Part shown: positions 1-64,000 of the stretch, in pieces | Position numbering within the stretch: position 1 is the first letter of the stretch | How the letters are laid out: each line of letters begins with the position of its first letter | Source: Desulfosudaceae bacterium | Lineage (GTDB): Bacteria; Desulfobacterota; Desulfobacteria; Desulfobacterales; Desulfosudaceae | Reading direction: 5' to 3' | Length of the DNA: 64,000 bases | Assembly (NCBI GenBank): GCA_963674745.2 | Contig: CAXXDV010000003.1 | Coordinates: 1,920,001-1,984,000 of the forward strand | Program-made: the position numbers and the translations under genes | The notes under the pieces: model-generated | Databases searched by the model: none | Told to the model about the DNA's origin: nothing | Seen by the model: only the letters and a program-made list of their open reading frames with translations

Positions 1-405
1 ATCGATGATGTCCGTCATGGTTGTGTCCACAATCGAATGACCATCTTCTCTGACGTTTTGCAACAAATCGGGAAACCGGGCAACCGCATGGGTTCCAAAC
101 ACGATATCCACCTGGGGGAACTTATCGATCAGGGTTCGGCCTTCATGTTGGGCGACACAGCCGCCGACAGCAATAATCAGGGACGGATTTTTCCGCTTTT
201 GTGCCGCCAGGCGCCCCAGAAAGCTCACCGCTTTCTGCCTGGCCTTGGCCCTTATGGTACAGGTGTTGACAATAATCAGGTCGGCCTCCTGATAGGAATT
301 AACGGGCCTGTAATTCATGCCGATCAACATATCGGACAGCCGGGTAGAATCATAGCTGTTCATCTGGCATCCGATCGTATTAATAAAGAAATTACGTCCC
401 ATCAT
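1..405 (-). CDS. miaB: tRNA-2-methylthio-N6-dimethylallyladenosine synthase MiaB, N-terminal part (runs off the left edge)
   Basis: Not in the ORF track. Manual reverse translation gives MMGRNFFINTIGCQMNSYDS...ADLIIVNTCTIRAKARQK...IIAVGGCVAQHEG...VDIVFGTH, the methylthiotransferase N-terminal domain (GCQMN, NTC, GC motifs). Confidence 0.9.
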   Translation of the reverse strand, partial: MMGRNFFINTIGCQMNSYDSTRLSDMLIGMNYRPVNSYQEADLIIVNTCTIRAKARQKAVSFLGRLAAQKRKNPSLIIAVGGCVAQHEGRTLIDKFPQVDIVFGTHAVARFPDLLQNVREDGHSIVDTTMTDIID

Positions 406-688
406 ACCTGCCCGAATTATTCTCTTGTGTATCAGTATCGTAAATACAGCCGTTTGTATCAGGCGCCGGCGCCGGTTCAATCAACATCTCTTTTTGCAGG
501 CTGCGGATCAGTCGGGTAATGTCCTGCTCGCAACCCGGCACGACCGAAAGAACAACGTTACCGGTAAGCGCGTCAAGCGTTGTCAGAACCCCCAGGTTGT
601 CATATCCTTCAAGAATGTACTTAAAAAACGAAATATCCCGCCTGTCAACCCGATAGTATTGTTTAATCGTTTCCACTGATGGCCTCAT
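392..688 (-). CDS. DUF4911-like small protein
   Basis: YRVDRRDISFFKYILEGYDNLGVLTTLD...VVPG pattern; overlaps the miaB start. Confidence 0.7.
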   Translation of the reverse strand: MRPSVETIKQYYRVDRRDISFFKYILEGYDNLGVLTTLDALTGNVVLSVVPGCEQDITRLIRSLQKEMLIEPAPAPDTNGCIYDTDTQENNSGRYDGT

Positions 689-694
689 GGTTAT

Positions 695-2794
695 CTACAA
701 CCTTGTCCGGTTGCTTTTTTTCCCCAGCCACTTTTCAATCTTGGTCAACAGCGTTTTCCCCTGGATAGGTTTTAACAGCAGGTCATCCATACCGATTTGA
801 ATATATTGAGCTTTTTCATAACTAACGGCGCCGGCCGTAACAGCAACAATACAGACATGCCGGGGGGAATCCCCTGCCCCGGGATTATTCGCGTATTGAT
901 CCGCCTCCCACTGCCGAATGGCCTTGGCGGCGGCGATACCGTCAAGTTCAGGCATCTGAATATCCATCAAAATCAGGCTGTATTCGTCGGGCCTGGCAAT
1001 ATATTTATCTACGGCAATTCTTCCGTCTTCCACCACATCCACCTTGTAGCCGGCTTTCCTGAGTATGGCGGCAACAAGTTTCTGATTCACAAGGTTATCC
1101 TCTGCCAGAAGGATTGTTCCAACCGATTCAGGCGCTGTAATCAAATCATCGGTCATCGAATGTTTGATGATGGACGTTTTTAAAGTATCCGTTGAATCGC
1201 TTACCCGAATCATATCGCGCAACATCTTGAACAGTTGTTCCCTGTAAACCGGTTTGGAAAGGAATCCGTCAAACCCCGCTTCCTGACATTTGCCGGGATT
1301 GCCCGAAAACGGATCGGACGTGGCGATCATGGGGATATGACCAATCGGTGGCCCGGCTTCACGAACCCGCCTGACGTAAAAGAAGTCACCGGGCATATCG
1401 CTTGCCAGTGTCGCGTCAATGATACATAAGCTGAAAGGCGCTTTTGATTTTTCAGCTTTATCGAGAATTTCCAGCATATTTTCACAACTGTCCCGGAGTT
1501 CAACTTCCATGCCCGCTGATTTCAATAAGTGGAAAAATATCTCCAGGTTGGTCTGGTTGTTATCAGCGATAAATATTTTCCCCTTTGATAAACCCGAAAG
1601 AAAAAACTGTTTCGGGCGCCCGCCATCGACCATTTTCATCCTGGGCGTAAAATAAAACACACTGCCCGCACCAGGCTTGCTTTCCACCCTGATATCGCCA
1701 TCCATCAATTCGGCAATCCGTTTACAAAGAAAAAGGCCGAGCCCGGTGCCGCCATATTTTCTGGAAACAGAGTCATTGGACTGCCGGAAAGGCTCGAAAA
1801 GGCCTTTCATATCGTCGTCAGACAATCCGATCCCGGTATCTTTTACAGAAACAAAAAGCTGTACAGCGTCCGTGTCCTCCGGATTAAAACGAGCGCCGAG
1901 TGACAACACGACTTCGCCGGAACCTGTGAACTTGGCGGCATTGCTCATCAAGTTGAGAAGAACCTGCCGAAAACGATGAGGATCGCCAAATAAATTTGCC
2001 GGTACGTTATCGTCGATGCGGCATACCAACTCAACCGGCTTGCGGTAAAGCCTTGGTCGAATCAGATTGCAGACCTCATAACAAACGGTTTCCGGATCAA
2101 AAACGATGTTTTCCAGCTTCATTTTCCCTGCTTCAATCTTCGAAGAATCAAGCAGGTCATTGAGTAAAGACAGCAGGACCTCCCCGCTCATCTTTATATT
2201 GTCGGCATATCCTTTCTGTTCCGGGTTCAATTCAGTGGTTAAAAGGATATCCGTAAAACCGAGGATACCTGTCAGCGGTGTCCTTATTTCATGACTGATA
2301 TTGGCCAGCAGATCACTTTTTGCCTGAGCTGTCTGACGTACTTCATTCATCATCCGATTGACCTGGTGCACTGTTTCCATCAACCGCTCATTGGTGTTCT
2401 GGAACTCCTTGACCAGCTTTTTCTCTCTTTCAATCCGTTCGATGCGGGCCGCCAGCTCCATCATTTCAAACGGTTTGACCAGGTAATCAGAGGCGCCGGC
2501 ATTGATGATCTCCACATAGGAATGTTCCCCGGAATGGCCGGTCATAATAATAAAGTCCAGATCCGGGGACATCATTTTGGCCTCGTTCATCAGCTCAATG
2601 CCGTCTTTTCCGGGCATAACGACATCGGCCACCACCACATCGATTGCCGAATCCCTGATGATCTTCAGGGCGCTGTCGGCATCACGGGCGGCCTTGCTGT
2701 AATAGCCGCGCTGCAAGAGGAACTGCTCTAATGAATCCAGAAACATCCTGTCATCATCGACGATGAGAACAGTCTTATTGATCTGTTCCGCCAT
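695..2794 (-). CDS. Cytoplasmic hybrid histidine kinase (REC-HisKA-HATPase-REC-REC)
   Basis: N-terminal receiver (VLIVDDD..DVVMPG); H-box [10 protein letters not shown]-box [11 protein letters not shown]-boxes DTGIG and GGTGLGL; C-terminal receivers (ILMDIQMP). Confidence 0.92.
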
Positions 2795-2797
2795 ACC

Positions 2798-3361
2798 CTA
2801 TCCCTTAACGCGTTCCACGTAAGCTTTTGTCCGGGTGTCAACTTTCAACTTATCACCGACTTCGATGAACGGCGGCACCTGAAGAACGCATCCGGTTTCC
2901 AGTGTAACCGGTTTATTACTGCCCGAAGCGGTGTCACCCTTGACCCAGGGGTCCGCCTCGGTGACCGCCAGCTCGATGAAATTCGGCAAGGTAATACCGA
3001 TGGGGGTATTTTCAAAAAAGAGAACGTCACAAACCGTGTTCTCTTTGAGCAGGTCCAGAACATCCGAAATCTGATCGGCCGTAACAAATATCTGTTCATA
3101 GGTTGAAGAATCCATGAAACAGTAACTGTTACTGTCGGCGTAAAGATACTCCATTTTACGTTCTTCCAGATCGGCCTTGTCCACTTTGTCACCGCTCCGG
3201 TAAGTATGGTCAAACTGCGCCCCGGTTTTCATGTTTTTTAGTTTGCACTTGTAGAGGGCCTGACCTTTTCCGGGCTTGACAAACTCAAACCCCACAATCA
3301 CGTGCGGATCACCATCAATAGCGATTTTTAACCCTTTTTTCAATTCTCCGGCTTCGTACAT
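2798..3361 (-). CDS. efp: Translation elongation factor P
   Basis: KPGKGQA loop, KGDTASGSNKP, VPPFI..GD.L.VDTR. Confidence 0.97.
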   Translation of the reverse strand: MYEAGELKKGLKIAIDGDPHVIVGFEFVKPGKGQALYKCKLKNMKTGAQFDHTYRSGDKVDKADLEERKMEYLYADSNSYCFMDSSTYEQIFVTADQISDVLDLLKENTVCDVLFFENTPIGITLPNFIELAVTEADPWVKGDTASGSNKPVTLETGCVLQVPPFIEVGDKLKVDTRTKAYVERVKG

Positions 3362-3394
3362 CCTGTTTTAGCCTCCTTCAATAATTGGTTCCCT

Positions 3395-4174
3395 TCACAT
3401 TAATCCGTCCGCCGCCGCCCGTCGCACCTCGTCGACCAGGCGCTTAACCTTTTCATAATCCTTTTCAAACCGTATAAAACCGCCCCGTCCGTCATCCCGA
3501 TTGGTGCGGCTGCAACTATCCACACCGGCCGGGCGGGTTCGGGCAATTGCCTCATAAACATTTTCCGGTGATATGCCACCTGCCAGTATCACAGGGATAC
3601 GGGTAGACGCAACCAGCGCTGAAACGGCATCCCAGTCACAGGGGATACCGGTGATACCGACGAATCCCGGCACAGGCTGCCGATCCGGACCGGCATCCGC
3701 AGGAGCAGGAAGAACGGTATCCGTCAAAAAATAGTCCGTCATCGGCTCAAACAGGGGGACGATCTCCAAAAGCCCCTCTTTTTCGCCTTCGACCGAAGGA
3801 CTGACGGGAAGACTTCTCATTATTTTTATTTCCGGAAACCGTTCTTTTAATTTCTTCTGTCGCTTCAAAAGTATGTCGATTTCCGACTTTTTTATCGGTA
3901 TCGTAGAAATCGTCTCACAGCAGTGGACAATATGCGGCTGGTAATAATCAAGCGCCCGGGAAATGCTATCCACAGAAGAAAACAGGGGGAGAATGCTGCT
4001 TTTTGAATCACTTTCCGATACAAGACGCACGGTCTCTTTTAATTCCCGGACCTTCCAGTTCTGTTCATCCAGCAACACACTGCCGATATGATCAACCCCC
4101 ATATTGATCATTGGATCCGCCGCTTTGGGTGATTGAATTTCATATATCTGAGTTAAAATGTGATGATCGGTCAT
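3395..4174 (-). CDS. trpF: Phosphoribosylanthranilate isomerase-like TIM barrel protein
   Basis: GITG..CDW, VILAGGISPENV, RPAGVDSCS, KD..KV..LV motifs; N-terminus is atypical. Confidence 0.65.
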   Translation of the reverse strand: MTDHHILTQIYEIQSPKAADPMINMGVDHIGSVLLDEQNWKVRELKETVRLVSESDSKSSILPLFSSVDSISRALDYYQPHIVHCCETISTIPIKKSEIDILLKRQKKLKERFPEIKIMRSLPVSPSVEGEKEGLLEIVPLFEPMTDYFLTDTVLPAPADAGPDRQPVPGFVGITGIPCDWDAVSALVASTRIPVILAGGISPENVYEAIARTRPAGVDSCSRTNRDDGRGGFIRFEKDYEKVKRLVDEVRRAAADGLM

Positions 4175-4265
4175 AACAACCGTCCTTCATCATCGGCTTG
4201 CGGGGGAAGCGGATCAAAAAAGTGCCCCGCCCTGTGATCACAATTAATCCGGATATCGGGATTTC

Positions 4266-4538
4266 TTAACCCGGTTATTTCACGAGTCGAGTTTGCCGCA
4301 GATGCGAGGCGCAGCATGCGAAGCTGTAGTGAACTACTGCGAGTATGCTGCAACAAAGCAGATGCGGTGAAATCGGCTCGCCCAAAGGGTGAAATTTTTT
4401 GATATAAAATTGACCGGATTCCTTCAGATAAAAATTACAGTTTGCATTTTATTAAAACGGATAAAACCCGACATAACATTCTGAGATATAAATATAATAT
4501 ATCCAATATCAAAAAATTTCATGAAATATCCGGGTTAA
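4266..4538. mobile_element. MITE-like non-autonomous element, 273 bp
   Basis: Terminal inverted repeats TTAACCCGGTTATTTCACGA (4266-4285) and TCATGAAATATCCGGGTTAA (4519-4538) pair at 18/20. Internal perfect 16-bp IR at 4390-4405/4506-4521. No coding capacity. Confidence 0.7.
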
Positions 4539-4546
4539 CGCTCCTG

Positions 4547-5431
4547 TCAAGACGTCATCCATAAATTAATAAACCCCTGGTTGGAACAGTCCGCATCCAC
4601 TTCATTCACCCATGACCGGAGAACATCAGTTCCGACAGGCCACAGTTGATGGCTGTGATGGTCTATAATACTCATATCCATACCAAAAGATGCCAGAATG
4701 TCCAACAGTTGATGTCCGGAAGCACCGGACATTCTTAAACCAAAAGGCCAGAATTCCACAATCATCTTCAGATGGCTTTTATTGTCCAAAACGATATCTT
4801 CCAAGCCTCTAAGAATGTGGTATTCCGCTCCCTGGGTATCGATCTTGATAAAATCAACCCTGTCGCTCAGGGATTTCAGGCGTCTTCCGTCAATCACCTC
4901 AATGGTCGTTTTTACGCGTTTTTCGCCGCTGCTATACAGACGATGATCGCCCATATTATCCGGTGACTTATATAGATGCCCACATCCCTCGTAATCGGAT
5001 ACGGCCGCCTGGACAGCAATGACATTATCAATCTGATTTAACGACAGGTTCTCGCAAAGCAACTTGAAATTTGCCTCGTCCGGTTCGCAGGCGATGACGA
5101 TACCACCCTCTTTTACAATGGCCGAAGCCAATATCGTATAATAACCGATATTGGCACCAATATCCAGAAAGATATCACCGGCTTTAAGGTAGTTTATCAC
5201 CAGTGATGTCTCGTAGGGTTCCCAGATTTTGCTGGTTTGGATCTGCCTGGAAACACATAAGTCCGACTGCGCATGTGTGCGCATGATTAAACGGCTGTCA
5301 AGGCCGGGTATGTCAAGTCGGCTTTCCAACACGGGCACCTGGTATGTTCGATTTCTTCTTGCGGTATTATTTGATGGCCTAGTAAAAAATAAAATACCGC
5401 GATTGAACTTTTTTACGAAGCCCTCAGACAT
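4547..5431 (-). CDS. FkbM family SAM-dependent methyltransferase
   Basis: WEPYET, FLDIGANIGYY, ACEPD..NF, VDFIKIDTQGAE; true start may be downstream of the annotated one. Confidence 0.88.
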   Translation of the reverse strand: MSEGFVKKFNRGILFFTRPSNNTARRNRTYQVPVLESRLDIPGLDSRLIMRTHAQSDLCVSRQIQTSKIWEPYETSLVINYLKAGDIFLDIGANIGYYTILASAIVKEGGIVIACEPDEANFKLLCENLSLNQIDNVIAVQAAVSDYEGCGHLYKSPDNMGDHRLYSSGEKRVKTTIEVIDGRRLKSLSDRVDFIKIDTQGAEYHILRGLEDIVLDNKSHLKMIVEFWPFGLRMSGASGHQLLDILASFGMDMSIIDHHSHQLWPVGTDVLRSWVNEVDADCSNQGFINLWMTS

Positions 5432-5542
5432 TTCATACTTGCACCAATATCCCGTTTAACCTATATTTACTTTGCTGTTATAGCAAGCAATTACTTTTCA
5501 CCCGGGCGCAAAACGGAACCGACATAAAAAAGGAATAACACA

Positions 5543-7120
5543 GTGCCTGTAATATACCCTGTCGCAGGCGGCAAGGGCGGTATTGGAAAAAGCTTTATTA
5601 CCGCTAACCTCGGATACCTGCTGGCAAAAGAGGGGAAAAAGGTGCTTTTAAGCGATTTCGACCTTGGCAGTGCCAACCTTCATTCTATGCTTGGGATGAA
5701 AAACCCGGATACAGGTCTGAGCCATTTTCTGGACAAAACGTCGCCGGATCTGATGGATACGATTGTATCCTGCCAGAACCCCGGGCTTTTTCTGTTGAAC
5801 GCTCAAAAATGCGGTCTGGAAGCCGCCAACCTGCCTTACGCCCAGGTTCAGAAAATTATCAATGCCATTTCCCGATTGTCGTATGACCTTATTCTGCTGG
5901 ACCTGGGTGCCGGCACCCATTTCAATACCCTGGATTTCTTACTGACATCAACAAATGTGATTATGGTCTTTACCCCGGAACCGACCTCAATTGAAAGCGG
6001 TGTCAGATTTATCGAAACGGTTTACTTCAGGGCTTTAAAAAAACTTTTAAAACAACAGCGAATGAATGCGATCCTGAAAAGCACGGGCACACCATTTGCC
6101 CTATCCCTCTCGGAAATTGTGAACACGCTTGTCCGCGAAACGGACGATGACGGTCCGAACCTGCTTCAATGCCTGGGTAATTTTTCTTTCAAACTCATCA
6201 TCAATCAGGCCAGAAGTCAGGACAGCCTGAGTTTTGGCACGGCTTTATTGAAAATGTTTCGGCGTCACTTTTATTCCAGCTTTGAACTGATCGGCATCCT
6301 CGATTATGACGAAAAAATCCTTGATGCCATATCCTCAAAACAACTTTATGCCAAGAAATTCCCTCGTTCCAGAACCACTCATGATCTGACAAAAATCGCA
6401 AAACGTATTGTCTCCGTCAACAATGCGCCTGCACATGCCCCCGTCAGAATTTTTTCCACCCGTAACTATTACGAACTTTTAGACATCCAGCCTGATGCCA
6501 CGTTGAGTGAGGTGCAAAAGGCGCACCAGACCACCCTCGACCTTTACCGGAACAACCCGAAAATTACAGATGCGTTATTCAGCATAAAAGAAATAAACAA
6601 TATCCTGGAAAAAATTGATTCAGCCGCCCAGGTCTTAATTAATCCCAATAAAAGAAGGGAATATGACGCATCTTTATTCATTAACAAACCAGAAAATGAA
6701 AAGAATTACGCTAAATCGGCCGGCAGCAGAGAAACAACTATTGGCAATAATGACGATTTCGACAGAAAGGAGGGTCGTATCCCGTCATTGCAGACAAAAG
6801 CAAAGAAAAATCCTGAAACGCAAAATTTGATAGAAAAGCTCAACAAGCAGCCGGTTATTTCCGGCTGGGATTTAAAAGCACTCCGGACTGCTTCAGGTTT
6901 TACCATTGAAACCATTTTTGAAAAAACCCGGGTCGGCATCTCCATTTTGAAAGACATCGAAGAAGACCGGTTTGACGCTTTACCGCCGATGATCTATCTA
7001 AAAGGTTTCCTGAAAGCATATGCCCGGGAACTCCAACTGCCACCCGGCGCTGTTGTTGATGGATATCTGAAAAATATCGAAAAAAAAGATCGTTACCGGC
7101 CGGAAAGGCCGAACGGTTAA
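5543..7120 (+). CDS. MinD/FlhG-like ATPase fused to a J-like domain and a RodZ-type HTH
   Basis: Deviant Walker A GGKGGIGKS, DLGAG, TPEPTS; then NYYELLDI...NKRREYD (J-like); then LKALR..TRVG..IEEDRF..LPP.IYLKGFLKAYA (HTH). Confidence 0.85.
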   Translation: MPVIYPVAGGKGGIGKSFITANLGYLLAKEGKKVLLSDFDLGSANLHSMLGMKNPDTGLSHFLDKTSPDLMDTIVSCQNPGLFLLNAQKCGLEAANLPYAQVQKIINAISRLSYDLILLDLGAGTHFNTLDFLLTSTNVIMVFTPEPTSIESGVRFIETVYFRALKKLLKQQRMNAILKSTGTPFALSLSEIVNTLVRETDDDGPNLLQCLGNFSFKLIINQARSQDSLSFGTALLKMFRRHFYSSFELIGILDYDEKILDAISSKQLYAKKFPRSRTTHDLTKIAKRIVSVNNAPAHAPVRIFSTRNYYELLDIQPDATLSEVQKAHQTTLDLYRNNPKITDALFSIKEINNILEKIDSAAQVLINPNKRREYDASLFINKPENEKNYAKSAGSRETTIGNNDDFDRKEGRIPSLQTKAKKNPETQNLIEKLNKQPVISGWDLKALRTASGFTIETIFEKTRVGISILKDIEEDRFDALPPMIYLKGFLKAYARELQLPPGAVVDGYLKNIEKKDRYRPERPNG

Positions 7121-7878
7121 GGCCGCTTCCGGCTTTCGGAAAAGACGGTAGCCTGTTTTGACATACTTTGCTGCTGATACCTGGGCTTTTTAACCATTCG
7201 CTTCAAGTTTTCAAGTGTCTTGTAAGGCGTATTATCAAAGAAGGTGGTCATCAGCCATGCCGGGAAATGCCCACCCACATCCGCATAAACCAGATAAGTC
7301 AATTTCGTTTTATTCCGGTCAAGCATGGTCAGCGTCCATCGGCCTTTCATAAAAGTGACTTTTACCATCGAATCGGTATCCACTAATGTGCCCACATCCC
7401 GGTTAAGGGAATCTTCATCAACCTCAAAATCAATGATAATCTGTTTCTGAGAAGTGTCAGCGGATTTTCGGAAACTGAAAACCGCGTAACGGTCCTGAAA
7501 AGGCCATGGTAAATCAGCAATATTAATAATTGTTTTCCTGCCATCCGCCGTTTCATCAATCAGCCTGGCAAACCGGCAATAGGGGAACCATTCAACAGCA
7601 GCCGGTATATCCCCCATGACAGCCGACACACACAGAATGTCTTCTTCAAGAACCATTTCGGACCGATATTCCCTTATGTCCGTTCCCGAATGAGTTTTCC
7701 TGTATACCCTGATATCATTTTTTTCGACAACCAGTGTCCAATCATCCTCGGCGCAAACAGCCTGCGTCCAGCAGAGAACGATCAGCACCACAAAAAAAAT
7801 GATGTTTGTTTTTATCACCATAAAAATGTTTCCCATTAAAAAAAAGCGTAATTTTAAAAATATATCATCAGAGAACAA
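7117..7878 (-). CDS. START-like lipid-binding domain protein, probably exported
   Basis: Signal-like N-terminus; W.LV.EKNDIRVY, LPWPFQDR, GRW.L, ADVGGHFPAWL; true start probably near 7820. Confidence 0.8.
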   Translation of the reverse strand: MFSDDIFLKLRFFLMGNIFMVIKTNIIFFVVLIVLCWTQAVCAEDDWTLVVEKNDIRVYRKTHSGTDIREYRSEMVLEEDILCVSAVMGDIPAAVEWFPYCRFARLIDETADGRKTIINIADLPWPFQDRYAVFSFRKSADTSQKQIIIDFEVDEDSLNRDVGTLVDTDSMVKVTFMKGRWTLTMLDRNKTKLTYLVYADVGGHFPAWLMTTFFDNTPYKTLENLKRMVKKPRYQQQSMSKQATVFSESRKRP

Positions 7879-8122
7879 AACAAGTCAAAATGATATATAA
7901 AAAATTCGAAATATCGTTTTTTATGATGTAACCGGCATTGAAAAATATGGTTCATTTCCCGATTAGTGGTAGTAAACAAATTGTATAATGTTCAGTAAAG
8001 TCGATGGGTTTTAAGAAAGAGCCAAAAAACAAAACCCGAACAATTCGGTCTTTGCCCTTTACAAGAAATGTAAATCAGAGTATTTAAGCTGGGACAAACT
8101 TAATTAAACGAATTTTATATAT

Positions 8123-9184
8123 ATGTCCGCACTTTACAGTCTCACCATTATAATTTTTTGCGTTTACCTGCTGATCATCATTTCCAATGATTATTTCATC
8201 AAAAGCCTGGACCGGATTGCGGAAAAGCTGAAGCTTTCCCCCAGCGTGGCCGGCGCCACACTCATGGCGGCCGGTTCATCGGCACCGGAACTTTCCATCG
8301 CCCTGTTCGCCCTGTTTACGCACGGCGGCGTTCACAGTGATGTGGGTATCGGAACGATTGTCGGCTCTGCTGTCTTTAACATTCTTGTCATCACCGGTCT
8401 GTCCGCAATCGTCAGAACTGCTGAAGTCACCATCAGCGCCATCCTTCGCGATACAGCCTTTTACCTGGCCAGTATCATTGCTTTACTGGTGGTTTTTATT
8501 GATGGTCGGATCACCGCTTATGAACCTTTTATTTTATTGGGACTTTACGGTATTTATATGCTGGCGCTTTATTTTATGCCGGGTGATGAATACCTGGAGC
8601 ACCACCCTCCTGCTGACGACAACGTTATTCAGGTCCGGGGTAAGTCCTTGAAAAACATCCTGATCCGGCTTGACCGTTACCTTAAATCCGTCATATCCCT
8701 TTTATCAGGCGACGCCCATCAAAACTATATCAGGGCCTTTACGGTTTCCATTCTCATAATTGTTCTGCTGAGTAAATTCCTGGTTGACCACGCCATTCTT
8801 TTCGCCCAGTCCATTCACCTGCCCCCGGTCATCATTGCCCTGACCATTCTGGCAGCCGGCACATCAGCTCCAGACCTTATCTCTTCAATAATTGTCGTCC
8901 GGCGGGGACATGGCGACATGGCCATTGCCAACGCGGTCGGTTCAAATATATTCGATATCCTCATCGGCCTGGGACTGCCCTGGCTGATAGGCCTCTGGTT
9001 CACAACCCAGGATACAATCATTGTAGGCACGGCCAACCTGATCGAATCCGTGTTTATACTGATCGGCACGGTTCTGCTTCTCTTTGCATTCCTTTTTTTC
9101 AACAAACATCTGGCCAAGTCCCATGGCATATTTTTGTTAATTGTCTATGCCTGCTACGTGGGATGGGTCATGATTTTCTCATGA
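8123..9184 (+). CDS. Calcium/sodium antiporter (CaCA, YrbG/NCKX-like)
   Basis: Alpha repeats GATLMAAGSSAPEL...GSAVFN and AAGTSAPDL...GSNIFD; about 10 TM segments. Confidence 0.93.
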   Translation: MSALYSLTIIIFCVYLLIIISNDYFIKSLDRIAEKLKLSPSVAGATLMAAGSSAPELSIALFALFTHGGVHSDVGIGTIVGSAVFNILVITGLSAIVRTAEVTISAILRDTAFYLASIIALLVVFIDGRITAYEPFILLGLYGIYMLALYFMPGDEYLEHHPPADDNVIQVRGKSLKNILIRLDRYLKSVISLLSGDAHQNYIRAFTVSILIIVLLSKFLVDHAILFAQSIHLPPVIIALTILAAGTSAPDLISSIIVVRRGHGDMAIANAVGSNIFDILIGLGLPWLIGLWFTTQDTIIVGTANLIESVFILIGTVLLLFAFLFFNKHLAKSHGIFLLIVYACYVGWVMIFS

Positions 9185-9245
9185 TATGAACCGGCACCCA
9201 TATTTACGACCTGCTCTTTTATCTTGCCTGAAATTTGATTTCCAC

Positions 9246-9353
9246 TTTGTCATCCCGGCAAGCGAAACGGAACGCAAGCCGTTATCCAGATTGGACGTGC
9301 GGCTAATCCCGATGGGAACAAGCATAAATGATCAAAGATTATGGAATGACAAA
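9246..9353. repeat. Degenerate REP/palindromic intergenic element
   Basis: Ends TTTGTCATCCC / GGAATGACAAA pair at 10/11; resembles GTCATTCC...GGAATGAC-type palindromic elements. Confidence 0.45.
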
Positions 9354-9464
9354 TACCGGATACGAAAACCCGAAAAAATTGACAACTATTTAGAATTAAA
9401 TTATAATTGTTTGATCATATGGCATTTACAATAAAAGTCACTCAATCCATTAAAAGGACAGGCC

Positions 9465-9782
9465 ATGAAACGAAAAAAAACCAAACGAATCCTATGTATA
9501 TTGGTGTTGTTTGTTCTCACCGTCAACCTGTGCCCGGCAGTCCTGGCTGAACAGGTTCGAAGTCCGGTCCAGAAAACCCTGGACACCCCGACGCCGACAG
9601 ATACGTTTATCGACGCCCTCTTTTACAGACCCGTGGGGCTGGCGCTGATTCCCATCGGTGCGGCGGTGTTTATTATCTCCCTGCCCTTTTCGGCAACCGG
9701 GGGGAATGTGCCCACCGCTTTTAACAACCTGGTTACGGCTCCGGCCAAATACACCTTTTGCCGGCCGCTGGGGGAAATTTAA
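9465..9782 (+). CDS. Small exported/membrane conserved hypothetical protein
   Basis: RBS AAAGGA, signal peptide, D.LFYRPVGL...FIISLPFS..GG...LV..PA.YTF.RPLG. Confidence 0.75.
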   Translation: MKRKKTKRILCILVLFVLTVNLCPAVLAEQVRSPVQKTLDTPTPTDTFIDALFYRPVGLALIPIGAAVFIISLPFSATGGNVPTAFNNLVTAPAKYTFCRPLGEI

Positions 9783-9832
9783 CGCAGATGTTGCCAGGGT
9801 CCCGGGTTCAACCCCCTCTTTAAAAGTTCGGG

Positions 9833-10954
9833 TCAGCCTGCCTGCCGTTCAGCGACCGCTTTTACGATCACACCAAGGTTCACCCCTGACCGCTGTATAA
9901 CCCGGCGGCATCGGGCAAACAACAACCCTGAAGCATTGGCGTTTCTCCCGGCCGATTCCCGCCCCAGCACGATCATTGCCGGGAGCAAGGTTTCCTTTAA
10001 CAACATCAGCTTGTCATGTCGTGACGCAAGGCAATTCATCCACAATATATTGCCCCAGTCTCCGATCGAACGGCCCCGTGATCTGAAGCCCAGCAAAGCC
10101 TGTTCAATACCGGAAATACTCATCTCGGAATGACAAAGCCGTGAACCTCCCGGAGGCTGAAAACAGAACATCCTGCCGAGCAGAAAAAAAGCATAGGACA
10201 ATGGTTTCTCCTGTTGAAACAAAAGAGCCCTGTCGTCCAGGCTTTTCCAGAATCCCGCGTCCCTGCCCCTGACAATCAAAAAAAAATCGACCAGCCAGAC
10301 CAGTTTTGAAAATGAATGCTTGATCATATGATGGGCCATATAGATTAAATGGGTAAATTCGTCGGGCACCCGCACAAGAGAAAACTCTTCACCCCAGGGG
10401 AGGGATTGGTTAAATATCTGTCGCTGATGCACAGGAAACAAGGCCTGCCTGCTTTTAATGCGCGATGTATGCATCAAACTGGTGTGCACATCGATCCGGA
10501 CATCATCTTTGTGAAACATCTGGGGGAACCGATGATCTGTTTTATAGCCGTTTTGTTTTAAAACTTCTTTCAGGCCCGACAAATCTTCTTTGCGGACCAG
10601 GAGATCAATGTCCTCCATGGGTCGTAGACCCGGGTCTGCATAAACGGTATCAAGTAAAGCCGCGCCTTTGAGCAGCACCACAGATATGTTTTCTGAGGCA
10701 AGAAGAGACTCAAGGATTTTAAGGTGCTCCCTTCTGAGGGTGTTCATCGCAAGCGTGGAATAATAGGCCTGTTCCAGAAAATGAAAGACGTCAGCAGGAA
10801 TGCCGTCCTGATTCGCCATCAAGCGATAGGCCAACCCCTGGAGCTGTTGTTGCGATAAAAACCGGGTAAACCCGTCCCAGGACTCGGGTGGCCTTGCGGG
10901 TTGATGCAGTAAAAGAGACAGGAGATAGTTCTGAAAACGTAAATCAGACATCAT
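9833..10954 (-). CDS. Nucleotidyltransferase family protein (NTP_transf_5-like, RiPP-associated type)
   Basis: VVLLKG...Y..PGLRPMEDIDLLV, IDVH, H..KH.F..LVWLVD; 4-bp overlap with the upstream peptidase. Confidence 0.85.
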   Translation of the reverse strand: MMSDLRFQNYLLSLLLHQPARPPESWDGFTRFLSQQQLQGLAYRLMANQDGIPADVFHFLEQAYYSTLAMNTLRREHLKILESLLASENISVVLLKGAALLDTVYADPGLRPMEDIDLLVRKEDLSGLKEVLKQNGYKTDHRFPQMFHKDDVRIDVHTSLMHTSRIKSRQALFPVHQRQIFNQSLPWGEEFSLVRVPDEFTHLIYMAHHMIKHSFSKLVWLVDFFLIVRGRDAGFWKSLDDRALLFQQEKPLSYAFFLLGRMFCFQPPGGSRLCHSEMSISGIEQALLGFRSRGRSIGDWGNILWMNCLASRHDKLMLLKETLLPAMIVLGRESAGRNANASGLLFARCRRVIQRSGVNLGVIVKAVAERQAG

Positions 10955-11475
10955 CTTACCCGTAATCTTTTCAAGACAGCCAGATATTTGACGATCAACG
11001 ATTTGAAGCGATAGTATTGTGCCCGGAAACGGTTCAAGATAATCGACCTGAGGCTAAGCATGTCGATCGAAATTAACCCTTTATGTCCCGGGCGTTCGAC
11101 AGAAACAACTCTGCCAAGACATTGTGCGGCGTCCAGGGGTAAATCCATCATATCCAGGGCATCACCTTTTGTATGCAGGATATTGTTATCACCGCCGGTG
11201 CCGTTGTTTTGAATTCTCAAAAGCCGGTGCAGCGCCATGGTTCCATTATCACGTGTACAAAGAACAACGTCCCCGGTTTTAAGCATTGCCGGGGGCACTT
11301 TCCGGATGGTGGCGATATCCCCGTCTTTAAGAGCGGGTGTCATACTGTCTCCGGTAACACGGACACGCAGATCTTTTCCGCTGGCCAGCAACGCTGATGC
11401 GAGTTCGCTCGACAGCGGATGGGTCTCGCGCGGATTGCCGGTTTCACAGGCATGATATTCATGTATTGAATTCAT
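10951..11475 (-). CDS. S24/S26 family peptidase (signal-peptidase-like, no TM anchor)
   Basis: VTGDSMTPALKDGD (catalytic Ser), LHRL, TKGDA..D; start placed at ATG 11475. Confidence 0.82.
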   Translation of the reverse strand: MNSIHEYHACETGNPRETHPLSSELASALLASGKDLRVRVTGDSMTPALKDGDIATIRKVPPAMLKTGDVVLCTRDNGTMALHRLLRIQNNGTGGDNNILHTKGDALDMMDLPLDAAQCLGRVVSVERPGHKGLISIDMLSLRSIILNRFRAQYYRFKSLIVKYLAVLKRLRVR

Positions 11476-12370
11476 TGGCGTTCTCTTGAAAAAAATCCGA
11501 GATCGAAGCATCGGCTCGAAACGTCAACTCATAAGCGGGAATCCGGCTTATCAAGTGGTCACAAAAGGCCATCATGGCGGCTGTTTTTTCTTTATCATAC
11601 CAGGGGATGGATAATACCGGCAACAATCTGCCAATCGTGTCCGAAGCGGAAAGTTCGGCCATCCTGTTCTCCGAGCCCTTGGACAAAAAAGCCATTTGCT
11701 TGAGTTCAACGCCCAGATTGACCGCGTGCCCCCCTTCCCCGGGCCACGGCGTCCCGTGCATTTGAAAGGTATGACCGGTTCTGCGGATGACGATGCGGTC
11801 ATCGCTTAACACCGCTCCAGAATTCAGGCCTGACAGATATCCGGCCAGGGTTGTCTTGCCGGCACCTGATTTTCCCGGGAAAACCCATCCCGAATTGTTT
11901 TGCGCCCATCCTGCCGCATGAACGATGACACCTTCATGATGGGCCAGAAAGTTCATCAGCATGATCTGATCCAGCGGATAGGTGACAGGATTAAGCGCCA
12001 GTGACCGCGTCTGTGTATTAATAATGTCACTGCTGCAGAACACAATGACCCGTCCGGCCTTTAAACAAAGCTGCGCCGTCCAGACCGGTTTTGCGAAAGG
12101 CGGGTATTGATCCGTAACATATAATTCGTCTTGACGAGCATAAACAGACCACGAATCCTGGCTGTCAAAAATTCGCTTGCAGCCCGTTAATTCCGGAGCA
12201 GGGTCTGCGGTCAAAATCACTTCGAGGTGTTCCTGATGGGAGCAGACGCGGTCATTATCGTCTAAGACGAACTGCCGGGAAATGTTTTGCGCCCATGCTT
12301 CTGCCGGCAACTTTAAATGACCGGTATCAACCTTCAGGGCCAGGCCTGCTATTGAAAGGATAAGTTTCAA
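11459..12370 (-). CDS. HPr kinase-like P-loop protein
   Basis: VHAAG, FPGKSGAGKTT, LSDDR, GTPWPG motifs of HprK-related kinases. Confidence 0.8.
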   Translation of the reverse strand: MKLILSIAGLALKVDTGHLKLPAEAWAQNISRQFVLDDNDRVCSHQEHLEVILTADPAPELTGCKRIFDSQDSWSVYARQDELYVTDQYPPFAKPVWTAQLCLKAGRVIVFCSSDIINTQTRSLALNPVTYPLDQIMLMNFLAHHEGVIVHAAGWAQNNSGWVFPGKSGAGKTTLAGYLSGLNSGAVLSDDRIVIRRTGHTFQMHGTPWPGEGGHAVNLGVELKQMAFLSKGSENRMAELSASDTIGRLLPVLSIPWYDKEKTAAMMAFCDHLISRIPAYELTFRADASISDFFQENANEFNT

Positions 12371-12384
12371 AGGTTTACTGGCAC

Positions 12385-12576
12385 TTATGATCCGAGGCTG
12401 AAGCAGGCGGAAGGCGCCACGCAGCTGAAGGGCGGTATGGCTGGCTGGCCTTTGCCCCCGGAGCTACTGACGTTTGTTTTGCACCCCACGGCCAGCACCT
12501 CATCGGCGACCAGCTCTATTATCTTGACGTCCGGTTTCTCATAGGGGCGCTTTTTCGGTTCGCTCTTTTCGGACAT
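12385..12576 (-). CDS. Putative RiPP precursor peptide, 63 aa
   Basis: RBS-like GAGGG; leader KRPYEKPDVKIIEL (YxxP RRE-binding type); core with 3 Cys, many Ser and a C-terminal Ser; sits between the rSAM and the kinase. Confidence 0.8.
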   Translation of the reverse strand: MSEKSEPKKRPYEKPDVKIIELVADEVLAVGCKTNVSSSGGKGQPAIPPFSCVAPSACFSLGS

Positions 12577-13678
12577 GTTCGCCCTCGACTGTCATTTGAT
12601 TAACATTTAATTTTTTTCCCATGCAACGGCCGATGCTGCAGAGATATTCTGAAATCTGTGTTTCAACACCCGTGTCCAGCCGGAAAAAAGCGGGACAGTA
12701 ACCGCAATAAGCACGATTTTCACAGGTTTTACATTCAAACTCAAGGGGAATCTTCTTTTTCCTGATGGCCGGAATCCGGTTTTGCCAACCGTCCATAAAA
12801 GATCCCTTCAAAAGATCATACCAGATATCGCTGACCATCAGGCAGGGTTTCAACCGCCCACCCGGGTCTATATGAAAATTAGTAGTGCCCGCACCGCAGT
12901 CATACAGCACATCGGAAAACGGCACCTGCGCCATCCGTTCCGCAAGCGCCCTCCATTCACCTACCATTCTTGAATCAGTCAGATTTTTTTCCGCCACCTC
13001 ATCCGGCGAAACCCGGTATGCAGCTGGAACGCGACTGCCGTCCAGGCAGGGAAATATCATACCGTCAAAACGGAACTTGATGCTGAAATTTTCAGCTACC
13101 TCTCGGATCCCATCAAATTCATGCCGGTTGATTGACATTAAAACAGTCTTCATCCGTGTCTGGACACCGGCATCAACCAATAATCGAATGCCATTCAGCG
13201 CTTTTTCCATCATGCCTGAACGGCGGGTTATCGCTTCATAGGTCGCTTCCGTTGACCCGTAGAAGGAGACCTCCACACAATTGGGCGGATATTCTTGAAA
13301 CAGCTCAATGATACGTTCGTTTATCAGGGAACCGTTGGTAAAAACGGTTACCACCAGTCCTTTTTTTTTCGCGTGGGCATAAAGGTCCGGGAAGTCTTTT
13401 CGCAGCAGGGGTTCCCCGCCGGTAAACAAAAGATATAAACAACCGGCTTCAGTAATTTCATCAATAATCGTAATCCATTGTTCCGTAGTCAGCTCTTGGG
13501 AAGTCTTATCAGGATTGTTTTTATCCGAACCCAGATAGCAATGAACGCAATCAAAGTTACATCGCCGGGTGATTTCAATATCGCCGCTGATCGGGACTCT
13601 GGCCCTCATGACCCGGCGCGCAAAAGCCATAAATGCGGATTCCGCTTCTATGTTCAATCGTTTCGGACAATCCATCAC
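12539..13678 (-). CDS. Radical SAM/SPASM domain protein (peptide maturase-like)
   Basis: CNFDCVHC (CxxxCxxC), TGGEPLL, FTNG; SPASM Cys set CGAG..IDP.G..KPC...CKTC....CGYCP...C. Confidence 0.93.
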   Translation of the reverse strand: MMDCPKRLNIEAESAFMAFARRVMRARVPISGDIEITRRCNFDCVHCYLGSDKNNPDKTSQELTTEQWITIIDEITEAGCLYLLFTGGEPLLRKDFPDLYAHAKKKGLVVTVFTNGSLINERIIELFQEYPPNCVEVSFYGSTEATYEAITRRSGMMEKALNGIRLLVDAGVQTRMKTVLMSINRHEFDGIREVAENFSIKFRFDGMIFPCLDGSRVPAAYRVSPDEVAEKNLTDSRMVGEWRALAERMAQVPFSDVLYDCGAGTTNFHIDPGGRLKPCLMVSDIWYDLLKGSFMDGWQNRIPAIRKKKIPLEFECKTCENRAYCGYCPAFFRLDTGVETQISEYLCSIGRCMGKKLNVNQMTVEGEHVRKERTEKAPL

Positions 13679-13992
13679 CGCACTTCACATATTAAATCCA
13701 GGTCAATCAACCGGTCGATGAGCTCACAGACATCGTTTCTGGCTACGGACCCGTTAACGGTAAAATTCTCTTCGACCCCATGACAGATTTGGTTTACCCG
13801 GTTTTCCCCGGATAATTGCTCCCACACAAATTCGGCAACCGGATTAAGCATGAATATCCGCTGCATATCAGCCACTTTTCCCCTGATGGGCACCAGGATT
13901 GCCTGACCGGCAATATTGCGGGAAACGATATCGGACTTTTTCTGATAAACACGATCCAGGATTGTTTCCGGGGCAGAACTGTTCATGGGCAT
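13675..13992 (-). CDS. PqqD family protein / RiPP recognition element
   Basis: IVSRNIAGQAILVP...FMLNPVAEFVWEQL...A.NDV.ELI..L....LI; RBS AGAAGGA upstream of ATG 13992 or 13986. The track's longer start overlaps the giant gene. Confidence 0.88.
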   Translation of the reverse strand: MPMNSSAPETILDRVYQKKSDIVSRNIAGQAILVPIRGKVADMQRIFMLNPVAEFVWEQLSGENRVNQICHGVEENFTVNGSVARNDVCELIDRLIDLDLICEVR

Positions 13993-14002
13993 CAATCCTT
14001 CT

Positions 14003-17000
14003 TTACCGGATCTGCAGGGCCGGGTCCCCCAGGAGGCTGTATATATCCTGCATGTAAGGATATTCCAGATTGCCCAGGGCCTGGTAACGTTCAAGGGCGC
14101 GGCTCACCGCCTGGCCGATAGTACCCGCCTTCTCATCAAATAGCACCCAGAACAATTCCTTGTTCATTCTGACAGCCTCACTGTTTATTGACAACCCGGT
14201 CGGTGACCAGGCCGCGATCATCCCCCCGCCGGATCTCAAGACCAGTTCTTCGCTGAGGGTATCCATCCAGGGATACGAAAAATCTCCCGCCAGGCAGGTC
14301 AAGGCAACGTATATCGGAAACTGACCGTTCGTCAACAGTCCCTGATGAGTGGTATTAAAAAAGTTGGACATGACGTCATAGCCGCCATGACCGATATAAT
14401 TGACCAGCCATTCACCACTGTCGACTGCGGCCACAAAGTCGTTGCGCATCTCACCGGCCGTTCGCCCCGGATAATAAAGCGTATCCACCGTAAAGCCGTT
14501 TACCAGGGCCGACACATCGTTACTGTCGGCGGGGAAATTGTTGGATATGGTGCTGTCCGGCTTATCGGCCACCATCAACACGTTGTCACGGGCGCCCGGA
14601 ACACCGGCCTCATAAGCGATAATCTTGGACACATAATCCGACATTTCGTTGATGGTTTTGACCGGAATACGACCCAGGACCACATTTGAAAGCCGGTCTT
14701 CGTCCACATCCCCGTAAATAACATCCGAGGCGTAAATACCGTAAGGCGTAAAGGTCATGACAACCGGCATCAGGTTCCGGACGCTGACGGAAAAGGTCTC
14801 GAGATTATTCTTATAGTCAAACGTACCGTCCCCGACCAGTAACACATACTGCGGAGACATGGTCCATTGGGTAAGCGCGAAATCGATAAAATCCCGGATC
14901 GCGTAAGGATCGTAAACCCCGAATGAGAACTCGTCAAGAACATCCGACAACCGGACCACCATGGGCGTCATACCCCGGCCTGACCGGTAATCAGACAGCA
15001 ACTGGGCGCCGGCGGTCAGCTCATCGGCCGCAATGATCAGATAATCGGCACGATTGGACGGATCTTTCAGGTTGGACGGTTCATCGGCCAGCAGTTCCGG
15101 TTCTTTGACGGCCGAGGGCAATAAGGCCAGATACGGCGTATCGGTGTTTTCCGGGGCCACCGTAATCCGGTTGTTGGTCGTGTCCAGGGCCGCGTTCTGA
15201 ACCCGCCTGGGTGTTTTGGTATCCGACAGATCGAACAAAGAGATATCCGGCCCGGCAAATCCCGTCACGGTAATCACGTCGTTCCCACCGGCAGTAAAAT
15301 GGAGCATATCACCAGCAGCCACATAAGACTTCTGGTAAGTCAGATCAAAGGAATCCACACCAAAGGCGTCATCGGTTGTCAGGCCGACGACCTTGACGGT
15401 ATTGGCACCCTCAACCAGGTACTGCTGATTGAACGAGAAAGTCTTTGACACCGGCTCAAAACCGCTCCAGTTCACTTCACCCAGGTTCAGCTCACTGCCC
15501 GTGCCCTGGTTCAAAATAACATCAGCCCGGTGGAGGTTGTCGCTGAAGCCATGGAAATGAACCGTCAATTCCGCCGTGAACGTATCACCGGGCGCTACGG
15601 CCGGAACATCCAGTGGGAAGGGATCAAAGCCATAAGCCGGCCCGAACTGGGGATTGCCAAGGGTAAAAATGTCCCAGAACCAGAAATCCGCTACGTCAAT
15701 GGGCACATCCGTCTTGAAAAATGTTTCTTTTTCGAAATGAACCGTGGCGGAAAAGGACTTATCTTCGCCGGTTAAGGCCGGAACATTGTCGGCCGATGTT
15801 GCCGTAAAGCCGGCCAGGGCATTCCGGATATAAGCCAGTTCAGCCATGTCCACTTTGCCGTTACCGTTGACATCGGCATCCGAAGCCGCGTAATCCGGTC
15901 GCAGATCACCGGCCGGCCGGCCGGTCATTACGTCCAGCCCGATGGCTAGATCGGCGGCGTCGATCAGGCCGTCATTGTTCAGGTCTCCCATGCCGTTGTC
16001 CGGCATCAGTTTCAGCCAGTAAACATTATGGTCGGTATAAATCGAAGAGAACGCCTCACCGTAAAAATAAATCGCCGAATAATCCGCTTCCGGATAATAA
16101 GCCACCGGTAAACCCCGGTTGGACAAACGGACTTTTCCTGCCGCAAGGGTGTCGATCACGTCAACTTCATTCACGTTCAGGGCCAGGGCCAGCTTGTCCA
16201 CGGCAACCCGGTACAGGCCGGAGGCTTCTACCCGGATCTTCACATCCCGGACGCCGGTCAACGGGCCGGGGCCCACGGAACGTTCCAGCCCGCGGTCAAA
16301 CGATTGGGTCAAGGCGGTGTTGACCGCCATTTTCGACGGCCTTACAACCGCCTCAAAGGATTTTAAACTCCCGTCCGTTTCGGTGGTCGACGAAACCAGC
16401 CGGCGATCCGTCCTTGAGAACCCCTTCCGGAAAAGGTCAGCTTCATGACGGGTATCCATGGCACCATCCACCATATCGGCCGTCACCGTGTAAGGGCCGT
16501 AACGACGCGTCTGTCCCGAGGCTTCCAGCTCAATAAGGTGATAGGTATAGGTTTCACCCGGTTTCGCCGTTGCATCGAGGCACCGGTAAACACCGCCATG
16601 CGGGAAAACCAGCGCCGGTATGGGACGATTCGTCACCCGCATCATACTTCCTTCATCACGACGCGCTACGGTAAACCCGAGGGTGCCCACCTGGGACACG
16701 GTCTCCCATTCCAGGATGACATGGCCGTTCTGAACAAATGCTTTAAAGTAAGATATTACAGCCAGTGTCGGCTTGATTTTAAAAAACCCGAAATCGATGT
16801 CATCGACATCTTCATCGGATGTGAGCGACTCATCTTCCTCACCATCAAAAGGTTCGGTGGTCCCTTCGGTTTTTTCATAAACGATTTCGTATCCATTCAG
16901 AACGCTGTTGATATCGGTAACCCGGACGGTATAATCAACCCCCGGCGCGGGCGTGGCCAACCCGGCAAATGCGTAATCTCCGGATGCATCTGTGGTCGCC

Positions 17001-20000
17001 GTCGCAATCACCACACCGTTCCTGATCAGATCTACGGTTACATTGGCCAGGCGGGGTTCTGTGCCGTCAATGATGCCGTCAACATCATCGTCTTCCCAGA
17101 GGGTGCCGGACAGGCTGCCCGGATTCAGGGTATCGTAACCGAAATCCGCTTCAAAATTGCTGACACCACCGGAAATCTGTACCCGCCGCTGGTGACCGGC
17201 AGCCGATCCATCATTATCCGTCGAGGTCAGATAAAAATCACTCAAGGCGACCTGGGTGTCGTCGATACTGACCCAGTACCAGCCGTCTGAAAGCCCGGAA
17301 AACAGATATTTGCCATTGGCATCCGTGACCAGTATTCCCAGTGAAGCACCGTCATCACCGCCCGGCTCGAAGTTACCGTCATTGTCGACATCGCGATACA
17401 GGGTAACCGTCACGTTTCTGATGCCCGGTTCATCGCCGTCCTGAACACCGTTACCAACCGTTCCGCCTCCCGCGCCATTGTCGTTAAATACCGTATCGCC
17501 AAGGCTGCGGGACAAATTATAACCAAAATGCGGAACGGAGGTGTAATCCAGGTCAACGGTCAACGTGCCGGGCATCTGGAACGACCCGGACAGGGCCGAC
17601 GGGGTGGTGCCGTAATAGCTGTTTAAAACACCCGCCTGATCCGTCACCTCCCAGGTGTAACGGACACCGGCCGGAACACCGGAAAACGTAAAATCGCCAT
17701 TGCTGTCCGTGGTTGTGGTGGCAATGAGATTAAGGCTGGCATCCAGCAGGTCCACGGTCACGCCGGCAAGGCCCCCTTCGGTTCCATCCTGAATACCATT
17801 ATCACCCGTACCTGTCGGCAAGCCGTTGTCCAGCCATACACGGTCTGAAATATCGTATGTCGTACCCGGCGTATTCTGGACGAAACCAAAATCGGCATTA
17901 AGATAGCTGTCGCCGGCATCCACATCCTGATAACTGTATATGCCGGTAATCGGAATGGTGAGATCGTATGCCGGAAGATCCGACTGGTCCACCCATACAA
18001 TATAATCCTCCGTACCGGATGCCGCGACACCTGCAAACAGATAGCGGCCGGCGGCATCCGTATCGGTTTCAATGAAGGGCTCACCTCCGTCGATGATGCC
18101 GTTACCGTTGGTGTCGGTGTAAAGCCTGACCGTAACGCCGGGCAGTCCCGGCTCTCCCGGATCACGGATACCGTCTCTGTCGGCATCACTCCAGACCAGG
18201 TCGCCGAAAAAGGCCGTGCCCGGGTCAGGCTGATACCCCAGATCGGCGTCAAGATATTCGGTCAGGGTTAAGTCGGGTATGGTGTAGGCGATATCCACAT
18301 CATCGATGTTAAAATACTCATCGGCGGCGTCCAAGCCGCTGGTGGCACGAAACCTGACGGTGGTCGTGTCAGAGGCCAGCCCCAGCGCGACCAGGTCATA
18401 TGACCGGCTGCCGCTTCCGGCCGTTCCGTCAAAAGTTTCCAGTACGGTAAAATTCGAACCGTCCGGACTGGCTTCCACCACGATCGTATCGCCGGACTCC
18501 AGATTGGCGGCTTCATAGCCGAAGCTCAGCGTGGCGCTGTTGGCGTGTTCAATATCCGCGACACGTTTGATCAGGGAACCGGCAGCGCTGTTGCTGCCGC
18601 TATACGCGATATTGACGTTATCAAGACGTACCCGGTCATTGTCATTATTCCAGGTGGAGCCGGAACGGAACCGCAGGGTAATGGTGGGGTCGGCCGGATC
18701 CCAGGCAATCGGAAAGGAATAACTGCCGTCATCGTTGTTATCCAGAACCACCAGGGGGGTATAAGAAGCACCGCCGTCAGCACTGTATTCGGCGATCACG
18801 GTTTCCCCGGCTTCAATTCCGGCGTCATCATAATCAAAGCTGACGGTCACCGAGTCCGCTCCGGTCACGGTCTGGCTTCTCAAAATGGCATCATCGACAT
18901 CGCACCGGCGTAGTTGCAGCCGATTATTATTATTCTGGAGTTGAATGGTCCCGGTGCTGTAATCCGGCGTTCCGGGGTCGTTTTCTTCGGTCCAGGGGCC
19001 GTTGTTCCAGCCGGTTCCGCCATTGTAGGTGTTGTCCGTGGTAAAGGGATCATTGGCATTTCCGCTGACAATACCCGGCCGGAACTGCAGGTCTCCGCCC
19101 GTAATCCAGATGGTCCCGGTGCCGGCGCCGGCACCGGAGGGGTCTGTTTCCACCCAGTCCCCGTTCCAGTTGGCGGTACCGTCGTCATTGTCGTAAGCGG
19201 CACTTGAAAATTCGTCCCGGTAATTTCCGGAACTGGCGGCAATGGAAAGATCAAAGGAATCGGTCCGGTTGTCGGTCCGCCCGTCGGTGGTCTGGACCAG
19301 GCCGGGCGGAAGGCCATCGGTTATCTCGACATAATAGCCTGTGTCTATTTCCACATCGGAAAACTGGTAGTAGCCGATACTGTTGGTCAGCATGGTCTGC
19401 AAAGGTGTACCGTACTGATCTTTCAAGGTCACTTTGACATTGGGGATGCCGGATTCGCCCAGATCCAGAATACCGTTTCCGTTGGCGTCAAGCCATACCC
19501 GGTCCCCCACTACGGCGCTGCTCTGGTCCGGATTGACCACCGGATCGGTGACCGAAGCGCTGACGGGGGTGAATATTTCACTGCTGGTGACCGAAGCCGT
19601 ATTGGTGATCTCCGTAATGCCCGTTGCCAGTGGATCATCTATCGTCGCCTGGAACGTAAGGATAAGGGACTGGCCGGCAGCCAGATCATAATTGTCGCCG
19701 GACAGGACAAAGCCGGGCGGATCATGCCCCGCAACGGTGGTTATCCCGCCACTGTAGGCAATATTTACATTATCGATATCACAGTATTCACCGTCGGCAT
19801 CAATCCCGCCGGAAACACGAAACTGCACCGTGGTGGCGCTTCCGATATACGAACTGATATCATAAGAAAGATCCGGTTGAGCGGTATTGTCTCCGTCAAA
19901 CGTCTGCAGGGGGGTAAACGTGGCCCCGCCGTCTGAATTGATCTCGGCCACGATCGTATCGCCGGACTCCAGATTCGCGGCGCTGTAATCAAAACTCAGG

Positions 20001-22912
20001 GTGGCGCTGGTGGCACCGGTAAGGTCGACGCTGCGGTTGATAAGGGAACCGGAAGCGCTGGCCGTTGCGGAAAAAGTGATGTCCACATTATCAAGGTATA
20101 CGTAGTCATTGTCCCAGCTCCAGGTAGAACCTGAATTGGAACGGAACCGAAGGGTAATCGTGTTATTAACCGGATTCCAGACGATCGGAAAGGAATAACT
20201 TCCGGTCATGCCATCATCCAGCGTGACCAGTGACGTGTATCCACCTCCGGTACTGTATTCGGCAATTACCGTTTCACCGGCTTCAACACCAGCATCCGTG
20301 TAATCAAAACTGACGGTAACAAGCGTCGCACCGGCCACATTCGCCGTCCTCAGAATGGCATCATCGGGTTCGCACTGCCTTAATTCAAGCCGATTATTTC
20401 CATTACTGAGCCGAATGGTTCCCGTACTGTAATCCGGCGTGCCGGCGTCGTTTTCTTCTGTCCAGGCCCCGGTCCAGCTTCCGGTTCCGCCATTATAAGT
20501 ATCATCTGTGGTGAAAGGATCATTCGCACTTCCGCCGGCAGTGGTTCCCGGCCGGAATTGCAGCGCCCCCCCCGTAACCCAGACGGCGCCGCTGCCGGGA
20601 CCGGCACCGAATGAGTCAGTTTCTGTCCAATCACCGGACCAGTTGGCCGTGCCGTCGTCATTGTCGTAAGCGGCGCTTGAAAACTCGTCCCGTACGTTGG
20701 CAGACACCGGCCCCTCTACCTCGGCACTTGCCGCCACATAGGTGACGCCCGAAGGCATGGCATCATAAACCGAGATATTATTTAACGTGGTGGTGCCTGA
20801 ATTGGTTACCGTAACCGTGTACGTGACGGTGTCTCCCGGATAAGCAGCGGTGGCAATGTCCGAGGTTTTGGTGACATCCATATCTTCGTTGCCGTATGTG
20901 ACAAAGGCAAAATCCGACGTGGTAAATGTCTGGGGCACTCCCTCCACTGTCCGGGTGCCGATGGCGGTCACATCATTCTTGGAAAGATCGCCCACGGCAA
21001 AATTCTGGGTCGTCCGCCCGTCAAAAGAGATATAGAGTTTCTGGTTTGGGGCCATGGTGCCCAGAATAGCGCTTCCCCATGTCAGGGTTCGATTGTCAGG
21101 CCCGGAAGGTGTCGGGTCAGTTATGCCCGGGCTGCTGCCGTCCGGCAGGGTGATCTGAGTGGTGCCGCCCACATATTCCCAATCGGGCGGGAGTAAATCG
21201 ATCACCTCGATATCGTCGACCGGGTATTTTCCGGTTTCCACCTCCAGGGTAAATGTTGTCTGCTGGGGAGAAGCGGTGGGGATTATACCGGGATCCACGC
21301 TTTTGTTCACCCTCAGGACCAGATCGATAAAATCACTGCCGGGAATTGTCGTATATCCGACGTCAATGGCCGGCGTGGCAGCCGGGGCCCCGGGATTCTG
21401 ACCGTAGGCGGCCACATAGGGGCCGGTGGCGTAAATATTGGCTTCCGTCATGTCACCGTCATTGGGATCAAATACATACTGGGAATCCAGGCGATCAAGA
21501 TCGTAAAAAACATCAAAAGGATTTGCGTCCGACGGATTATAATCGATAAATATCCGGGTATTATCCTGAGCGGGAGAGAGATATACACCGGAATTGTCGG
21601 CGTCCCCACCTGTCCCCACCGGGTATGATCCCGGCGCCCATCCCATGAAATGTTCATTCTCCAGCAAAAACGCCGGCACCAGGCTGTATCCCCAGTCATG
21701 GGTCCGGCCGGCCCCGAAATCAGCCGCGTCTCCGTCAGAGGTATCAATAGTAGAGACGCCCCAGAACACATCACTGGCTGACAGGTAAACACCAGATGTC
21801 AGGGGGACATACCCCCCCGTGCCCTGAAAATAGGAACGGGTGGTTTTGGGATTGATGTTAAACCATCCGGACCCGCCGCCATTGGTCTGGTAGTCAATCC
21901 GTAAGACCGTATCATTGGGATTGTAGAGATAGATATCCGTATCCCCGTTATTGGCTGAAGTACCGCTGTTCACCGGCGCGTAATACTCATTGTCCCAGAA
22001 CCCCCGGGGAAAGGCGGACAATCCCCTGACTTCATAATTAGACCCCTGGTCCCCCACGACATATTGTACCTGGATAGTCGCGGAAGCCTGGATTCTTGTG
22101 CCGGCAATCAGCAGATTATCTGCCGTACTGCCATTGACCGCAGCGCCGTTAATGGCCTGGTCGCCCATGGTGACCCTGTCTAACAAAAGCACATCCCCCT
22201 GGTTAAGCGTATGGGTTGTGCCGTCAAGCGTGCCGTCGCGGTCCCAGTCAAGCTGGTCATAGACGCCGTCCTTGTCCAGGTCCACCTGGATTACTGTTCC
22301 ATCAGCGGTTGCCTGGATCAGGTTATAGACCCGGTCAAAATCCCAGTAGTTCTTGGCCGCGTCTCTGGCCAGATCTTCGCCGAAAGGCATGATATAAGTG
22401 GTGAGCTGCGGTCGAACCGGATAGACCTCCCAGGCAACGGCCAGGAGGGTCCCGGCCGCTTCGGTCCAGGAAGCACGGGCCACGGTGACGGCCCCTCCGG
22501 CCACGTATATGTGATCCCTGCCGTCATAATACGTGGCGGTACCGCGCGGGTTGTTGGGGACATCGGTCCCCTCGAAAATCTCACTGTCCCCGCGGGGAAC
22601 AATCAAGCGGATTTCATCAGCGGTGGCGGCAGGATCGGCCTTATCAAAATCGTATCCGTCTTCCCAGTGATCGTAATACACGGTGGTATTTGGCGACCAG
22701 GCTGTCACCGAAATAATGGAATGCAGAGGGCCTGAAACATCATCATATGCAATGTCATCCAATACAAATGACATGAGATTCTCATCCCCGGGAATAAAAT
22801 ATTCGGAATATCCCGCTGAGGCGGCCCCGAATGCCTGACCGGCTGTAAAAACAATACAGAAGAAAACCATCAGAAAACGGATTAACGCTTGCGGCTTGTT
22901 ATGACAATTCAT
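14003..22912 (-). CDS. Giant secreted multidomain protein: DUF11 and SdrD-B-like repeats, duplicated beta-rich module, dockerin-like domain, C-terminal C25 (gingipain-family) cysteine peptidase
   Basis: Signal peptide; DUF11-like VTKT..PGDTVTYTVTVTN; five GDxVWxD..G..D..E.G...V.V.L-type repeats; GDLNNDGLID/ADVNGNGKVD pair; C25 motifs ADYLII, YVLLVGD, GRIPV, NYIGHG, TCLAGDF, LLGDPAL. Confidence 0.88.
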   Translation of the reverse strand: MNCHNKPQALIRFLMVFFCIVFTAGQAFGAASAGYSEYFIPGDENLMSFVLDDIAYDDVSGPLHSIISVTAWSPNTTVYYDHWEDGYDFDKADPAATADEIRLIVPRGDSEIFEGTDVPNNPRGTATYYDGRDHIYVAGGAVTVARASWTEAAGTLLAVAWEVYPVRPQLTTYIMPFGEDLARDAAKNYWDFDRVYNLIQATADGTVIQVDLDKDGVYDQLDWDRDGTLDGTTHTLNQGDVLLLDRVTMGDQAINGAAVNGSTADNLLIAGTRIQASATIQVQYVVGDQGSNYEVRGLSAFPRGFWDNEYYAPVNSGTSANNGDTDIYLYNPNDTVLRIDYQTNGGGSGWFNINPKTTRSYFQGTGGYVPLTSGVYLSASDVFWGVSTIDTSDGDAADFGAGRTHDWGYSLVPAFLLENEHFMGWAPGSYPVGTGGDADNSGVYLSPAQDNTRIFIDYNPSDANPFDVFYDLDRLDSQYVFDPNDGDMTEANIYATGPYVAAYGQNPGAPAATPAIDVGYTTIPGSDFIDLVLRVNKSVDPGIIPTASPQQTTFTLEVETGKYPVDDIEVIDLLPPDWEYVGGTTQITLPDGSSPGITDPTPSGPDNRTLTWGSAILGTMAPNQKLYISFDGRTTQNFAVGDLSKNDVTAIGTRTVEGVPQTFTTSDFAFVTYGNEDMDVTKTSDIATAAYPGDTVTYTVTVTNSGTTTLNNISVYDAMPSGVTYVAASAEVEGPVSANVRDEFSSAAYDNDDGTANWSGDWTETDSFGAGPGSGAVWVTGGALQFRPGTTAGGSANDPFTTDDTYNGGTGSWTGAWTEENDAGTPDYSTGTIRLSNGNNRLELRQCEPDDAILRTANVAGATLVTVSFDYTDAGVEAGETVIAEYSTGGGYTSLVTLDDGMTGSYSFPIVWNPVNNTITLRFRSNSGSTWSWDNDYVYLDNVDITFSATASASGSLINRSVDLTGATSATLSFDYSAANLESGDTIVAEINSDGGATFTPLQTFDGDNTAQPDLSYDISSYIGSATTVQFRVSGGIDADGEYCDIDNVNIAYSGGITTVAGHDPPGFVLSGDNYDLAAGQSLILTFQATIDDPLATGITEITNTASVTSSEIFTPVSASVTDPVVNPDQSSAVVGDRVWLDANGNGILDLGESGIPNVKVTLKDQYGTPLQTMLTNSIGYYQFSDVEIDTGYYVEITDGLPPGLVQTTDGRTDNRTDSFDLSIAASSGNYRDEFSSAAYDNDDGTANWNGDWVETDPSGAGAGTGTIWITGGDLQFRPGIVSGNANDPFTTDNTYNGGTGWNNGPWTEENDPGTPDYSTGTIQLQNNNNRLQLRRCDVDDAILRSQTVTGADSVTVSFDYDDAGIEAGETVIAEYSADGGASYTPLVVLDNNDDGSYSFPIAWDPADPTITLRFRSGSTWNNDNDRVRLDNVNIAYSGSNSAAGSLIKRVADIEHANSATLSFGYEAANLESGDTIVVEASPDGSNFTVLETFDGTAGSGSRSYDLVALGLASDTTTVRFRATSGLDAADEYFNIDDVDIAYTIPDLTLTEYLDADLGYQPDPGTAFFGDLVWSDADRDGIRDPGEPGLPGVTVRLYTDTNGNGIIDGGEPFIETDTDAAGRYLFAGVAASGTEDYIVWVDQSDLPAYDLTIPITGIYSYQDVDAGDSYLNADFGFVQNTPGTTYDISDRVWLDNGLPTGTGDNGIQDGTEGGLAGVTVDLLDASLNLIATTTTDSNGDFTFSGVPAGVRYTWEVTDQAGVLNSYYGTTPSALSGSFQMPGTLTVDLDYTSVPHFGYNLSRSLGDTVFNDNGAGGGTVGNGVQDGDEPGIRNVTVTLYRDVDNDGNFEPGGDDGASLGILVTDANGKYLFSGLSDGWYWVSIDDTQVALSDFYLTSTDNDGSAAGHQRRVQISGGVSNFEADFGYDTLNPGSLSGTLWEDDDVDGIIDGTEPRLANVTVDLIRNGVVIATATTDASGDYAFAGLATPAPGVDYTVRVTDINSVLNGYEIVYEKTEGTTEPFDGEEDESLTSDEDVDDIDFGFFKIKPTLAVISYFKAFVQNGHVILEWETVSQVGTLGFTVARRDEGSMMRVTNRPIPALVFPHGGVYRCLDATAKPGETYTYHLIELEASGQTRRYGPYTVTADMVDGAMDTRHEADLFRKGFSRTDRRLVSSTTETDGSLKSFEAVVRPSKMAVNTALTQSFDRGLERSVGPGPLTGVRDVKIRVEASGLYRVAVDKLALALNVNEVDVIDTLAAGKVRLSNRGLPVAYYPEADYSAIYFYGEAFSSIYTDHNVYWLKLMPDNGMGDLNNDGLIDAADLAIGLDVMTGRPAGDLRPDYAASDADVNGNGKVDMAELAYIRNALAGFTATSADNVPALTGEDKSFSATVHFEKETFFKTDVPIDVADFWFWDIFTLGNPQFGPAYGFDPFPLDVPAVAPGDTFTAELTVHFHGFSDNLHRADVILNQGTGSELNLGEVNWSGFEPVSKTFSFNQQYLVEGANTVKVVGLTTDDAFGVDSFDLTYQKSYVAAGDMLHFTAGGNDVITVTGFAGPDISLFDLSDTKTPRRVQNAALDTTNNRITVAPENTDTPYLALLPSAVKEPELLADEPSNLKDPSNRADYLIIAADELTAGAQLLSDYRSGRGMTPMVVRLSDVLDEFSFGVYDPYAIRDFIDFALTQWTMSPQYVLLVGDGTFDYKNNLETFSVSVRNLMPVVMTFTPYGIYASDVIYGDVDEDRLSNVVLGRIPVKTINEMSDYVSKIIAYEAGVPGARDNVLMVADKPDSTISNNFPADSNDVSALVNGFTVDTLYYPGRTAGEMRNDFVAAVDSGEWLVNYIGHGGYDVMSNFFNTTHQGLLTNGQFPIYVALTCLAGDFSYPWMDTLSEELVLRSGGGMIAAWSPTGLSINSEAVRMNKELFWVLFDEKAGTIGQAVSRALERYQALGNLEYPYMQDIYSLLGDPALQIR
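18300..20695 (-). repeat. Intragenic duplication of a module of roughly 300 aa within the giant protein
   Basis: RDEFSSAAYDNDDGTANW...ANDPFTTD.TYNGGTG...AANLESGDTIV occurs twice; DNA near-identical at an offset of about 1470 bp (e.g. 18478 vs 19948). Boundaries approximate. Confidence 0.85.
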
Positions 22913-23079
22913 TTTTTTTTATCCTCTGCACAAAAACATGGTGATATGTAAATCACCGGGGCCGAACTCGGCTTTTTCAAGAAAGGCGGACAAAATCTGC
23001 CTTGAAGGACCTGAACAGTTATCTTCATCAGCGGAAAAGGATGGCTTTAAATTAACCTGTCGGCGCCCGTCAAAAATGT

Positions 23080-24846
23080 TTAAGGAACACATGTGCCTAT
23101 AAAACACCCGGAAGAACCGCCACCGCCACCACTGCTGCTGTTGCTGCTACTTCCGGTTTCAGGCGCGACAATCCCACCCGGATCGATAATCACCCCGTTG
23201 GCCACACCGTCCAGGTCACCCGGGCCGCCATCCGTCAAAGTCAGGGTCAGAGAGCGCATACCTTCAGCAAACACGGCATATCCGCTGAAATCGTAAAAGC
23301 TCTGATCAACCGTGGTCTTCCACCATTGCGATCCGGACGTCATTTTTTCGGAAAAACCGATGGTGATGGTTACGGTAGCACCGGAAACGGCGGTCTTCAA
23401 CCGGAACGACAGCAGGCCATGGGTGAAATTGACCGGCCAGAAACCGGCATTTTTAAAATCTTCGGCCGGCGCCCATCTGAAACGCTCAATATTTTCCACG
23501 CCTTCATCTGCAGCCAGACTGAAGCGCAGACCGTTGGCACGGGACTGCAGGACCAAGCCCTCATCACCGGCATCGATTAAATTCGTCTGAATATTCCCGT
23601 TCACGACATCCTGATCATCCGGGACACCGTTTCCGTCATCATCCCTTACCGGGTCGGCACCAGTGGTAAACTCGCCCGCAGTTTCCCACGGTCCGGTGTC
23701 ATAACGAATCCGCCAGTAGTAGGTCGTATAAGCATCCAGTATGAGATCCGGAAGTTGAATTTCCGTCACATCATAGGGGCCGGTATATTCAAACAGCAGA
23801 TTGGTGAAGGTGCTGTCGGTACTGATCTGCCAGACGATGACCGCGTCCGGTCCGACCGTGTCGGGGCCGGGGAACGGCTCTATCTCCATCACCGGATTCA
23901 GGGAAACATCAATGGCACCGTTGGCCGGGCCGATCAGGACATCATGGCAGTCGGGAATACCGTCTTCATCACTGTCAGCATCGGCTACCCCGCAGCCACA
24001 GGCGCCCGGTTCGGTTTTTAACGGGTCATCGGGACATTCGTCCTCATTGTCCGGCACACCGTCATTATCCGAATCCACAACCGGATTAACATCGTTATCG
24101 TCGCCACCCGGCTCCATACCCGGATCGTCGTCAGGCGGTGTCACGCCGCCACTGTTACCCAGGACATTAAAAACAAACAAAGGCTGCTCATCAAACCCGT
24201 CCTTGACAACAGCGGCTTCCATTCCATCCGTATCGTCACGACCGGCCCCACTGTCCGGTCCAAACAGGTACAAAAGGGGCACGTTTTCCGTCAGATCTTT
24301 ATCTGCCGGGTTGAAAACCCCGTTATTGTTATTGTCAGTCCCCCAACCGGCCGGGCCGTTACAAAGTCGGCTCTGAAAAAGGCGCATGCTGTGGATGCCG
24401 GCCGGGGCGGCGCTTTTAACCCGAAAAACAACGGTAAACAACGTTAACGGTTCCGAACCCGCATCTAAAGCCGAGGGTTGTTTGAAAATGCCGGTTAAAA
24501 AAACCGTTCCCGGATTCTCTGTGTTGCTTGACCAGAAAGAGCCCATACCGGGTTCGCCACTCATATCATCCCGGTGAATTTCAAAAACCGATGTGGTCAC
24601 CGCCTCGGATTCCAATGAAAGCACATTTCCCGGGTACGTCAGAGAAAAGGCAGCACCTTCGAACGAGGAGATATCCGACGCAACGATATTGACGGTCAAC
24701 AGCGTAGCCCCTCGAAGATTTCTAGGCGTACCATCCAGACCAATCGTTACGGCAAATGAATTTGCTGCCGGAAAAAACAGGCAAACAAAAGCCAGAAAAA
24801 CAGACAGGAGGATATTCTGTCCTATTTTATTGTTCTTGAGTCTCAT
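23080..24846 (-). CDS. Secreted surface protein: cohesin-like domain, TSP3-like Asp-rich repeats, FN3-like domain, choice-of-anchor-U-like domain, Gly/Ser-GCFI tail
   Basis: Signal peptide; TVNIVASDISSFEGAAFSLTYP..VL (cohesin-like); DSDNDGVPDNEDECPDDP; GLLSFRL...LTLTDGGPGDLDGVANGVIIDPGG; ends SSSGGGGGSSGCFIGTCVP. Confidence 0.8.
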   Translation of the reverse strand: MRLKNNKIGQNILLSVFLAFVCLFFPAANSFAVTIGLDGTPRNLRGATLLTVNIVASDISSFEGAAFSLTYPGNVLSLESEAVTTSVFEIHRDDMSGEPGMGSFWSSNTENPGTVFLTGIFKQPSALDAGSEPLTLFTVVFRVKSAAPAGIHSMRLFQSRLCNGPAGWGTDNNNNGVFNPADKDLTENVPLLYLFGPDSGAGRDDTDGMEAAVVKDGFDEQPLFVFNVLGNSGGVTPPDDDPGMEPGGDDNDVNPVVDSDNDGVPDNEDECPDDPLKTEPGACGCGVADADSDEDGIPDCHDVLIGPANGAIDVSLNPVMEIEPFPGPDTVGPDAVIVWQISTDSTFTNLLFEYTGPYDVTEIQLPDLILDAYTTYYWRIRYDTGPWETAGEFTTGADPVRDDDGNGVPDDQDVVNGNIQTNLIDAGDEGLVLQSRANGLRFSLAADEGVENIERFRWAPAEDFKNAGFWPVNFTHGLLSFRLKTAVSGATVTITIGFSEKMTSGSQWWKTTVDQSFYDFSGYAVFAEGMRSLTLTLTDGGPGDLDGVANGVIIDPGGIVAPETGSSSNSSSGGGGGSSGCFIGTCVP

Positions 24847-25034
24847 ATCCTGATTCACCAGCCATTTTGTCAACCTTGCAGAGGGAAAAGGTCGCCTCTA
24901 ACTGCCTAAAGCTTTAACTAACCGATATAATACATATTAAAATCAGACCGTGGTATTAATAGCAGAAAATACATGAATAAGTGAAAAATCGATCACGGCT
25001 GAAGATATGTATATTCAACACTAAAAGTTAAAAA

Positions 25035-25050
25035 TGCAATTTTTGTACCA
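25035..25050 (-). promoter_or_regulatory. Predicted sigma-54 (-24/-12) promoter
   Basis: Minus strand TGGTACAAAAATTGCA matches TGGYAC-N5-TTGC with exact GG-N10-GC spacing; about 190 bp upstream of the 24846 start. Confidence 0.75.
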
Positions 25051-25341
25051 TTCGCCCGCCATTTTCAACACAACAGCCAGTTTGTTCTCATTATCTCAGC
25101 GTGACCGCTGTCGCAAATGAAACCTTTTAGCAAAAAAACCCTTTAACATAATAAAATCTAATGGTTAAAAACAATCCCCCTTCTTGGGAGCATCTTTGAC
25201 AATTTCAAGCTGCCCCCGGCATTAACAAAAAAAGCTACCTATGGGGGAACGTCAGCCCCATTACCACCCGTCGCCCTGCCCCCAAAAAACAGGAAATGAC
25301 GATTTTTGTAATTTAACCGACCAGTTTTGTTACAAATCCTT

Positions 25342-26700
25342 TTAAGAATGCGTTTCCGATGGGCGGTATTCAAGCATGGGTAATACACAAACAATACCGG
25401 TCAAAAACCAGAATGGCTCCATGATACGGACAATAATAAACGTGTTGGCGGCCAGGGCGTGAAACAGCAGTCCGACAAAGCCGGCAATATATCCCACACA
25501 TAAACCACGATAAAAAGGTTCCGCCGTATTCCGCAGGCTGAAAAAAGCCATTCTGAATACAGCGTAAATTAAAAACATAAACGTTATCAGCCCCAGAACA
25601 CCTGCTTCAACCAGTACGCGCGGGTACTGGGAATCAATAAAACGATGACCGGTAATACCGTATCCCAGTAAAGGACTTCTGGTCCAGTCCATTACCGCTT
25701 CCTTTAGGCCGAAAAGCCTGGCTGAGGTTGAAGTATCAAGCCGGAAACCGCCGAAACTAACCTGAGCCTGTACCTGGTGTACAGGCTGGGTGAAAGTGTA
25801 TAAAATCCGATCTTTTACCACCCTGGGAAGCAAAAGTGGACTAACAATTACAAAAAGGCTCAACAGCGCGATCAAAAGCCCTCTTTTTCGGGAAAAAAGG
25901 CTGATAAACAGTAGCATGGGCAACATCGCCAGATAGGATGCTCGGGACTGGGTGAATAGAAACGGCGGAATCATGACCGACAGGAGAACGAATGTCAGTT
26001 CTTTAATCCTGGTTTTTTCACTATACAGCAAAATACCCAGGGTAATGGCCGTCATGAATACCAGATATCCGCCGAATGTATTGGGCTCTCCTGTCTCTCC
26101 TTCAAAAGGGGCGCTGACCCGTCCGCCGCCGGGTATCTGCATAACACCGATGATGGACACAATAAAACAAGTCAGGAAAAGGCAAAAAACAAAACGATTT
26201 ATCTGGTCCTTACCCCGGATATGATTAACCGTCATAAAAAAAACTATGAAATACTCGAAATACTTTAGAACAAAAAACATACCGGTCTTGGGATCTACCC
26301 GCCCGGCCATGATCCCCCATACGGTTGCGATCACACAGGCCAGTAAATACAGGAATATGGGTTTATTCAACGGGGTTTTAAGAAAAAGCCCCAAATCCTT
26401 GTAAATCGCATTGCGGGCGAACCAGCCGGCACCGATGATGATCAGCAGAAAATCATCAAACCGTAGCGTAATGCCCCTGCCCAGAGAACCACCGGCAGTA
26501 GTGCCGACCACAAATTCAGGCGACAGCAGCATTGAAAAAATGAGCAGATATAGGCCAAATTCGAGATTGACAAAAGAAAAGATAAAAACAAGCAGGCCCA
26601 GGATGCCGATGAAAACATGCCAGGGCGGAAACTGGGAGACAGCAAATCCGGCGGTCAACGCCAGCAGAAAAAAACCTATAACAGAAAATAATTGTCTCAC
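25342..26700 (-). CDS. O-antigen ligase / Wzy-like polymerase family membrane protein
   Basis: Polytopic; R.SAPF..EPNTFGGYL, TQSRASY, SAR, PLLGYG, LVEAGVLG. Confidence 0.85.
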   Translation of the reverse strand: MRQLFSVIGFFLLALTAGFAVSQFPPWHVFIGILGLLVFIFSFVNLEFGLYLLIFSMLLSPEFVVGTTAGGSLGRGITLRFDDFLLIIIGAGWFARNAIYKDLGLFLKTPLNKPIFLYLLACVIATVWGIMAGRVDPKTGMFFVLKYFEYFIVFFMTVNHIRGKDQINRFVFCLFLTCFIVSIIGVMQIPGGGRVSAPFEGETGEPNTFGGYLVFMTAITLGILLYSEKTRIKELTFVLLSVMIPPFLFTQSRASYLAMLPMLLFISLFSRKRGLLIALLSLFVIVSPLLLPRVVKDRILYTFTQPVHQVQAQVSFGGFRLDTSTSARLFGLKEAVMDWTRSPLLGYGITGHRFIDSQYPRVLVEAGVLGLITFMFLIYAVFRMAFFSLRNTAEPFYRGLCVGYIAGFVGLLFHALAANTFIIVRIMEPFWFLTGIVCVLPMLEYRPSETHS

Positions 26701-28973
26701 GACATGTTCCAGAACAGGCTGATCAGCAGCAGTAAGACGACCAGCACCACGGCGCCCACAGCCGCCTTGTTCTGGGATATCAGGCTGGTCAGGGCGTTCG
26801 TCTGCCCCATACCGGCTGATCGATGATGCTTGGCATGCAGCTCATCCACCTCGCTGTAGTAATACTTCGAATGATATTTCAAATATTCGGGGCCGATTTC
26901 AGGCCGGACGCTGTTCAATATGACCCCGACCACGTTGGCGTGAACCGCCTCGAGCATATCCTTGGCGCGTTTGAGGACACCGCGGGCGATCCTGCCGGCT
27001 GTATAGACCAGGATAACCCCGTCCACCATGGTCGCGACCTGACTGGCATCAGCCACAGGCAACGCCGGTGGAACATCCAGAAGAATATAATCATACTCCG
27101 GGTAAACCGTTTGAATGAAAAGTTTAAACTGATCCGAGCTCAGTATCTCACTGGGATTCTGATGTTTCGACCCGGCGGTAACAATATGAAGCTTATCCAG
27201 CCCCGGTGTTTTTAACACATCATCAATCTCCATATCCCCGACCATGATATCCGTTATATTATTGATGATGCCGTCAACGTCATAGTTATCCATAATAAAA
27301 TCGGTCAGACCGGGCTCACGGGACAGGCCGAAAATATTATGAAGAACGGAACGTCTGAGATCCGCCTCCACCAGCAGGACTTTTTCCCCATTCTGCGCCA
27401 ATGAAATTGCCAGATTGACACAGTTAAGTGTTTTCCCTTCCTGAAGGTAAGAACTGGTTACAATAAAGGATTTGCGCTCTTTTTCGAGTTTCAGGAATTG
27501 CAGGTTGGTCCGCAGGGATCTAAAGGCTTCGGCAGCCAGAGATTTGGGGTCATAGTGAACGATCAAATCAGCGTTTTCGTCCGCCATTCTTTCCCCATTC
27601 TGTCGACCTTCTTTTCGATCCAGAAACATCGACGGGATTACCCCCAGAACCGGCACTTTCAGTAGCTCTTCCAGATCTTCGATGGTGCCCATGGAGGTGT
27701 CAAATGTTTCCAGCCCGAAAGCGCCCACAAAACCGATGATCAGCCCCAGCACCAGGCCGGTGAAAATGATAAGATAGGGCGAGGGGATATTAAACGGTGC
27801 CGATGGTACAATGGCGCGTTTGACAATACTGACCTCGGCCATGGTACCCGAGGCCTGAATCAACAGGTTCTGATGCTTTTCCTGAAGCTGAGAATAAAGT
27901 TTATTTGCCAGATCAACCTTACGCTGGAGCTTGGCCAGTTCCTGGCTGCTCTCAGGAAGCCGGTTGCTATCAAGCATCAACGCCTGTTCTCGTTCCGAAA
28001 GTTTTTCTTCCTGCTTCAGCAGATGTTCGCGCCGTGTCTGAAGCTGTTTAGCCGCTTCATCAATAACGATACGGGTTTTCCCTTCAATGGCTTTTATCCG
28101 AGGATGTTCAGGCGTAAAGCGCAAGAGGAGCTCCCTTCGTTCCAGTCGTAAATCTTCAAATCGCTGCTGCAACGATGGGAAGAGCGTGTCTTTCCTGCCC
28201 CCCGGGAACAGCAGTTCGGCAATGGCATCATATGACTCGGCTGAGCCGTCCTCATAGAGAAAAAACAGTTTTTCGATCCATCTTTTCTCCTCGGCTACCG
28301 AGTCCAGGTCTTTGCGGACTTCGGAAAGACGATTCAACAGTTCCCGGGTCTGGGCACTAATCGAATAAATACCATGTTCTTCTTTGAACTGTCGCAAATC
28401 AATTTCAGCCTGTTTCAACTCCAACAGGGTGCGCTTCATTTGCTGTTCAACAAACTTGCGGGTTTCATCGATTTTCTCTTTCGCCTGGGAGATATCGTAA
28501 GCCTGATAAGCACTGGCCACTGCGTTGGCTATTACCGCTGCCGTTTCCCTGTCCTTATCAACAGCAGTAATATTAATAATATTGGTGCCGGGTTCCTGTT
28601 TGCCGGTAACGGTCGATTTAAGTCGCTGAAGAACCGCTATGTAGGGTTTACTGCTGAAGGCGCCATCCATGTCAACGTCCTGAGGGATAGTCCCCATTTT
28701 TTTGGCGGCCATGAGCAAAACCGGATAACTGGTCACGGAATAGGCGTGGGTGGATATATCTTCCGGCGGCACCCAGAAACCTCCGGCCAGTTTGGATCGG
28801 GTTTCCAACTTTATAGCCGACGAGGCCTTATACAGCGGGCTTGGCTCTTTAAACACGGCAAAGCCGTAACTGAAGATGACGACAGCCGCCGCAATAACAA
28901 TGATCACCCATTTTCTTTTTCGAATTATTCGCCAGTAATCCCTTAGATTTACATCATACTGTGTCATGAGCAT
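26697..28973 (-). CDS. wzc: Polysaccharide co-polymerase / tyrosine autokinase (Wzc-like)
   Basis: NLRDYWRII.KRKW, coiled-coil with HP motif, AEAFRSLRTNL, Walker A EGKT, ADLRR, LDVPP, Tyr cluster YLKYHSKYYY. Confidence 0.92.
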   Translation of the reverse strand: MLMTQYDVNLRDYWRIIRKRKWVIIVIAAAVVIFSYGFAVFKEPSPLYKASSAIKLETRSKLAGGFWVPPEDISTHAYSVTSYPVLLMAAKKMGTIPQDVDMDGAFSSKPYIAVLQRLKSTVTGKQEPGTNIINITAVDKDRETAAVIANAVASAYQAYDISQAKEKIDETRKFVEQQMKRTLLELKQAEIDLRQFKEEHGIYSISAQTRELLNRLSEVRKDLDSVAEEKRWIEKLFFLYEDGSAESYDAIAELLFPGGRKDTLFPSLQQRFEDLRLERRELLLRFTPEHPRIKAIEGKTRIVIDEAAKQLQTRREHLLKQEEKLSEREQALMLDSNRLPESSQELAKLQRKVDLANKLYSQLQEKHQNLLIQASGTMAEVSIVKRAIVPSAPFNIPSPYLIIFTGLVLGLIIGFVGAFGLETFDTSMGTIEDLEELLKVPVLGVIPSMFLDRKEGRQNGERMADENADLIVHYDPKSLAAEAFRSLRTNLQFLKLEKERKSFIVTSSYLQEGKTLNCVNLAISLAQNGEKVLLVEADLRRSVLHNIFGLSREPGLTDFIMDNYDVDGIINNITDIMVGDMEIDDVLKTPGLDKLHIVTAGSKHQNPSEILSSDQFKLFIQTVYPEYDYILLDVPPALPVADASQVATMVDGVILVYTAGRIARGVLKRAKDMLEAVHANVVGVILNSVRPEIGPEYLKYHSKYYYSEVDELHAKHHRSAGMGQTNALTSLISQNKAAVGAVVLVVLLLLISLFWNMS

Positions 28974-29026
28974 GTTTACCTGTTTATAGTTCTGCGTTAC
29001 CTGCTTACCGGCAACTGTTTCAGAGG

Positions 29027-31177
29027 TTAATCTCTCACATCATCAATCTCATTAACTGATCGAGCCGGAAGGGTAATAATGTTAAAGATGGGCCGTATCT
29101 GATCGACAAACAGCTTGACACTGCCGATGGGGCTTCTGGGCACATAGACCAGATCGCCATCGGCCAGGTCAATATTCTCACCCTGGCTACCCTGCTCAAC
29201 CAGCGCTTTCACATCAGCCGCAATAACTTCGGGTGCGGCAATATCACCCCGGACGATACGGGTTTCTTCGGGCCTGGCAAAAATAGTAGGGCCGCCGGCC
29301 ATGGAAACAGCGTCGAACAATTTCATGCTGGCGGTGGTAAATGAATAAATCCCGGGTTTTCTGACCTCTCCGAACACATACACCCGGCTTGATGAATCCT
29401 GGGACAGGCGGGGCACATATATCAGGTCGCCATGGTCCAGGATCGGGTTCTGGGTTCTGTCGCCCAAGGTAACCGCCTTGTAGACATCCACCTTGATTAC
29501 CTTGCTGCCATCCTTGCGGCGAATCCGTATATTCTTCAAGTCCGCGCTTTCAGCCAGAAGGCCGGCGCCGGACAGGATTTCCAAAAGCGTTGCCTTACCG
29601 GTTAAAAACATCTTGCCTCCGCCCACCTGCCGATCCAGGGCGGTATCGCTGCCCGGCCCCATCACGGTTACAAATTTGCTTCTATACTTCTTGACCGACA
29701 CGCCGATCTGTGGATCTATCACAAACCTTGACAATCGCTGCATCAGCGCTTCTTCCACCTCGGACGGCGACATGCCGACTACAGGCATGTTATTGATAAA
29801 GTCAAATGAGATCCTGCCGTTGGGTTTTACGACCACATTCTCCGTGCGTATGCCTTCGGGTTCCCACAACTCAATAGAAAGCACGTCTCCGGCGCCGATT
29901 TTATATTCTGGAACGCCATCAATTGTCGTAAAAACCTGGTTCTCATAAACTACATCTGCGTCCGGCATCTCCTCCAAAGCTTTTCCGGCGCTTTCAGCCG
30001 TCATATCAACAGCATTATTACTGTCTACAGGGAACACCTTGATTCCTTCCCCCCCTGATGCGGCCAGAACAACCGTTGTGCTTTCCATTCCAAAGCCGGA
30101 TGCAGCCAGATCATAATAAGACCCCTCGGACGGAAAACGGCCCTCCAGCTGATTCCAGTTGCCTCTCCCTTTATTGAGCCAGCAGACAAGACCGCCGAGT
30201 TCAACCGAAGCGGTCATCAGGTCGACCCGGTCGTCATCATTTATTTTGACAGGCAGCACTTTCCAGAAGCTGCCGATATCCGTCGGCCCGTCAATCCTGG
30301 CAAACTCACCCCTGCCGTCTCCGGTATATATGGCCACACCGGCGCGATAGGTTCCGACCAGCAGATCGATATTTCCATCTCCGTTGATATCTCCCGGGGT
30401 AATCGTGTAATAACTGCCCCGGTCAAGGGTTTTGGCCGGCGACCAACTCCCCTTTCCGTCACCAAACCAGATTTTTACCGTACCGTATGTTCCCCATCCG
30501 ACAGCAGCAATATCCAGAACATTGTCGGCATTGAAATCAGCCGTGCACACGTCCATGAATTTACCGCTGATGGTGGGTCCGCATTCCACTTTCCAGTTAC
30601 CCTGCCCGTCTCCCAGCCAGACCTGAATACCGCCATGGGTATCCGAGGTGGCATTGGCGGCGACAATGTCGTAATATCCGTCATTGTTGATATCCGCCAG
30701 CTCGAGGCCTTCGTAAAGGTTGATCCGGATGGGGGTTTCGCCTTTTTTCCATCCGCCCTCAGAATCATTAAGCCAGACCAGAATACCCGACGACTCCCGC
30801 TGAACCGAACAGACAATATCTTTCAAGCCGTCACCGTTCAGATCGGCAGCGTCAATGGAACGGACATCTCCCTTGAACGGCAGCTTCAGCGGCTTTAAAA
30901 AGTTGGTTTCCTTCTGTTTATACCAGATTGAAACCCCGCCCGGCTCCGAGGAACCGCCCGCGAAATCATCAAAACCATCGTTGTTCAGGTCGGCAATAAC
31001 CAGTGTGCGGAAACTTCCTGAAGTAATCGGACTGCCGCTGCTGAACATGGCCACCAGAGGAGCGGCGGGTTGCTTGGCGGCACAGCCCAGAAACAAGATG
31101 GCCGTCAGACAAACGACCAGCGTGCCAATAATAATTTTTTCGGTATTTTTTACGCTTTGCCTGACATTCTTTTTCAT
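29027..31177 (-). CDS. Lipoprotein: FG-GAP/VCBS repeats fused to polysaccharide export (Wza-like) and SLBB domains
   Basis: Lipobox LFLGC; repeated ADLNGDG..D; YKIGAGDVL.I..W...V.PNG.I (Poly_export); VYVFGEVRKPG (SLBB). Confidence 0.87.
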   Translation of the reverse strand: MKKNVRQSVKNTEKIIIGTLVVCLTAILFLGCAAKQPAAPLVAMFSSGSPITSGSFRTLVIADLNNDGFDDFAGGSSEPGGVSIWYKQKETNFLKPLKLPFKGDVRSIDAADLNGDGLKDIVCSVQRESSGILVWLNDSEGGWKKGETPIRINLYEGLELADINNDGYYDIVAANATSDTHGGIQVWLGDGQGNWKVECGPTISGKFMDVCTADFNADNVLDIAAVGWGTYGTVKIWFGDGKGSWSPAKTLDRGSYYTITPGDINGDGNIDLLVGTYRAGVAIYTGDGRGEFARIDGPTDIGSFWKVLPVKINDDDRVDLMTASVELGGLVCWLNKGRGNWNQLEGRFPSEGSYYDLAASGFGMESTTVVLAASGGEGIKVFPVDSNNAVDMTAESAGKALEEMPDADVVYENQVFTTIDGVPEYKIGAGDVLSIELWEPEGIRTENVVVKPNGRISFDFINNMPVVGMSPSEVEEALMQRLSRFVIDPQIGVSVKKYRSKFVTVMGPGSDTALDRQVGGGKMFLTGKATLLEILSGAGLLAESADLKNIRIRRKDGSKVIKVDVYKAVTLGDRTQNPILDHGDLIYVPRLSQDSSSRVYVFGEVRKPGIYSFTTASMKLFDAVSMAGGPTIFARPEETRIVRGDIAAPEVIAADVKALVEQGSQGENIDLADGDLVYVPRSPIGSVKLFVDQIRPIFNIITLPARSVNEIDDVRD

Positions 31178-31191
31178 TGAGTAAACACTCC

Positions 31192-31989
31192 CTATTCTAA
31201 ATCAGCCACAGCCTGCCTGACGATTTCGGCATCGACCTGTTGCGTCTTCTGCATCATCCCCATTAAAAAACAGCGGTCACACACGTTGTTGATCCTCAGC
31301 GGGATACCGTTTGAATATTCAAATATCAACGGCATGGCATCATCCGTGAATATATTCATATCCGCTCCGGCAAGATCCAGCCGATACCGGATATATTGTT
31401 CAACCTGCTGCTGATCCAGCGACGTTAAATGATATTTCATGCTGATCCGTTCTTTCAACGGCTGGAGCATCTCGATCTTACTAAGCAGTGCCGGCTGCCC
31501 TACCATAATCAGCGTCAGCAAAAACCGGTTGTCGGCCTGAAGATTCAGCAACATCCGTAATTCTTCAAGAACGCTTTTTCTGTTGATCACATGCGCCTCG
31601 TCGATGATCAGTACGGCGCCGCCGCCCCGTTCCGCGAAATACTCCAGTTTCAACCGAAGCCTTTCAATAATCAGCGATTTGGAATCGCTTTTCAGGGCCA
31701 CACCGAACTGGAGCAAAACAGCCCGAACAAGGTCTGTGGCGGAAAGCGCCGGATTAGGAATCACCCGCACTTCATATTTACCTTTGGGCAGGTAGGCTGA
31801 CAGGTTCCTGATCACGGTTGTCTTCCCGCAACCGACCTCACCGGTCAGCATGGCCACCCCTTTCCGGTAGTTAATCACATACAGCAAGCGGTTAATGGCT
31901 TCCTGGTGCTGAGGTGATTCAAAAAAAACATCGTAACTGGGGACATTGACAAACGGTGGTTCATGAAAACCCCAGTAATCAAGATACAT
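31192..31989 (-). CDS. ExeA/GspA-like AAA ATPase
   Basis: MYLDYWGF.E.PF, TGEVGCGKTT, LIIDEAH, LEELRML.N, VGQP, GIPLRIN..CD. Confidence 0.92.
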   Translation of the reverse strand: MYLDYWGFHEPPFVNVPSYDVFFESPQHQEAINRLLYVINYRKGVAMLTGEVGCGKTTVIRNLSAYLPKGKYEVRVIPNPALSATDLVRAVLLQFGVALKSDSKSLIIERLRLKLEYFAERGGGAVLIIDEAHVINRKSVLEELRMLLNLQADNRFLLTLIMVGQPALLSKIEMLQPLKERISMKYHLTSLDQQQVEQYIRYRLDLAGADMNIFTDDAMPLIFEYSNGIPLRINNVCDRCFLMGMMQKTQQVDAEIVRQAVADLE

Positions 31990-32044
31990 TCATTCCTCCG
32001 GACAACGCCTCTGTCAGTTCTGTCAAGCGGCTGTTTGTGCCTGG

Positions 32045-33100
32045 TTAAACAGAAGCCGACTGGACATCTTCTTCAGCCACAGCGTCGACAATAAACAATA
32101 ACGGGTTTTCTCTTAAATCCACAATCCGTTCCGATAAAACCGGTTTTTCCTGTGCGTCTAATAAAATTCTCAACCGGGGGCGCAACGGATCCCGGGAATC
32201 TGTTTCAAGAACCCTGCCGACGGCACCGGAATTGAGCTGGACGAAACTGGAAACCGGAAACAGGGAAACCGTATTAACCAGCGCTTTGAGAAGCCGCCTG
32301 TCATAAGCCTGCTTGCCGGAACGGATAATTTCCTTGATGGAGGGGAAATGCAGAAACCGATCCCGATGAGGCCGTGAATGCACCAGCGCCTCATACAAAT
32401 CCGCCAGTCCGACAATTTGTGCATATTCATGGATATCCCCGGCCGTCAGTCCGGATGGGTATCCCGAACCGTCCAGGCGCTCATAAACCTGAACAGCAAT
32501 CTCGGCCAGGTGGGAATATTGACCACCTGTCTGCTCCAATATCTGCTGAGACAAAAGTGTCCGCTGTCTCAACTGACGCAGCTCCTCTTCCGTCAACTGA
32601 GACGGTTTATTATAAAGCGATTCGGGAATCCTGGCCGTTCCGATATCATGAAGTAAAGCCGCTGTTCCGAGCTGCACCAGGGCAGATTCACTGAGTCCCA
32701 AATCGTTGCCGAGCAGGATGGAAATGATGGCGACGTTCAGGGAATGATGAGCAATCGTGTCATCCCGGTAGTCATTGTAAACCGCCAGAGATAAAAGGCC
32801 TTTCGAATTTTGAAGATTGATGATCAGTTTTCTGGTCACGCTGATGGCCTGTTCAACGGGAAACGTTCTTTCCGCCTGAACTGCCGCATAAGCGTCGGTG
32901 TAAAATTTCAGACCCGCCTGGTACAGGCGTTCATCTTCTTTCCGAATGGCTGTTTCTGCACTGTCTTTGCCAGAAGCGGCATCTCCAAGGCGGCTTAATT
33001 CCAGTCTTTCCGCGTCATTCCGGCCACTGGATTTTAGCCGCTTGTTTTTATGCCCGCTTTCAGCGGCAAGCTTGGACATGTTCAACTTTGAATCATTCAT
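32045..33100 (-). CDS. HD-GYP domain protein with degenerate motifs
   Basis: HSLNVA, LLHDIG, ERLDGSGYP.GL, ADLYEAL; C-terminal FP..SFVQLNSG.VG.V. Confidence 0.85.
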   Translation of the reverse strand: MNDSKLNMSKLAAESGHKNKRLKSSGRNDAERLELSRLGDAASGKDSAETAIRKEDERLYQAGLKFYTDAYAAVQAERTFPVEQAISVTRKLIINLQNSKGLLSLAVYNDYRDDTIAHHSLNVAIISILLGNDLGLSESALVQLGTAALLHDIGTARIPESLYNKPSQLTEEELRQLRQRTLLSQQILEQTGGQYSHLAEIAVQVYERLDGSGYPSGLTAGDIHEYAQIVGLADLYEALVHSRPHRDRFLHFPSIKEIIRSGKQAYDRRLLKALVNTVSLFPVSSFVQLNSGAVGRVLETDSRDPLRPRLRILLDAQEKPVLSERIVDLRENPLLFIVDAVAEEDVQSASV

Positions 33101-33168
33101 CGCACACCAAAATTATTCAGAAAGGATTAACAATAAACTTTGTTTAGACTGCCTTTTTAATTTTTTTT

Positions 33169-33196
33169 ATTATATCAAATTCTAGAAAAAAATCAA
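33169..33196 (-). promoter_or_regulatory. Predicted sigma-70 promoter for the HD-GYP to wzy block
   Basis: Minus strand TTGATT-N16-TATAAT in an AT-rich intergenic gap. Confidence 0.5.
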
Positions 33197-33218
33197 CACT
33201 TTTTAGAGGTTATAATCT

Positions 33219-34394
33219 TTATGATTGCCTGAAAGAACGACCGGATCGTTCCAGCACACTGATCATTAAAACCAGTAACAGCGCCTGTATCAGGAGCAGG
33301 GCGGCTTCCAGCACCCCGGCATGGCGTAAAACCACAGCACTGATACCGAGACAGCCGTTCAAAGCAAAAATGAAGACCACGCTTTTCACATTGCTGTCCA
33401 GCACAACCGCCAACCGGTGATGAAGGTGATCACGGCCGACGTATTCAAGCCATTGGCGTACACTGGCAACCTTACCGGCAACGATACGGTCGATGGTAAT
33501 ATAAAACATGTCAAATATCAGCACCCAGAAAATCAGTACCGGTGAAACCAGGGCCACAACCGGGTTGTCAACGGACCATACGCCATAAACAGAAATACTT
33601 GCAAGAATGAAGCCAATAAATGTGCTGCCCGCATCTCCCAAAAAAATAAAGGCTTTACCTTTGGCGCGAAAATTATAGGGTAAAAACCCGAGACAACTGC
33701 CCATTACCGCAACGGCAATCCAGCCGACAAAAGGTTGATCGGTCTGGTATGCGACCACGCTCAGAAAAAAAGCGATCATGGCGCCCAGGCCTGCCGCCAG
33801 ACCATTCATACCATCAAAAAAGTTCATGGCATTGGTAATGCCGACGATCCACAAGAAAGTCAGGCCGAGGTTGGCCAGTTGAGAAAACAGGCCCAGATGG
33901 TCCGGGACAACACGCAGAAAAACGCCCTGACTGACAACAATTGCTACCGCCAGGAGCTGAACCATTAACTTTATTATGGCTGAGACGCCCTTTGCATCAT
34001 CGGCCAACCCGACAACAAAAACCAGCAATGCGGCCCCCAGGACCCCTCCGATCGCCCTGTTTATAATACCGTTGATAAAAATTGCCGCCAGAAAGGCCAG
34101 AAAAACAGCCACTCCACCGAACAGGGGCGTTGCCTGGTCGTGTGTCTTGCGTTCATCAGGCATATCAAAAGCGTTAAAACGTCGGGCCAGGCGGATGCAC
34201 AGTGGTGTCAGGCAAAATGAAAGTACGGAGGAGATGGCCAGAATATATCCCCATCGCATACCGCAACAGGTAAATGCCCGGAAAACAGGTGGCAGCAAAA
34301 GCAGTCCGGTAATTACCAGTACTGAGAAATAAACAAACCGGCCGGAACGATTACCGCCTGTTATTTTAATCATGACGATGATTTCTCCAAACAA
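33219..34394 (-). CDS. Undecaprenyl-phosphate HexNAc-1-phosphate transferase (WecA/MraY family)
   Basis: D.P..RK.H...TP..GG, GLADD, NAMNFFDGMNGL, FLGDAGS, DHLHHRL. Confidence 0.92.
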   Translation of the reverse strand: MFGEIIVMIKITGGNRSGRFVYFSVLVITGLLLLPPVFRAFTCCGMRWGYILAISSVLSFCLTPLCIRLARRFNAFDMPDERKTHDQATPLFGGVAVFLAFLAAIFINGIINRAIGGVLGAALLVFVVGLADDAKGVSAIIKLMVQLLAVAIVVSQGVFLRVVPDHLGLFSQLANLGLTFLWIVGITNAMNFFDGMNGLAAGLGAMIAFFLSVVAYQTDQPFVGWIAVAVMGSCLGFLPYNFRAKGKAFIFLGDAGSTFIGFILASISVYGVWSVDNPVVALVSPVLIFWVLIFDMFYITIDRIVAGKVASVRQWLEYVGRDHLHHRLAVVLDSNVKSVVFIFALNGCLGISAVVLRHAGVLEAALLLIQALLLVLMISVLERSGRSFRQS

Positions 34395-35422
34395 TTGTTC
34401 AAAGCGCCAATAATACTTTCTACTTCATCATCTGTTAATGACGGGTATATGGGAACAGACATTGCCGAAAACCAGGCTGCATCCGAATGTTCGTATCCGG
34501 CCAACCCCAGGTATTTGTGAAGCGGTTGATAAACGGGCCGGGCGCAGGCGACACCCTTTTGAGACAAAAGCGCTATCCAGAGACCGGCATCACCCGGCAT
34601 TTGGATGACATAGCGAAAAAAAATACAGCCGGCATTCTGCCGGGGCAAGTGGACGTCGAACAGGCCCAGGGCATCGCTGTATCTTTCGGCTATATCACGC
34701 CGGCTACGGATGAATCCGGCCAGGTGCTGCAGTTGTGAGCGCCCCATGGCAGCCTGAAAGTCACTCATCTTATAATTATACCGGACACGATAATCTTTCC
34801 GGTTATCATAACTCCTCAAGTCCTTTATCTTTTCAATCAGGGCGCCATCCTGTGAAGACACCAGCCCCCCCTCGCCGGTCGTCATGACCTTGGTCGCATA
34901 AAAAGAAAACACGGCCAGACGACCGAAAGTCCCCAGCGGTCGGCTTTTGTATTGACCGCCCACGGCCTGGGCACAGTCCTCGATGACCGGAACATCGAGC
35001 TGCAACAGCCGGTCCATGTCGGCCGGCAGGCCGAACAGGTGGGGAACGATAATCGCCTTTGTCCGGCCGGAAATCCGTTTTTCAACATCCCCCGGATCGA
35101 TGTTGAACGTGTCCGGGATGATATCTGCCAGAACCGGTGTCGCCCCTGCATAATTCACGGCGTTCAAGAGTGCCGTGCAGACAAAAGAAGGAATGATCAC
35201 TTCATCGCCCGGGCCGATGTCCAGGGCCAGCAGGGCCAGATGAAGGCCTGCCGTGCCTGAGCTGACAGCCGCCCCATGCCCCAGTTCAAGGCTTGAAACA
35301 AAATCCTGCTCAAATTGTTCCACCATCTCACCCTGGGCAATCATGCCCGATCTGATGACCTGTCCGGCGGCTTCAGATTCAGACTTGCCAATTGTGGGAC
35401 GTGAATGGGGGATATTTGCCAT
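34370..35422 (-). CDS. DegT/DnrJ/EryC1/StrS sugar aminotransferase
   Basis: SSGTAGLHLAL, IEDCAQA, SFYATKVMTTGEGG, YNYKMSD. Confidence 0.94.
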   Translation of the reverse strand: MANIPHSRPTIGKSESEAAGQVIRSGMIAQGEMVEQFEQDFVSSLELGHGAAVSSGTAGLHLALLALDIGPGDEVIIPSFVCTALLNAVNYAGATPVLADIIPDTFNIDPGDVEKRISGRTKAIIVPHLFGLPADMDRLLQLDVPVIEDCAQAVGGQYKSRPLGTFGRLAVFSFYATKVMTTGEGGLVSSQDGALIEKIKDLRSYDNRKDYRVRYNYKMSDFQAAMGRSQLQHLAGFIRSRRDIAERYSDALGLFDVHLPRQNAGCIFFRYVIQMPGDAGLWIALLSQKGVACARPVYQPLHKYLGLAGYEHSDAAWFSAMSVPIYPSLTDDEVESIIGALNNCLEKSSS

Positions 35423-35441
35423 ACGAACAACGCCTCCCGGT

Positions 35442-36068
35442 TTATTCGTTTAAAAAAAGCCGCAAAGGACAAAAGGCTTCGGCGTATTTCACCCGTCCCT
35501 GGATTCCCCTGAAAACGGCAGCGGCATCAGCGATGTCGAGTATGGATAGCCCCTCGATATTGGTCCTGCTGACCTGAGAGTGGTGGGCCTTAAGCAGCTC
35601 CCGTTTTTTATCCATCCAGCGGCCGACATCGACAAAAACCGTGGGATCGAACCGCTGACTGGTGGGGCCTTCGTAAAACAAGACATTCCGGACATAACGG
35701 GTAGCGGAAACGACCATTTGTGCCAGATGGCGATGGTCCTGGTGGGTATCATCATGGAAATGGCTGAAAATGAAATCCGGTTTTACCGCGGCCATGACCT
35801 GTTCAATATACTGGATGGTATCCAGCCCGATCGCCAGTCGTGTGTCCTCGGCATCTCCCCAGAAAAGGCCTTTTACGCCGACAATCCCGGCCGATGCCAC
35901 CTGTTCCGCCATTCTCAAATCAGGGTCCCCACCCTGTCCGCCTTTGGACATGACCAGCAGGTATATCCGATGGCCGTTACTGGCATAGTCAAGAAGCGTC
36001 CCGCCGCAGCCGAATTCAATATCATCCGGATGCGCGCCGATGGCCAGAATATTCAGAGGTTTTTCCAA
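35442..36068 (-). CDS. PIG-L/LmbE family deacetylase
   Basis: AHPDDIEFGCGG, DTHQDH, AHHSQ. Confidence 0.92.
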   Translation of the reverse strand: MEKPLNILAIGAHPDDIEFGCGGTLLDYASNGHRIYLLVMSKGGQGGDPDLRMAEQVASAGIVGVKGLFWGDAEDTRLAIGLDTIQYIEQVMAAVKPDFIFSHFHDDTHQDHRHLAQMVVSATRYVRNVLFYEGPTSQRFDPTVFVDVGRWMDKKRELLKAHHSQVSRTNIEGLSILDIADAAAVFRGIQGRVKYAEAFCPLRLFLNE

Positions 36069-36071
36069 GGA

Positions 36072-36755
36072 TCACACTCCTTTTCCGATCAATGCGGCAC
36101 CCTCCGGGCCGCAGTTTAATAACAGGTCGATCACCGACAGGTGGGAAACGAAATCCCCGAACAACTGTGGATATACCGGATGTTCATATTTCTGAAACAA
36201 AACCCTGATCCGGCTCTCCTTAAAACGGGTGATATCCATATAATTGGCTCCGCCCTGCCCTGCCAGATACGTATCAGCACCGAAATGCCGACAGATATCA
36301 ATCAGACGATCGGTGGGGTCCTCTCTCATGACCGGCAGTTCAGACGCGACAACCGTCCTGGTTTCAATGCCAAGGGCCAGGCGCAGTTTTTCGGCCAGAT
36401 TGATGTTCAGCACCGACAGCTTCTCCTGATCGGATAAAATGATCGGGCGGAACATTTCCATGTACCGATTAAAATAAGACGCACGGCTGTAATTCGTGGT
36501 AATGGTCTGCAAATGCTTTTTCCCCCATGCCGTGGTCCGGTTTATGCCGACCTGATTGATTTTCTGCGGAAATCGATACGACACCGGTACCGTCAACCAC
36601 TGCCAGCCCTGCGCCGTTTTAACCCGGTTTCTGTTCTGCCATTCATTTTTTTTGTATTGAACCGTATCAAGATAACAGAAAATATCCACCTTGGCCATTT
36701 TATCAAAATAACCGAGCCAGGGAAGATACTGGGGCTGATGAACAGCAACAATCAT
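36072..36755 (-). CDS. wbqC: WbqC family protein
   Basis: HQPQYLPWLGYFDK, WQNRNR, WLTVP, LSVIDLLLNCG. Confidence 0.93.
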   Translation of the reverse strand: MIVAVHQPQYLPWLGYFDKMAKVDIFCYLDTVQYKKNEWQNRNRVKTAQGWQWLTVPVSYRFPQKINQVGINRTTAWGKKHLQTITTNYSRASYFNRYMEMFRPIILSDQEKLSVLNINLAEKLRLALGIETRTVVASELPVMREDPTDRLIDICRHFGADTYLAGQGGANYMDITRFKESRIRVLFQKYEHPVYPQLFGDFVSHLSVIDLLLNCGPEGAALIGKGV

Positions 36756-37957
36756 GTACGCCCTCCCAGGACTGATTCGTAAAGCACTTCAATTCTGGAT
36801 ATCATGGCGGAAAGACCGAACCGGTCAGCCGTCTTTCGGCCTTCAATACCCATACTTTCGCGCAACCGGCTGTCATCAAGAAGCCCTGCGACAGCAGTTT
36901 TCAAGGAAACCGTATCCTGCGGATCAACCAGATAACCGTTTTTACCGTGGTGCACCATGTCCGGAATACCACCGACATCAGCCGCTACGACCGGTTTTCC
37001 GGACGCCATGGCCTCGACCACCACTCTTCCCATCCCCTCGTTGAGAGACGGAAGCGCAAAAACATCAAACAGTCGCATCAGTTCCGGGATATCCTTCCGC
37101 CAGCCGGCAAAAACGACTCTATCGCCCCCCCCCTTTTCTCTTGCTTTCTCCCTCAACACTGGTTCCAGCTCACCTTTGCCCACAAAAACCAGATACAGTT
37201 CCGGTCTTTCACACAACAGCGGTATCAAGGCATCAAGAAGTCCCACAGGATTTTTTACAGGCAGCAGCCAACCGACGGAACCAACCACCAGAGCGTCTTC
37301 GGGTATCCCCAGTTCTTTTCGAAGCGCTCCGGTATCTGCTTCGACCTTTGCAAAAGCGTCAATATCCACACCGCTGTGGATGATTTCCATGCTGTCAGAG
37401 GCAAACAGGTTGAGCGCCAGGTAATCGTCTCTTTCTCCTTTGGTCAAAGCTATCAGCTTATGGGTCAGCGGCGCGGTCAGCTTTTCGGTTATCAGGAACA
37501 GTTTTGAGAAAAACGCGGCAAAATGACCGTAAAACACGTGGCCGTGCGGTGTATGAACAATAACCGGTACCCTTGCCAACCAGGCGGCCCATCTTCCCAG
37601 GATACCGGCCTTGGAGGTATGCGTATGAACGATGTCCGGCTTTCCCTTTCTGATGATCCGCCATAACGCCCACAGCGCCTGGATATCATATATGGGATTA
37701 AGACTTCGAGCCAGCGCCGGTACACGGGTAATATCAACGCCATTTTGTACGGCTTCATCCATCATCCGATTAACGGCTTCCGTCTCCGCCTCTGTCATAC
37801 GCGATTCCCGAGACAGCCCGGTCACAAGCGTCACCCGGTATCTGCTTTTATCAAGCCCCAGACAGGTCAACAGGGTGTTCTGGGCCGAACCGCCCATATC
37901 CATCCGGGTGATGATATGCATGACTGTTATTTTATTTATCATATTATCCGTCGGCAT
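36752..37957 (-). CDS. Glycosyltransferase family 4
   Basis: IITRMDMGG, VHTHTSKAG, EGMGRVVVEAMA. Confidence 0.93.
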   Translation of the reverse strand: MPTDNMINKITVMHIITRMDMGGSAQNTLLTCLGLDKSRYRVTLVTGLSRESRMTEAETEAVNRMMDEAVQNGVDITRVPALARSLNPIYDIQALWALWRIIRKGKPDIVHTHTSKAGILGRWAAWLARVPVIVHTPHGHVFYGHFAAFFSKLFLITEKLTAPLTHKLIALTKGERDDYLALNLFASDSMEIIHSGVDIDAFAKVEADTGALRKELGIPEDALVVGSVGWLLPVKNPVGLLDALIPLLCERPELYLVFVGKGELEPVLREKAREKGGGDRVVFAGWRKDIPELMRLFDVFALPSLNEGMGRVVVEAMASGKPVVAADVGGIPDMVHHGKNGYLVDPQDTVSLKTAVAGLLDDSRLRESMGIEGRKTADRFGLSAMISRIEVLYESVLGGRT

Positions 37958-39158
37958 TACCGGCTATTTCCATAAGGGCATCAATGTGCCTGTCCCAGGA
38001 GTACCGCGATTCAACAAAAGCGCGTGTTTTCCGCCGCAAGCCATTAACCACTCCGGGATCAAACATCAGCCTGCGGCATTTCGCGTCGATCAACCGGGCC
38101 ATGGCCTTTGCTGAAGTGCTCTCAAAAAGAAAACCGGAATCAAAGGATTCGAGAATTTCTCTGGTCCCCCCTACCGGCGTGCCCAAAACAGGTGTCCCCG
38201 AAGCCATGGCTTCCAGGGTTACCAGGCCGAATCCTTCCAATTCGAGGGTCGGCAGAATGAACAGATCCGCCATGAGATAATAGTCCGGCAGCGTGGCCTC
38301 ATCGATAAACCCCGTAAAAAAAACATGCGGATTTAATCCGGCCCGGTCGACCTGTCCAATCAGGGACTCTCTCATCGGCCCATCTCCGCCGATCACCAGA
38401 TAAACTTCCGGCAGCTTCGAAACGACCTCCTGCATGGCCTCCAGGAGCGCTGAAAGGCCCATCCTCGGTTCCAGGTTCCGTAAAGTAAATAATATGATTT
38501 TATCTGCGGGAAAGCCCATACGCTGCCGGACAGCCGCCCGGTCGTTACAGGGGCTGAACCGCATCAGATCAACCCCTCCGGGAACAATTGAAATTAACTC
38601 ACCCGGAATTCGGTGACTGAGCTGCAGTTTTTCTTTTGTATAATCGCTTAATACAATGATCCGGTCAGAATCCTTTAAAGCGCTCTTTTCCATCCTTTTG
38701 CGAATCAGGGACTGAACTTTTACAGCCAAACGACTGCTGAGACCGGAGGCCATTACTGTCCTGGAAAGGTATTCCTCATGCCAGAGGGAATGACAGGTAT
38801 ACAACTTTTTTGCTGTGTTTTTTTTTGCGGAAGACAACACAGCGCATGCGGTCAACGGCTGATGAAAAAACAAGCGGTCAAACCTCAGATCCTGATTCAA
38901 CTGCTGGAATAAACGGCCAGCGTTTTTAAACGTATCGGCTACAAACCTGACCGGATACCTGTTATCAGCCGGATAACGCCATTCGGTAACACCGGATATC
39001 TCCGCCGCCTCTTTTTTATGGATATCCGGCAGCCAGCGGGTTATCAGGTGCACCTCGTGCCCGGAAGCGGCAAGGCGGGTCGTCTGTTCATACAGAACCC
39101 GCTCGGCGCCGCTTCCGACCCGTGCGATGGAAACATCCGCTGCAAACAGAATTTTCAC
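37944..39158 (-). CDS. Glycosyltransferase family 4
   Basis: SGAER, RNLEPRMGL, EGFGLVTLEAMASG. Confidence 0.93.
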   Translation of the reverse strand: MKILFAADVSIARVGSGAERVLYEQTTRLAASGHEVHLITRWLPDIHKKEAAEISGVTEWRYPADNRYPVRFVADTFKNAGRLFQQLNQDLRFDRLFFHQPLTACAVLSSAKKNTAKKLYTCHSLWHEEYLSRTVMASGLSSRLAVKVQSLIRKRMEKSALKDSDRIIVLSDYTKEKLQLSHRIPGELISIVPGGVDLMRFSPCNDRAAVRQRMGFPADKIILFTLRNLEPRMGLSALLEAMQEVVSKLPEVYLVIGGDGPMRESLIGQVDRAGLNPHVFFTGFIDEATLPDYYLMADLFILPTLELEGFGLVTLEAMASGTPVLGTPVGGTREILESFDSGFLFESTSAKAMARLIDAKCRRLMFDPGVVNGLRRKTRAFVESRYSWDRHIDALMEIAGNADG

Positions 39159-39238
39159 ATCTTTCCCTTTTATGTTAACACTGAAACGTCTGCCGCCATT
39201 ATACTTTTCATTCGTTTTATTGACATTTTGTCAACTCA

Positions 39239-40225
39239 TTAGATTGGCGCCAACCTTTTTGAAAAAATGTCCAAATCATTGGCTACCATTTCTTGGACAA
39301 GCGCTTTGAATTTCACCTTAGGCGCCCAATTAAGTTTCGCTTTGGCCCGGGTAGCATCACCGCACAGAATATTCACCTCCGCCGGGCGATAAAACTGATC
39401 ATCAATCACAACATAATCCTCAAAATTTTTATCAATCTCAGCAAAAGCCGCTTCTAAGAATTCACGCACCGAATGGGTTTCACCTGTTGCAATGACGTAA
39501 TCGTCAGCTTCACTCTGCTGCAGCATCAACCACATCGCTCGTACGTAATCACTTGCATGCCCCCAGTCCCGCTTGGCATCCAGGTTCCCCAACCGTATTT
39601 CTTTGTCGATTCCCAGTTTAATTTTTGCCACACCCGAGCTAATTTTCCTTGTTACAAATTCCATCCCCCTCCTTGGAGACTCATGGTTAAAAAGAATTCC
39701 TGATAATGCAAAGAGGCCATATGCTTCCCTGTAATTGCGAGTCAGTTCAAACCCGGCGATTTTCGAAATACCATAGGGAGATCGAGGATGAAAGGGCGTC
39801 TTTTCATTCTGAGGGACCTCCTCCACCTTTCCGAACATTTCACTGGAACCGGCAAAATAAAATCGACAATGTGGGGCCTGCCGCTTAATGGATGAGAGCA
39901 TGTAATGGGTGCCGTTCAAATTCGTATTGATAGTTGAAAACTCATCCTCAAATGAATAGGACACATAACTCTGCGCAGCCAGATGATAGCATTCATCAGG
40001 CTTCAGCTCCGAAATGATATTAAAAATGCTGGCATAACTCTCCATGGAGGCACTGTGGATATGAATCCGGTCGAGAAGGTGGCGTACTCGCCACATTCGC
40101 AACTCAGGTGTCTCCAGTGCCACACGCCGAACGAGACCATGCACTTCATATCCCTTTTCCAGTAACAGCTCTGCAAGGTAGCTGCCATCCTGTCCGGTAA
40201 TACCCGTAATCAATGCTTTTTTCAT
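39239..40225 (-). CDS. gmd: GDP-mannose 4,6-dehydratase
   Basis: ITGITGQDGSYLAE, PRSPYG.SK, FNHESPRRG, GNLDAKRDWG. Confidence 0.97.
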   Translation of the reverse strand: MKKALITGITGQDGSYLAELLLEKGYEVHGLVRRVALETPELRMWRVRHLLDRIHIHSASMESYASIFNIISELKPDECYHLAAQSYVSYSFEDEFSTINTNLNGTHYMLSSIKRQAPHCRFYFAGSSEMFGKVEEVPQNEKTPFHPRSPYGISKIAGFELTRNYREAYGLFALSGILFNHESPRRGMEFVTRKISSGVAKIKLGIDKEIRLGNLDAKRDWGHASDYVRAMWLMLQQSEADDYVIATGETHSVREFLEAAFAEIDKNFEDYVVIDDQFYRPAEVNILCGDATRAKAKLNWAPKVKFKALVQEMVANDLDIFSKRLAPI

Positions 40226-41307
40226 TTAATTATCCCCAGCAATCTCTGAATATCACGAATATAGGGTTTCCATGCTATGCGCCCTTTCAACGCAGACGTC
40301 CATACCAACCCCTCATCCACATGTGCCTGGTAGGTTTTTTGATTCTCAAGCTTTTCAAAAGCCGTCAACCATTTCTGCGGCTCAAATGGGTCGGCAGTCA
40401 ACGCTTTCCTCCCTGTTGTCTCCGTCAGAACGGCGATATCACTGACAACCGCAGGCGTTCCGCATGCCATAGCCTCCAAAGGTGGATAGCCATACCCTTC
40501 TGCTGTTGAAGGTTGCGCCAGACAAAACGCCTGCCGATAGAGCCCCGGCAAATCCTCATCAGGTACAAAATCAAGCCAGTGCAATCTTTTTTCGGCCTGT
40601 GCATTACGCCAGTATAACCGGTTTGCAGGCGGGACGCCGACGAAAACGATTTTTCTTCTCAACTGCATGGCGCAGGCCAGGATAACCCCCAAATTTTTAT
40701 GGGGCAGGCCATTTCCGACTACCATGATGTATCCCGGATCAAGCCGGTGTTCAGCCAGGATTTTTTGATCCCGTTCATCTTCGCAAAGAGTAAAATGAGC
40801 CTCCAAACCCGGATAACGGATTGAAAAATCCCCCTTGAGCTCTACCAATTTGACTGTTTCCCCATGACTGTAAACCGAATCGAACCATGTCAGGTCACTC
40901 CTTTTCAACGCCTTCTTGAGACGCCAGGTATCGAACAGAACACGCCCCCGTTTTTTATACAGCGGATGAGTTAAATCCAGCACATCATGAACGGTATTGA
41001 TGCATGCGCAATGGCACCCCCAAAGCGGCAGTTTGGGATACGGGCTAATAAAGAGTTTATTGTTCCGTGTCATTTCAGTCAGGCGCTTTTCAGATCCAAG
41101 GAACGATTTTGGCAACCATATCGTTTCAATCCGCTTACAACCTTTCAGTCGTAATGGGAGTTCACCGCCAGAATTCATACCAAGTATGATCCGCTCAGCA
41201 ACACCACTATCGTCAAGTGCGTCAATAAGCCCAACAAGGACACGGCCTATGCCGGTTAGGCGAGCAGGGGAAAATTCCCTGGCATCAATCAGAATCTTTC
41301 CTGGCAT
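40222..41307 (-). CDS. Glycosyltransferase family 4
   Basis: TGIGR, TVHD, PHKN, EGYGYPPLEAMACG. Confidence 0.9.
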   Translation of the reverse strand: MPGKILIDAREFSPARLTGIGRVLVGLIDALDDSGVAERIILGMNSGGELPLRLKGCKRIETIWLPKSFLGSEKRLTEMTRNNKLFISPYPKLPLWGCHCACINTVHDVLDLTHPLYKKRGRVLFDTWRLKKALKRSDLTWFDSVYSHGETVKLVELKGDFSIRYPGLEAHFTLCEDERDQKILAEHRLDPGYIMVVGNGLPHKNLGVILACAMQLRRKIVFVGVPPANRLYWRNAQAEKRLHWLDFVPDEDLPGLYRQAFCLAQPSTAEGYGYPPLEAMACGTPAVVSDIAVLTETTGRKALTADPFEPQKWLTAFEKLENQKTYQAHVDEGLVWTSALKGRIAWKPYIRDIQRLLGIIK

Positions 41308-42489
41308 TCAGATATCCCTCCCCCGCTGGTCTCGCTTTTCGAAGATTTGATTATAAATCTTCATTATCTGGGAAGTATGCCGCGCTAGCGTGAACTGAGT
41401 CGATACCTTTTCCCGGTTACTGACTCCCATTTGCCGACGTCTTTCCGGATCACACGCCAATGTTACAATGGCTTTAGAAAATTCTTCATGATTGGCCGGA
41501 TCTACCAGAATGGCATTTTCACCATCTACCACCGCCTCGGCTATCTCATCAATCCGGCTTGCAATAACCGGTAAACCAACCGCCATGGCTTCAATCAGGG
41601 CCCGACTGAAGCCCTCCCTTCGACTGGGTAGAACAAAAACATCCAATGCTTGGTAATACGGTACGATAACATTCGTAAAATCTTTGAAAACGATAACATT
41701 TGATAAGCCCAGGGTTTCGACCAACTGTTCCAGGTGCTCTCTATATATGACATCGTTGCTTTTCCCGACCAGAAGCGCTTTCATCTTCAAACCTGAGGGT
41801 TGACGAAGGACCAGCGCTAACGCCTGGACAAATTCATGCTGACCTTTAAGGGAAGTGAAATTTCCGATAATACCAAACAGGCACTCGTTTGTCACTCCTA
41901 ACTGTTTCCTCGTTAACTCCCTATTTTGTTGGCTCGGGCAAAAAATGTCCGGGTCCACACCATTGTAGACGATATCTGTTTTATTCTGTATTTGAACTTT
42001 ATAGGCGGCCAACCGTTTTTCTAAAACAGCTTTTGAAACACAAATAATCCGACTGCAAAATCGAGTCAACATCCCATCAATCAGACGAAGGTCTTGTTTT
42101 GTTTCCCGCACATGCCAGATAACGGGTCTCCGCCTCAACAATCCGGCCACTACGCAGTAAATACATGCGCGCGAACCGTTTACGTGCATCAAATCAATTT
42201 TGTCGGCCGATAGTTGCTTATAAAGACGAAATTCGGCATTTAAAACCCTCCAAAATTTGATTGTACGGATACGCGGGAGGTCAATTACCTTCACACTAAG
42301 CCCTTCACTTTTAAGCTTTTCCGAAATTTCACCCCGGCCCGGAACATATACCACAAGCGAATACGCACCTTTGGTGATTGTGCGAACTAAATGGAGAAAA
42401 CTGATTTCACCGCCACCGATGATGGCAGAATGATTGAAAACCATCGCTATTTTTTTGGGGTATATTGCAATTTTCATATTTTTTGTCAT
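41308..42489 (-). CDS. Glycosyltransferase family 4
   Basis: GGGE, WHVR, KGQ, EGFSRALIEAMA. Confidence 0.92.
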   Translation of the reverse strand: MTKNMKIAIYPKKIAMVFNHSAIIGGGEISFLHLVRTITKGAYSLVVYVPGRGEISEKLKSEGLSVKVIDLPRIRTIKFWRVLNAEFRLYKQLSADKIDLMHVNGSRACIYCVVAGLLRRRPVIWHVRETKQDLRLIDGMLTRFCSRIICVSKAVLEKRLAAYKVQIQNKTDIVYNGVDPDIFCPSQQNRELTRKQLGVTNECLFGIIGNFTSLKGQHEFVQALALVLRQPSGLKMKALLVGKSNDVIYREHLEQLVETLGLSNVIVFKDFTNVIVPYYQALDVFVLPSRREGFSRALIEAMAVGLPVIASRIDEIAEAVVDGENAILVDPANHEEFSKAIVTLACDPERRRQMGVSNREKVSTQFTLARHTSQIMKIYNQIFEKRDQRGRDI

Positions 42490-43670
42490 TTATTCGCACT
42501 TCTCGAACCCAGCCCGGGATTTACGTTCATGACTCTGTCGTTATTTAAAAGGGACTCGAGCTGCCCAAAAACAAACTCCGGTTTTATTCCAAGAAGGCAG
42601 AAGTTGGCCCCTCGCCAGCATCTTGCAGCCGTATAATATTGAGAACAGGGGCTACAAAAATCATTTCTATACAGCACCTTGACCTTTTTCACTCTAGGCG
42701 AGGTGCGCTCCGGTGAACCAGGCCCAAACAAAGCCACCACATTTACCCCAACAGCTGCAGATAAATGCAATAAAAAAGAATCGTTTACGATTGTCCCTCT
42801 TGATAATGTTAGAATTCCAGCAACTGTTGAAACCGGCTTGGATATTATGACGGATGGCTTAACCTTGCTATCGGCAACAATTCTATCTATCATGACCTCG
42901 TCTGTTTTCCCTCCAATCAATATCGGTTTCAGCCCTCCTCCTTCCCTGCTGTCAATCAGATCGCAAAGTCGGCTCCAATATTTTTCAGGCCATCGTCTTG
43001 GCGGCCACTTCGCCCCAGGGGCCAGCATAACAGCATCGATCGGCTCAATCCCCAATTCGATCAGGCATTTTCGGCCATCCTCCCGGCAGGCGGCGTCGAC
43101 CTGATAAAGTATTGATACTTCGGAAAGTCCCGGGGGTAACCAATCCTCGGATAGAGACAATGCCATTTGCGGATAGTACGCCTGCTCAGAATAAGGTTTA
43201 GACTGGTTATAAAATCCAGATATTTCAATCTTCCGGAAGCCGTCACTAAGCACCCTTGAAAATCCGACGGTCCAATTGGCCCCCAGCGCATGCACCAAAC
43301 ATGCGGATTCAAGAATGGCAGAACAGTCAAAAACGATATCGAAGTGCTCCTTTCGCAAAGCCGCTACAATACTTGATGGGGCACGGGACAAAACATAAAT
43401 ACGGTCAACCATCGTTCCCAGGCTGAAAACGGCGGCCACATGCTCGTGACAAAGGATCTCAATACTGGAGGACGGATAGGCTGTTTTGATTCCCCGTATC
43501 AGCCCCGTTGTCATCAAACCGTCCCCCATCGCATTTAGGGTAACCAATAATATCTTTGCATTTGCCAGTGTTTCGGGTTTCCGCCCTCGCGACTTTTTGA
43601 ACGGCGGCGCCAGACTTAGCCAGGGACCGGTCCGGCGCCGGCGGCGAACTCGTCTGAGAAATTCAAGCAT
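42486..43670 (-). CDS. Glycosyltransferase family 9 (heptosyltransferase-like)
   Basis: AMGD, APGAKW..RRW, NDSFLLHLSAA, LFGP, C.PC; start placed at ATG 43670. Confidence 0.87.
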   Translation of the reverse strand: MLEFLRRVRRRRRTGPWLSLAPPFKKSRGRKPETLANAKILLVTLNAMGDGLMTTGLIRGIKTAYPSSSIEILCHEHVAAVFSLGTMVDRIYVLSRAPSSIVAALRKEHFDIVFDCSAILESACLVHALGANWTVGFSRVLSDGFRKIEISGFYNQSKPYSEQAYYPQMALSLSEDWLPPGLSEVSILYQVDAACREDGRKCLIELGIEPIDAVMLAPGAKWPPRRWPEKYWSRLCDLIDSREGGGLKPILIGGKTDEVMIDRIVADSKVKPSVIISKPVSTVAGILTLSRGTIVNDSFLLHLSAAVGVNVVALFGPGSPERTSPRVKKVKVLYRNDFCSPCSQYYTAARCWRGANFCLLGIKPEFVFGQLESLLNNDRVMNVNPGLGSRSANK

Positions 43671-44796
43671 GCATAACCTCCCGAAAAACATACTCTGTAT
43701 CCGACGCGATCCGTTCCCAGCGAAAACCCTTTACCAGCTTAACAGCACCTTGTTCAAGATGTGCTTTTAATTCCGGGTCCAAAATGATCGATTTTATCGT
43801 TTTTGATAATGACGAGGGATCAAGCCTATCGCAGAAGAGCATATGCAAACCGTTTTGAAAATGAGGTATAGGTATCCTAGGTGGTGTTGTAACAATTGCC
43901 TTTCCGTGGGCTAGCGCCGCCATTAAGCTGCCGCGCCTATCACTGACACCCGATTCATAAGGCAATACCGCCACATCAGCCCTGGCATACAAGGCTGAAA
44001 CAACCTTGGCATCAACTGGTCCTGTAAATACAACCCTGTCCCCCAAATCAAAACGTCGAGCCTGAGCCTTTAGATCGTCGATTACGTTTCCAAGATCAGA
44101 AACCCCGCCGCCGACAACCAGCAACTTTATATTTATGGCTTCCTCGACGACCATTTTCTGGACAGCCTCAAGCAGTATGTGTAATCCTTTGCCATTATAG
44201 ATCATACCAAAATACATCAATACAAAATGGCTGCCCCTGACACCGTATTTATTGAATATATTAAGACTGTCGATGATTTTCGAATCCGGCATGATATTAG
44301 GACCAATGGGAACGAACCTGGTTTTCTGAAGTGCCCATGGCATCCATTTCCGGATGAGATAAAGAATTTCTGAATTTGTTGCGATTACCTTGCTTGCACT
44401 CCTGACGAGCAGATATCCTTGAAGGCGGCTGAGCATCCCGCCCCCCCACAATGAATGAAGACTCAAGGCGGAATTCGTCTTTTTTAATAGACCGGGCAGA
44501 GCCGTGCGAAAAGCAGGAGGATAAGCCGCGGGAGAATACTGGACGTTCAGCACATCAAGGCGCGCGGATTGATAAAAATTTTCTATCGACAAAGCAGTCG
44601 CCCTATCCCATAGCCCCTGTAGCCGGCAGACTTCGCAAATAAGGGAACGATCACATGGCTTATGCTCGTCACCCGCAAATGCGGTAATCCGATGTCCCTT
44701 TGTGATCAACTCCTCTGCGAGAAGGCCACTGTAATGAGATACACCACCATGCCTCAGGGCAGGTGGGAAATCCGGGCATACAAGTCCAATCTTCAA
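43663..44796 (-). CDS. Glycosyltransferase family 4
   Basis: GGVSHY, YFG.I..GKG, VLPY..GVS.RRGSL. Confidence 0.88.
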   Translation of the reverse strand: MKIGLVCPDFPPALRHGGVSHYSGLLAEELITKGHRITAFAGDEHKPCDRSLICEVCRLQGLWDRATALSIENFYQSARLDVLNVQYSPAAYPPAFRTALPGLLKKTNSALSLHSLWGGGMLSRLQGYLLVRSASKVIATNSEILYLIRKWMPWALQKTRFVPIGPNIMPDSKIIDSLNIFNKYGVRGSHFVLMYFGMIYNGKGLHILLEAVQKMVVEEAINIKLLVVGGGVSDLGNVIDDLKAQARRFDLGDRVVFTGPVDAKVVSALYARADVAVLPYESGVSDRRGSLMAALAHGKAIVTTPPRIPIPHFQNGLHMLFCDRLDPSSLSKTIKSIILDPELKAHLEQGAVKLVKGFRWERIASDTEYVFREVMHA

Positions 44797-44797
44797 T

Positions 44798-45997
44798 TTA
44801 TAATTGCCTCTCCCGTATTTTCATATCAATCACTTCTTGAAAAATTTCTTTTAACCGCGTCACATGTTTTGTCATTGAAAAATTTTGGGCCACAAAATCA
44901 GCGGCCTGTGTCCCAAATTTACGAATTTTTTCTTTTGATTTTAAAAGTTCCTCTATTTTTTCCCACATCGCACTAAAATTGCCTGATGGGATGAGATAGC
45001 CGGTCTCCCCGTTCTTTAACCACTCACTGATTCCACCCACATCAAAAGCGACTGTCGGCCTGCAACACATTGCAGCTTCAAGCCCTATGATGCCAAAAGG
45101 CTCCGGCCATAAAGAAGGGACGACCAATACCGCATTATGCCTGTATCGATCTTTAAGAGATTCACCTTCGAGGACTCCATAAAAGGCCACGCGATTTTCA
45201 AGACCCAGCTTCCTGCATTTTTCTTCCGCCTGCAGACGCAGAGGGCCATCGCCGACAACATCCAAATGCACTTCGGCCAATACACCTACCATCGATTCTA
45301 TTAATTCCAAAAGGCCCTTCCCCTCTGAGATCCTGCCGACAAACAGAATTCTATTGAAATCACCAGGCTCAAGCCATGTCTCCTTTGGCCATGTTGTGAA
45401 GTACGGAAGGATCTCGACCTTGTCCCGGGGCACCCCATTCAACACCAGCATATTTTTCATATAGGACGAGGCCACAATTGTTTTGGGCAAAAGAACAGAA
45501 GCGAATAAATTTTTTTTTGCACCATGATAGCAATACCAGGCTTTTCGGGGGGATCTTGGCATACAGAAACGAGAATGTGCTCTTATGGCGCACATCAGGG
45601 AAAGCGGATACCTGCAATCTTCCGTAGGATTTGAGAGCAATCGCTTCCCGTCCGGGCAGGTGTTTGCATGGCCATGGATATATCTGACAGTAGGAATGGT
45701 TGATGCCAAAAGAGAAACAATGCCACCGTTATCCATATTATTCAAAAAAATAACATCCGGTCTGCTATCACCAATCACAGATTGAAGTTCACTTATCATT
45801 TCACAGGTCAACTTCTTTCTCCGATCCCAAAACTCCGGAATTATATAGGCCTTTTTATAAGGCACGTTCTTCTTCCCTTCGCAGAACAAAATATCAACTT
45901 CCATATTGTCTTTTTGAAATTGTGAGCAAAGGTCGATTAAATAACGTTCTACCCCTCCTGCAAACGAAAAATATCGATTTATGCACAAAACCCTCAT
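44798..45997 (-). CDS. Glycosyltransferase family 4
   Basis: GGVERY, FVGRI..GKG, PSLWPEPFGIIGLEA. Confidence 0.92.
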   Translation of the reverse strand: MRVLCINRYFSFAGGVERYLIDLCSQFQKDNMEVDILFCEGKKNVPYKKAYIIPEFWDRRKKLTCEMISELQSVIGDSRPDVIFLNNMDNGGIVSLLASTIPTVRYIHGHANTCPDGKRLLSNPTEDCRYPLSLMCAIRAHSRFCMPRSPRKAWYCYHGAKKNLFASVLLPKTIVASSYMKNMLVLNGVPRDKVEILPYFTTWPKETWLEPGDFNRILFVGRISEGKGLLELIESMVGVLAEVHLDVVGDGPLRLQAEEKCRKLGLENRVAFYGVLEGESLKDRYRHNAVLVVPSLWPEPFGIIGLEAAMCCRPTVAFDVGGISEWLKNGETGYLIPSGNFSAMWEKIEELLKSKEKIRKFGTQAADFVAQNFSMTKHVTRLKEIFQEVIDMKIRERQL

Positions 45998-46009
45998 CAG
46001 AAACTTTCC

Positions 46010-46822
46010 TCAAGGCTTTTCAAAAACAATAACGATCTCACGCATAAATATATAACCGAATAAGTTTTCCATTCGATCCCAGAGCCGATTATAATAATTA
46101 CCGATAAGGCAAAACACCTTTCGATGCCGCCACGGATTTAATTTTTGCAGTTTATTATAAAAACTCCTCAAAACCCAGGCCGGCTCAAGTGGATGTAGCC
46201 AATATCGACAGCCGAAAACTTCAATTTCCTTCATTTCAAGGTTTCGTCCAAGCTGTTTTAATCCCCAATAATTGTATTCCCTTTCATAACCCCAGGGCCA
46301 TTTACCGGTCTTTATTAAATGATGTTTCATTAGCGTGTAGGCTGTATATTTTTGAGGCACATTGATGACAAGCTTGCCCCCTGATTTTAACACACGTGAT
46401 TGCTCCTTTAAAAAAATATTTTCGTCTGCTATATGTTCAAGCACGCCCTGGCTGAAAACCATGTCAAAAGATTCATCACTGAATGGCAAATGCAAACCAT
46501 CTGCATTGACAGAGAATAATTGTTTTGAAAATAATTTATTTGATCCCTTAGCGATCCGCAAAGCTTCATATGACAAATCAATTCCATAGGCAGAGCAATC
46601 TGTACATTCTGAAGTAATAAGAGCATCGATTCCGAAGCCACAACCCACCTCTAAAATTTTACATTGATGTGCCCGGATATTATCATTTTGCACGTACTTG
46701 ATAAGACAATCTAAAAAGCGTCGACGCTCATTGCGATGACCATTGGCTAACAGCGAGGCGTCAGCGAAATCTTGATTTTTATATATTTTATTGAAATCTT
46801 CTTTTTCCCCGAATGTTTTCAT
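46010..46822 (-). CDS. Class I SAM-dependent methyltransferase
   Basis: ILEVGCGFG, LPFSDESFD.V, VLEH, RVLK.GG. Confidence 0.9.
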   Translation of the reverse strand: MKTFGEKEDFNKIYKNQDFADASLLANGHRNERRRFLDCLIKYVQNDNIRAHQCKILEVGCGFGIDALITSECTDCSAYGIDLSYEALRIAKGSNKLFSKQLFSVNADGLHLPFSDESFDMVFSQGVLEHIADENIFLKEQSRVLKSGGKLVINVPQKYTAYTLMKHHLIKTGKWPWGYEREYNYWGLKQLGRNLEMKEIEVFGCRYWLHPLEPAWVLRSFYNKLQKLNPWRHRKVFCLIGNYYNRLWDRMENLFGYIFMREIVIVFEKP

Positions 46823-47232
46823 AAAAACCAGTTCCTCGGCACTTTATTTACAGTGCCTTGTATAATCTTTTATAGAAAAGAACCTCATTATAAATAACCC
46901 AAAAGCGTCCACCACCAATGATGATTAGACAATAAAAAGAAAATATTTCTCTATAAATAAAAAACTAACAGCTTGAGGAGCAGACAAAAAAACATATCAT
47001 TATCAAACATCTTGATGATCCTTGTGGCGACATGGATGCCCTGCCTTGAAACATCTGTTCCAACAATTTGACGGCAGGATTCATATCGACACATTTTCCA
47101 AAAGAAGATAATAAACCCGCCGGTCGTGAATCAGGCTGTGAACGACAGCGAAAATATGCGTCCGTTTTTTAGTAATATTTCCATGTGGCATCATATTCTT
47201 CGGTCAGTGTTTACCGATTATCTTTCATCGGA

Positions 47233-48027
47233 TTAGCTCAGCATCTTTTTTATAATCTTTCTCATCGGAAACAAAAGATAGCGTATCGGTTTCGGCAGGT
47301 TGGCCTTGTGAATTTCCCATGCATCCGAAAGTAAAAAAAGCCATCTTTGTCGTCTGGTTAAATGCATCTTCAGCATTTTGTGAAACCGCCGGGACTTTCC
47401 CGGAAGTATTGCATACAGGCTTCCATTTAGCTTTAATCTCTTGAATTTTGTTTTATCCCTTTTTAATCCGCACTCAATCCGTTTTATGGTATTGAAAAAA
47501 ATAAACACATCATGAAAAATAATCGCACTCTGCCCCTGCGTCACTTTAAAACAAAATAAGAAATCAGACAAAACAGCCCGATGTGTATGTTCCCCGTCAA
47601 TAAAACAAACATCGGGCCGGTGTTCAATCCTATGCGGCAATATATCCCTTGCATCCGAATCAAAACAGACTATCTTTCGGGTTCCTTCCGGATCGATGCC
47701 TCGCAGGTTTGCAAGCATTCTTTCCGTTGAATTGCCTTCATAAGTTGCTATATATCCAGGCCTCCGATCATCGGGCTGCTGTGAAGGCCTTTTATCAATT
47801 GAATAAATTCTTCGACATCTGTTGTCCAGTAAATATGGCTGAATGCTGCCACCCAGATGGGAACCTATTTCGAGATAAACATATCCGTCATCCATCGCAT
47901 TCCGAACCACATTCTGCACGGCCAGCAGGGATTTTCTTTCCTCAGGTGTGGTCTGCGAAATGATTTTATCAAAAAGGGAAATATCCAGCGCGTTGAGCTT
48001 CATATCAACCGTATGGGGAGACTCCAT
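47233..48027 (-). CDS. Class I SAM-dependent methyltransferase (Methyltransf_24-like)
   Basis: YLEIGSHLGGS, FIDGEH, IIFHD; start approximate. Confidence 0.82.
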   Translation of the reverse strand: MESPHTVDMKLNALDISLFDKIISQTTPEERKSLLAVQNVVRNAMDDGYVYLEIGSHLGGSIQPYLLDNRCRRIYSIDKRPSQQPDDRRPGYIATYEGNSTERMLANLRGIDPEGTRKIVCFDSDARDILPHRIEHRPDVCFIDGEHTHRAVLSDFLFCFKVTQGQSAIIFHDVFIFFNTIKRIECGLKRDKTKFKRLKLNGSLYAILPGKSRRFHKMLKMHLTRRQRWLFLLSDAWEIHKANLPKPIRYLLFPMRKIIKKMLS

Positions 48028-48049
48028 ATAATATCGGCGCTCCTTATTT

Positions 48050-49417
48050 TTATTGCTGGTGGTAACCCGCCGACACATCGTTGAATATATCCGCCAAACG
48101 TCCAGTCAGGCGCTTTCTGTCATAGCGACGGATAAAAGAGATATCCGGCTCATACTCTTTCACATTTTTCTTCAGCACCAATTTACAGACATTTCGACTG
48201 ATCTGATCAATATCCGTCTGGGATGTAATAAGACCGAGCCTGCTTTGCGTCATGATATCATGTGCATCACCTTGTGGTACCATTGCCAGAACAGGCCGAC
48301 AGGATCGAATATATTCAAATGTTTTTCCCGGAACACAATTGATCACCGGGCTGTCAAGCGGTTTAAAATGGGTCAGAATCAGCGCATCTGCGCTCATCAT
48401 ATACCCCACGGCATCATCATGGGAGACATATCCTGTGCAATGGACGATGTCGTTGATACCCCTTTTGATTGCCGCCTCTTCAGTATATGCCTTACGCGCC
48501 CCCACAAACAGGATTTCCATGCGATCATAGATATCCGGACGTTTTTTTCTCACGACGGCCACGGCATCAAAAAACCTGTCGGGCGCTTCCGTGCTTCTGT
48601 CCATGGGGTTTTTCGTATAATGTAACGCTGTCAACAGTGATTTTATACTGATTGGCGGAGCGTAAATTTTTTTATGCCTGCTGGAAGCGCCGATATTATA
48701 ACTGCCGCAATAAACAAACCTGAATTTCCTGCCAGGCGGTTTCGGTTCTATATTCCGAAAATCATTTTCATCATACCCGTTAGGGATATAAACTATTTTA
48801 TCGGCAAATCGCGGATACCGCCTCTTCATCTCATTTTCAACCACTGTATCCTGCATGATGCTTCTGGCGGAATACCTGATAATACGCCTTTCATAATGTT
48901 TGGCGATGGCAAAGTGCAATCTGGTCGGATAATCAAAAAAACGGATCGAAGAAATGGTATCCCTGAAATCCGCTACCAATGGGACTCCACTTTGACGGGA
49001 CAATCGGATACCCGCGATTCCAGTGCTGACCGGAAGTATGGTGGAGAAAATAACCTGATAGGATTTTTTGGCCAGTTGTCTTTGCCCCTCGGATAAGGCG
49101 GCTTTGCCCCAGGGGCTGAATAGATCTGGAAAAACAAAAACATATGTTCGAAGCAGGGAATAAATCCGGCCGGGTTTTTCCATGATATGATTTAGAAGGG
49201 AGGGAGGAAACGGAACGTGGACGACTTTTACTGGCTGAACATGATCGTCCAACAAGGTATTATCATAAATTTCATGCTTTTTATATCCAGGCCGGACCGT
49301 CACCACCGTTGGGTCCCACCCAAACTCCGGCAGATATTTTACAAATTTTAGGCTTCGGTGAACCCCCGCACCACCAAACGGAGGAAAATCAAATGCCAGA
49401 AACAAAACGTTTTTCAT
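48050..49417 (-). CDS. Glycosyltransferase family 4-like
   Basis: FPP.GG.GV.R..KFVKYL..FGW.P, ADFRD, IPNGYD, PGK.FEY. Confidence 0.88.
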   Translation of the reverse strand: MKNVLFLAFDFPPFGGAGVHRSLKFVKYLPEFGWDPTVVTVRPGYKKHEIYDNTLLDDHVQPVKVVHVPFPPSLLNHIMEKPGRIYSLLRTYVFVFPDLFSPWGKAALSEGQRQLAKKSYQVIFSTILPVSTGIAGIRLSRQSGVPLVADFRDTISSIRFFDYPTRLHFAIAKHYERRIIRYSARSIMQDTVVENEMKRRYPRFADKIVYIPNGYDENDFRNIEPKPPGRKFRFVYCGSYNIGASSRHKKIYAPPISIKSLLTALHYTKNPMDRSTEAPDRFFDAVAVVRKKRPDIYDRMEILFVGARKAYTEEAAIKRGINDIVHCTGYVSHDDAVGYMMSADALILTHFKPLDSPVINCVPGKTFEYIRSCRPVLAMVPQGDAHDIMTQSRLGLITSQTDIDQISRNVCKLVLKKNVKEYEPDISFIRRYDRKRLTGRLADIFNDVSAGYHQQ

Positions 49418-49512
49418 CTAAACCATTCCTTGGAAACCATCCTTGAGCTAAATTCGAGGGCAACCAGGCCATGCCTATTAAAAAGCATAAAACCGGTATA
49501 ACAAATCGAAAT

Positions 49513-50295
49513 TCAACTTTTCCGGCAAACCAGGACAATTCTTTTTGCATTATGTTTTTTCGCATGGAAACAATACTTCATGTAAATTCCATATATCAGA
49601 TTCATCAGGTGCCGCTCATTTAAAATAAAAAATCGATTAATCATGCATTTTTCCAGAAAGTTCGAGGCGAGCCAGGATATTTTATTAATATAATAACATC
49701 TTTCAATTGAAAAAAGGCCGCTGAGCGTTTTTTCAAGCAAATTAAAATCAAAATGTTGGTAGTGTTTTGCCTGAACCTTGGTATTGGTGCTGGGGACCGT
49801 CAGCACCAATATTCCCTTACTTGTTAAATGACGATGAACGGCTCCTAGAAAACGATCGATGGAAGATGGCGATATATGCTCCAGCGTTTCAATCATAGTT
49901 ATAATATCAAATGGTTCCTCAAAAGTTCCTTCTTCGGTTATATCCGCACGTACAAAATCGATTTCCGGGTTCATCGACCGTGCAAGTCCAATGGCACGCC
50001 TGGAAAAATCAAGACCGACCACATGCCTGTCCGGAAAAATCGCATGCAATTCCCCGGTGAAGCGACCGTCCCCGCATCCAACATCCAGCAGCGTTGTAAA
50101 CGGTATCTGGCGGATAATATCCAGCACAAAAGTAACATAGGAAATATATTCATATCCCCAGAAAAGCGTCACGGTCTGGGAAAATCGAAAACGCGTCAGC
50201 TTGGGAATGTAATGATAGGGAAAGGCGTACAAATCGTCCTGGCGTTCCTGAACCGGACTTAATGCGTCACTATCTCTTTTTTTCGACCGTGTCAT
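49513..50295 (-). CDS. Class I SAM-dependent methyltransferase
   Basis: LLDVGCGDG, FDII...ETLEH, LVLTVP. Confidence 0.9.
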   Translation of the reverse strand: MTRSKKRDSDALSPVQERQDDLYAFPYHYIPKLTRFRFSQTVTLFWGYEYISYVTFVLDIIRQIPFTTLLDVGCGDGRFTGELHAIFPDRHVVGLDFSRRAIGLARSMNPEIDFVRADITEEGTFEEPFDIITMIETLEHISPSSIDRFLGAVHRHLTSKGILVLTVPSTNTKVQAKHYQHFDFNLLEKTLSGLFSIERCYYINKISWLASNFLEKCMINRFFILNERHLMNLIYGIYMKYCFHAKKHNAKRIVLVCRKS

Positions 50296-51635
50296 GGGCC
50301 TAGTTTCTCCGGGGTGGTAACAGCGTCTAAAATTTCAGCCAGTTTTTCAACCTGACATCTCCGGTTGTATGCATCCTCCGCATTAGGACGAAGGGTTGGT
50401 GTTACCCGCCCAGTTTCTTTAAATTCCGAATACTTTTGTTCCAGCCAGTTTGCCACCTCCGATGGAGATTGGAGTACAACCCCGCCGTCCGTATTGGTCA
50501 ACAATTGGATGATACTGCCGGAGTATACTCCCCCCGGGGTGGATAATATCGGTCTTTTTGAAGCCAGATATTCATATGTTTTTGCCGGACAGCACCCTTC
50601 CATATTCAGCGGAAATGATAGCAGGATATGGGAACTCCGCATCTGCCGAATCGCATTCTCCTGGGAAACAGGCGGATTGAAAGTAAAAAAGGGCTTGATT
50701 TGTCCGAACCGATTATATTCTTTTTCGATTCGTTTGTGTCCTGTGCTGTCACCCGTAAACACCACCCTGCAGTCCTCCGGTGTCAGGTGACATCTGGTGA
50801 CAAAACGATGAAAACCTTTCAAAAAGGGACCTGTATTTGTATGATTATGCAATGTCCCCACAAAGGAAAGTAAAAAAAAATCATCCGGAGGAAAATATCC
50901 GCAGCTGTTCGAAAACATTTCCGGATCAAACCCATTGGGAATAACATAAACCTGCCGTTTCAGTATTTTTTCCAAGCCCTTTCCCAACGGCTCCGAAATA
51001 TGGATGACGGCGGAAGCGTTGGCAATGATCATTTTTTCATAAATACGGTTGATGAGATACCAGAGCATGTATTCTTTGGTAATACCCCATGATTTTTTCT
51101 GACTCCATGGATCACGGTAATCGGCTACCCATGGAATCCTTTTTCGTTTACTCAGCGCGGCAGCAACCCTGAAATCCGTCCAGGGCCCGCCGGTGCTTAG
51201 AATCAGATCAATATCATGTCTTGCCGAGATGTCCAGCGCCGTGTCGAGAGCGGCCGGATACCAGCCGACCTGCTCATCTGGAATAAAACATAAATTTATT
51301 AATATAAAATTAATTATTCTGCGCAAATAAACCGCCTTTTTTGACGGAGTATGCCTCCCGGCCAGATTATCGCGCAAGGCAAGAATACGCCCAAACTTCT
51401 GGTGATAGGGGACCCGGTACACCGGGCAATTTAAGACTTCATCCATTGAGCAGGCAGTCGCACCGGAGCCGGCAGTTGACAGCCTCTCGTGCGGCGCATC
51501 CCAATGCCGGGTTAATATGATCGGATCCCAACCGAAGTGCGGCAAATACTTGGCCCATGCATGCATCCTGAAACTTCCGGCCGTCACTTTCGGCAGGTAA
51601 TTATATGCAATTAAAAGAACTTTCTTATTCATCAA
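50292..51635 (-). CDS. Glycosyltransferase family 4-like (paralog of 48050-49417)
   Basis: KYLP.FGWDP, ADYRDPW, IPNGFD, PAK.YEY. Confidence 0.88.
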   Translation of the reverse strand: MMNKKVLLIAYNYLPKVTAGSFRMHAWAKYLPHFGWDPIILTRHWDAPHERLSTAGSGATACSMDEVLNCPVYRVPYHQKFGRILALRDNLAGRHTPSKKAVYLRRIINFILINLCFIPDEQVGWYPAALDTALDISARHDIDLILSTGGPWTDFRVAAALSKRKRIPWVADYRDPWSQKKSWGITKEYMLWYLINRIYEKMIIANASAVIHISEPLGKGLEKILKRQVYVIPNGFDPEMFSNSCGYFPPDDFFLLSFVGTLHNHTNTGPFLKGFHRFVTRCHLTPEDCRVVFTGDSTGHKRIEKEYNRFGQIKPFFTFNPPVSQENAIRQMRSSHILLSFPLNMEGCCPAKTYEYLASKRPILSTPGGVYSGSIIQLLTNTDGGVVLQSPSEVANWLEQKYSEFKETGRVTPTLRPNAEDAYNRRCQVEKLAEILDAVTTPEKLGP

Positions 51636-51659
51636 CGCCCAAATTTATTACATTTATAA

Positions 51660-53120
51660 TTAGACCTGCCTTTTCAACAACACAGCAAGGCTTTGTTTCA
51701 GCATATAACCGGTATTATGGGAAAAAAGTTTATCAGACAACAGGGTCGCCGACAAATAAATAATCAGCAGCGCTCCCCCGGTGACCAAAAGTTGCATCGC
51801 CCCATGAAGCGGCAGCATTATCTGTATCCACGACGCAGCCTGCAGGCTCAGGCCCATATTTATTAGTGCCAATACAATAATTTTAATTAATTTCAGCATA
51901 TCAAAATCGATAATTCTGCTGGATACCACGACATAGACTAAAAACATCACAATATTACTTGCCAGCACGGAAACCGGGACGCCATTAATGTCCCAGACAA
52001 GGGAACATGGCACAATAACGGCCGCCAGAACGACTAAACCGATACTCTGGCATTTTGTATTGATCCCCGGCTTTCCGGCTGCATTAAAAACCGGAACCAG
52101 AGTTGCGCTCATCGCCCTGACCAAGCCCGACCAAGCCAATATTTGCATCATGGGGACAATCGAAACCCATTTCGGCCCAAGTACAACCTTTGTCAAATCA
52201 TCGGCCAGCATGAAGATACTTCCTGTCATAATGACCGAAGTAACCGTGATGATATGCATGACCTTGAGGTAAATGTCACCAAATTCCGTTTTATCTTTTT
52301 GAATTTTTGAATATGCCGGAAATGTAACATATCCGATGACCCTGGCAATTTCAGTTGTGGGCAGATTCGACACCATAAAGGCCATCTGATATAATCCGAG
52401 AGCCGTAGCACCAAACATTTTCCCGAGAAAAATATCATCACCCTGAGTAATCAGAAAAAAAAGGACCCCGGACCCGAGTATCCATTTGCCATAGCGAAAC
52501 ATCTCAACAAACTTTTCTGTATCAAACTGTAATTTTGGACGGTAAGAATTCAGAAGATAAGACATAACCAACCGGACCAAGCTTCCGGCGATACCTCCTA
52601 ACACAAGCGCCCACACACTTTTTAACATCAGTGCCGCAGGAACGGCCACAACGAGATTACCGAGGGTGGTGGAAAATTCATAGATATACTGGAGCTTAAA
52701 ATTCATTCTTTTTTGAAAGTATATCACTCCGATGTTCCTGCATCCGGTAATCAAAACCGAAAAACCGAAAACTTTTATGACGCTATCCGCTTGGGGAACA
52801 TTAAAAAATTTCGAAGTATAAGGAGCAAAAACATACAATAGCAGAAAAATAATCACGGCACGTACGACAGATACGGTCCATGCCGTATCCAGATATTTTT
52901 CAATGTTCTCTTTTTTCTGGATTAACGACATTCCGATGCCAGGCTGGGAAAACACTTCAATGGTCGCGATGGTGAGCGCGGCAATACCCATCAGACCGAA
53001 ATCCTCCGGCGCAAGAAGACGCGCAAGGACAACGGTCCTTACAAATCCAAGCAGACGGTTCGAAATACGTAAAAAAAGAATCCAGAAAGTGCCTTTTACA
53101 ATTTTATCCGATACGGACAT
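51660..53120 (-). CDS. wzx: Polysaccharide flippase (Wzx / PST family)
   Basis: LARLLAPEDFG, multi-TM, LGLYQMA, FPAYS, LGPKW; start reassigned to ATG 53120 (MSVSDK). Confidence 0.92.
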   Translation of the reverse strand: MSVSDKIVKGTFWILFLRISNRLLGFVRTVVLARLLAPEDFGLMGIAALTIATIEVFSQPGIGMSLIQKKENIEKYLDTAWTVSVVRAVIIFLLLYVFAPYTSKFFNVPQADSVIKVFGFSVLITGCRNIGVIYFQKRMNFKLQYIYEFSTTLGNLVVAVPAALMLKSVWALVLGGIAGSLVRLVMSYLLNSYRPKLQFDTEKFVEMFRYGKWILGSGVLFFLITQGDDIFLGKMFGATALGLYQMAFMVSNLPTTEIARVIGYVTFPAYSKIQKDKTEFGDIYLKVMHIITVTSVIMTGSIFMLADDLTKVVLGPKWVSIVPMMQILAWSGLVRAMSATLVPVFNAAGKPGINTKCQSIGLVVLAAVIVPCSLVWDINGVPVSVLASNIVMFLVYVVVSSRIIDFDMLKLIKIIVLALINMGLSLQAASWIQIMLPLHGAMQLLVTGGALLIIYLSATLLSDKLFSHNTGYMLKQSLAVLLKRQV

Positions 53121-53121
53121 T

Positions 53122-53901
53122 TTATCGCCCCAATTTCGGTCGTAAATAAAGCCACCGCATTGCCTGGGGTCGATGCTCATAGATGCTCCCGAGTTTGTAT
53201 TTTTTTGGGATAAACCATGTTCTGTGTGACAGGGAGGGAGGAAAATTTTCAATTGTCCGGGGTTCGGAATCAATTGTTTTGATTTGATGGGTATCTGAAA
53301 ATCTATTCTTAAGTATGGATTCAATCTTAGGATGAATAAAGGCATGAAGTTCAACGAGAATATGCTTATGCCTGATGGCGGGTAGAATCTCAGGGGCCAG
53401 AAAATCCTTTTCCCCTCCTTCTACATCCAGAATCATCAATTGTTTTTCTCCGGGAACTGACTTGAGGAGTATTTCCGACAGAGCCGAGAGGGTGCAGGTT
53501 CCCTTGATGTTTATCCGATCTCGCACATTATTGATGGCGGCATTCTTTTCAATGGCAGACCGTCCGGTGGGCTTGGTTTCAAAGGCGATAACCTGTACTT
53601 TCGGATTTCGAAAAGCAAATCCAACGGCGTAGTATCCTTCGGCGGCCCCGATATTGATAATGCTGTAAAATGGTTTTTGGCATAAAGAATCGATCACCGG
53701 ATGTAATTCGATTTCATAGGTACCCAATATTAATTGACAGAACCCGCGGGACGAATTTTCAGCTGTTTTTAAAAACCGCATATCAGCAAACGGCCCTGAC
53801 ACGATAATATTTTTCGATATACCAGCGATATAGCGATTAACGAGTTCCTGCGGACGGCAAAAATCCGGCATCTTGTTTCTTATAAGTTCCACCAAGGTCA
53901 C
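53122..53901 (-). CDS. Methyltransferase-like protein (FkbM-related)
   Basis: LGTYE.EL, INIGAAEGYYA, LDVEGGE, VELH. Confidence 0.78.
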   Translation of the reverse strand: MTLVELIRNKMPDFCRPQELVNRYIAGISKNIIVSGPFADMRFLKTAENSSRGFCQLILGTYEIELHPVIDSLCQKPFYSIINIGAAEGYYAVGFAFRNPKVQVIAFETKPTGRSAIEKNAAINNVRDRINIKGTCTLSALSEILLKSVPGEKQLMILDVEGGEKDFLAPEILPAIRHKHILVELHAFIHPKIESILKNRFSDTHQIKTIDSEPRTIENFPPSLSHRTWFIPKKYKLGSIYEHRPQAMRWLYLRPKLGR

Positions 53902-53943
53902 CTTTGGTTTTTTCAGACACTTTTTGTTTTTACCTTCTTGCGA

Positions 53944-54747
53944 TCATTGCTTTTTTATTGCTACCGCCAGCATCTGATCGGCCCGATACGGGAAAAGGCC
54001 CATCAGTGCATTTAAAAAATGTGCCCGCAAACGGGACGACTTCGGCAGTTTTTTTGTGACAGTCCGAATATCTTCAACCCAGAATCCTGCATCAACCAAA
54101 TATTTTGTAATTTCACTCACCGTGTATTCACGGGGATGCACACGCGGATCCATTCCCGCAACCTGATGGTTTAGTACATCCTCGGGGAACCTGCCGGCCG
54201 GATTAATACCCCGAAATAGATATCCCATATTTCTCAGATTAGCAAAATTAGGCGTGGTCATAATGAGACAACCGTTTGGTTTTAAAACAGGATAAATTTT
54301 TCTAAACAATAAGGCCGGGGACACCAGAAGATGCTCTAGTATTTCGGACGCAATGACTGCATCGAAACTGTTGTCTGGCCAAGGGATACTTTCTGTATGC
54401 AATTCACAAGGTCGGATACAAATTTTTTGGGCCTCGGCATAACGGCAGTATGCCTTAATATTATCCGGGTGTTCTATGCCGAAAACGTCAAACCCATAAT
54501 GTTGTTTCAAAACTACCGCACTCAATCCATAACCGATACCGACGTCCAATATACGCTTTCCGGGTGAATGAAAAAGGGTCATGGATATGCCATACATTTG
54601 ATGGCGGCTGATTGCGGAAGCTTTTACGCTCTCGGGAGTAACTCTTCGGCCTTTGTAATCTGCCGGTGTGTCAGAAAAAAAGGATGCCGCCCTGTCGGCA
54701 ACATCATTTATTAATATTTCTATTGTTTTTTCGTTAATCCGTTTCAT
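53944..54747 (-). CDS. Class I SAM-dependent methyltransferase
   Basis: ILDVGIGYG, FDAV...EILEHL, TTPN, H.REYT. Confidence 0.9.
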   Translation of the reverse strand: MKRINEKTIEILINDVADRAASFFSDTPADYKGRRVTPESVKASAISRHQMYGISMTLFHSPGKRILDVGIGYGLSAVVLKQHYGFDVFGIEHPDNIKAYCRYAEAQKICIRPCELHTESIPWPDNSFDAVIASEILEHLLVSPALLFRKIYPVLKPNGCLIMTTPNFANLRNMGYLFRGINPAGRFPEDVLNHQVAGMDPRVHPREYTVSEITKYLVDAGFWVEDIRTVTKKLPKSSRLRAHFLNALMGLFPYRADQMLAVAIKKQ

Positions 54748-54917
54748 CGTCTTTATTCACATGTTATTATGATTATAATATCATGGTAAGTTACTTGTAT
54801 TCAAATGATTATTGCGTTTATTGACGGCCTGTCCAGGGAGATTCTTATCTTTCAGCCTCTGCCTGGTTTTTGGGATCTATTACTCAAGCCTTGTCCTTGT
54901 TTAATTTCAAACAGGAT

Positions 54918-54956
54918 AAAAAAATGCGATTTGCCGAAAAAACAGCAAACCGCATT
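54918..54956 (-). terminator. Rho-independent terminator after the enoyl-CoA hydratase gene
   Basis: Stem AATGCG.TTTGC / GCAAA.CGCATT with a poly-T run on the minus strand. Confidence 0.65.
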
Positions 54957-54998
54957 CTTGAATAATTATCAGATTAATACTGATGAAACGGGCTTTAA

Positions 54999-55769
54999 CT
55001 ATTCGCCTTTAAACTCGGGATCGCGTTTCTGCATGAAGGCCATAAAACCTTCAGCGGCGTCAGCGGAGGTGGAAACCAGTTTGGTCCCTTCCAGCTCTGT
55101 CTCCAGGCCCTTATCAAAACTCCAGTCAATTCCCGTGGCAATGGCTTTTAACACGCTGGCGACGCCCAGCGGCGGGCGATTGATCAGTTTTTCCGCCATG
55201 GCCTTGGCTTCATCCATCAGCTTATCCGCCGGGCAGACCTTGTCGACCAGGCCGATATCACACGCTTCCTGGGCGGTCAACCGCTTGCTGAACAGAATCA
55301 GGTCCAGTGCCTTGGAGCGTCCCAGCAGGACGGTCATGCGTTGGGTGCCGCCCCATCCGGGGATGATCCCCAGGTTCAGCTCGGTCAGGCCGATTTTCGC
55401 CTTGGGCGCGTCAGACATCAACCGGAAATGACAGGCCATGGCCAATTCACATCCACCGCCGAAGGCAAAACCATTAATGGCGGCAATAACCGGCTTGGTT
55501 AACCGGAAAATCTTGGTCCAGACGCGCTGGCCTTCTTCACCCGCCGAAGCGGCATTGCCGGCGTCACTCACGTCAAACCCGGCGGAAAAGGATTTTTCCC
55601 CTTCTCCGGTCAGAATAATCACCCGCACGTCTTTGCTGGCTTCAAGCTCGTCAAAAGCCTTTTCAATATCATGAATCGTTGCCAGGTTTACGGAATTTAC
55701 CGGCGGATGGTTGATTTTCACGGTTGCCACGAAATTATCAATCGTGATGTTCAAATTTTCGTACGCCAT
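54999..55769 (-). CDS. Enoyl-CoA hydratase/isomerase (crotonase family)
   Basis: FSAGFD, KPVIAAINGFAFGGGCELA, E.NLGIIPGWGGTQR. Confidence 0.94.
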   Translation of the reverse strand: MAYENLNITIDNFVATVKINHPPVNSVNLATIHDIEKAFDELEASKDVRVIILTGEGEKSFSAGFDVSDAGNAASAGEEGQRVWTKIFRLTKPVIAAINGFAFGGGCELAMACHFRLMSDAPKAKIGLTELNLGIIPGWGGTQRMTVLLGRSKALDLILFSKRLTAQEACDIGLVDKVCPADKLMDEAKAMAEKLINRPPLGVASVLKAIATGIDWSFDKGLETELEGTKLVSTSADAAEGFMAFMQKRDPEFKGE

Positions 55770-55941
55770 TTCTTTCCTCCTTTATAGTTTAATTATAATT
55801 GGTATATTCGGTTATGCGAAGCCTATTACGAAAATCCGACACAAGTCAAGACCTATTCCATGCCTACGTTTTTCTTGACAAGCCTGTTTTACTTTATATA
55901 GTTAACCCGGGGGTTAAAGCTAAATCACAGGGACTTTATAC

Positions 55942-57852
55942 ATGGATTCCAGAATCTTTCTTGCCCGTCTTGTCACGGTCATTCTGTCGGTTGTGACGTT
56001 TCATATACTGGGCATTGAATTTCTGATCTTTTTTGTCATGACACCGTCGCCCCAGGAATTCATGGCCATGTTACTTTATCCCCTGCCTTTAGCCCTTTCA
56101 ATCATCCTGATTTACATGGTCATCACGTTTTTTTTTATCAAACCCATCCTGCAGTTATTCAAAACCGCCGGGGATAGCACTATCCCTGATACGAACCTGG
56201 CCCGACTGGCGCAGGACCGATGCATCAACCTTTCTTATTTCCTGTCGGCCCTGTCCTTTCCCGCATACATCCTTGGGGGTACGGGCGGGGTATGGATTGT
56301 ACGAATGGCCTTTCCTCACTGGCCGCCGCATATATTGATTTACGGTTTTATGGCGGGCATAATTGCCGGGCTGCTGACCATCCCCGTTTCCGAATACGGG
56401 ACCGCCTGGGCCATAAAACCGGCCCTGGGCATGATCATGAAGAACAGCCCTGACCTGGAAAGAGCCCGTTCCGCAGGCATAAACATCCCTTTGCGTCTTA
56501 AATTCGTTATTATCGTCGTTGTAATGGTCGTCGGCATAGCCGGGTTTACGGTAATTATCAGTTACAGCCTGATCGATAAAAGTATTAATAACATGAGCCG
56601 GATTGAAACCCTTCTCCCCGCTGATACGGCATCGATGCTGGCAGACCATTCTGAAGGCTCAACCGACACCCGGATAAAGTCCTCCGCCTATTTTAATTCC
56701 CGAATGGGCAGTTTGAAGCTGTTCTACATCGGCATCATTTTTATCGGGTCACTTTTATCTCTGGCCGTTGCTTTTGCCGCAGCGGATGCGATCACCCGGC
56801 CCTTAAGCCTGTTCGGCAAAGTAGCCGAAAAAATTAAAAACGGCCGCTATAACGAAACCATAAGCATCATCAGCAATGACGAGTTCGCCGAACTGGGTGA
56901 CGCTTTTAACCGGATGACCGGTTCATTACTGTCCCACCTGCGGCAAAATCAGGCGCTTATGGACAGTATCAGTGATGCCGTCAATACGCTGAACCCCATG
57001 TCCCGTGATCTTGTCTCAATTGCAGACCTGCATGCCACCGGTAGTGTTCAGCAGGCAGCTTCAACGGAAACCGCGGATGACATTGGAAAAAAAATAACGG
57101 AAACCGCTCGACAGATCGCGGAAAACGCCTCGCATATTACCAGAAACAGCGAAAAGACCCAGGAAATTACCCGTGAGGGGCGGCAGCGACTGAGTGAAAC
57201 CAATGCCCGGCTTGAGGGAATCGCCGGCAAAATGGGGCATATTGTTGAATCGATCGATCTGCTGAAACGGCAATCCCTGGAAATCAACGATATCGTGGAA
57301 ACCATAAAAAAAATAAGCGGCAAAACGAATATCCTTTCACTTAATGCCGGTATAGAAGCCATAAAAGCAGGAGAAGCCGGCCAGCGTTTCGGAATGGTGG
57401 CCGAGGAGATTCGACTTTTGGCCCAGGGAACAGGAAAGTCGGCCAAGCGTATACGAAAAAATATTGAACAGATCCAGGAATCCGTTGTCATGGCGATCTC
57501 TTTTGCCCGGGCGGGAGAACAGTCTGTGAACGAAGGCAAAGCGGCCATGCTACAGATGACGGCCCAGTTTGAAGACATTTCCGGGGCCAACGCGGCGGCC
57601 GTCCGGAATCTGGAAAAAATCGAATCCATGACGGCTGAACAGGCGGAAACCAATGAAAAGCTAAGCCGGATACTATCCACTATCAGGCTGACCGCCCGGG
57701 AAAACGCCAGCGCTTCGGAACAAACTCACGGCTCGATAAAGAATCTGAAAAAACTGATCAACCAGTTAAAGACACATACCCGCCAGCATCAACAACAGGA
57801 AGAAGGCGTTATCGACGCAACAAGAGCCGTTAATCCTGATCTTTCCAGGTGA
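55942..57852 (+). CDS. Methyl-accepting chemotaxis protein with a multi-TM N-terminus and HAMP domain
   Basis: DEF.ELGDAFN.M (HAMP); TNILSLNAGIEA.KAGEAG.RF..VA.EIR.LA. Confidence 0.93.
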   Translation: MDSRIFLARLVTVILSVVTFHILGIEFLIFFVMTPSPQEFMAMLLYPLPLALSIILIYMVITFFFIKPILQLFKTAGDSTIPDTNLARLAQDRCINLSYFLSALSFPAYILGGTGGVWIVRMAFPHWPPHILIYGFMAGIIAGLLTIPVSEYGTAWAIKPALGMIMKNSPDLERARSAGINIPLRLKFVIIVVVMVVGIAGFTVIISYSLIDKSINNMSRIETLLPADTASMLADHSEGSTDTRIKSSAYFNSRMGSLKLFYIGIIFIGSLLSLAVAFAAADAITRPLSLFGKVAEKIKNGRYNETISIISNDEFAELGDAFNRMTGSLLSHLRQNQALMDSISDAVNTLNPMSRDLVSIADLHATGSVQQAASTETADDIGKKITETARQIAENASHITRNSEKTQEITREGRQRLSETNARLEGIAGKMGHIVESIDLLKRQSLEINDIVETIKKISGKTNILSLNAGIEAIKAGEAGQRFGMVAEEIRLLAQGTGKSAKRIRKNIEQIQESVVMAISFARAGEQSVNEGKAAMLQMTAQFEDISGANAAAVRNLEKIESMTAEQAETNEKLSRILSTIRLTARENASASEQTHGSIKNLKKLINQLKTHTRQHQQQEEGVIDATRAVNPDLSR

Positions 57853-57882
57853 GCAGCGTCTGGTCCAAATCGCCGCTGAAAG

Positions 57883-58842
57883 TTATTCTTCCGGAATTAA
57901 ATCGCTTTTGGAAATACGTTTCAAAAACATGATATGACGATCAAGGTCTTTTTTGTCTTTAAACGTCAATTGAAGCGTATAAGCCGTTCCTTCAAAGTCG
58001 ATTGGCGGCATCAGCTTCGCCCCCCGACCGGGCTTTAACCCCTTTATTTTTTTTGAGAAATCCGCCTCGGCCGAGGAAAGACGAGGAAAACGTCGCGATC
58101 GAAGATAGGTGAAAAAATGTTCGCTCCTGCGGGCGCGATCAGCGTCCGGGTCAATTATTATTGTCTGATCGCTTATTTGATCAAGCAGTTGATGAAAGGA
58201 GATATCTTCTGCGGCGGTTATTTCCTCTACAAGCGTTATGGCGGCCCGCTGCTTGTTCCCACCCAGTTTCAAGTCGACAAAAAGACGGGCCATTATACCA
58301 GCCGTCTGCGTATCCAGGGAGTTGAGAAACAAGGCCGTGGAAATGGCAATCCGACCGGCTGAAACATCGTCAAAAACAGCTTCCGGCAGGGAATAAACAG
58401 CCTGAAGATTGGTTAACGCCGTAACGGTTGAAGGCAACCCCAGCCTGTTGGCATTCCGGCAAAGCTCATCCTGATTTCCAATCATCAGAGAAAGTTTGTG
58501 AATGGCCCTGGCCTGTTCACCCGGATTCAGCGGTCGCTGCCATGAATTATCGATAATCGCGATTTTAAGGCAGTCAAGATCGGTTGCCGCCTGACCCAGA
58601 AGGCGGCAGGCCGCTTCCGTTTTTTTCAATCGCTGCATGACCGCAAGGCGCCTGAAACCGGCCACCACGCGGTATGTATCACGGCCTGATTTCTGAAGAA
58701 TGGGCGATGTCAGCAGTCCGACTTCTTCAATTGACTGCTCAAGCCAGGCATCATCTTTATCGTTCTCGGTGGTAATACGATATGATCGGTCATCAAATTG
58801 GACATCGGAAAACGGCACAACGGCTTCTGAATATGAGAGCAT
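57883..58842 (-). CDS. ParB/Srx N-terminal domain protein
   Basis: L..SI..VGL..SPIL...YRVVAGFRRL; RPLN..E.A. Confidence 0.8.
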   Translation of the reverse strand: MLSYSEAVVPFSDVQFDDRSYRITTENDKDDAWLEQSIEEVGLLTSPILQKSGRDTYRVVAGFRRLAVMQRLKKTEAACRLLGQAATDLDCLKIAIIDNSWQRPLNPGEQARAIHKLSLMIGNQDELCRNANRLGLPSTVTALTNLQAVYSLPEAVFDDVSAGRIAISTALFLNSLDTQTAGIMARLFVDLKLGGNKQRAAITLVEEITAAEDISFHQLLDQISDQTIIIDPDADRARRSEHFFTYLRSRRFPRLSSAEADFSKKIKGLKPGRGAKLMPPIDFEGTAYTLQLTFKDKKDLDRHIMFLKRISKSDLIPEE

Positions 58843-58849
58843 GGCCGTC

Positions 58850-59731
58850 TCAGCTGGTCAATAACCGCAGCGCCTCTTGGTATTTACGCTGTGTCACTTC
58901 GATGACATCCTGGGGAAGAGAGGGCGCCGGTGGTGTTTTATCCCAGTCTAATGAAAGCAGGTAATCCCTGACATACTGTTTGTCAAAACTTGACTGCGCG
59001 CCACCCGGCCGATAATTATCCATCGGCCAGAACCGGGATGAATCGGGCGTAAGAATCTCATCAATTAAAATCAGCCTATCGTCAACATAACCGAATTCAA
59101 ACTTGGTGTCGGCGATAATGATGCCCCGCTGTTCAGCAATCTGTACGCCTTTCTGATAAACAGCCAGGGTTAAATTTCTGACAGACTCGGCCGCCTCGCT
59201 GCCAACCACCTTAACGGCCTCTTCAAATGAGATATTGATATCATGTTCACCCACTTCAGCCTTGGTGGATGGTGTGAAAATAGGTTCCGGCAAACGGTCG
59301 GACTCGCTCAAACCTTCGGGCAGTGCGATACCGCAGATCGTACCGTTTTTTTGATAATCCTTCCAACCGGAACCGGAGATATACCCTCTGACCACACATT
59401 CAATGGCCAGGGGACGGGCTTTTTTAACCAGCATGCTCCTTCCGTCAAGGACTTCAGCGTACGGCCGGCAAATATCAGGATAATCCTCAACATGGCTGGT
59501 AATAAGGTGATTATCAACCAGATCACGCATCTGGTCAAACCAGAATAGTGATATCTGTGTTAAGGTTTTACCTTTATCCGGAACAGGGTCCGGTAGAATA
59601 ACATCAAAAGCCGACAATCTGTCGGTTGCAACAATCAGCAATTTATCATCCAGATCGTACACATCACGCACTTTGCCCCGCTTTAAAAGCGGCAGGCCCG
59701 GAAAATCTGTCTGGTATACCGGTGAACTCAT
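58850..59731 (-). CDS. purC: SAICAR synthase
   Basis: [44 protein letters not shown]. Confidence 0.97.
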
Positions 59732-59748
59732 TCGATTAAAACCGTCCT

Positions 59749-60105
59749 TTATTCAGTTTTTGCCTGATGCCTGGTAAAAGCATCAATATATTTTTTGATG
59801 ATCCGTTGCGTGTTTTCATCCGGAGCAACAAACTCGATTCCTGACTGCCACCGATCTTTTTCGCCCTGCTTGCTGTATACCACCTTACCTATGACATCCG
59901 TGAGGTCTTCCTGAAAACCGATGGACAGAACTACCGCATATTGGGTTTCAATAGGCACATGGGTTTCCAGCAGAATACCGCCTTCGCTGACATTCAACGT
60001 TCTGCCCATCCCCTGGGTGACCTTTTCCTGATTATCATCCACACAAAAATAAGAGAGCAAATTCAGTGAATCAACCCGCTCGTGCTTTCTTTGATGCTCT
60101 GACAT
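59749..60105 (-). CDS. PilZ domain protein
   Basis: QRKHER (RxxxR) and NVSEGG (D/NxSxxG). Confidence 0.9.
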
Positions 60106-60120
60106 AATGAACGACCCGCC

Positions 60121-61281
60121 TTATTGTTTTTTTTCAATATTAAGTGCGATATCCGTTGTAGCTGCAATAAAATTGGAAAAATTTTCAACCATATTGGCCA
60201 TTGTTCCGGATAATCGGCTATGTTCCTGGGCCAGAGCGTTTGTGTCCAGGGCATCCATTTCAAGGTCCTCGGTGCCATAAACAGCTGCAGAGTCAGGCTC
60301 ATGGCCGATATTTAAAAACGGTATCCGGCCGACGAAATCATTTGGGCCGAGTTCACAAAACACCAGTTGTCCCTGGGGCAACTTTTTCACGATAAAGGCT
60401 TTTCCATGGCGAATGGAAAACAGCTTCTTTTTTTCACTTCCTTCCTTGATGATCAGCTTTTTATCTTTCAGTTTTTTCTGGGCTTCCTGCATATTCTTTT
60501 TACTGGATAAAGCCAGATCCGTTACCTGCTTCAACCGGTTATCAAGGCTTAACAAAACATTTTTAAATTCCGCCGAGAAAGTTGAAAACTCATGGCTCAG
60601 CCGCTGCCGGTCAAGAACCCCCAGGATAACACGGTCAGAGGCAACCGCACTGGCGCTGCGGACATAACCCTCTGCGGAAAAAGAAGACATGCTGCCGATA
60701 AAAGATCCCGCACCCACATTCAGCAGAGGTGCCATGCCCTCTGCCGTTTCTTTGCAGATCTTTATCTTTCCTTCAAGAATAACCCAGATCCAGACACCAT
60801 GTTTCCCCTCATTTACAATAGGCTGACCGTCCTGATACTCCTCTTCAGCCACCACATCCATATAATCAATCATCGGCCCCCGGATCAATGGTAAGGGGTC
60901 CTTGCCGGGTTCTTTCCCGTCGATATCAACACTGACAGCCCCTTTAACTTCGATATTACCGTCGTCAAGAAGCCTCAAACCTTCCAGAATAATTTCCATC
61001 CGGCTGCTCTTGATGATATGCTTGACGTCGACTGTCTGCCTGACGAATTCAAAGTCACCTTCTGTCCAGCCGAAAAGCGCGTAAAGTGCTTCGAGCCCGT
61101 TTTGAGCACCTGCCGTCGCGTTGATCGGGTTTCCCTCTCTGAAATAAATCAACCCCGGATTTTCGACATATTTGCTGATGATACGAAGCATGCCGGTGCT
61201 GCCGTTAGAGCCGATAAGCTGGATAAGCTCACCCAGGTTGAGATATTCTAAATCACCGGAAAAAACAACGCCACTTTGCAT
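60121..61281 (-). CDS. DUF4388 plus tandem cyclic-nucleotide-binding-like domains
   Basis: FSGDL..L.L.ELIQL....STG.L...W.EG.FEF (DUF4388); I..EG..G..W.IL.G and RSASA (cNMP fold). Confidence 0.83.
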   Translation of the reverse strand: MQSGVVFSGDLEYLNLGELIQLIGSNGSTGMLRIISKYVENPGLIYFREGNPINATAGAQNGLEALYALFGWTEGDFEFVRQTVDVKHIIKSSRMEIILEGLRLLDDGNIEVKGAVSVDIDGKEPGKDPLPLIRGPMIDYMDVVAEEEYQDGQPIVNEGKHGVWIWVILEGKIKICKETAEGMAPLLNVGAGSFIGSMSSFSAEGYVRSASAVASDRVILGVLDRQRLSHEFSTFSAEFKNVLLSLDNRLKQVTDLALSSKKNMQEAQKKLKDKKLIIKEGSEKKKLFSIRHGKAFIVKKLPQGQLVFCELGPNDFVGRIPFLNIGHEPDSAAVYGTEDLEMDALDTNALAQEHSRLSGTMANMVENFSNFIAATTDIALNIEKKQ

Positions 61282-61299
61282 GGTCTAATCTCTTTAGCC

Positions 61300-61914
61300 C
61301 TATTCCGCCCATTTCAATTGTTTCTGAAGGCTCTGCAAGGTGAGCCGCATACAGGCTTGCAATGTCGGGCCGACGCCATCACCATTCAGTGCGCTGCCTT
61401 CAAAGGCAGGCACTTTAAGCTGCCGGTTTAAATCTTTATCCATTTGCTCGATGGACATGATGGGAATACCGTCTTTGGCCAGATCGCGTTTATTGTATTG
61501 AAGGACCAGGGGAACTTTAAATATGCTTAAATTGTATTCCTTCAGATTCTTCTGAAGGTCCTTAAGAGAAAGCATATTTTTCTCTCTGCGGATATCCATG
61601 GAATCCGCGACAAAAACAATACCGTCCGCCCCTTTTAAAACAAGCTTTCGGGTAGAGCTGTACTGGACCTGACCGGGAACGGTAAAAAGTTGAACCCGGA
61701 CATCACACCCTTTAATTTTGCCCAGATCCATGGGAAGAAAATCAAAGAAAAGCGTTCGGTCTCCTTCGGTATCAATGGAGACCATCTCTCCCTTGACCTG
61801 TTTTTTATATGCCTTGAAGATATATTCGAGGTTGGTAGTTTTACCGCCTCGGCCGGGCCCGTAATAAACTATTTTGCACTCGATTTCACGCTTATTAATA
61901 TTAAAAACAGCCAT
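61300..61914 (-). CDS. mglA: MglA-family small GTPase
   Basis: KIVYYGPG..GKTTNL, DRTLFFDF, TVPGQ, QYNKRD. Confidence 0.93.
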   Translation of the reverse strand: MAVFNINKREIECKIVYYGPGRGGKTTNLEYIFKAYKKQVKGEMVSIDTEGDRTLFFDFLPMDLGKIKGCDVRVQLFTVPGQVQYSSTRKLVLKGADGIVFVADSMDIRREKNMLSLKDLQKNLKEYNLSIFKVPLVLQYNKRDLAKDGIPIMSIEQMDKDLNRQLKVPAFEGSALNGDGVGPTLQACMRLTLQSLQKQLKWAE

Positions 61915-62067
61915 AACGGTATCAATAGCCCCTGGGACGAATCCGGTTTCAGTAACGCTTTATCATAGTGCACTTATCTGTATTGTGTAAATATAACATA
62001 TTTACAACATCATGCAAAAAAATAAAACGCTTTTTTTATAAATTAATGAATGATAGTAATAAAGAGA

Positions 62068-62952
62068 TTACAAGCTGTCAATCTTTATATCCATGCTGTA
62101 ATCACCTTCTTTGGGACCAGAGGCAATTTTTGTCTTGGAGACAATTTCTCCGGAGCCTCTGAAAATGGCGATGGGGGAGTAGAAATGGACATCGTCCAGG
62201 CGGGCACCTTCTTCAAGATCTTTGATACGTTCTTCATCAGATTTATCGATAATTAAACTGACGACATTGCCGGATTGGAAACTGACGTCAAGCTCCAACT
62301 GGTCGCCATTAGCCAGGGTAATGGCAACCGCACTGATATCCAGAAAGTCGCTATCATCAACAGTGGCGCCACCGGTAATTGCTTCTGAACGGGCAGCGCC
62401 TTTTTCATCCCATTTTTTATCCAGGATATCTTCAAAAAACGTTTTGACTTTTTTTAAATCATCTTCTGAAAAAAGGTTGTCACTTTTCCATTCGGTGAGT
62501 TGGGAAAAGGCTTCATCGGAAGACTTATAGGCAATCAGACATCGGAGAATGTTCTTGGCTGCCGCGACTCGCTGGGAGTCAATTTCAAGCAAACGGCGAA
62601 ATTCTGCGATGGCATCGTTGTACTGACCGAATTTCGCAAGTGCGACAGCCCCCTCCAGTTCTGCGGCGTGTGCGTCATTATCAGCAGATTGAGCAAAAAG
62701 ATTTCTGATCAACTGGTTGACCTCTGCTGACATCTGGGGATTATCGGAAGCCCCCTCTACTTTGACAATGCTGCTTTGAACCTTATCAATTTTTTTGGAT
62801 ATGTTTTTAAGCAGTTTTTCACGGTTGGGAAGCTGTTTACTCTTTTGAATAATCTTTTTTACACGTTCATATGTCGCCCGGGATTCATTAAACAGCCCCT
62901 GGGAACGATAAAGTTCAGCCTGCTGTAAAAGAGATTTAATTTTGTCCCGCAT
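62068..62952 (-). CDS. TPR-like hypothetical protein
   Basis: Helical repeats AELYRSQGL..E and ALAKFGQY.DAI.EF; beta-rich C-terminus. Confidence 0.65.
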   Translation of the reverse strand: MRDKIKSLLQQAELYRSQGLFNESRATYERVKKIIQKSKQLPNREKLLKNISKKIDKVQSSIVKVEGASDNPQMSAEVNQLIRNLFAQSADNDAHAAELEGAVALAKFGQYNDAIAEFRRLLEIDSQRVAAAKNILRCLIAYKSSDEAFSQLTEWKSDNLFSEDDLKKVKTFFEDILDKKWDEKGAARSEAITGGATVDDSDFLDISAVAITLANGDQLELDVSFQSGNVVSLIIDKSDEERIKDLEEGARLDDVHFYSPIAIFRGSGEIVSKTKIASGPKEGDYSMDIKIDSL

Positions 62953-63092
62953 TGTTACAGCGTACCCTCTATGTCAACAATATTATTGATAAAAGTTCAA
63001 TCGACCGCATACTTTGACTATCATGAATGTTCTTTTATATCAACTAAATATATGTATTGTCAATATATTAGATACCAACATAGGGAAACACA

Positions 63093-64000
63093 TTAGTTGC
63101 CGGCGATCTTTCCAGCCAGGATTCCGGCTGCTTTGACAAAATCACTGCCCATGTTAGCCGCCATGGTCACAAAAGCCAACCGGTTTTTATCAATCCCCGT
63201 CTCGTCCAGCATTCTTGAAGCTTCTTCAATCCGCCATCTGGCGTAGTTACTGCCGTATTCAGACTTGCAGTTTCCGTTATGACAGGCGGCTACAAGAACC
63301 CCGCCGGCGCCTTCAACAAACGCCGAAAGGATATATTGAATATCGACTTTTCCGGCGCAAGGCACCTTAATAATGGAAAGTTTTTCCGGAAGCGGCATGC
63401 CGAATCGGGCGGCGGCTTCAGCTGCTTCGGCGGCTGAATTTTCACAGCAGAAAGCGACAATGGCGCCAGGGGTTTTCTCCAAAGCTTTTTTAACCTCACC
63501 CGAAATATCATCATCCGTGAACGACATCAGCTGAATCGCGTCATTCGGGCATTCGCTGGCACATATGCCGCAACCCTGACAGGCCACAGGAGAAATAACC
63601 GCTTTATCATCCCAGTATATGGCCCCATGGGGACAACACCGGTAACATGTCAGGCAGATGGCGCACTTTTCCCGATCAACAACGGCGATCCGGTCTGTAG
63701 GTACTTCTTCTTTAAACAGCACCCCCAGTTCAAGTAACACACTGGCCACATCTGTAACGCAACCGGTCAGGTTCTGTGCCTGCCGGGCGCCGCCGATGAC
63801 AAAAATACCTTTACGGTTGGATTTGGCTGGAAAACGATGGACATTATCTTTCTGCAGAAACCCTGACGGTGTAATATGCAGCCCCATGACCTCGGCCAGA
63901 GAGAGATTGGCCTCATCGGTCAGATTTTTTTCCTCAACCACCAGCAAATCATGGGTGGCTTCAACCGGCCTGCCCAGTACCATATCCTGAAAAACAACGC
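63093..64000 (-). CDS. Heterodisulfide reductase A-like protein with ferredoxin and MvhD/FlpD domains, C-terminal part (runs off the right edge)
   Basis: GIFVIG; CAICLTCYRCCP and CQGCGICASECP (two 4Fe-4S); AFCCENS..VPCAGKV..GVLV.ACH.GNC (MvhD). Confidence 0.87.
   Translation of the reverse strand, partial: VVFQDMVLGRPVEATHDLLVVEEKNLTDEANLSLAEVMGLHITPSGFLQKDNVHRFPAKSNRKGIFVIGGARQAQNLTGCVTDVASVLLELGVLFKEEVPTDRIAVVDREKCAICLTCYRCCPHGAIYWDDKAVISPVACQGCGICASECPNDAIQLMSFTDDDISGEVKKALEKTPGAIVAFCCENSAAEAAEAAARFGMPLPEKLSIIKVPCAGKVDIQYILSAFVEGAGGVLVAACHNGNCKSEYGSNYARWRIEEASRMLDETGIDKNRLAFVTMAANMGSDFVKAAGILAGKIAGN

Follow-up and report, generated by a model that had tools for sequence, protein, structure and literature searches.

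A peptide-modification cassette coupled to a giant C25-protease protein in a Desulfosudaceae bacterium: candidate for a surface-anchoring system

Here, we analysed a 64,000-nucleotide stretch of DNA (the window) of a Desulfosudaceae bacterium and found six coupled genes for a PqqD protein, a radical-SAM/SPASM enzyme, a 63-residue peptide with three cysteines and a serine end, an HprK-like kinase, an S26 peptidase and an NTP_transf_5 nucleotidyltransferase. They follow the gene of a giant secreted protein with a C25 protease domain. The association of such cassettes with C25 goes beyond chance, since C25 was found in 43 of 114 related cassette loci, as compared to a sample of the phylum in which only 16 of 221 genomes encode a C25 protein of this type. 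Tentatively, we propose that the locus might serve a PorU-like surface anchoring without type IX secretion, in which a ribosomal peptide would be the anchor.

The first-pass annotation of the window had placed only 10–16 bp between the stop codon of the giant gene and the start of the RRE gene and had described everything from 54747 down to 9833 as co-oriented. Both statements hold: the TAA lies at 14005–14003, the following ATGs at 13992 (10 bp) and 13986 (16 bp) are preceded by an AAGGA ribosome site, and every long ORF between 9833 and 54747 is on the minus strand, as is the next gene (54999–55769). From the giant gene onwards, the cassette genes are spaced by 10, −4, −38, 14, −53 and −4 bp and thus overlap or are nearly in contact. 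Larger gaps in the minus-strand run measure 167 bp (22912–23080), 468 bp (24873–25342, AT-rich) and 410 bp (46822–47233). The AT-rich gap probably carries a promoter of the block formed by the cohesin-fold gene, the giant gene and the cassette; a promoter-like 9/12 match was found at 25068–25039, while the promoter/terminator scan as a whole was near chance (22 found, 16.0 expected). The gene labels given earlier were confirmed by profile matches, for the kinase only via weak HprK-related ones.

Table 1 Features of the locus (positions within the window; aa, residues of the respective protein).
Feature	Position	Strand	Basis
NTP_transf_5 nucleotidyltransferase (PsmN/LppN-like), 373 aa	9833..10954	(-)	PF14907, 139 bits
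S24/S26 peptidase (archaeal-type signal peptidase I-like)	10951..11511	(-)	PF00717, 33 bits; TIGR02228, 47 bits (cut-off 52)
HprK-like kinase, 303 aa	11459..12370	(-)	weak TIGR04355/TIGR04352 matches (31 and 23 bits, cut-off 200)
Precursor peptide, 63 aa: YxxP leader, E26, C32-K33, C52, C58, C-terminal Gly-Ser	12385..12576	(-)	related ORFs
Radical SAM/SPASM maturase, 379 aa	12539..13678	(-)	PF04055
Stand-alone PqqD/RRE, 105 aa	13675..13992	(-)	PF05402, 48 bits
Giant secreted protein, 2969 aa	14003..22912	(-)	PF01364, 238.5 bits; SdrD_B x5; DUF11
Giant: head, aa 30-535 (IgGFc_binding-like in some relatives), then DUF11 and SdrD_B stalk			
Giant: Ig-like 'PT' domain, aa about 2043-2152	16463..16783	(-)	recurrence in other proteins
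Giant: dockerin, aa 2309-2366			
Giant: PorU-like region with C25 domain, aa 2432-2968			
Secreted cohesin-fold protein: cohesin-fold domain (aa 38-240), acidic repeats, choice-of-anchor U, Gly-rich tail ending in Cys motif	23080..24873	(-)	fold matches; NF041766, 87 bits
AT-rich gap, 468 bp	24874..25341	none	sequence
Conserved polysaccharide export block: Wzy_C, Wzc, FG-GAP/Wza, ExeA-like ATPase, HD-domain protein	25342..33100	(-)	profile matches
Glycan synthesis genes: WecA-like, DegT aminotransferase, PIG-L deacetylase, WbqC, GT4 and GT9 transferases, Gmd, methyltransferases, Wzx flippase	33219..54747	(-)	profile matches

In a clade of 37 entries with a support of 99 (quick IQ-TREE and FastTree trees), which contains the radical-SAM enzyme of the window, C25 is adjacent in 29, elsewhere in the genome in 3 and absent in 1, the contig being too short in 4; 32 of the 33 informative members thus have a C25 protein. 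The identities of radical SAM and C25 covary over 29 pairs (Spearman 0.75; 0 of 2000 permutations), which would be expected from shared ancestry alone. In 41 of the 43 related loci with C25, it lies no more than about 200 bp from a cassette ORF. Its position relative to the cassette varies (upstream, downstream or inside), and the link also survives separation onto other contigs and spans at least seven phyla. Starting from C25 instead, genes for PqqD, HprK, S26, nucleotidyltransferase or radical SAM are present in 10 of 20 loci, which come from 8 of 12 genomes; the enzyme and peptide type differs from that of the window. No cassette lies near C25 in 3 of 15 C25 genomes. Searches with single window proteins, the kinase and the radical SAM, had suggested that most C25 genomes are devoid of a cassette (kinase in 2 of 16); this was discarded, as the fetched DNA revealed their low sensitivity. 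NTP_transf_5 occurs in 12 of 16 C25 genomes versus 54 of 205 others.

The expectation that the cassette does not mostly occur apart from C25 and polysaccharide neighbours was borne out only in part. Among 59 loci of the wider cassette family that are flanked by at least 4 kb on either side, 36 do not have C25 and 26 have neither C25 nor a polysaccharide neighbour in view; of 18 genomes in the phylum sample that have a radical SAM of this type, only 4 encode a C25 protein. The distribution of the cassette itself is patchy, with 10 of 41 near relatives having it. The 23 well-flanked C25 loci show Wza/Wzc/Wzy in only one case and a nucleotidyltransferase beside C25 in none, while wider searches located Wzc within about 20 kb of C25 in 7 of 29 genomes and a nucleotidyltransferase somewhere in the genome for 26 of 29. 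Since many cassettes are found without C25 and since C25 and Wza/Wzc occur together in 1 of 23 short loci, the three-way link of cassette, C25 and polysaccharide is looser than the coupling of cassette and C25. The export block of the window, with Wzc 44–46% identical, is present in three other genomes that also have the cassette and the C25 giant. The claim that the cassette has no ABC exporter or immunity gene stands for the 39 window ORFs scanned, none of which codes for an ABC transporter or a recognisable immunity protein, and a peptide exporter or immunity gene was likewise absent from 23 of 23 C25 loci; it does not extend to the second, related cassette on another contig of the same genome, where an MsbA-like ABC transporter is present.

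The giant protein is a C25 peptidase (clan CD) judging from the PF01364 match, which exceeds the cut-off, and from its His/Cys dyad: H2842 and C2873 align with gingipain R and are invariant in 45 of 45 relatives. An Arg/Lys specificity derived from the gingipain S1 Asp was dropped, as only 21 of these 45 keep the residue. The top NCBIfam match, spanning residues 2432–2968, is to the sortase PorU (NF033707) and remains below the cut-off (191–195 bits versus 420). PorU is the C25 signal peptidase/sortase of type IX secretion, and its cargo is attached through an amide bond to an aminoacyl sugar (PMC7468200). The window protein resembles it in the intact dyad, the PorU-like upstream region, an Ig-like domain in the putative role of a C-terminal signal and glycan genes as neighbours; in contrast to PorU, it is fused to its own 2000-residue passenger and coupled to a RiPP cassette. 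Type IX CTDs gave no match in the 99.96% complete genome, as compared to 80 and 127 in two control genomes; a type II secretin is present. The literature reached by our searches assigns no substrate or acceptor to PorU-like enzymes outside type IX secretion.

A candidate for the signal of this enzyme is the PT domain, which corresponds to no NCBIfam family and, by its distribution, appears to behave like a sorting signal. Of 18 stand-alone proteins picked by hand, 12 carry it at the C-terminus, as do 9 of 11 relatives of the giant's head, and 10 to at least 22 copies are found in each of six genomes, five of them with C25; C25 is also present in 12 of 14 genomes with a strong PT-domain match. 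In the genome studied here, the giant is the only PT-domain cargo. Among the best 120 relatives of the head, a sortase domain forms the tail of 21, preceded by LPxTG in 9 and by IPxTG in 12; the PT domain is present without C25 in 11, one has a type IX CTD and many end in a hydrophobic helix with a basic tail, the share of each tail type being biased as the search could return no proteins above 1631 aa. Given these domain swaps, we consider it rather probable that C25 acts as a self-anchoring transpeptidase and that the PT domain serves as its signal. The label 'adhesin' for the giant derives from its stalk repeats and from PF17517, which occurs in relatives; the structure model of the head (pLDDT 68) has no clear Foldseek match, and Atlas matches below 0.9 to DUF11/IgGFc_binding clusters are leads only.

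Encoded upstream of the giant gene, the secreted cohesin-fold protein is likely the partner of the giant's dockerin, judging from fold and co-occurrence. The model of its cohesin domain (pLDDT 60) matches cohesins best (Z 12.1, rmsd 2.9 over 125 residues), with pilin domains within 1.5 Z, and Foldseek also retrieves the cohesin fold (E 3.8e-5). The dockerin is the only one in the genome (28 bits, above the cut-off of 22.9; 22.5 bits in another scan). A gene with a predicted cohesin fold adjoins that of a dockerin protein, as in non-cellulosomal cohesin-dockerin pairs; different from these, there is no carbohydrate-active enzyme and a single pair in this genome, which is attached to a C25 giant.

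In the radical-SAM protein, whose closest solved relative is SkfB, C44, C47 and the SPASM residues C261, C279, C316, C319, C325 and C328 are invariant in 75 relatives; in the kinase, H151, Walker A (G166–T174) and D190 are conserved among 118. The peptidase residues S56, H95 and D117 are kept in 90–95% of 96 relatives and the protein is likely a leader peptidase, with no hydrophobic segment or membrane anchor found in its sequence. In the nucleotidyltransferase, D115 and D117 are kept in 94% of 53 relatives. Sequence searches with kinase and PqqD returned no significant solved relatives. The peptide matches no Pfam or NCBIfam family and has 2331 representative relatives at E ≤ 0.001; in the fetched loci, 106 related peptide ORFs were found, with a Ser end in 92 and three Cys in 77. 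The complex predicted for the peptide (53 rows) and the C25 module (585 aa, 33 rows) scored 0.02 and was counted neither for nor against a contact between the two.

Our finding only partly sustains the view that no described system has this combination. The link between cassette and capsule has already been published, without radical SAM or C25, for the linear polyphosphorylated peptide (LPP) clusters of Bacillota, composed of LppA, LppK, LppB, LppS, LppD and LppN (Popov et al. 2026, PMC13381572). These clusters (RRE, HprK kinase, SpI peptidase and NTP transferase) are located in capsular loci, in which the role of phosphorylated RiPPs is stated as unknown (PMC13381572). The window shares the stand-alone RRE, the HprK-like kinase, the SpI-like leader peptidase, the NTP transferase and the capsular-type setting, as well as a YxxP leader with the Glu eleven residues after Pro that belongs to the LPP motif (E26 in the window peptide). 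What it adds are the radical SAM/SPASM enzyme, the three-Cys core and the coupled C25 giant; 'radical', 'rSAM', 'C25' and 'gingipain' do not occur in the main text of PMC13381572. Moreover, the conserved Ser is C-terminal instead of at core position 3, the LPP pattern YxxP...FET with Ser at core position 3 is absent (P+15 is Val and P+17 is Cys), and the MsbA-like transporter of LPP clusters has no counterpart among the window ORFs or the 23 C25 loci. A C-terminal Ser as kinase target, a DxD nucleotidyltransferase and a YxxP-type leader are also known from the kinase-bearing lasso peptides paeninodin and pseudomycoidin (PadeK, PsmK, PsmN): PsmK phosphorylates the C-terminal Ser, and PsmN, which needs its DxD motif, is required for the hexose on the phosphate (PMC6993621). 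Different from these, the window has a Cys-rich core and S26 and radical SAM instead; no lasso macrolactam cyclase or B2 protease family was found among its ORFs.

What, then, might a modified peptide do beside such an enzyme? In our model, PqqD would bind the YxxP leader and the radical-SAM enzyme, the family of which is clear, would cross-link the three-Cys core, probably by thioethers. By homology, the kinase would phosphorylate the C-terminal Ser and the nucleotidyltransferase would let a sugar join the phosphate, as in pseudomycoidin, which would tie the peptide to the glycan made by the adjoining genes. The S26 peptidase may then remove the leader after V27, a site assumed from the spacing in LPP. 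After secretion of the giant, C25 would, judging from the domain swaps, cut just before the PT domain and transfer the 2000 residues of head and stalk to an amine in the peptide, either its new N-terminus or the conserved Lys33; this choice of acceptor is the weakest step. The dockerin would keep the enzyme part on the cohesin protein, the fold of which is recognisable and the binding presumed. The model does not account for the export route of the peptide: the modifying enzymes are predicted to be cytoplasmic, the giant to be secreted. Our confidence in the complete chain, with the peptide serving as acceptor, is limited, and it is slightly lower still for the generalisation to a widespread sorting system beyond Bacteroidota, based on a PorU-like C25 that would read its own Ig-like signal and ligate cargo to a cross-linked RiPP with a phosphoserine tied to polysaccharide. 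The coupling of cassette and C25 and the broader suggestion that the peptide serves surface assembly rather than killing are favoured by the neighbourhoods and the domain swaps; of the roles originally offered (inhibitor, activator, acceptor or linker), acceptor or linker fits best.

The PorU chemistry cited above also allows another scheme, in which C25 self-anchors its cargo directly to an amino sugar of the polysaccharide and the peptide is a separate, co-expressed LPP-like phospho-glycopeptide of the surface matrix. LPP and paeninodin clusters reside in capsular loci without C25 (PMC13381572), many cassettes do without it, and the glycan genes of the window include an aminotransferase, a deacetylase and WbqC. 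We nevertheless regard this as somewhat unlikely, as nearly all loci show C25 coupled to PqqD or kinase genes rather than to glycan genes, and this involves at least two enzyme types; WbqC, too, does not track C25 (6 of 21 C25 genomes, 16 of 24 others) and was dropped as a general maker of the acceptor sugar. The cohesin-dockerin pair alone could hold the whole giant, with no transpeptidation needed. The tight gene coupling and covariation would suit a peptide that is the substrate or regulator of C25, either trimmed by it after export or, once cross-linked, keeping it latent or activating it. Beside C25, Cys1-Lys (32 of 38) and the Gly-Ser end (32 of 41) are commoner than in transferase-only loci (7 of 18 and 4 of 24), a comparison confounded by kinship, and S26 is missing from 8 of 23 C25 loci. 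C25 as a substitute for S26 was rejected, however, as both are present in the other 15, and LppS is a proven leader peptidase (PMC13381572). The incomplete conservation of the S1 Asp also disfavours such a role, and a maturation protease needs neither a 2000-residue stalk nor a domain common to dozens of cargo-like proteins; we therefore consider it improbable. An ordinary secreted, possibly antibacterial RiPP cluster might also share a mobile surface island with the adhesin by position only. The patchy distribution would agree with this, surface loci are known as insertion hot spots, and exporters may act in trans; as the link outlasts reordering and separation onto other contigs in at least seven phyla and exporter and immunity genes are missing from the C25 loci, we judge it very unlikely.

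If the anchoring model is true, a RiPP would be a covalent protein-to-glycan anchor, which would also suggest what LPP-type and kinase-bearing lasso clusters do in capsular loci. Ribosomal peptides would thereby gain a new use, and protein engineering a new peptide ligase. If the linker reading is false, an uncharacterised radical-SAM RiPP family of more than 2000 sequence clusters and a candidate sorting signal would still be left. The question is directly testable, as one nearly complete genome unites peptide machinery, enzyme, candidate signal domain, tether and glycan genes and the giant is a single-copy protein.

Further likenesses concern the maturase. An RRE-dependent radical SAM/SPASM enzyme with a Cys-rich precursor is typical of sactipeptide and ranthipeptide systems (SkfB, AlbA, StsB), and the window has both; in contrast to these systems, its PqqD is separate and its family scores far under the cut-off. 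To our knowledge, kinase, transferase and S26 are not part of sactipeptide or ranthipeptide pathways. PqqD, radical SAM/SPASM and an HprK-like protein are combined in the SynChlorMet cassette (TIGR04248–TIGR04251) as well, and there are weak matches to ScmD and ScmE; the window differs in that all matches are below cut-off (29/100, 108/400 and 76/400), none is to ScmC and one radical SAM is present, not two. A true ScmC member (144.9, cut-off 125) is encoded elsewhere in the same genome.

The gene content and order proposed in the first-pass annotation were borne out by ORF calls and a domain scan covering 39 ORFs of the window. Intergenic spacing within the cassette ranges from -53 to 14 bp; the block reaching to position 54747 is interrupted by gaps of 167, 468 and 410 bp, so that a single transcript for the block remains putative. 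The giant protein and the peptide are each encoded once in the 5.5-Mb genome, and the nearest relatives are labelled Desulfococcaceae and other Thermodesulfobacteriota. In four long-read-type assemblies (loci L031, L033, L035 and L089) giant genes are fragmented, which may reflect sequencing errors.

Features of the locus and neighbouring observations, in window coordinates
Feature	Position	Strand	Remark
Giant ORF, 2969 aa	22912-14003	-	ORF call
Ig-like PT domain within the giant	16783-16463	-	
PqqD	13992-13675	-	starts 10 bp behind the giant gene
Radical SAM/SPASM enzyme, 63-aa peptide, HprK-like kinase, S26 peptidase, NTP_transf_5 transferase	to 9833	-	in this order after PqqD
597-aa secreted protein	24873-23080	-	upstream of the giant gene
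Wzy_C, Wzc, FG-GAP/Wza, ExeA-like ATPase, HD protein, then glycan synthesis genes	to 54747		upstream of the 597-aa protein
WbqC, in the WecA-DegT-PIG-L-WbqC block	33219-36755		
MinD/ParA-type ATPase fused to DnaJ-like and RodZ-like HTH domains	5543-7120	+	

Relatives were gathered via the radical-SAM gene (166 loci; the two scans each contributed their 80 best out of about 580 matches), and profiles for the cassette parts were built from these loci. As far as sequence can tell, the 63-aa peptide belongs to a real family of gene products. Of 106 peptide ORFs in fetched loci, a few of them truncated where a contig stops, 92 have a terminal Ser and 77 contain three Cys, and a profile of 53 ORFs, pre-selected to have three Cys and to finish in Ser or Thr, matched 2331 representatives (E<=0.001). 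Of the best 150, 147 are short, and in these the Pro of the YxxP motif always lies 17 residues ahead of Cys-Lys, a regularity that is partly circular. The peptide falls outside every Pfam and NCBIfam family. Catalytic residues of kinase, S26 peptidase and transferase are conserved among relatives, as are the SPASM cysteines of the radical-SAM enzyme, which would probably install thioethers, the chemistry of sacti- and ranthipeptides.

The link between cassette and C25 protease is concentrated in the radical-SAM clade of the window. A C25 protein was present in 43 of 114 related cassette loci (at least two of PqqD, kinase and peptide; fetched via the radical-SAM gene, with scans giving the best 80 of about 580), and in 41 of these 43 it lay at most about 200 bp from a cassette ORF as called; here and in all such counts related genomes are included and rows are not independent. 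The window enzyme falls within a clade of 37 rows (FastTree support 99; 31 rows at SH-aLRT 94 in a second tree), sampled such that C25-positive loci were taken at any flank while others needed 4 kb flanks or 220 bits. C25 was adjacent in 29 of the 37 rows, window included, in three more a strong match to C25 lay on a different contig, four were contigs of about 2 kb and one, from a 2.5-Mb genome, had no C25. Outside the clade the cassette often occurs without C25. Among 41 near relatives, strong C25 matches were confined to exactly the five genomes having the closest radical-SAM enzyme. Across 221 genomes of the phylum this enzyme type was found in 18, C25 in 16 and both in 4; NTP_transf_5 occurred in 12 of the 16 C25 genomes versus 54 of the 205 others. 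Approached from the C25 side (20 loci, 12 of those 16 genomes), ten loci in eight genomes were flanked by PqqD, kinase, S26, transferase or radical-SAM genes. For the other seven C25 genomes, cassette-type genes lay about 15 kb off in two, none were seen in three and contigs were short in two. The cassettes met from this side are of a different type, which surrounds C25 proteins of 1000-1100 aa (L252, L259, L260, L261, L263) and consists of PqqD, a 34-37-aa peptide with YEKP leader and tiny Cys/Ser core, a PqqD-fused radical-SAM enzyme (missing from L261), kinase, C25 and S26.

Cassette, C25 and polysaccharide genes had initially been joined in one candidate surface system, of which the C25 coupling is supported and the three-way link is looser: 59 loci with 4 kb on both sides had C25 in 23, Wza/Wzc/Wzy-type genes in 11, both in 1 and neither in 26. 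Because a 10-kb flank cannot reach beyond the giant gene, 29 genomes with C25 and cassette were searched whole. The transferase was present in 26, and Wzc lay within about 20 kb of giant or cassette in at least seven, our genome included (many contigs being short). The HD-ExeA-Wza-Wzc-Wzy block was found again in three genomes, their C25 giant on a different contig, and in two of them the transferase lies inside the glycan block. Thus, the transferase goes with the glycan genes, and it is the core cassette that C25 accompanies; all of them together are an unusual feature of the window. WbqC recurs on cassette or transferase contigs, within about 35 kb, in G146, G037, G022, G153 and G263, of which four lack C25; it may be the peptide cassette, not C25, that the WecA-DegT-PIG-L-WbqC block accompanies. 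Another cassette in our genome (L205, C1:153000-173000), resembling SynChlorMet and linear polyphosphorylated peptide (LPP) clusters, adjoins EpsL and a second Wza/Wzc pair; it comprises an NTP transferase, two radical-SAM genes, tandem PqqD, split kinase-like ORFs, S26 and an MsbA-like ABC gene, and neither profile nor motif revealed its precursor peptide. Elsewhere, L207:7526-9404 encodes a ScmC-S26 fusion whose ScmC part scores above its cut-off; it adjoins dnaX and is accompanied by a PqqD-like stretch and, upstream, by a small ORF.

The giant is composed, from N- to C-terminus, of signal peptide, head, a DUF11 and SdrD_B stalk, the PT domain, a dockerin and a PorU-like region with C25, whose H2842 and C2873 correspond to the gingipain R dyad in an alignment and are unchanged in all 45 relatives compared. 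No type IX CTD was found in the genome, which encodes type II secretins. The head has 198 relatives, with lengths up to 1631 aa. In 21 of the best 120 a sortase domain follows LPxTG (9) or IPxTG (12), and it is C-terminal in all seven checked; 11 have a PT domain but no C25, and a single one has a type IX CTD as its tail. This mix of tails indicates, at sequence level, that the tail is an exchangeable anchoring device, in which by architecture PT domain plus C25 occupies the place of LPxTG plus sortase. The 21 proteins (P0302, P0304, P0312, P0346, P0357, P0368, P0391 and 14 more) are large and secreted, several labelled Anaerolineae/Chloroflexota; with the motif directly ahead of their own C-terminal sortase, they are apparent self-sorting adhesin-sortase fusions. 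A 661-aa fusion of prolipoprotein diacylglyceryl transferase (Lgt) and C25 domains, each above the Pfam cut-off (L208:12257-14242, minus strand), is possibly a lipid-transferring sortase-like enzyme.

The PT domain, which opens with Pro-Thr at residue 2048, is an uncatalogued candidate sorting signal. Strong matches (E<1e-15) occurred in 14 of the 221 genomes, 12 of these with C25. Six genomes (G071, G167, G176, G197, G227, G255) hold 10 to at least 22 copies; in G227 no C25 match was found. With a profile made largely from C25 proteins, PT was detected in 26 of 28 cassette genomes with C25 and strongly in 1 of 22 without. Of 18 hand-picked stand-alone proteins, 12 carry it no more than 12 residues from the C-terminus. 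Given this co-occurrence, copy number and position, the distribution of PT and C25 resembles that of a CTD and its sortase.

What might the peptide do? According to passages of PMC13381572, LppS removes the LPP leader aided by the RRE, LppK phosphorylates Ser, and the leader has a Glu eleven residues past the YxxP Pro with cleavage one residue further. Parts of PMC6993621 state that PsmK targets the C-terminal Ser and that PsmN is required for hexose on the phosphate, and parts of PMC7468200 that PorU cargo is joined by an amide bond to seryl or glycyl sugars. E26 of our peptide occupies the LPP leader-Glu position, which predicts cleavage after V27. By the chemistry of homologues, the mature peptide would end in a free amine on one side and in a phospho-sugar on the opposite side. 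Since it would have these two ends and its gene lies behind a sortase-like enzyme and comes without an exporter, we tentatively read it as a linker. Alternatively, the giant may be linked directly to sugar, as PorU cargo is, with the peptide a separate matrix component, which we regard as somewhat unlikely. That the peptide is a substrate or regulator of C25 is doubtful. A cassette hitchhiking beside the giant appears quite improbable.

The initial view was that no system with this combination had been described. LPP clusters already share the four-gene core and lie in capsular loci. Searches of open-access full texts turned up no account of the radical-SAM three-Cys family, of the C25 coupling or of the PT domain, and there is a real chance that the function is categorically new.

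The giant may also be tethered through its dockerin, the only one in the genome. Residues 38-240 of the upstream 597-aa protein were modelled (pLDDT 60) with a cohesin-like fold (best cohesin match: Z 12.1, rmsd 2.9, 125 residues). Of 37 long C25 proteins, 6 have a dockerin; a cohesin relative was present in all four dockerin-C25 genomes checked, while four C25 genomes without dockerin showed none in three and a weak match in one. We take the Gly-Cys tail of the 597-aa protein to resemble lipid-anchored sorting tails; it had no NCBIfam match as such. About eight more proteins of the genome share its choice-of-anchor U or acidic-repeat parts.

Follow-up and report, generated by a model that had tools for sequence, protein, structure and literature searches.

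A six-gene RiPP cassette with a radical SAM enzyme, most likely for a cross-linked, phosphorylated peptide, beside a giant C25 protein and a polysaccharide locus

Introduction

Six peptide-pathway genes in a 64,000-nucleotide stretch of Desulfosudaceae DNA (the window) raise the question of which peptide they make and what purpose it serves. Their most likely product is a small peptide, cross-linked and phosphorylated, from a large family, and the company of a giant C25 protein and slime-polysaccharide genes hints that this peptide is a building block of the cell surface.

Gene organization

The RiPP cassette occupied positions 9833–13992, with all open reading frames on the minus strand. An earlier, sequence-only reading had described six overlapping or abutting RiPP-like genes there, which was borne out by the ORF coordinates and domain profiles. 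Its boundaries were too narrow, since the operon opens further upstream with the C25 gene, whose end lies 10 nt from the start of the RRE gene. It also overlooked the two neighbours most telling on function, the giant C25 product and the polysaccharide genes.

13675..13992, minus strand: stand-alone RRE (PqqD family), 105 aa; PF05402, E 6e-13
12539..13678, minus strand: radical SAM (rSAM)/SPASM enzyme without fused RRE, 379 aa; PF04055, E 2.5e-26
12385..12576, minus strand: precursor peptide, 63 aa; conserved homologues, no Pfam or NCBIfam family
11459..12370, minus strand: HprK-like peptide kinase, 303 aa, TTG start; weak TIGR04355/TIGR04352 matches, catalytic residues kept
10951..11511, minus strand: archaeal/SipW-type signal-peptidase-I-like (S26) peptidase, predicted leader peptidase; PF00717, E 5.6e-8
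9833..10954, minus strand: NTP_transf_5 nucleotidyltransferase, 373 aa; PF14907, E 2.4e-40
14003..22912, minus strand: giant secreted-type C25 protein, 2,969 aa; PF01364, E 1.8e-70 at residues 2624–2967
23080..24873, minus strand: secreted choice-of-anchor U protein with a CFI-box-like tail; NF041766, 86.9 bits (cut-off 32); NF041763, 11.9 of 15.9 bits
25342..53354, minus strand: Wzx/Wzy-type exopolysaccharide locus; Pfam matches for 25342–40225, ORFs of 40222–53354 named from sequence only

From the RRE gene to the nucleotidyltransferase gene, successive junctions were a 4-nt overlap, a 38-nt overlap, a 14-nt gap, a 17-nt overlap and a 4-nt overlap, with the probable ATG at 11475 taken as the start of the peptidase. 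The polysaccharide locus, upstream of the C25 gene, encoded an O-antigen ligase/Wzy, Wzc, a Wza-like protein, an ExeA-like ATPase, an HD-GYP protein, a GT4/MraY-type initiator, DegT, PIG-L and WbqC proteins, glycosyltransferases, Gmd and a flippase-like protein. The choice-of-anchor U gene was a local neighbour and not a conserved member of the cassette.

Precursor family

The precursor combined a YxxP leader and an ExVL motif with Cys32-Lys33, Cys52, Cys58 and a C-terminal Gly-Ser. A loose YxxP pattern alone matched more than 100 small ORFs in the genome; the family profile matched the window precursor (E 9e-19) and nothing else up to E 10. Because the profile match is unique and the homologues adjoin homologous rSAM genes, the ORF is not a chance one. 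A survey of rSAM-homologue neighbourhoods, suggested with the sequence-only reading as a check, recovered this conserved precursor as 61 peptides from 83 rSAM-selected loci.

Ser or Thr was the last residue in 57 of the 61 peptides, three core cysteines were present in 54 and Cys-Lys in 57. The last Cys usually lay 5–7 residues from the C-terminus, and no aromatic residue was conserved. Besides the terminal Ser, the Lys after Cys1 was the sole conserved non-Cys core residue. The core was hypervariable between the fixed cysteines (mean column identity 33%), and the Cys2-Cys3 spacing ranged from 4 to 11 residues. Among 143 of the best 150 library matches, 142 ended in Ser/Thr, a figure biased by the inclusion of these columns in the profile, and the flanks of Cys2 and Cys3 were variable. 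The profile matched 4,486 clusters (50% identity, E ≤ 0.001). Precursor genes were numerous at some loci, with at least eight in L196, and a few precursors lacked the terminal Ser/Thr despite the presence of a kinase (L062, L172/L173).

Radical SAM enzyme and RRE

The rSAM gene was conserved between those of the RRE and the precursor. The enzyme contained CxxxCxxC at residues 40/44/47 and seven SPASM-region cysteines (261, 279, 316, 319, 325, 328 and 347); all ten were invariant in 91/91 homologues, with no conserved eighth SPASM-region Cys. The Pfam SPASM model gave no match at E 0.01, and the SPASM assignment rests on the seven invariant C-terminal cysteines together with fold matches to anSME, SuiB, CteB and PqqE. 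The predicted structure (pLDDT 92.9) aligned in Foldseek with anSME, SuiB and CteB at TM-scores of 0.60–0.69, highest for anSME (0.69), with 14–24% identity to the top matches. The closest solved sequence was the sactipeptide maturase SkfB (E 1e-17). All NCBIfam scores were below cut-off, and since the top ones, to the haem enzymes AhbD and NirJ2, were far below, homology does not fix the chemistry of the enzyme.

With sactipeptide and ranthipeptide systems (SkfB, CteB, PapB, StsB) the window shares a SPASM-type enzyme and a Cys-rich, RRE-bound substrate. It differs in its unfused RRE, in the added kinase, S26 peptidase and nucleotidyltransferase, in the lack of a conserved acceptor motif, and in an rSAM that scores below all cut-offs, with 14–24% identity in structural matches. 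Seven-Cys SPASM domains acting on Cys-rich, RRE-bound substrates usually form thioethers, and seven cysteines presumably leave one auxiliary-cluster site open, as in the thioether-forming CteB and PapB. We therefore somewhat favour thioether formation by Cys, with a single bridge or several; since no acceptor residue is conserved, alpha-carbons are the likelier attachment points. A rather unlikely alternative is that the enzyme makes no thioethers and acts on the invariant Cys-Lys or the C-terminus, by a new crosslink or an MftC/AhbD-like oxidative decarboxylation, with Cys2 and Cys3 forming a disulfide or binding a metal. The conserved Lys, the variable Cys2-Cys3 spacing, the TM-score to anSME and the rank of the AhbD, NirJ2 and MftC models at or near the top agree with this; these scores are, however, all at superfamily level, and both the proximity to SkfB and the usual chemistry of seven-Cys enzymes argue for thioethers.

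Of the 54 homologous loci at least 12 kb long, 46 contained the RRE, and the rSAM occurred in 52/301 genomes of the order. The homologues included a clade of mainly two-rSAM loci (42 rows).

Kinase, peptidase and nucleotidyltransferase

The kinase matched no Pfam family. The NCBIfam/TIGRFAM search proposed earlier left the rSAM under every cut-off and the peptidase under that of TIGR02228 (47.4 bits, cut-off 51.85; E 1.8e-12), and gave weak HprK-related matches for the kinase (TIGR04355/TIGR04352; E 1e-7 and 4e-5). Kinase residues His151 and Lys172 were each kept in 51/51 homologues and Asp190 in 50/51, matching the His-Lys-Asp-Asp motif of PadeK/ThcoK (PMC9266682). Ser56, His95 and Asp117 of the peptidase were kept in 53/53 homologues; its Ser and His lie 39 residues apart, the distance reported between S29 and H68 of LppS (PMC13381572). 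In the nucleotidyltransferase, Gly97, Arg111, Asp115 and Asp117 were present in 37/37 homologues and His209 and His213 in 36/37; fold matches were weak (best ANT(2'')-Ia, E 2.3e-3), and the gene lay within the fetched region in only 33/54 loci. The sequence-only interpretation as RiPP tailoring thus gained a conserved precursor and intact catalytic residues in kinase, peptidase and rSAM, and lost its novelty to the precedent described below.

Comparison with known RiPP systems

That precedent is the linear polyphosphorylated peptides (LPPs) of Bacillota, made by LppA/K/B/S/D/N (Popov et al. 2026, PMC13381572). Experiments reported in that paper established a kinase, an RRE, a signal-peptidase-I-like (SpI) leader protease and an NTP transferase acting on a non-lasso peptide; leader cleavage by SpI was RRE-dependent, the clusters were set in capsule loci, and deletion of lppN had no effect in the host. 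The window shares with the LPPs as described there a discrete RRE, a YxxP leader, an HprK-like kinase, an archaeal-type SpI leader peptidase with Ser/His/Asp, an NTP transferase, the lack of a lasso cyclase and a capsular polysaccharide setting. It adds the rSAM/SPASM enzyme, a three-Cys core and the giant C25 partner, and has no adjacent MsbA-like exporter. Agreement with the LPP consensus YxxPxVLxHQxIxFETxxS is limited to YxxP and a Glu 14 residues further on, LPPs are linear and lack a cyclising enzyme, and their reported phosphorylation at core Ser3 differs from the terminal position of the conserved Ser here. Lasso-type tailoring without a lasso, as inferred in the sequence-only reading, is thus already published for LPPs, together with a leader protease resembling signal peptidase and the location in capsule loci; published precedent exists for four of the six enzyme roles. 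The novelty here lies in the rSAM, in a three-Cys core that ends in Ser and in the association with C25. The words radical, rSAM, SPASM, C25 and gingipain do not occur in the main text of PMC13381572, whose supplementary tables may list such clusters, and a literature search found no paper on the precursor/rSAM family of the window.

Lasso peptide systems with phosphorylation or phosphoglycosylation, namely paeninodin (PadeK), ThcoK, SyanK and pseudomycoidin (PsmK, PsmN), combine a His-Lys-Asp-Asp kinase acting on a conserved C-terminal Ser with a YxxP/WxxP leader and an RRE, and the window family has both this kinase motif and the C-terminal Ser. In the window, S26 and rSAM genes stand in place of the macrolactam cyclase and B2 protease. 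A lasso peptide of the paeninodin type was rejected, as both were missing at the locus; the Asn_synthase and Transglut_core3 matches of the genome were unlinked (on another contig or far off). The sole strong Asn_synthase match, a protein of 631 aa encoded on another contig, had no RiPP genes nearby, in agreement with the earlier statement that the cassette has no lasso cyclase.

The resemblance to SynChlorMet cassettes (ScmC/D/E/F, TIGR04248–04251) seen in the sequence-only reading holds for the gene set, with a PqqD-like protein, SPASM enzymes and a kinase-like protein, but not for membership. The window rSAM scored 108 and 76 bits against ScmE and ScmF (cut-off 400), one rSAM is present and not two, ScmC gave no match at E 0.01, and the RRE reached 29.9 of 100 bits against ScmD. 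The precursor family also differs, as does the C25 link. Two-rSAM relatives (L080, L081) likewise scored only 69–87 bits against ScmE/ScmF. A separate SynChlorMet-like cassette in the same genome scored 387 and 367 bits and likewise encodes S26 and NTP_transf_5 proteins close to Wza/Wzc genes.

Polysaccharide setting and C25 protein

Strict capsule markers lay near the cassette in 22/54 loci, compared with 47/2,745 control windows (1.7%), and broad polysaccharide markers in 33/54; ten of the 54 loci had neither polysaccharide markers nor C25. Kinase, nucleotidyltransferase and polysaccharide locus are kept together in lasso and LPP systems, in the family of the window and in the SynChlorMet-like cassette of this genome. 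An MsbA-like or ABC-2 exporter occurred in 0/20 C25-adjacent loci, the window included, versus 30 of the other 63. These observations bear on the possibility that a diffusible phospho(glyco)peptide is made as a signal or antagonist, with the polysaccharide locus contributing no more than sugar nucleotides or common regulation and C25 serving to trim or degrade. We consider this doubtful. The hypervariable core, the multiple precursors and a patchy distribution (the same-genus genome G129 had no rSAM, C25 or precursor matches) fit a diffusible product, and pseudomycoidin and, according to PMC13381572, LPPs were recovered as free peptides from heterologous hosts. The native LPP host, however, is reported there to yield no detected free product despite expression of the genes together with an EPS gene, and both the missing exporter in the C25 clade and the recurrent union with polysaccharide loci argue against a diffusible product.

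The C25 protein has, by eye, a signal-like N-terminus, followed by DUF11, SdrD-B and dockerin-like repeats and the C-terminal C25 (gingipain/PorU-like) peptidase, whose catalytic His and Cys align with gingipain R. PorU and gingipains (family C25) have the same domain and catalytic pair, and, as proposed in PMC4560394, PorU cuts proteins and attaches them to an amine linked to a glycan. The window protein differs from PorU in its 2,200-residue adhesin-like N-terminal part, its encoding with a RiPP cassette and its score against the PorU model NF033707 (191 bits, cut-off 420). No SprA_N or Por tail match indicative of type IX secretion was found in the genome, and controls gave none either.

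Cassette genes adjoined C25 in 27 of the 37 C25-positive genomes examined. The rSAM was present in 26/38 C25-positive genomes versus 26/263 others, and in 21/22 of those with the closest C25; the genomes are kin, so these counts overstate independence. It is quite improbable that C25 is a bystander, an adhesin encoded in the same surface-gene island as the RiPP genes but uninvolved in their pathway. In its favour, ten of the 37 genomes had no cassette gene beside C25 (several contigs being short), second copies without cassette neighbours occurred in G148 and G228, and whole branches of the family lacked C25, as in the mainly two-rSAM clade, where no row out of 42 had it adjacent. Precursors of that clade keep Cys-Lys, so this motif is independent of C25. 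Against a bystander, C25 was found upstream, inside (G030, G109, L173), downstream, divergent or fused to the S26 domain (L004) in separate rSAM branches, the rSAM tree needs at least eight changes of C25 label counting well-supported branches, and the precursor stays with C25 where cassettes are split (G147, G107, G243, G224).

Proposed pathway

The best reading is a thioether-bridged peptide, phosphorylated on its last Ser and coupled to a glycan; genes, catalytic residues, precursor conservation and linkage are observed, and the chemical steps are predicted. By analogy with LppB/PbaB1, the RRE likely binds the YxxP leader. The kinase would very probably phosphorylate the C-terminal Ser, possibly several times, as PadeK, ThcoK and PsmK and the conserved terminal Ser suggest, and the rSAM/SPASM enzyme would form the bridges. 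An equally strong case, from LppS, can be made for RRE-dependent leader removal by the S26 enzyme, the cut falling after Val27 by the LPP register (Tyr-Glu spacing 14 in both) or at Gly31/Cys32. PsmN is needed for hexose addition to the phosphate of pseudomycoidin (kinase PsmK); with the gene context, this makes it conceivable, at a little short of even chances, that the nucleotidyltransferase activates or glycosylates the phospho-Ser and that a phosphodiester joins the peptide to sugars of the neighbouring polysaccharide. The C25 protein is probably coupled functionally, as a dedicated extracellular partner that may bind, trim or ligate the exported glycopeptide.

We give about even chances to a RiPP pathway that resembles the LPP one, includes a radical SAM step in addition and serves the cell-surface polysaccharide. 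Counted for it were the Ser/Thr ends, the three cysteines, the seven SPASM cysteines, the LPP, PadeK and PsmN precedents and the capsule and C25 linkage. Counted against it were the AhbD/NirJ2 scores, the missing exporter in C25-adjacent loci, the incomplete occurrence of the nucleotidyltransferase, the lppN null result, C25 not being universal, the bare loci, C25 genes without a cassette, some non-Ser/Thr ends and kinship. An extension that we regard as distinctly speculative is that the peptide serves as a genetically encoded linker and not as a small-molecule natural product: the nucleotidyltransferase would join the phospho-Ser end to exopolysaccharide, thioethers would confer protease resistance, and the PorU-like C25 would act as a transpeptidase that attaches the peptide, by its freed N-terminal amine, to the adhesin or to other surface proteins. 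If true, it would be RiPP-based anchoring of proteins to capsule and would explain why kinase, nucleotidyltransferase and capsule genes are kept together in LPPs, paeninodin-type lassos and SynChlorMet-like cassettes.

The very large family gives access to a radical SAM reaction not yet characterised, with a substrate that is short and expressible. The role of kinase/nucleotidyltransferase RiPPs within capsule loci, a question left unanswered by the LPP authors (PMC13381572), also becomes testable through it. The genome is a good test case because cassette, C25 gene and polysaccharide genes are co-oriented within one 45-kb stretch and the SynChlorMet-like sister cassette lies in a second polysaccharide locus.

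Cassette genes and catalytic residues

The six cassette genes lie where the sequence-only reading had placed them, all on the minus strand and with overlapping or almost abutting junctions. As it had also claimed, no lasso cyclase was found near the cassette in the genome of origin (G000). Its inventory was correct for these six genes but overlooked two partners, a C25 peptidase gene and a set of polysaccharide genes:

9833–13992, minus strand: genes for an RRE protein, a radical SAM/SPASM enzyme (rSAM), a 63-aa precursor, an HprK-like kinase, an S26 peptidase and a nucleotidyltransferase (NTase)
14003–22912: gene for a 2,969-aa gingipain/PorU-like protein that has repeats of adhesin type and, C-terminally, a C25 peptidase; the gene ends 10 nt upstream of the RRE gene
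23080–24873: gene for a choice-of-anchor U protein
25342–53354: Wzy/Wzc/Wza polysaccharide locus (~28 kb), co-oriented, upstream of the C25 and choice-of-anchor U genes

Pfam names were obtained for four of the six cassette genes (PqqD, Radical_SAM, Peptidase_S24 and NTP_transf_5). None of the six reached an NCBIfam cut-off, the kinase having weak HprK-related matches only, and the 63-aa peptide matched no family in Pfam or NCBIfam. Promoter and terminator scans gave counts inside the shuffled range.

Judged by their retained residues, the cassette enzymes look active. The rSAM has three SAM-cluster and seven SPASM-region cysteines that were kept in all 91 homologues, with no conserved eighth. 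Its model (pLDDT 92.9) matched the folds of PqqE, SkfB, SuiB, CteB and anSME at 14–24% identity, which leaves its chemistry unsettled. The kinase keeps the PadeK-motif His, the Walker-A Lys and the Asp; Ser56, His95 and Asp117 of the peptidase were kept in 53/53 homologues, and Gly97, Asp115 and Asp117 of the NTase in 37/37. The NTase has a nucleotidyltransferase fold with weak structural matches, and a sequence search returned no relative of solved structure. The RRE protein had no clear solved relative either (best relevant match 9x90, E 0.97).

Comparison with known systems

The sequence-only reading had proposed lasso-type tailoring on a non-lasso scaffold. The cassette does resemble such a system, but the idea is already in print: Popov et al. 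2026 (PMC13381572) describe linear polyphosphorylated peptides (LPPs) from Bacillota capsule loci, whose clusters contain an RRE, a kinase resembling HprK, an archaeal-type signal peptidase, an NTP transferase plus a pump resembling MsbA, and no lasso cyclase. In that study, core Ser3 was shown to be polyphosphorylated and leader cleavage to depend on the RRE, deletion of lppN was without effect, and the product and its role were left open by the authors (PMC13381572). C-terminal Ser phosphorylation and PsmN-dependent hexosylation are described in PMC9266682 and PMC8498205. Compared with LPP clusters, the window cassette adds an rSAM, has a different precursor and lacks an adjacent pump, and is therefore not an LPP member; by analogy, it is predicted to work like the LPP system. 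A literature search, with coverage mainly outside subscription journals, turned up nothing published about the family with the rSAM, nor about a connection between C25 proteins and RiPPs.

Membership in the SynChlorMet cassettes (ScmC/D/E/F), to which the gene set had been likened, was rejected: the window rSAM scored 108 bits on ScmE and 76 bits on ScmF (cut-off 400 bits), whereas a second cassette in G000 scored 387 and 367 bits. This second cassette (G000:C1:164661–172811, L234) is SynChlorMet-like and consists of an NTP_transf_5 protein, an RRE-rSAM protein (the ScmE match), a double RRE, an rSAM (the ScmF match), a kinase-like protein and an S26 peptidase. It likewise lies within a polysaccharide export locus, with an ABC exporter, a beta-barrel protein, Wza and Wzc downstream. 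A third locus (G000:C1:283525–285961, L235) passes ScmC and encodes an RRE, a 94-aa peptide and a ScmC-S26 fusion (144.9 bits, cut-off 125). The 94-aa peptide, whose leader is of the YxxP type and which contains some seven Gly-rich repeats each led by a Cys, could be the precursor of the SynChlorMet-like cassette; we know of no identified precursor of a SynChlorMet cassette.

Precursor family

Matches to the rSAM (E ≤ 1e-45) were present in 52 of the 301 genomes of the order; in the phylum, 27 of 401 genomes had matches. The DNA around most of these matches, together with the window and additional loci from rSAM searches, gave 83 loci, in which a precursor profile iterated from the window peptide found 62 small ORFs. 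One, in a frameshifted assembly (L063), was left out, and 61 precursors were counted, the window's included. They ended in Ser (51/61) or Thr (6/61), mostly had exactly three core cysteines (54/61) and carried a Lys directly after the first Cys (57/61). The remaining core was hypervariable, with no conserved aromatic residue. The conserved homologues in loci chosen by rSAM match bear out the small ORF as a genuine precursor; the window peptide was the sole match to the profile in its own genome.

An alignment of 59 precursors retrieved 4,486 clusters at 50% identity from a library of 1.84 billion representatives. Among the best 150 matches, seven of which were left out as too long or unparsed, 142 of 143 were Ser/Thr-terminal, a figure biased by the profile. 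The window cassette is genuine and complete, and belongs to a large RiPP family that is as yet uncharacterised. What sets it apart from the LPP and paeninodin kinase–nucleotidyltransferase systems, to which it is akin, is that it includes a radical SAM step and is tightly linked to the giant C25 protein.

A branch of the family has two rSAMs, and its leaders are mostly WxxP in place of YxxP. Eight of its loci (L103, L106, L110, L114, L187, L192, L196 and L223) encode rSAM-kinase fusions, and some loci hold up to ~10 precursors.

Association with the C25 protein

The catalytic His and Cys of the C25 domain align with those of gingipain R; for PorU, cleavage of proteins and their attachment to a glycan-linked amine have been proposed (PMC4560394). 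In a search for a type IX secretion system, neither the genome nor the controls gave a SprA_N or Por tail match. The C25 domain was found (E ≤ 1e-15) in 38 of the 301 genomes of the order. The rSAM was carried by 26 of these 38 genomes versus 26 of the 263 others, and by 21 of the 22 genomes with the closest C25 matches, counts that express linkage and not a significance level since kin genomes are not independent. Seen from the rSAM side, C25 adjoined the cassette in 20 genomes, and a search from the C25 side added seven; cassette genes lay beside C25 in 27 of the 37 C25-positive genomes examined (G223 was left out). Where the cassette was split, the precursor was found in four of five genomes searched, each time within the C25 locus, and G243 showed the same.

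In a FastTree phylogeny of the rSAM (141 rows), the window's enzyme belonged to a 31-row clade with a support of 97. An adjacent C25 gene was present in 24 of these rows; several of the other seven came from short contigs or had C25 elsewhere in the genome. None of the 42 rows of a clade of mainly two-rSAM cassettes had an adjacent C25 gene. The position of C25 relative to the cassette varied (upstream, divergent, inside or downstream). The idea that the invariant precursor Lys is the site of C25 cleavage or ligation was weakened, because the Lys was kept in the branch where C25 is not adjacent.

In a Myxococcales MAG (L004:12143–15526), an S26 domain (residues 6–141) and a C25 protein were fused, with a signal-like segment between them. 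This is one example and may reflect a lost stop codon; a single-protein search found no further S26 fusions, and an alignment search, itself weak, returned the L004 protein only. Cassette or C25 genes were in many pieces in L063 (genome G200) and L245 (genome G224), probably through assembly errors, and the RRE-rSAM pair was duplicated in G200.

Polysaccharide locus and other neighbours

The window's own proteins served as polysaccharide markers, with Wzy, Wzc, Wza, WbqC and Wzx as the strict set. Among 54 homologous loci of at least 12 kb, 22 contained a strict and 33 a broad marker, versus 1.7% and 9.2% of 2,745 control windows of 20 kb, all from the window's own genome. Ten of the 54 had neither markers nor C25. 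An adjacent exporter was present in 0/20 C25-adjacent loci versus 30/63 others.

In six loci (L065, L066, L068, L098, L100 and L101), counterparts of the ExeA-like and HD-GYP genes from the window's polysaccharide locus lay just upstream of the RRE gene. L098:2069–7714 also had, inserted among the cassette genes, small genes judged toxin-antitoxin-like by visual inspection of their sequences. In three split-branch loci (L072:15874–19389, L070 and L074), an MsbA-like exporter preceded the rSAM-S26-NTase genes, which were followed by an OmpA/TSP3 protein, a Rce1-like CAAX protease and a HEAT-repeat membrane protein. On the plus strand of the window, a perfect sigma-70-type promoter match (9379–9407, 12/12) precedes a gene that converges on the NTase gene and encodes a secreted-type protein of 105 aa (9465–9782) without a known family; 5543–7120 encodes a ParA/MinD-type ATPase in fusion with a DnaJ-like domain and, C-terminally, an HTH_25 domain.

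Proposed mechanism

In the most likely scheme, every chemical step of which we infer, the RRE would present the precursor, the kinase would phosphorylate Ser63, the rSAM would bridge cysteines as thioethers and the S26 peptidase would take off the leader. The NTase would then activate or glycosylate the phosphate and so link the peptide to sugars of the polysaccharide; extracellularly, the C25 protein would act either on the product or together with it. The scheme is weakest on four points: what chemistry the rSAM performs, which acceptor the NTase uses, which reaction C25 carries out and how the product is exported. In one rather unlikely version, the C25 protein would couple its own adhesin part to the glycan-bound peptide.

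CFI-tailed proteins

About 21 secreted-type proteins of G000 (the choice-of-anchor U protein and ~20 others, L138–L157) have C-termini made up of a Gly/Ser linker, then Cys-Phe-Ile/Leu, then a short tail; these CFI-box-like tails have no membrane helix. The motif is already named as a putative sorting signal (NF041763). A first anchoring version of the scheme, with these proteins as C25 cargo, failed its own test, the CFI-pattern counts across genomes, and a sorting machine of C25 and peptide was rejected, as the motif is not distributed in step with C25. The Gly-Gly-x-Cys-Phe-Ile/Leu DNA pattern exceeded its control by at least 10 in 11 genomes without C25 and rSAM, hand-picked from the list and including G129, of the same genus as G000 (20 versus 4 in the control). 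In the 26 genomes with C25 and rSAM, the median excess was 4, and it was ≤2 in nine of them. One fragmented C25 protein itself carried a CFI tail.

Follow-up and report, generated by a model that had tools for sequence, protein, structure and literature searches.

A conserved three-cysteine precursor peptide with radical SAM and HprK-like kinase neighbours in a Desulfosudaceae bacterium: a probable relative of the linear polyphosphorylated peptides

The window analysed here (the whole 64,000-nucleotide stretch of a Desulfosudaceae contig) carries on its minus strand a cassette encoding a PqqD-type RRE, a radical SAM (rSAM) enzyme, a small precursor peptide, an HprK-like kinase, a signal-peptidase-like protein and a PF14907 transferase, next to the gene of a giant secreted protein. 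The features of the locus are as follows.

14003..22912, minus strand: giant secreted protein, 2969 aa (PF01364 at 1.8e-70; NF033707 at 2.5e-56, below cut-off)
13675..13992, minus strand: PqqD-family RRE, 105 aa from the ATG at 13992 (PF05402 at 1.2e-12)
12539..13678, minus strand: radical SAM/SPASM enzyme, 379 aa (PF04055 at 2.5e-26)
12385..12576, minus strand: precursor peptide gene, 63 aa plus stop, ATG start, kept across phyla with synonymous variation at invariant residues
12511..12546, minus strand: leader residues 11-22 (PYEKPDVKIIEL), YxxPx[LVI] RRE-binding motif with Y12 and P15 invariant
12478..12501, minus strand: junction E26-V-L-A-V-G-C32-K33, with the candidate leader-cleavage bonds and the Cys-Lys pair (E26, C32 and K33 invariant)
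12388..12423, minus strand: C-terminal C52-x5-C58-x3-G62-S63, with two invariant Cys and the terminal Ser
11459..12370, minus strand: HprK-like P-loop kinase, 303 aa (TIGR04355 at 1e-7, below cut-off)
10951..11511, minus strand: soluble archaeal/SipW-type signal-peptidase-like (S24/S26) peptidase, 186 aa (TIGR02228 at 1.8e-12, PF00717 at 5.6e-8)
9833..10954, minus strand: PF14907 nucleotidyltransferase, 373 aa (PF14907 at 2.4e-40)

A preliminary description of this DNA had proposed an easily missed precursor gene overlapping the end of the rSAM gene, and its account of the ORF is borne out in the details. The minus-strand translation of 12385-12576 is identical to the 63-aa sequence proposed, the RBS-like site is read as GAGGG at 12582-12586 (minus), 5 nt before the ATG, and the 38-bp overlap with the rSAM gene corresponds to positions 12539-12576, common to the precursor ORF and the rSAM ORF (12539..13678). 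The peptide contains C32, C52 and C58 and terminates in Ser63. Small ORFs are common around it (136 of at least 40 aa in 20 kb), so that its size alone is not significant and its reality rests on conservation. A promoter and terminator scan of 9500-14300 gave nothing above shuffled sequence. A lipoprotein signal, with a lipobox before C32, was considered and ruled out, the leader having acidic residues and no hydrophobic signal segment. Searches of Pfam and NCBIfam with the peptide returned 0 matches, and its profile gave no meaningful match to PDB chains. The epithet "easily missed" holds only in part: many relatives had already been predicted by gene callers, but none is named and no Pfam or NCBIfam family covers them.

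Conservation of the peptide was followed at three depths. A word-indexed search of 5.8 billion proteins recovered 17 unnamed homologues (E 2.6e-29 to 6e-4), while a pattern scan covering a single genome for each species yielded 59 matches, 48 of them confirmed, in 46 loci. These loci belong to Desulfobacterota families, Acidobacteriota (Thermoanaerobaculia, Vicinamibacteria), Nitrospirota, Lentisphaerae, a PVC-group MAG and an Acidimicrobiaceae MAG. Since the species-representative scan imposes A[DE]EVLAVGC, that motif was left out of the conservation evidence; outside it, all 48 complete ORFs of the scan have exactly three Cys and a terminal Ser, with a Gly-Ser end in 46. An alignment of 60 precursor sequences has Y12, P15, E26, C32, K33, C52, C58 and S63 invariant, and its profile, run by index-free HMMER against 1.84 billion representatives, matched 1549 proteins at E<=1e-3 (204 at <=1e-10). 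Detailed counts refer to 146 short proteins among the 148 best-scoring of these 1549 hits, two long repetitive proteins having been dropped; P0009 and P0012, already among the 17 homologues, are not in the 148-hit set. Within these 146 proteins, YxxP occurs in 143, the Tyr-to-Cys distance being 20 residues in 142 of the 143, the first Cys belongs to a Cys-Lys pair in 145, exactly three Cys are present in 145, and the last residue is Ser in 142 and Thr in four. The features singled out in the preliminary description for comparison among homologues (YxxP, Cys-Lys, three Cys and the terminal Ser/Thr) are thus all conserved, and the YxxP motif, the three conserved Cys and the terminal Ser support its assignment of the peptide as a RiPP-type precursor.

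At the invariant V, A, G, L, C and K positions of the precursor relatives every synonymous codon is in use. Judged by such comparison, the 63-codon ORF is a real gene, conserved at the protein level across phyla. The notion of an untranslated chance frame in the rSAM-kinase spacer is effectively refuted by the cross-phylum protein conservation together with the synonymous variation, and its probability is negligible. Two loci carry two precursor copies each, namely L006 (1135-1302 and 7986-8153) and L007 (8001-8162 and 8527-8670).

Neighbour conservation was assessed by tblastn of the window proteins against the 46 loci, of which 24 have at least 7 kb on both sides (full-flank loci). The rSAM enzyme was found in 43/46 loci, the RRE in 41/46 and the kinase in 42/46, and all three in 24/24 of the full-flank loci; a discrete PqqD-type RRE, a SPASM rSAM and an HprK-like kinase are the obligatory neighbours of the precursor. 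The remaining partners are less constant: the giant C25 protein was found in 38/46 loci (21/24 full-flank), the signal-peptidase-like peptidase in 30/46 (16/24) and the PF14907 transferase in 4/46 (2/24). Among five genomes probed whose locus is without the peptidase, a homologue (E 1e-31 to 4e-35) occurs in four, and the S24-like peptidase was not found in the fifth. In three loci (L022, L026, L034) the peptidase lies downstream of the giant gene, 0.3-1 kb past the locus end (assuming the same contig), giving the apparent order RRE-rSAM-peptide-kinase-giant-peptidase; in Acidobacteriota the giant gene stands between kinase and peptidase. Of 401 genomes sampled from the phylum, 10 are matched by the peptide profile, and the nine best kinase matches (E<=2e-47) all fall within these ten; in the tenth, the peptide sits on a 1.6-kb contig.

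A variant peptide clade has the junction EEAVLAACK and keeps the Gly-Ser end. Its loci contain the RRE, rSAM, kinase and peptidase genes, and the transferase in 5/5 loci, while the giant protein was not found within 20 kb in these five loci; an ABC-2 transporter pair adjoins the cassettes. In one of them (L078:7897-9102, minus) the signal-peptidase-like domain and a class I SAM methyltransferase domain lie in one open frame. Elsewhere, a 344-446-aa protein without a Pfam family adjoins the kinase gene in five Desulfobacterales-type loci (e.g., L008:8159-9316); its gene separates peptide and kinase in L008, L015 and L037, whereas L004 and L011 have it right behind the kinase. More distant clusters of an HprK-like kinase and an rSAM enzyme (L072-L074) hold candidate peptides, picked by simple patterns, with YxxP leaders, 5-6 Cys and Gly-rich repeats, ending in Lys or Asn; they may represent a further related peptide class.

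The rSAM enzyme has the features of a SPASM maturase, that is, a CX3CX2C motif (C40, C44, C47) and a seven-Cys region (C261, C279, C316, C319, C325, C328, C347), all of these residues being invariant or at least 90% conserved (C279 and C347 invariant). Its profile matched, as closest solved chains, SkfB (3.5e-29), PqqE (3.7e-20), 5v1q (1e-9), which we take to be SuiB, and 5wgg (2e-8), presumably CteB. SkfB forms a Cys thioether and PqqE a C-C link. In all 78 NCBIfam matches the enzyme stays below the curated cut-off (for example, 76 vs 400 bits for GeoRSP rSAM TIGR04303); the ScmD and ScmE matches are likewise under their cut-offs, at 29 vs 100 and 108 vs 400 bits. Since it falls below every NCBIfam cut-off, and since the nearest enzymes carry out thioether (SkfB), C-C (PqqE) and other chemistry, the reaction is not deducible from the sequence; we infer that a thioether may be formed through the precursor Cys.

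A non-thioether reaction is the most substantial alternative to this part of the reading, though a doubtful one. The enzyme might instead form a C-C or C-O cross-link, epimerise residues, convert Cys to formylglycine or act on K33 or the C-terminal Gly-Ser, with the Cys serving as a disulfide, a metal site or an auxiliary-cluster handle. The sub-threshold scores in all 78 NCBIfam matches, the rank of PqqE as second-best solved relative and the conservation of K33 and G62, as strong as that of the Cys, would agree with it; the occurrence of exactly three Cys in 145/146 of the best short hits, at conserved spacing near the C-terminus, and the thioether chemistry of SkfB, the nearest solved relative, point the other way.

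The RRE gene is preceded by GAAGGA upstream of the ATG at 13992 and starts after an 11-nt gap from the giant gene's stop. The best PDB matches of its profile are TbiB1 (1.4e-10), 9X90 chain B (1e-7), 9X8Z chain B (1.9e-7) and PqqD (5.6e-7). According to the data statement of PMC13381572, 9X90 is the PbaB1 leader complex and 9X8Z the LppB leader complex; by profile comparison, the window RRE resembles the lasso and linear polyphosphorylated peptide (LPP) RREs TbiB1, PbaB1 and LppB. The candidate binding motif has parallels in both systems, as YxxPxL lies at -17 to -12 of lasso leaders (PMC10368454) and YxxP is also described for LPP leaders (PMC13381572).

The peptidase scores just under the curated cut-off of TIGR02228 and has no N-terminal hydrophobic anchor. 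Across 29 sequences it conserves G-x-S56-M-x-P, H95-R96 and G116-D117...D123, at 90% or more for S56 and without exception for the remaining numbered residues, with S56, H95 and D117/D123 as candidate catalytic residues, and fits an archaeal/SipW-type Ser-His-Asp enzyme that would work in the cytoplasm. Its Ser and His are 39 residues apart, as are S29 and H68 in LppS, which is a proven RRE-dependent leader peptidase (PMC13381572); the idea of a signal-peptidase-like enzyme as a RiPP leader peptidase thereby has an experimental precedent.

With respect to the cleavage site, the preliminary description had guessed at a cut after VLA, which is not favoured by the comparison; at least three bonds, this one included, come into question. 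LPP precursors have the motif YxxPxVLxHQxIxFETxxS and are cleaved after T(-1) (PMC13381572). When the peptides are aligned on the leader Tyr, E26 (+14) matches LPP E(-2) and V27 (+15) matches LPP T(-1). Position 27 is V, I, T or A among the best short hits, including 'DETLAVGCK' and 'EETLAAGCK', and a distant kinase-linked candidate (L077) reads M-E-T-L-A-A-V-C. Cleavage after V27 is favoured by this alignment of E26/V27 with the LPP 'E-T|' and by the ET of distant relatives. The small -1/-3 rule fits G31|C32, the best short hits and the variant clade having G, A, S and once N at -1, a variable -2, and A, G, S, V, L or F at -3. The bond A29|V30 fits the main clade, but in the variant clade the residue at -1 would then be L or F. 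The predicted order is therefore E26-V27 as most likely, G31|C32 second and A29|V30 third.

The kinase scores below the curated cut-off of HprK_rel_B (TIGR04355; 31 vs 200 bits), but 33 sequences all keep H151, GxSGAGK (166-172) and D190-D191-R192; its profile matches HprK/P chains at 4e-4, and its structural model (pLDDT 93.8) has a fold closest to PEPCK and HprK/P. The same genome holds two further HprK-superfamily matches, neither of them with rSAM or PqqD neighbours. The DD motif of the window kinase is the counterpart of the residues mutated in PsmK, D158/D159 (PMC6993621, PMC8498205). The statements on lasso kinases in the preliminary description agree with these same two sources: PadeK and PsmK phosphorylate the precursor C-terminal Ser, and PsmN (PF14907-type) is needed for the hexose on the C-terminal phosphoserine. 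A C-terminal Ser is the target of PadeK, PsmK, ThcoK and SyanK (PMC6993621, PMC8498205, PMC10368454), whereas BsfK phosphorylates Ser3 of the core and is stimulated by the RRE (PMC10368454), and LppK also phosphorylates core Ser3 (PMC13381572). In the window family, the only invariant hydroxyl is that of the terminal Ser/Thr; the residue after CK is T in 19/49 sequences, and no internal Ser/Thr position is conserved. With PadeK and PsmK acting at this position but the related BsfK and LppK on Ser3, the terminal Ser is a predicted kinase site.

It is unlikely, judging from the same residues, that the kinase acts on an internal Ser/Thr near the junction or on another substrate, the terminal Gly-Ser being kept for rSAM recognition or a C-terminal modification. 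That arrangement would follow the Ser3 specificity of both BsfK and LppK, and the window peptide does offer T34 and S37-39 after CK. Against it stand the lack of any conserved internal Ser/Thr (T follows CK in only 19/49), the terminal Ser/Thr of 146/146 best short hits and, as weak evidence from regex-picked sequences, the S or T ends of the distant kinase-linked candidates L060, L075 and L077. The transferase part of the terminal-Ser proposal is weakened: the PF14907 gene, present in only 4/46 loci and 2/24 full-flank loci, is an accessory gene in the main clade, though it is present in 5/5 variant-clade loci.

The giant protein comprises a signal peptide, a conserved beta-sandwich N-region, DUF11/SdrD_B/dockerin repeats and, at its C-terminus, a PorU-like C25 domain, whose His/Cys dyad is invariant in 21 sequences. 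The N-region (residues ~28-680; 20873-22831, minus) has no Pfam family and shows 31-51% identity to Acidobacteriota and Desulfobacterota relatives. Its model (pLDDT 79.5) is a beta-sandwich array with only generic multi-Ig/adhesin/macroglobulin-like matches (TM 0.1-0.18), and the ESM Atlas gave weak DUF11/IgGFc_binding leads (0.83-0.84). The giant protein is absent from L003, L009 and L037. Its link to the peptide cassette is frequent, not obligatory, since the variant clade is without it and the N-region, found in 5/401 genomes, occurs in three of these five without the peptide.

These data bear on the suggestion that the peptide is a cofactor precursor or a cross-linked small subunit of the giant C25 protein or another partner, and not a free product; PQQ, mycofactocin (MftA) and QhpC offer analogies. 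The restriction of invariance to a handful of residues while the loop drifts in length and sequence, the tight coupling to the giant gene, which in Acidobacteriota lies between kinase and peptidase, and a cassette without an exporter would all suit such a role. The full cassette of the variant clade with no giant protein within 20 kb, and the giant N-domain in three genomes without the peptide, make it quite improbable. A predicted complex of the peptide with the 560-aa C25 domain, run without controls, scored 0.02 vs a mark of 0.32 and speaks neither for nor against such a role.

The peptide cassette forms the 3' end of a roughly 40-kb co-directional locus starting at ~50.3 kb. A ~27-kb polysaccharide biosynthesis/export locus (23080-50295, minus) runs co-directionally into the giant gene and the cassette. 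Its biosynthesis genes encode GT1/GT4/GT9 glycosyltransferases, a Glycos_transf_4 primer enzyme, DegT, PIG-L, WbqC and GDP-mannose dehydratase; further genes are HD_5, a pepcterm-ATPase-like AAA_22, a Wza-like gene with FG-GAP repeats, a Wzc-like gene and Wzy_C. At 23080-24873 (minus) lies a 597-aa choice-of-anchor U protein (1.2e-24) with a Gly/Ser-rich linker, whose tail has two Cys (…GCFIGTCVP) and is without a recognisable sorting signal. In two of the five variant-clade loci (L078, L079) the cassette stands beside Wza-like, Wzc-like, pepcterm-ATPase-like and HD_5 genes. Five other peptide-carrying genomes have pepcterm-ATPase-like genes, with no adjacency to the cassette, and hence no polysaccharide link, established for them. 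LPP clusters are likewise described as embedded in capsule loci (PMC13381572).

Whether these neighbours are meaningful or incidental separates a surface role from that of an ordinary secreted antimicrobial or signalling RiPP. The latter is rendered improbable by the giant-gene adjacency in several phyla (21/24 full-flank loci), by the polysaccharide-locus setting in two clades and, as reported, in LPP clusters, and by the window cassette, which has neither an immunity nor an exporter gene; its hypervariable core, its patchy occurrence (10/401 genomes of the phylum sample) and the ABC-2 transporter pair beside variant-clade cassettes are the observations that such a RiPP would explain. The product probably has a role at the cell surface or in the matrix rather than as a classical bacteriocin. 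The cassette closes a ~40-kb polysaccharide locus and is linked with a giant secreted C25 protein.

Taken together, the reading preferred here, to which we would assign a probability of roughly 0.55, is that the ORF encodes the precursor of a ribosomal peptide that is cross-linked by the rSAM enzyme, terminally phosphorylated, cleaved by the SpI-like peptidase and probably used at the surface or in the matrix. In this scheme the RRE would bind the YxxPx[LVI] leader motif and present the peptide to the enzymes. The rSAM enzyme would cross-link the core via the three invariant Cys, most likely by thioether bridges closing a variable Gly/Pro/Ser-rich loop, and the kinase would phosphorylate the invariant C-terminal Ser63, perhaps more than once. 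Where present, as in the window, the PF14907 transferase may decorate the Ser63 phosphate. The soluble Ser/His signal-peptidase-like enzyme would then remove the leader at the E-V-L-A-V-G-C-K junction, most likely after E26-V27, leaving a 32-36-residue, three-Cys, C-terminally phosphorylated peptide.

A far bolder extension, and a very improbable one, would make the matured peptide an adaptor rather than a free product, with an rSAM-stapled body, a C-terminal Ser, phosphorylated and in loci with the transferase also glycosylated, joined to the exopolysaccharide encoded upstream, and the other end cut or ligated by the PorU-like C25 domain of the giant adhesin. If true, it would amount to sortase-type protein-to-glycan anchoring outside the type IX secretion phyla.

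On the preferred reading, the peptide is the predicted substrate of a widespread, unnamed rSAM and kinase pathway related to the LPP and phospho-lasso systems. A substrate is thereby defined for an unnamed family of 1549 representative clusters from several phyla, mostly uncultured anaerobes, which is undescribed in Pfam, NCBIfam and the searched literature, and the enzyme set of the LPP and phospho-lasso systems is tied to radical-SAM chemistry. The invariant CK, the two further Cys and the terminal Ser are clear mutational targets. Furthermore, the repeated placement in polysaccharide loci and beside a giant PorU-like protease suggests a role for phosphopeptides in capsule or matrix biology, a role which Popov et al. 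leave explicitly open for LPP phosphopeptides (PMC13381572).

In the searched literature, nothing was found combining HPr kinase/HprK with radical SAM and a PqqD precursor or with ranthipeptides, nor radical SAM with peptidase C25, and no paper has the motif VLAVGCK. Sactipeptides and ranthipeptides (SkfB, AlbA, CteB-type) share with the window family a peptide-modifying SPASM rSAM enzyme, an RRE and a Cys-bearing core; unlike them, the window family has a stand-alone RRE and, in addition, a kinase and an SpI-like peptidase, and its rSAM enzyme lies below all curated cut-offs. The C25 domain of the giant protein resembles PorU, the type IX secretion sortase, by its NF033707 match at 2.5e-56 and its invariant His/Cys dyad, but scores under the curated cut-off (191 vs 420 bits) and is fused to a 2400-residue adhesin-like protein. 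To our knowledge, the phyla carrying the giant C25 protein are not known for T9SS.

The phospho-lasso systems (paeninodin PadeK, pseudomycoidin PsmK/PsmN, BsfK), as described in the sources cited above for these enzymes, have in common with the window family an HprK-like kinase, a PF14907 transferase, a B1-type RRE and a YxxPxL leader, and the C-terminal Ser phospho-site of PadeA and PsmA resembles the terminal Ser of the window precursor. Nevertheless, the lasso cyclase (Asn-synthetase-like) and the transglutaminase-like B2 protease are absent, all ORFs of 9833-22912 being assigned to other families. The window cassette has an rSAM enzyme and an SpI-like peptidase in their place, and its precursor family is without a conserved Asp/Glu for a macrolactam.

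The closest known system is that of the LPP (LppA/B/K/S/N/D) of Bacillota, in which Ser3 is polyphosphorylated (Popov et al., Nat Commun 2026, PMC13381572). Both have a discrete RRE, a YxxP leader, an HprK-like kinase, a SipW/archaeal-type leader peptidase, a PF14907-type transferase, a Glu 14 residues after the leader Tyr and a polysaccharide-locus setting. Of the traits taken here to mark LPP membership, the window cassette shows the RRE with [Y/W]xxP, the SpI-like Ser-His-Asp peptidase (compared with LppS by description) and the HprK-like kinase. With the LPP motif YxxPxVLxHQxIxFETxxS the window family shares only the Y, the P and the +14 Glu, and no Ser is conserved close to the [DE]-E-V-L-A-V-G-C-K junction. 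LPP clusters have no other primary modification enzyme, whereas the window family has the rSAM/SPASM enzyme in 24/24 full-flank loci. 'Radical SAM' has 0 occurrences in the main text of PMC13381572, and in its supplements the terms Radical_SAM and Peptidase_C25 are each found a single time, heading columns of a total domain matrix. LPP clusters have an MsbA-like exporter, while no exporter is found among the genes of the window cassette. The window family, in turn, has three invariant Cys with the CK pair, a terminal Ser/Thr instead of the FETxxS Ser3, and the giant C25 protein. LPP are restricted to Bacillota according to PMC13381572, whereas the window family occurs in Desulfobacterota, Acidobacteriota, Nitrospirota and Lentisphaerota. 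On these comparisons of sequence and gene content, the window family is best regarded as a relative of LPP that has an rSAM enzyme and occurs outside Bacillota.
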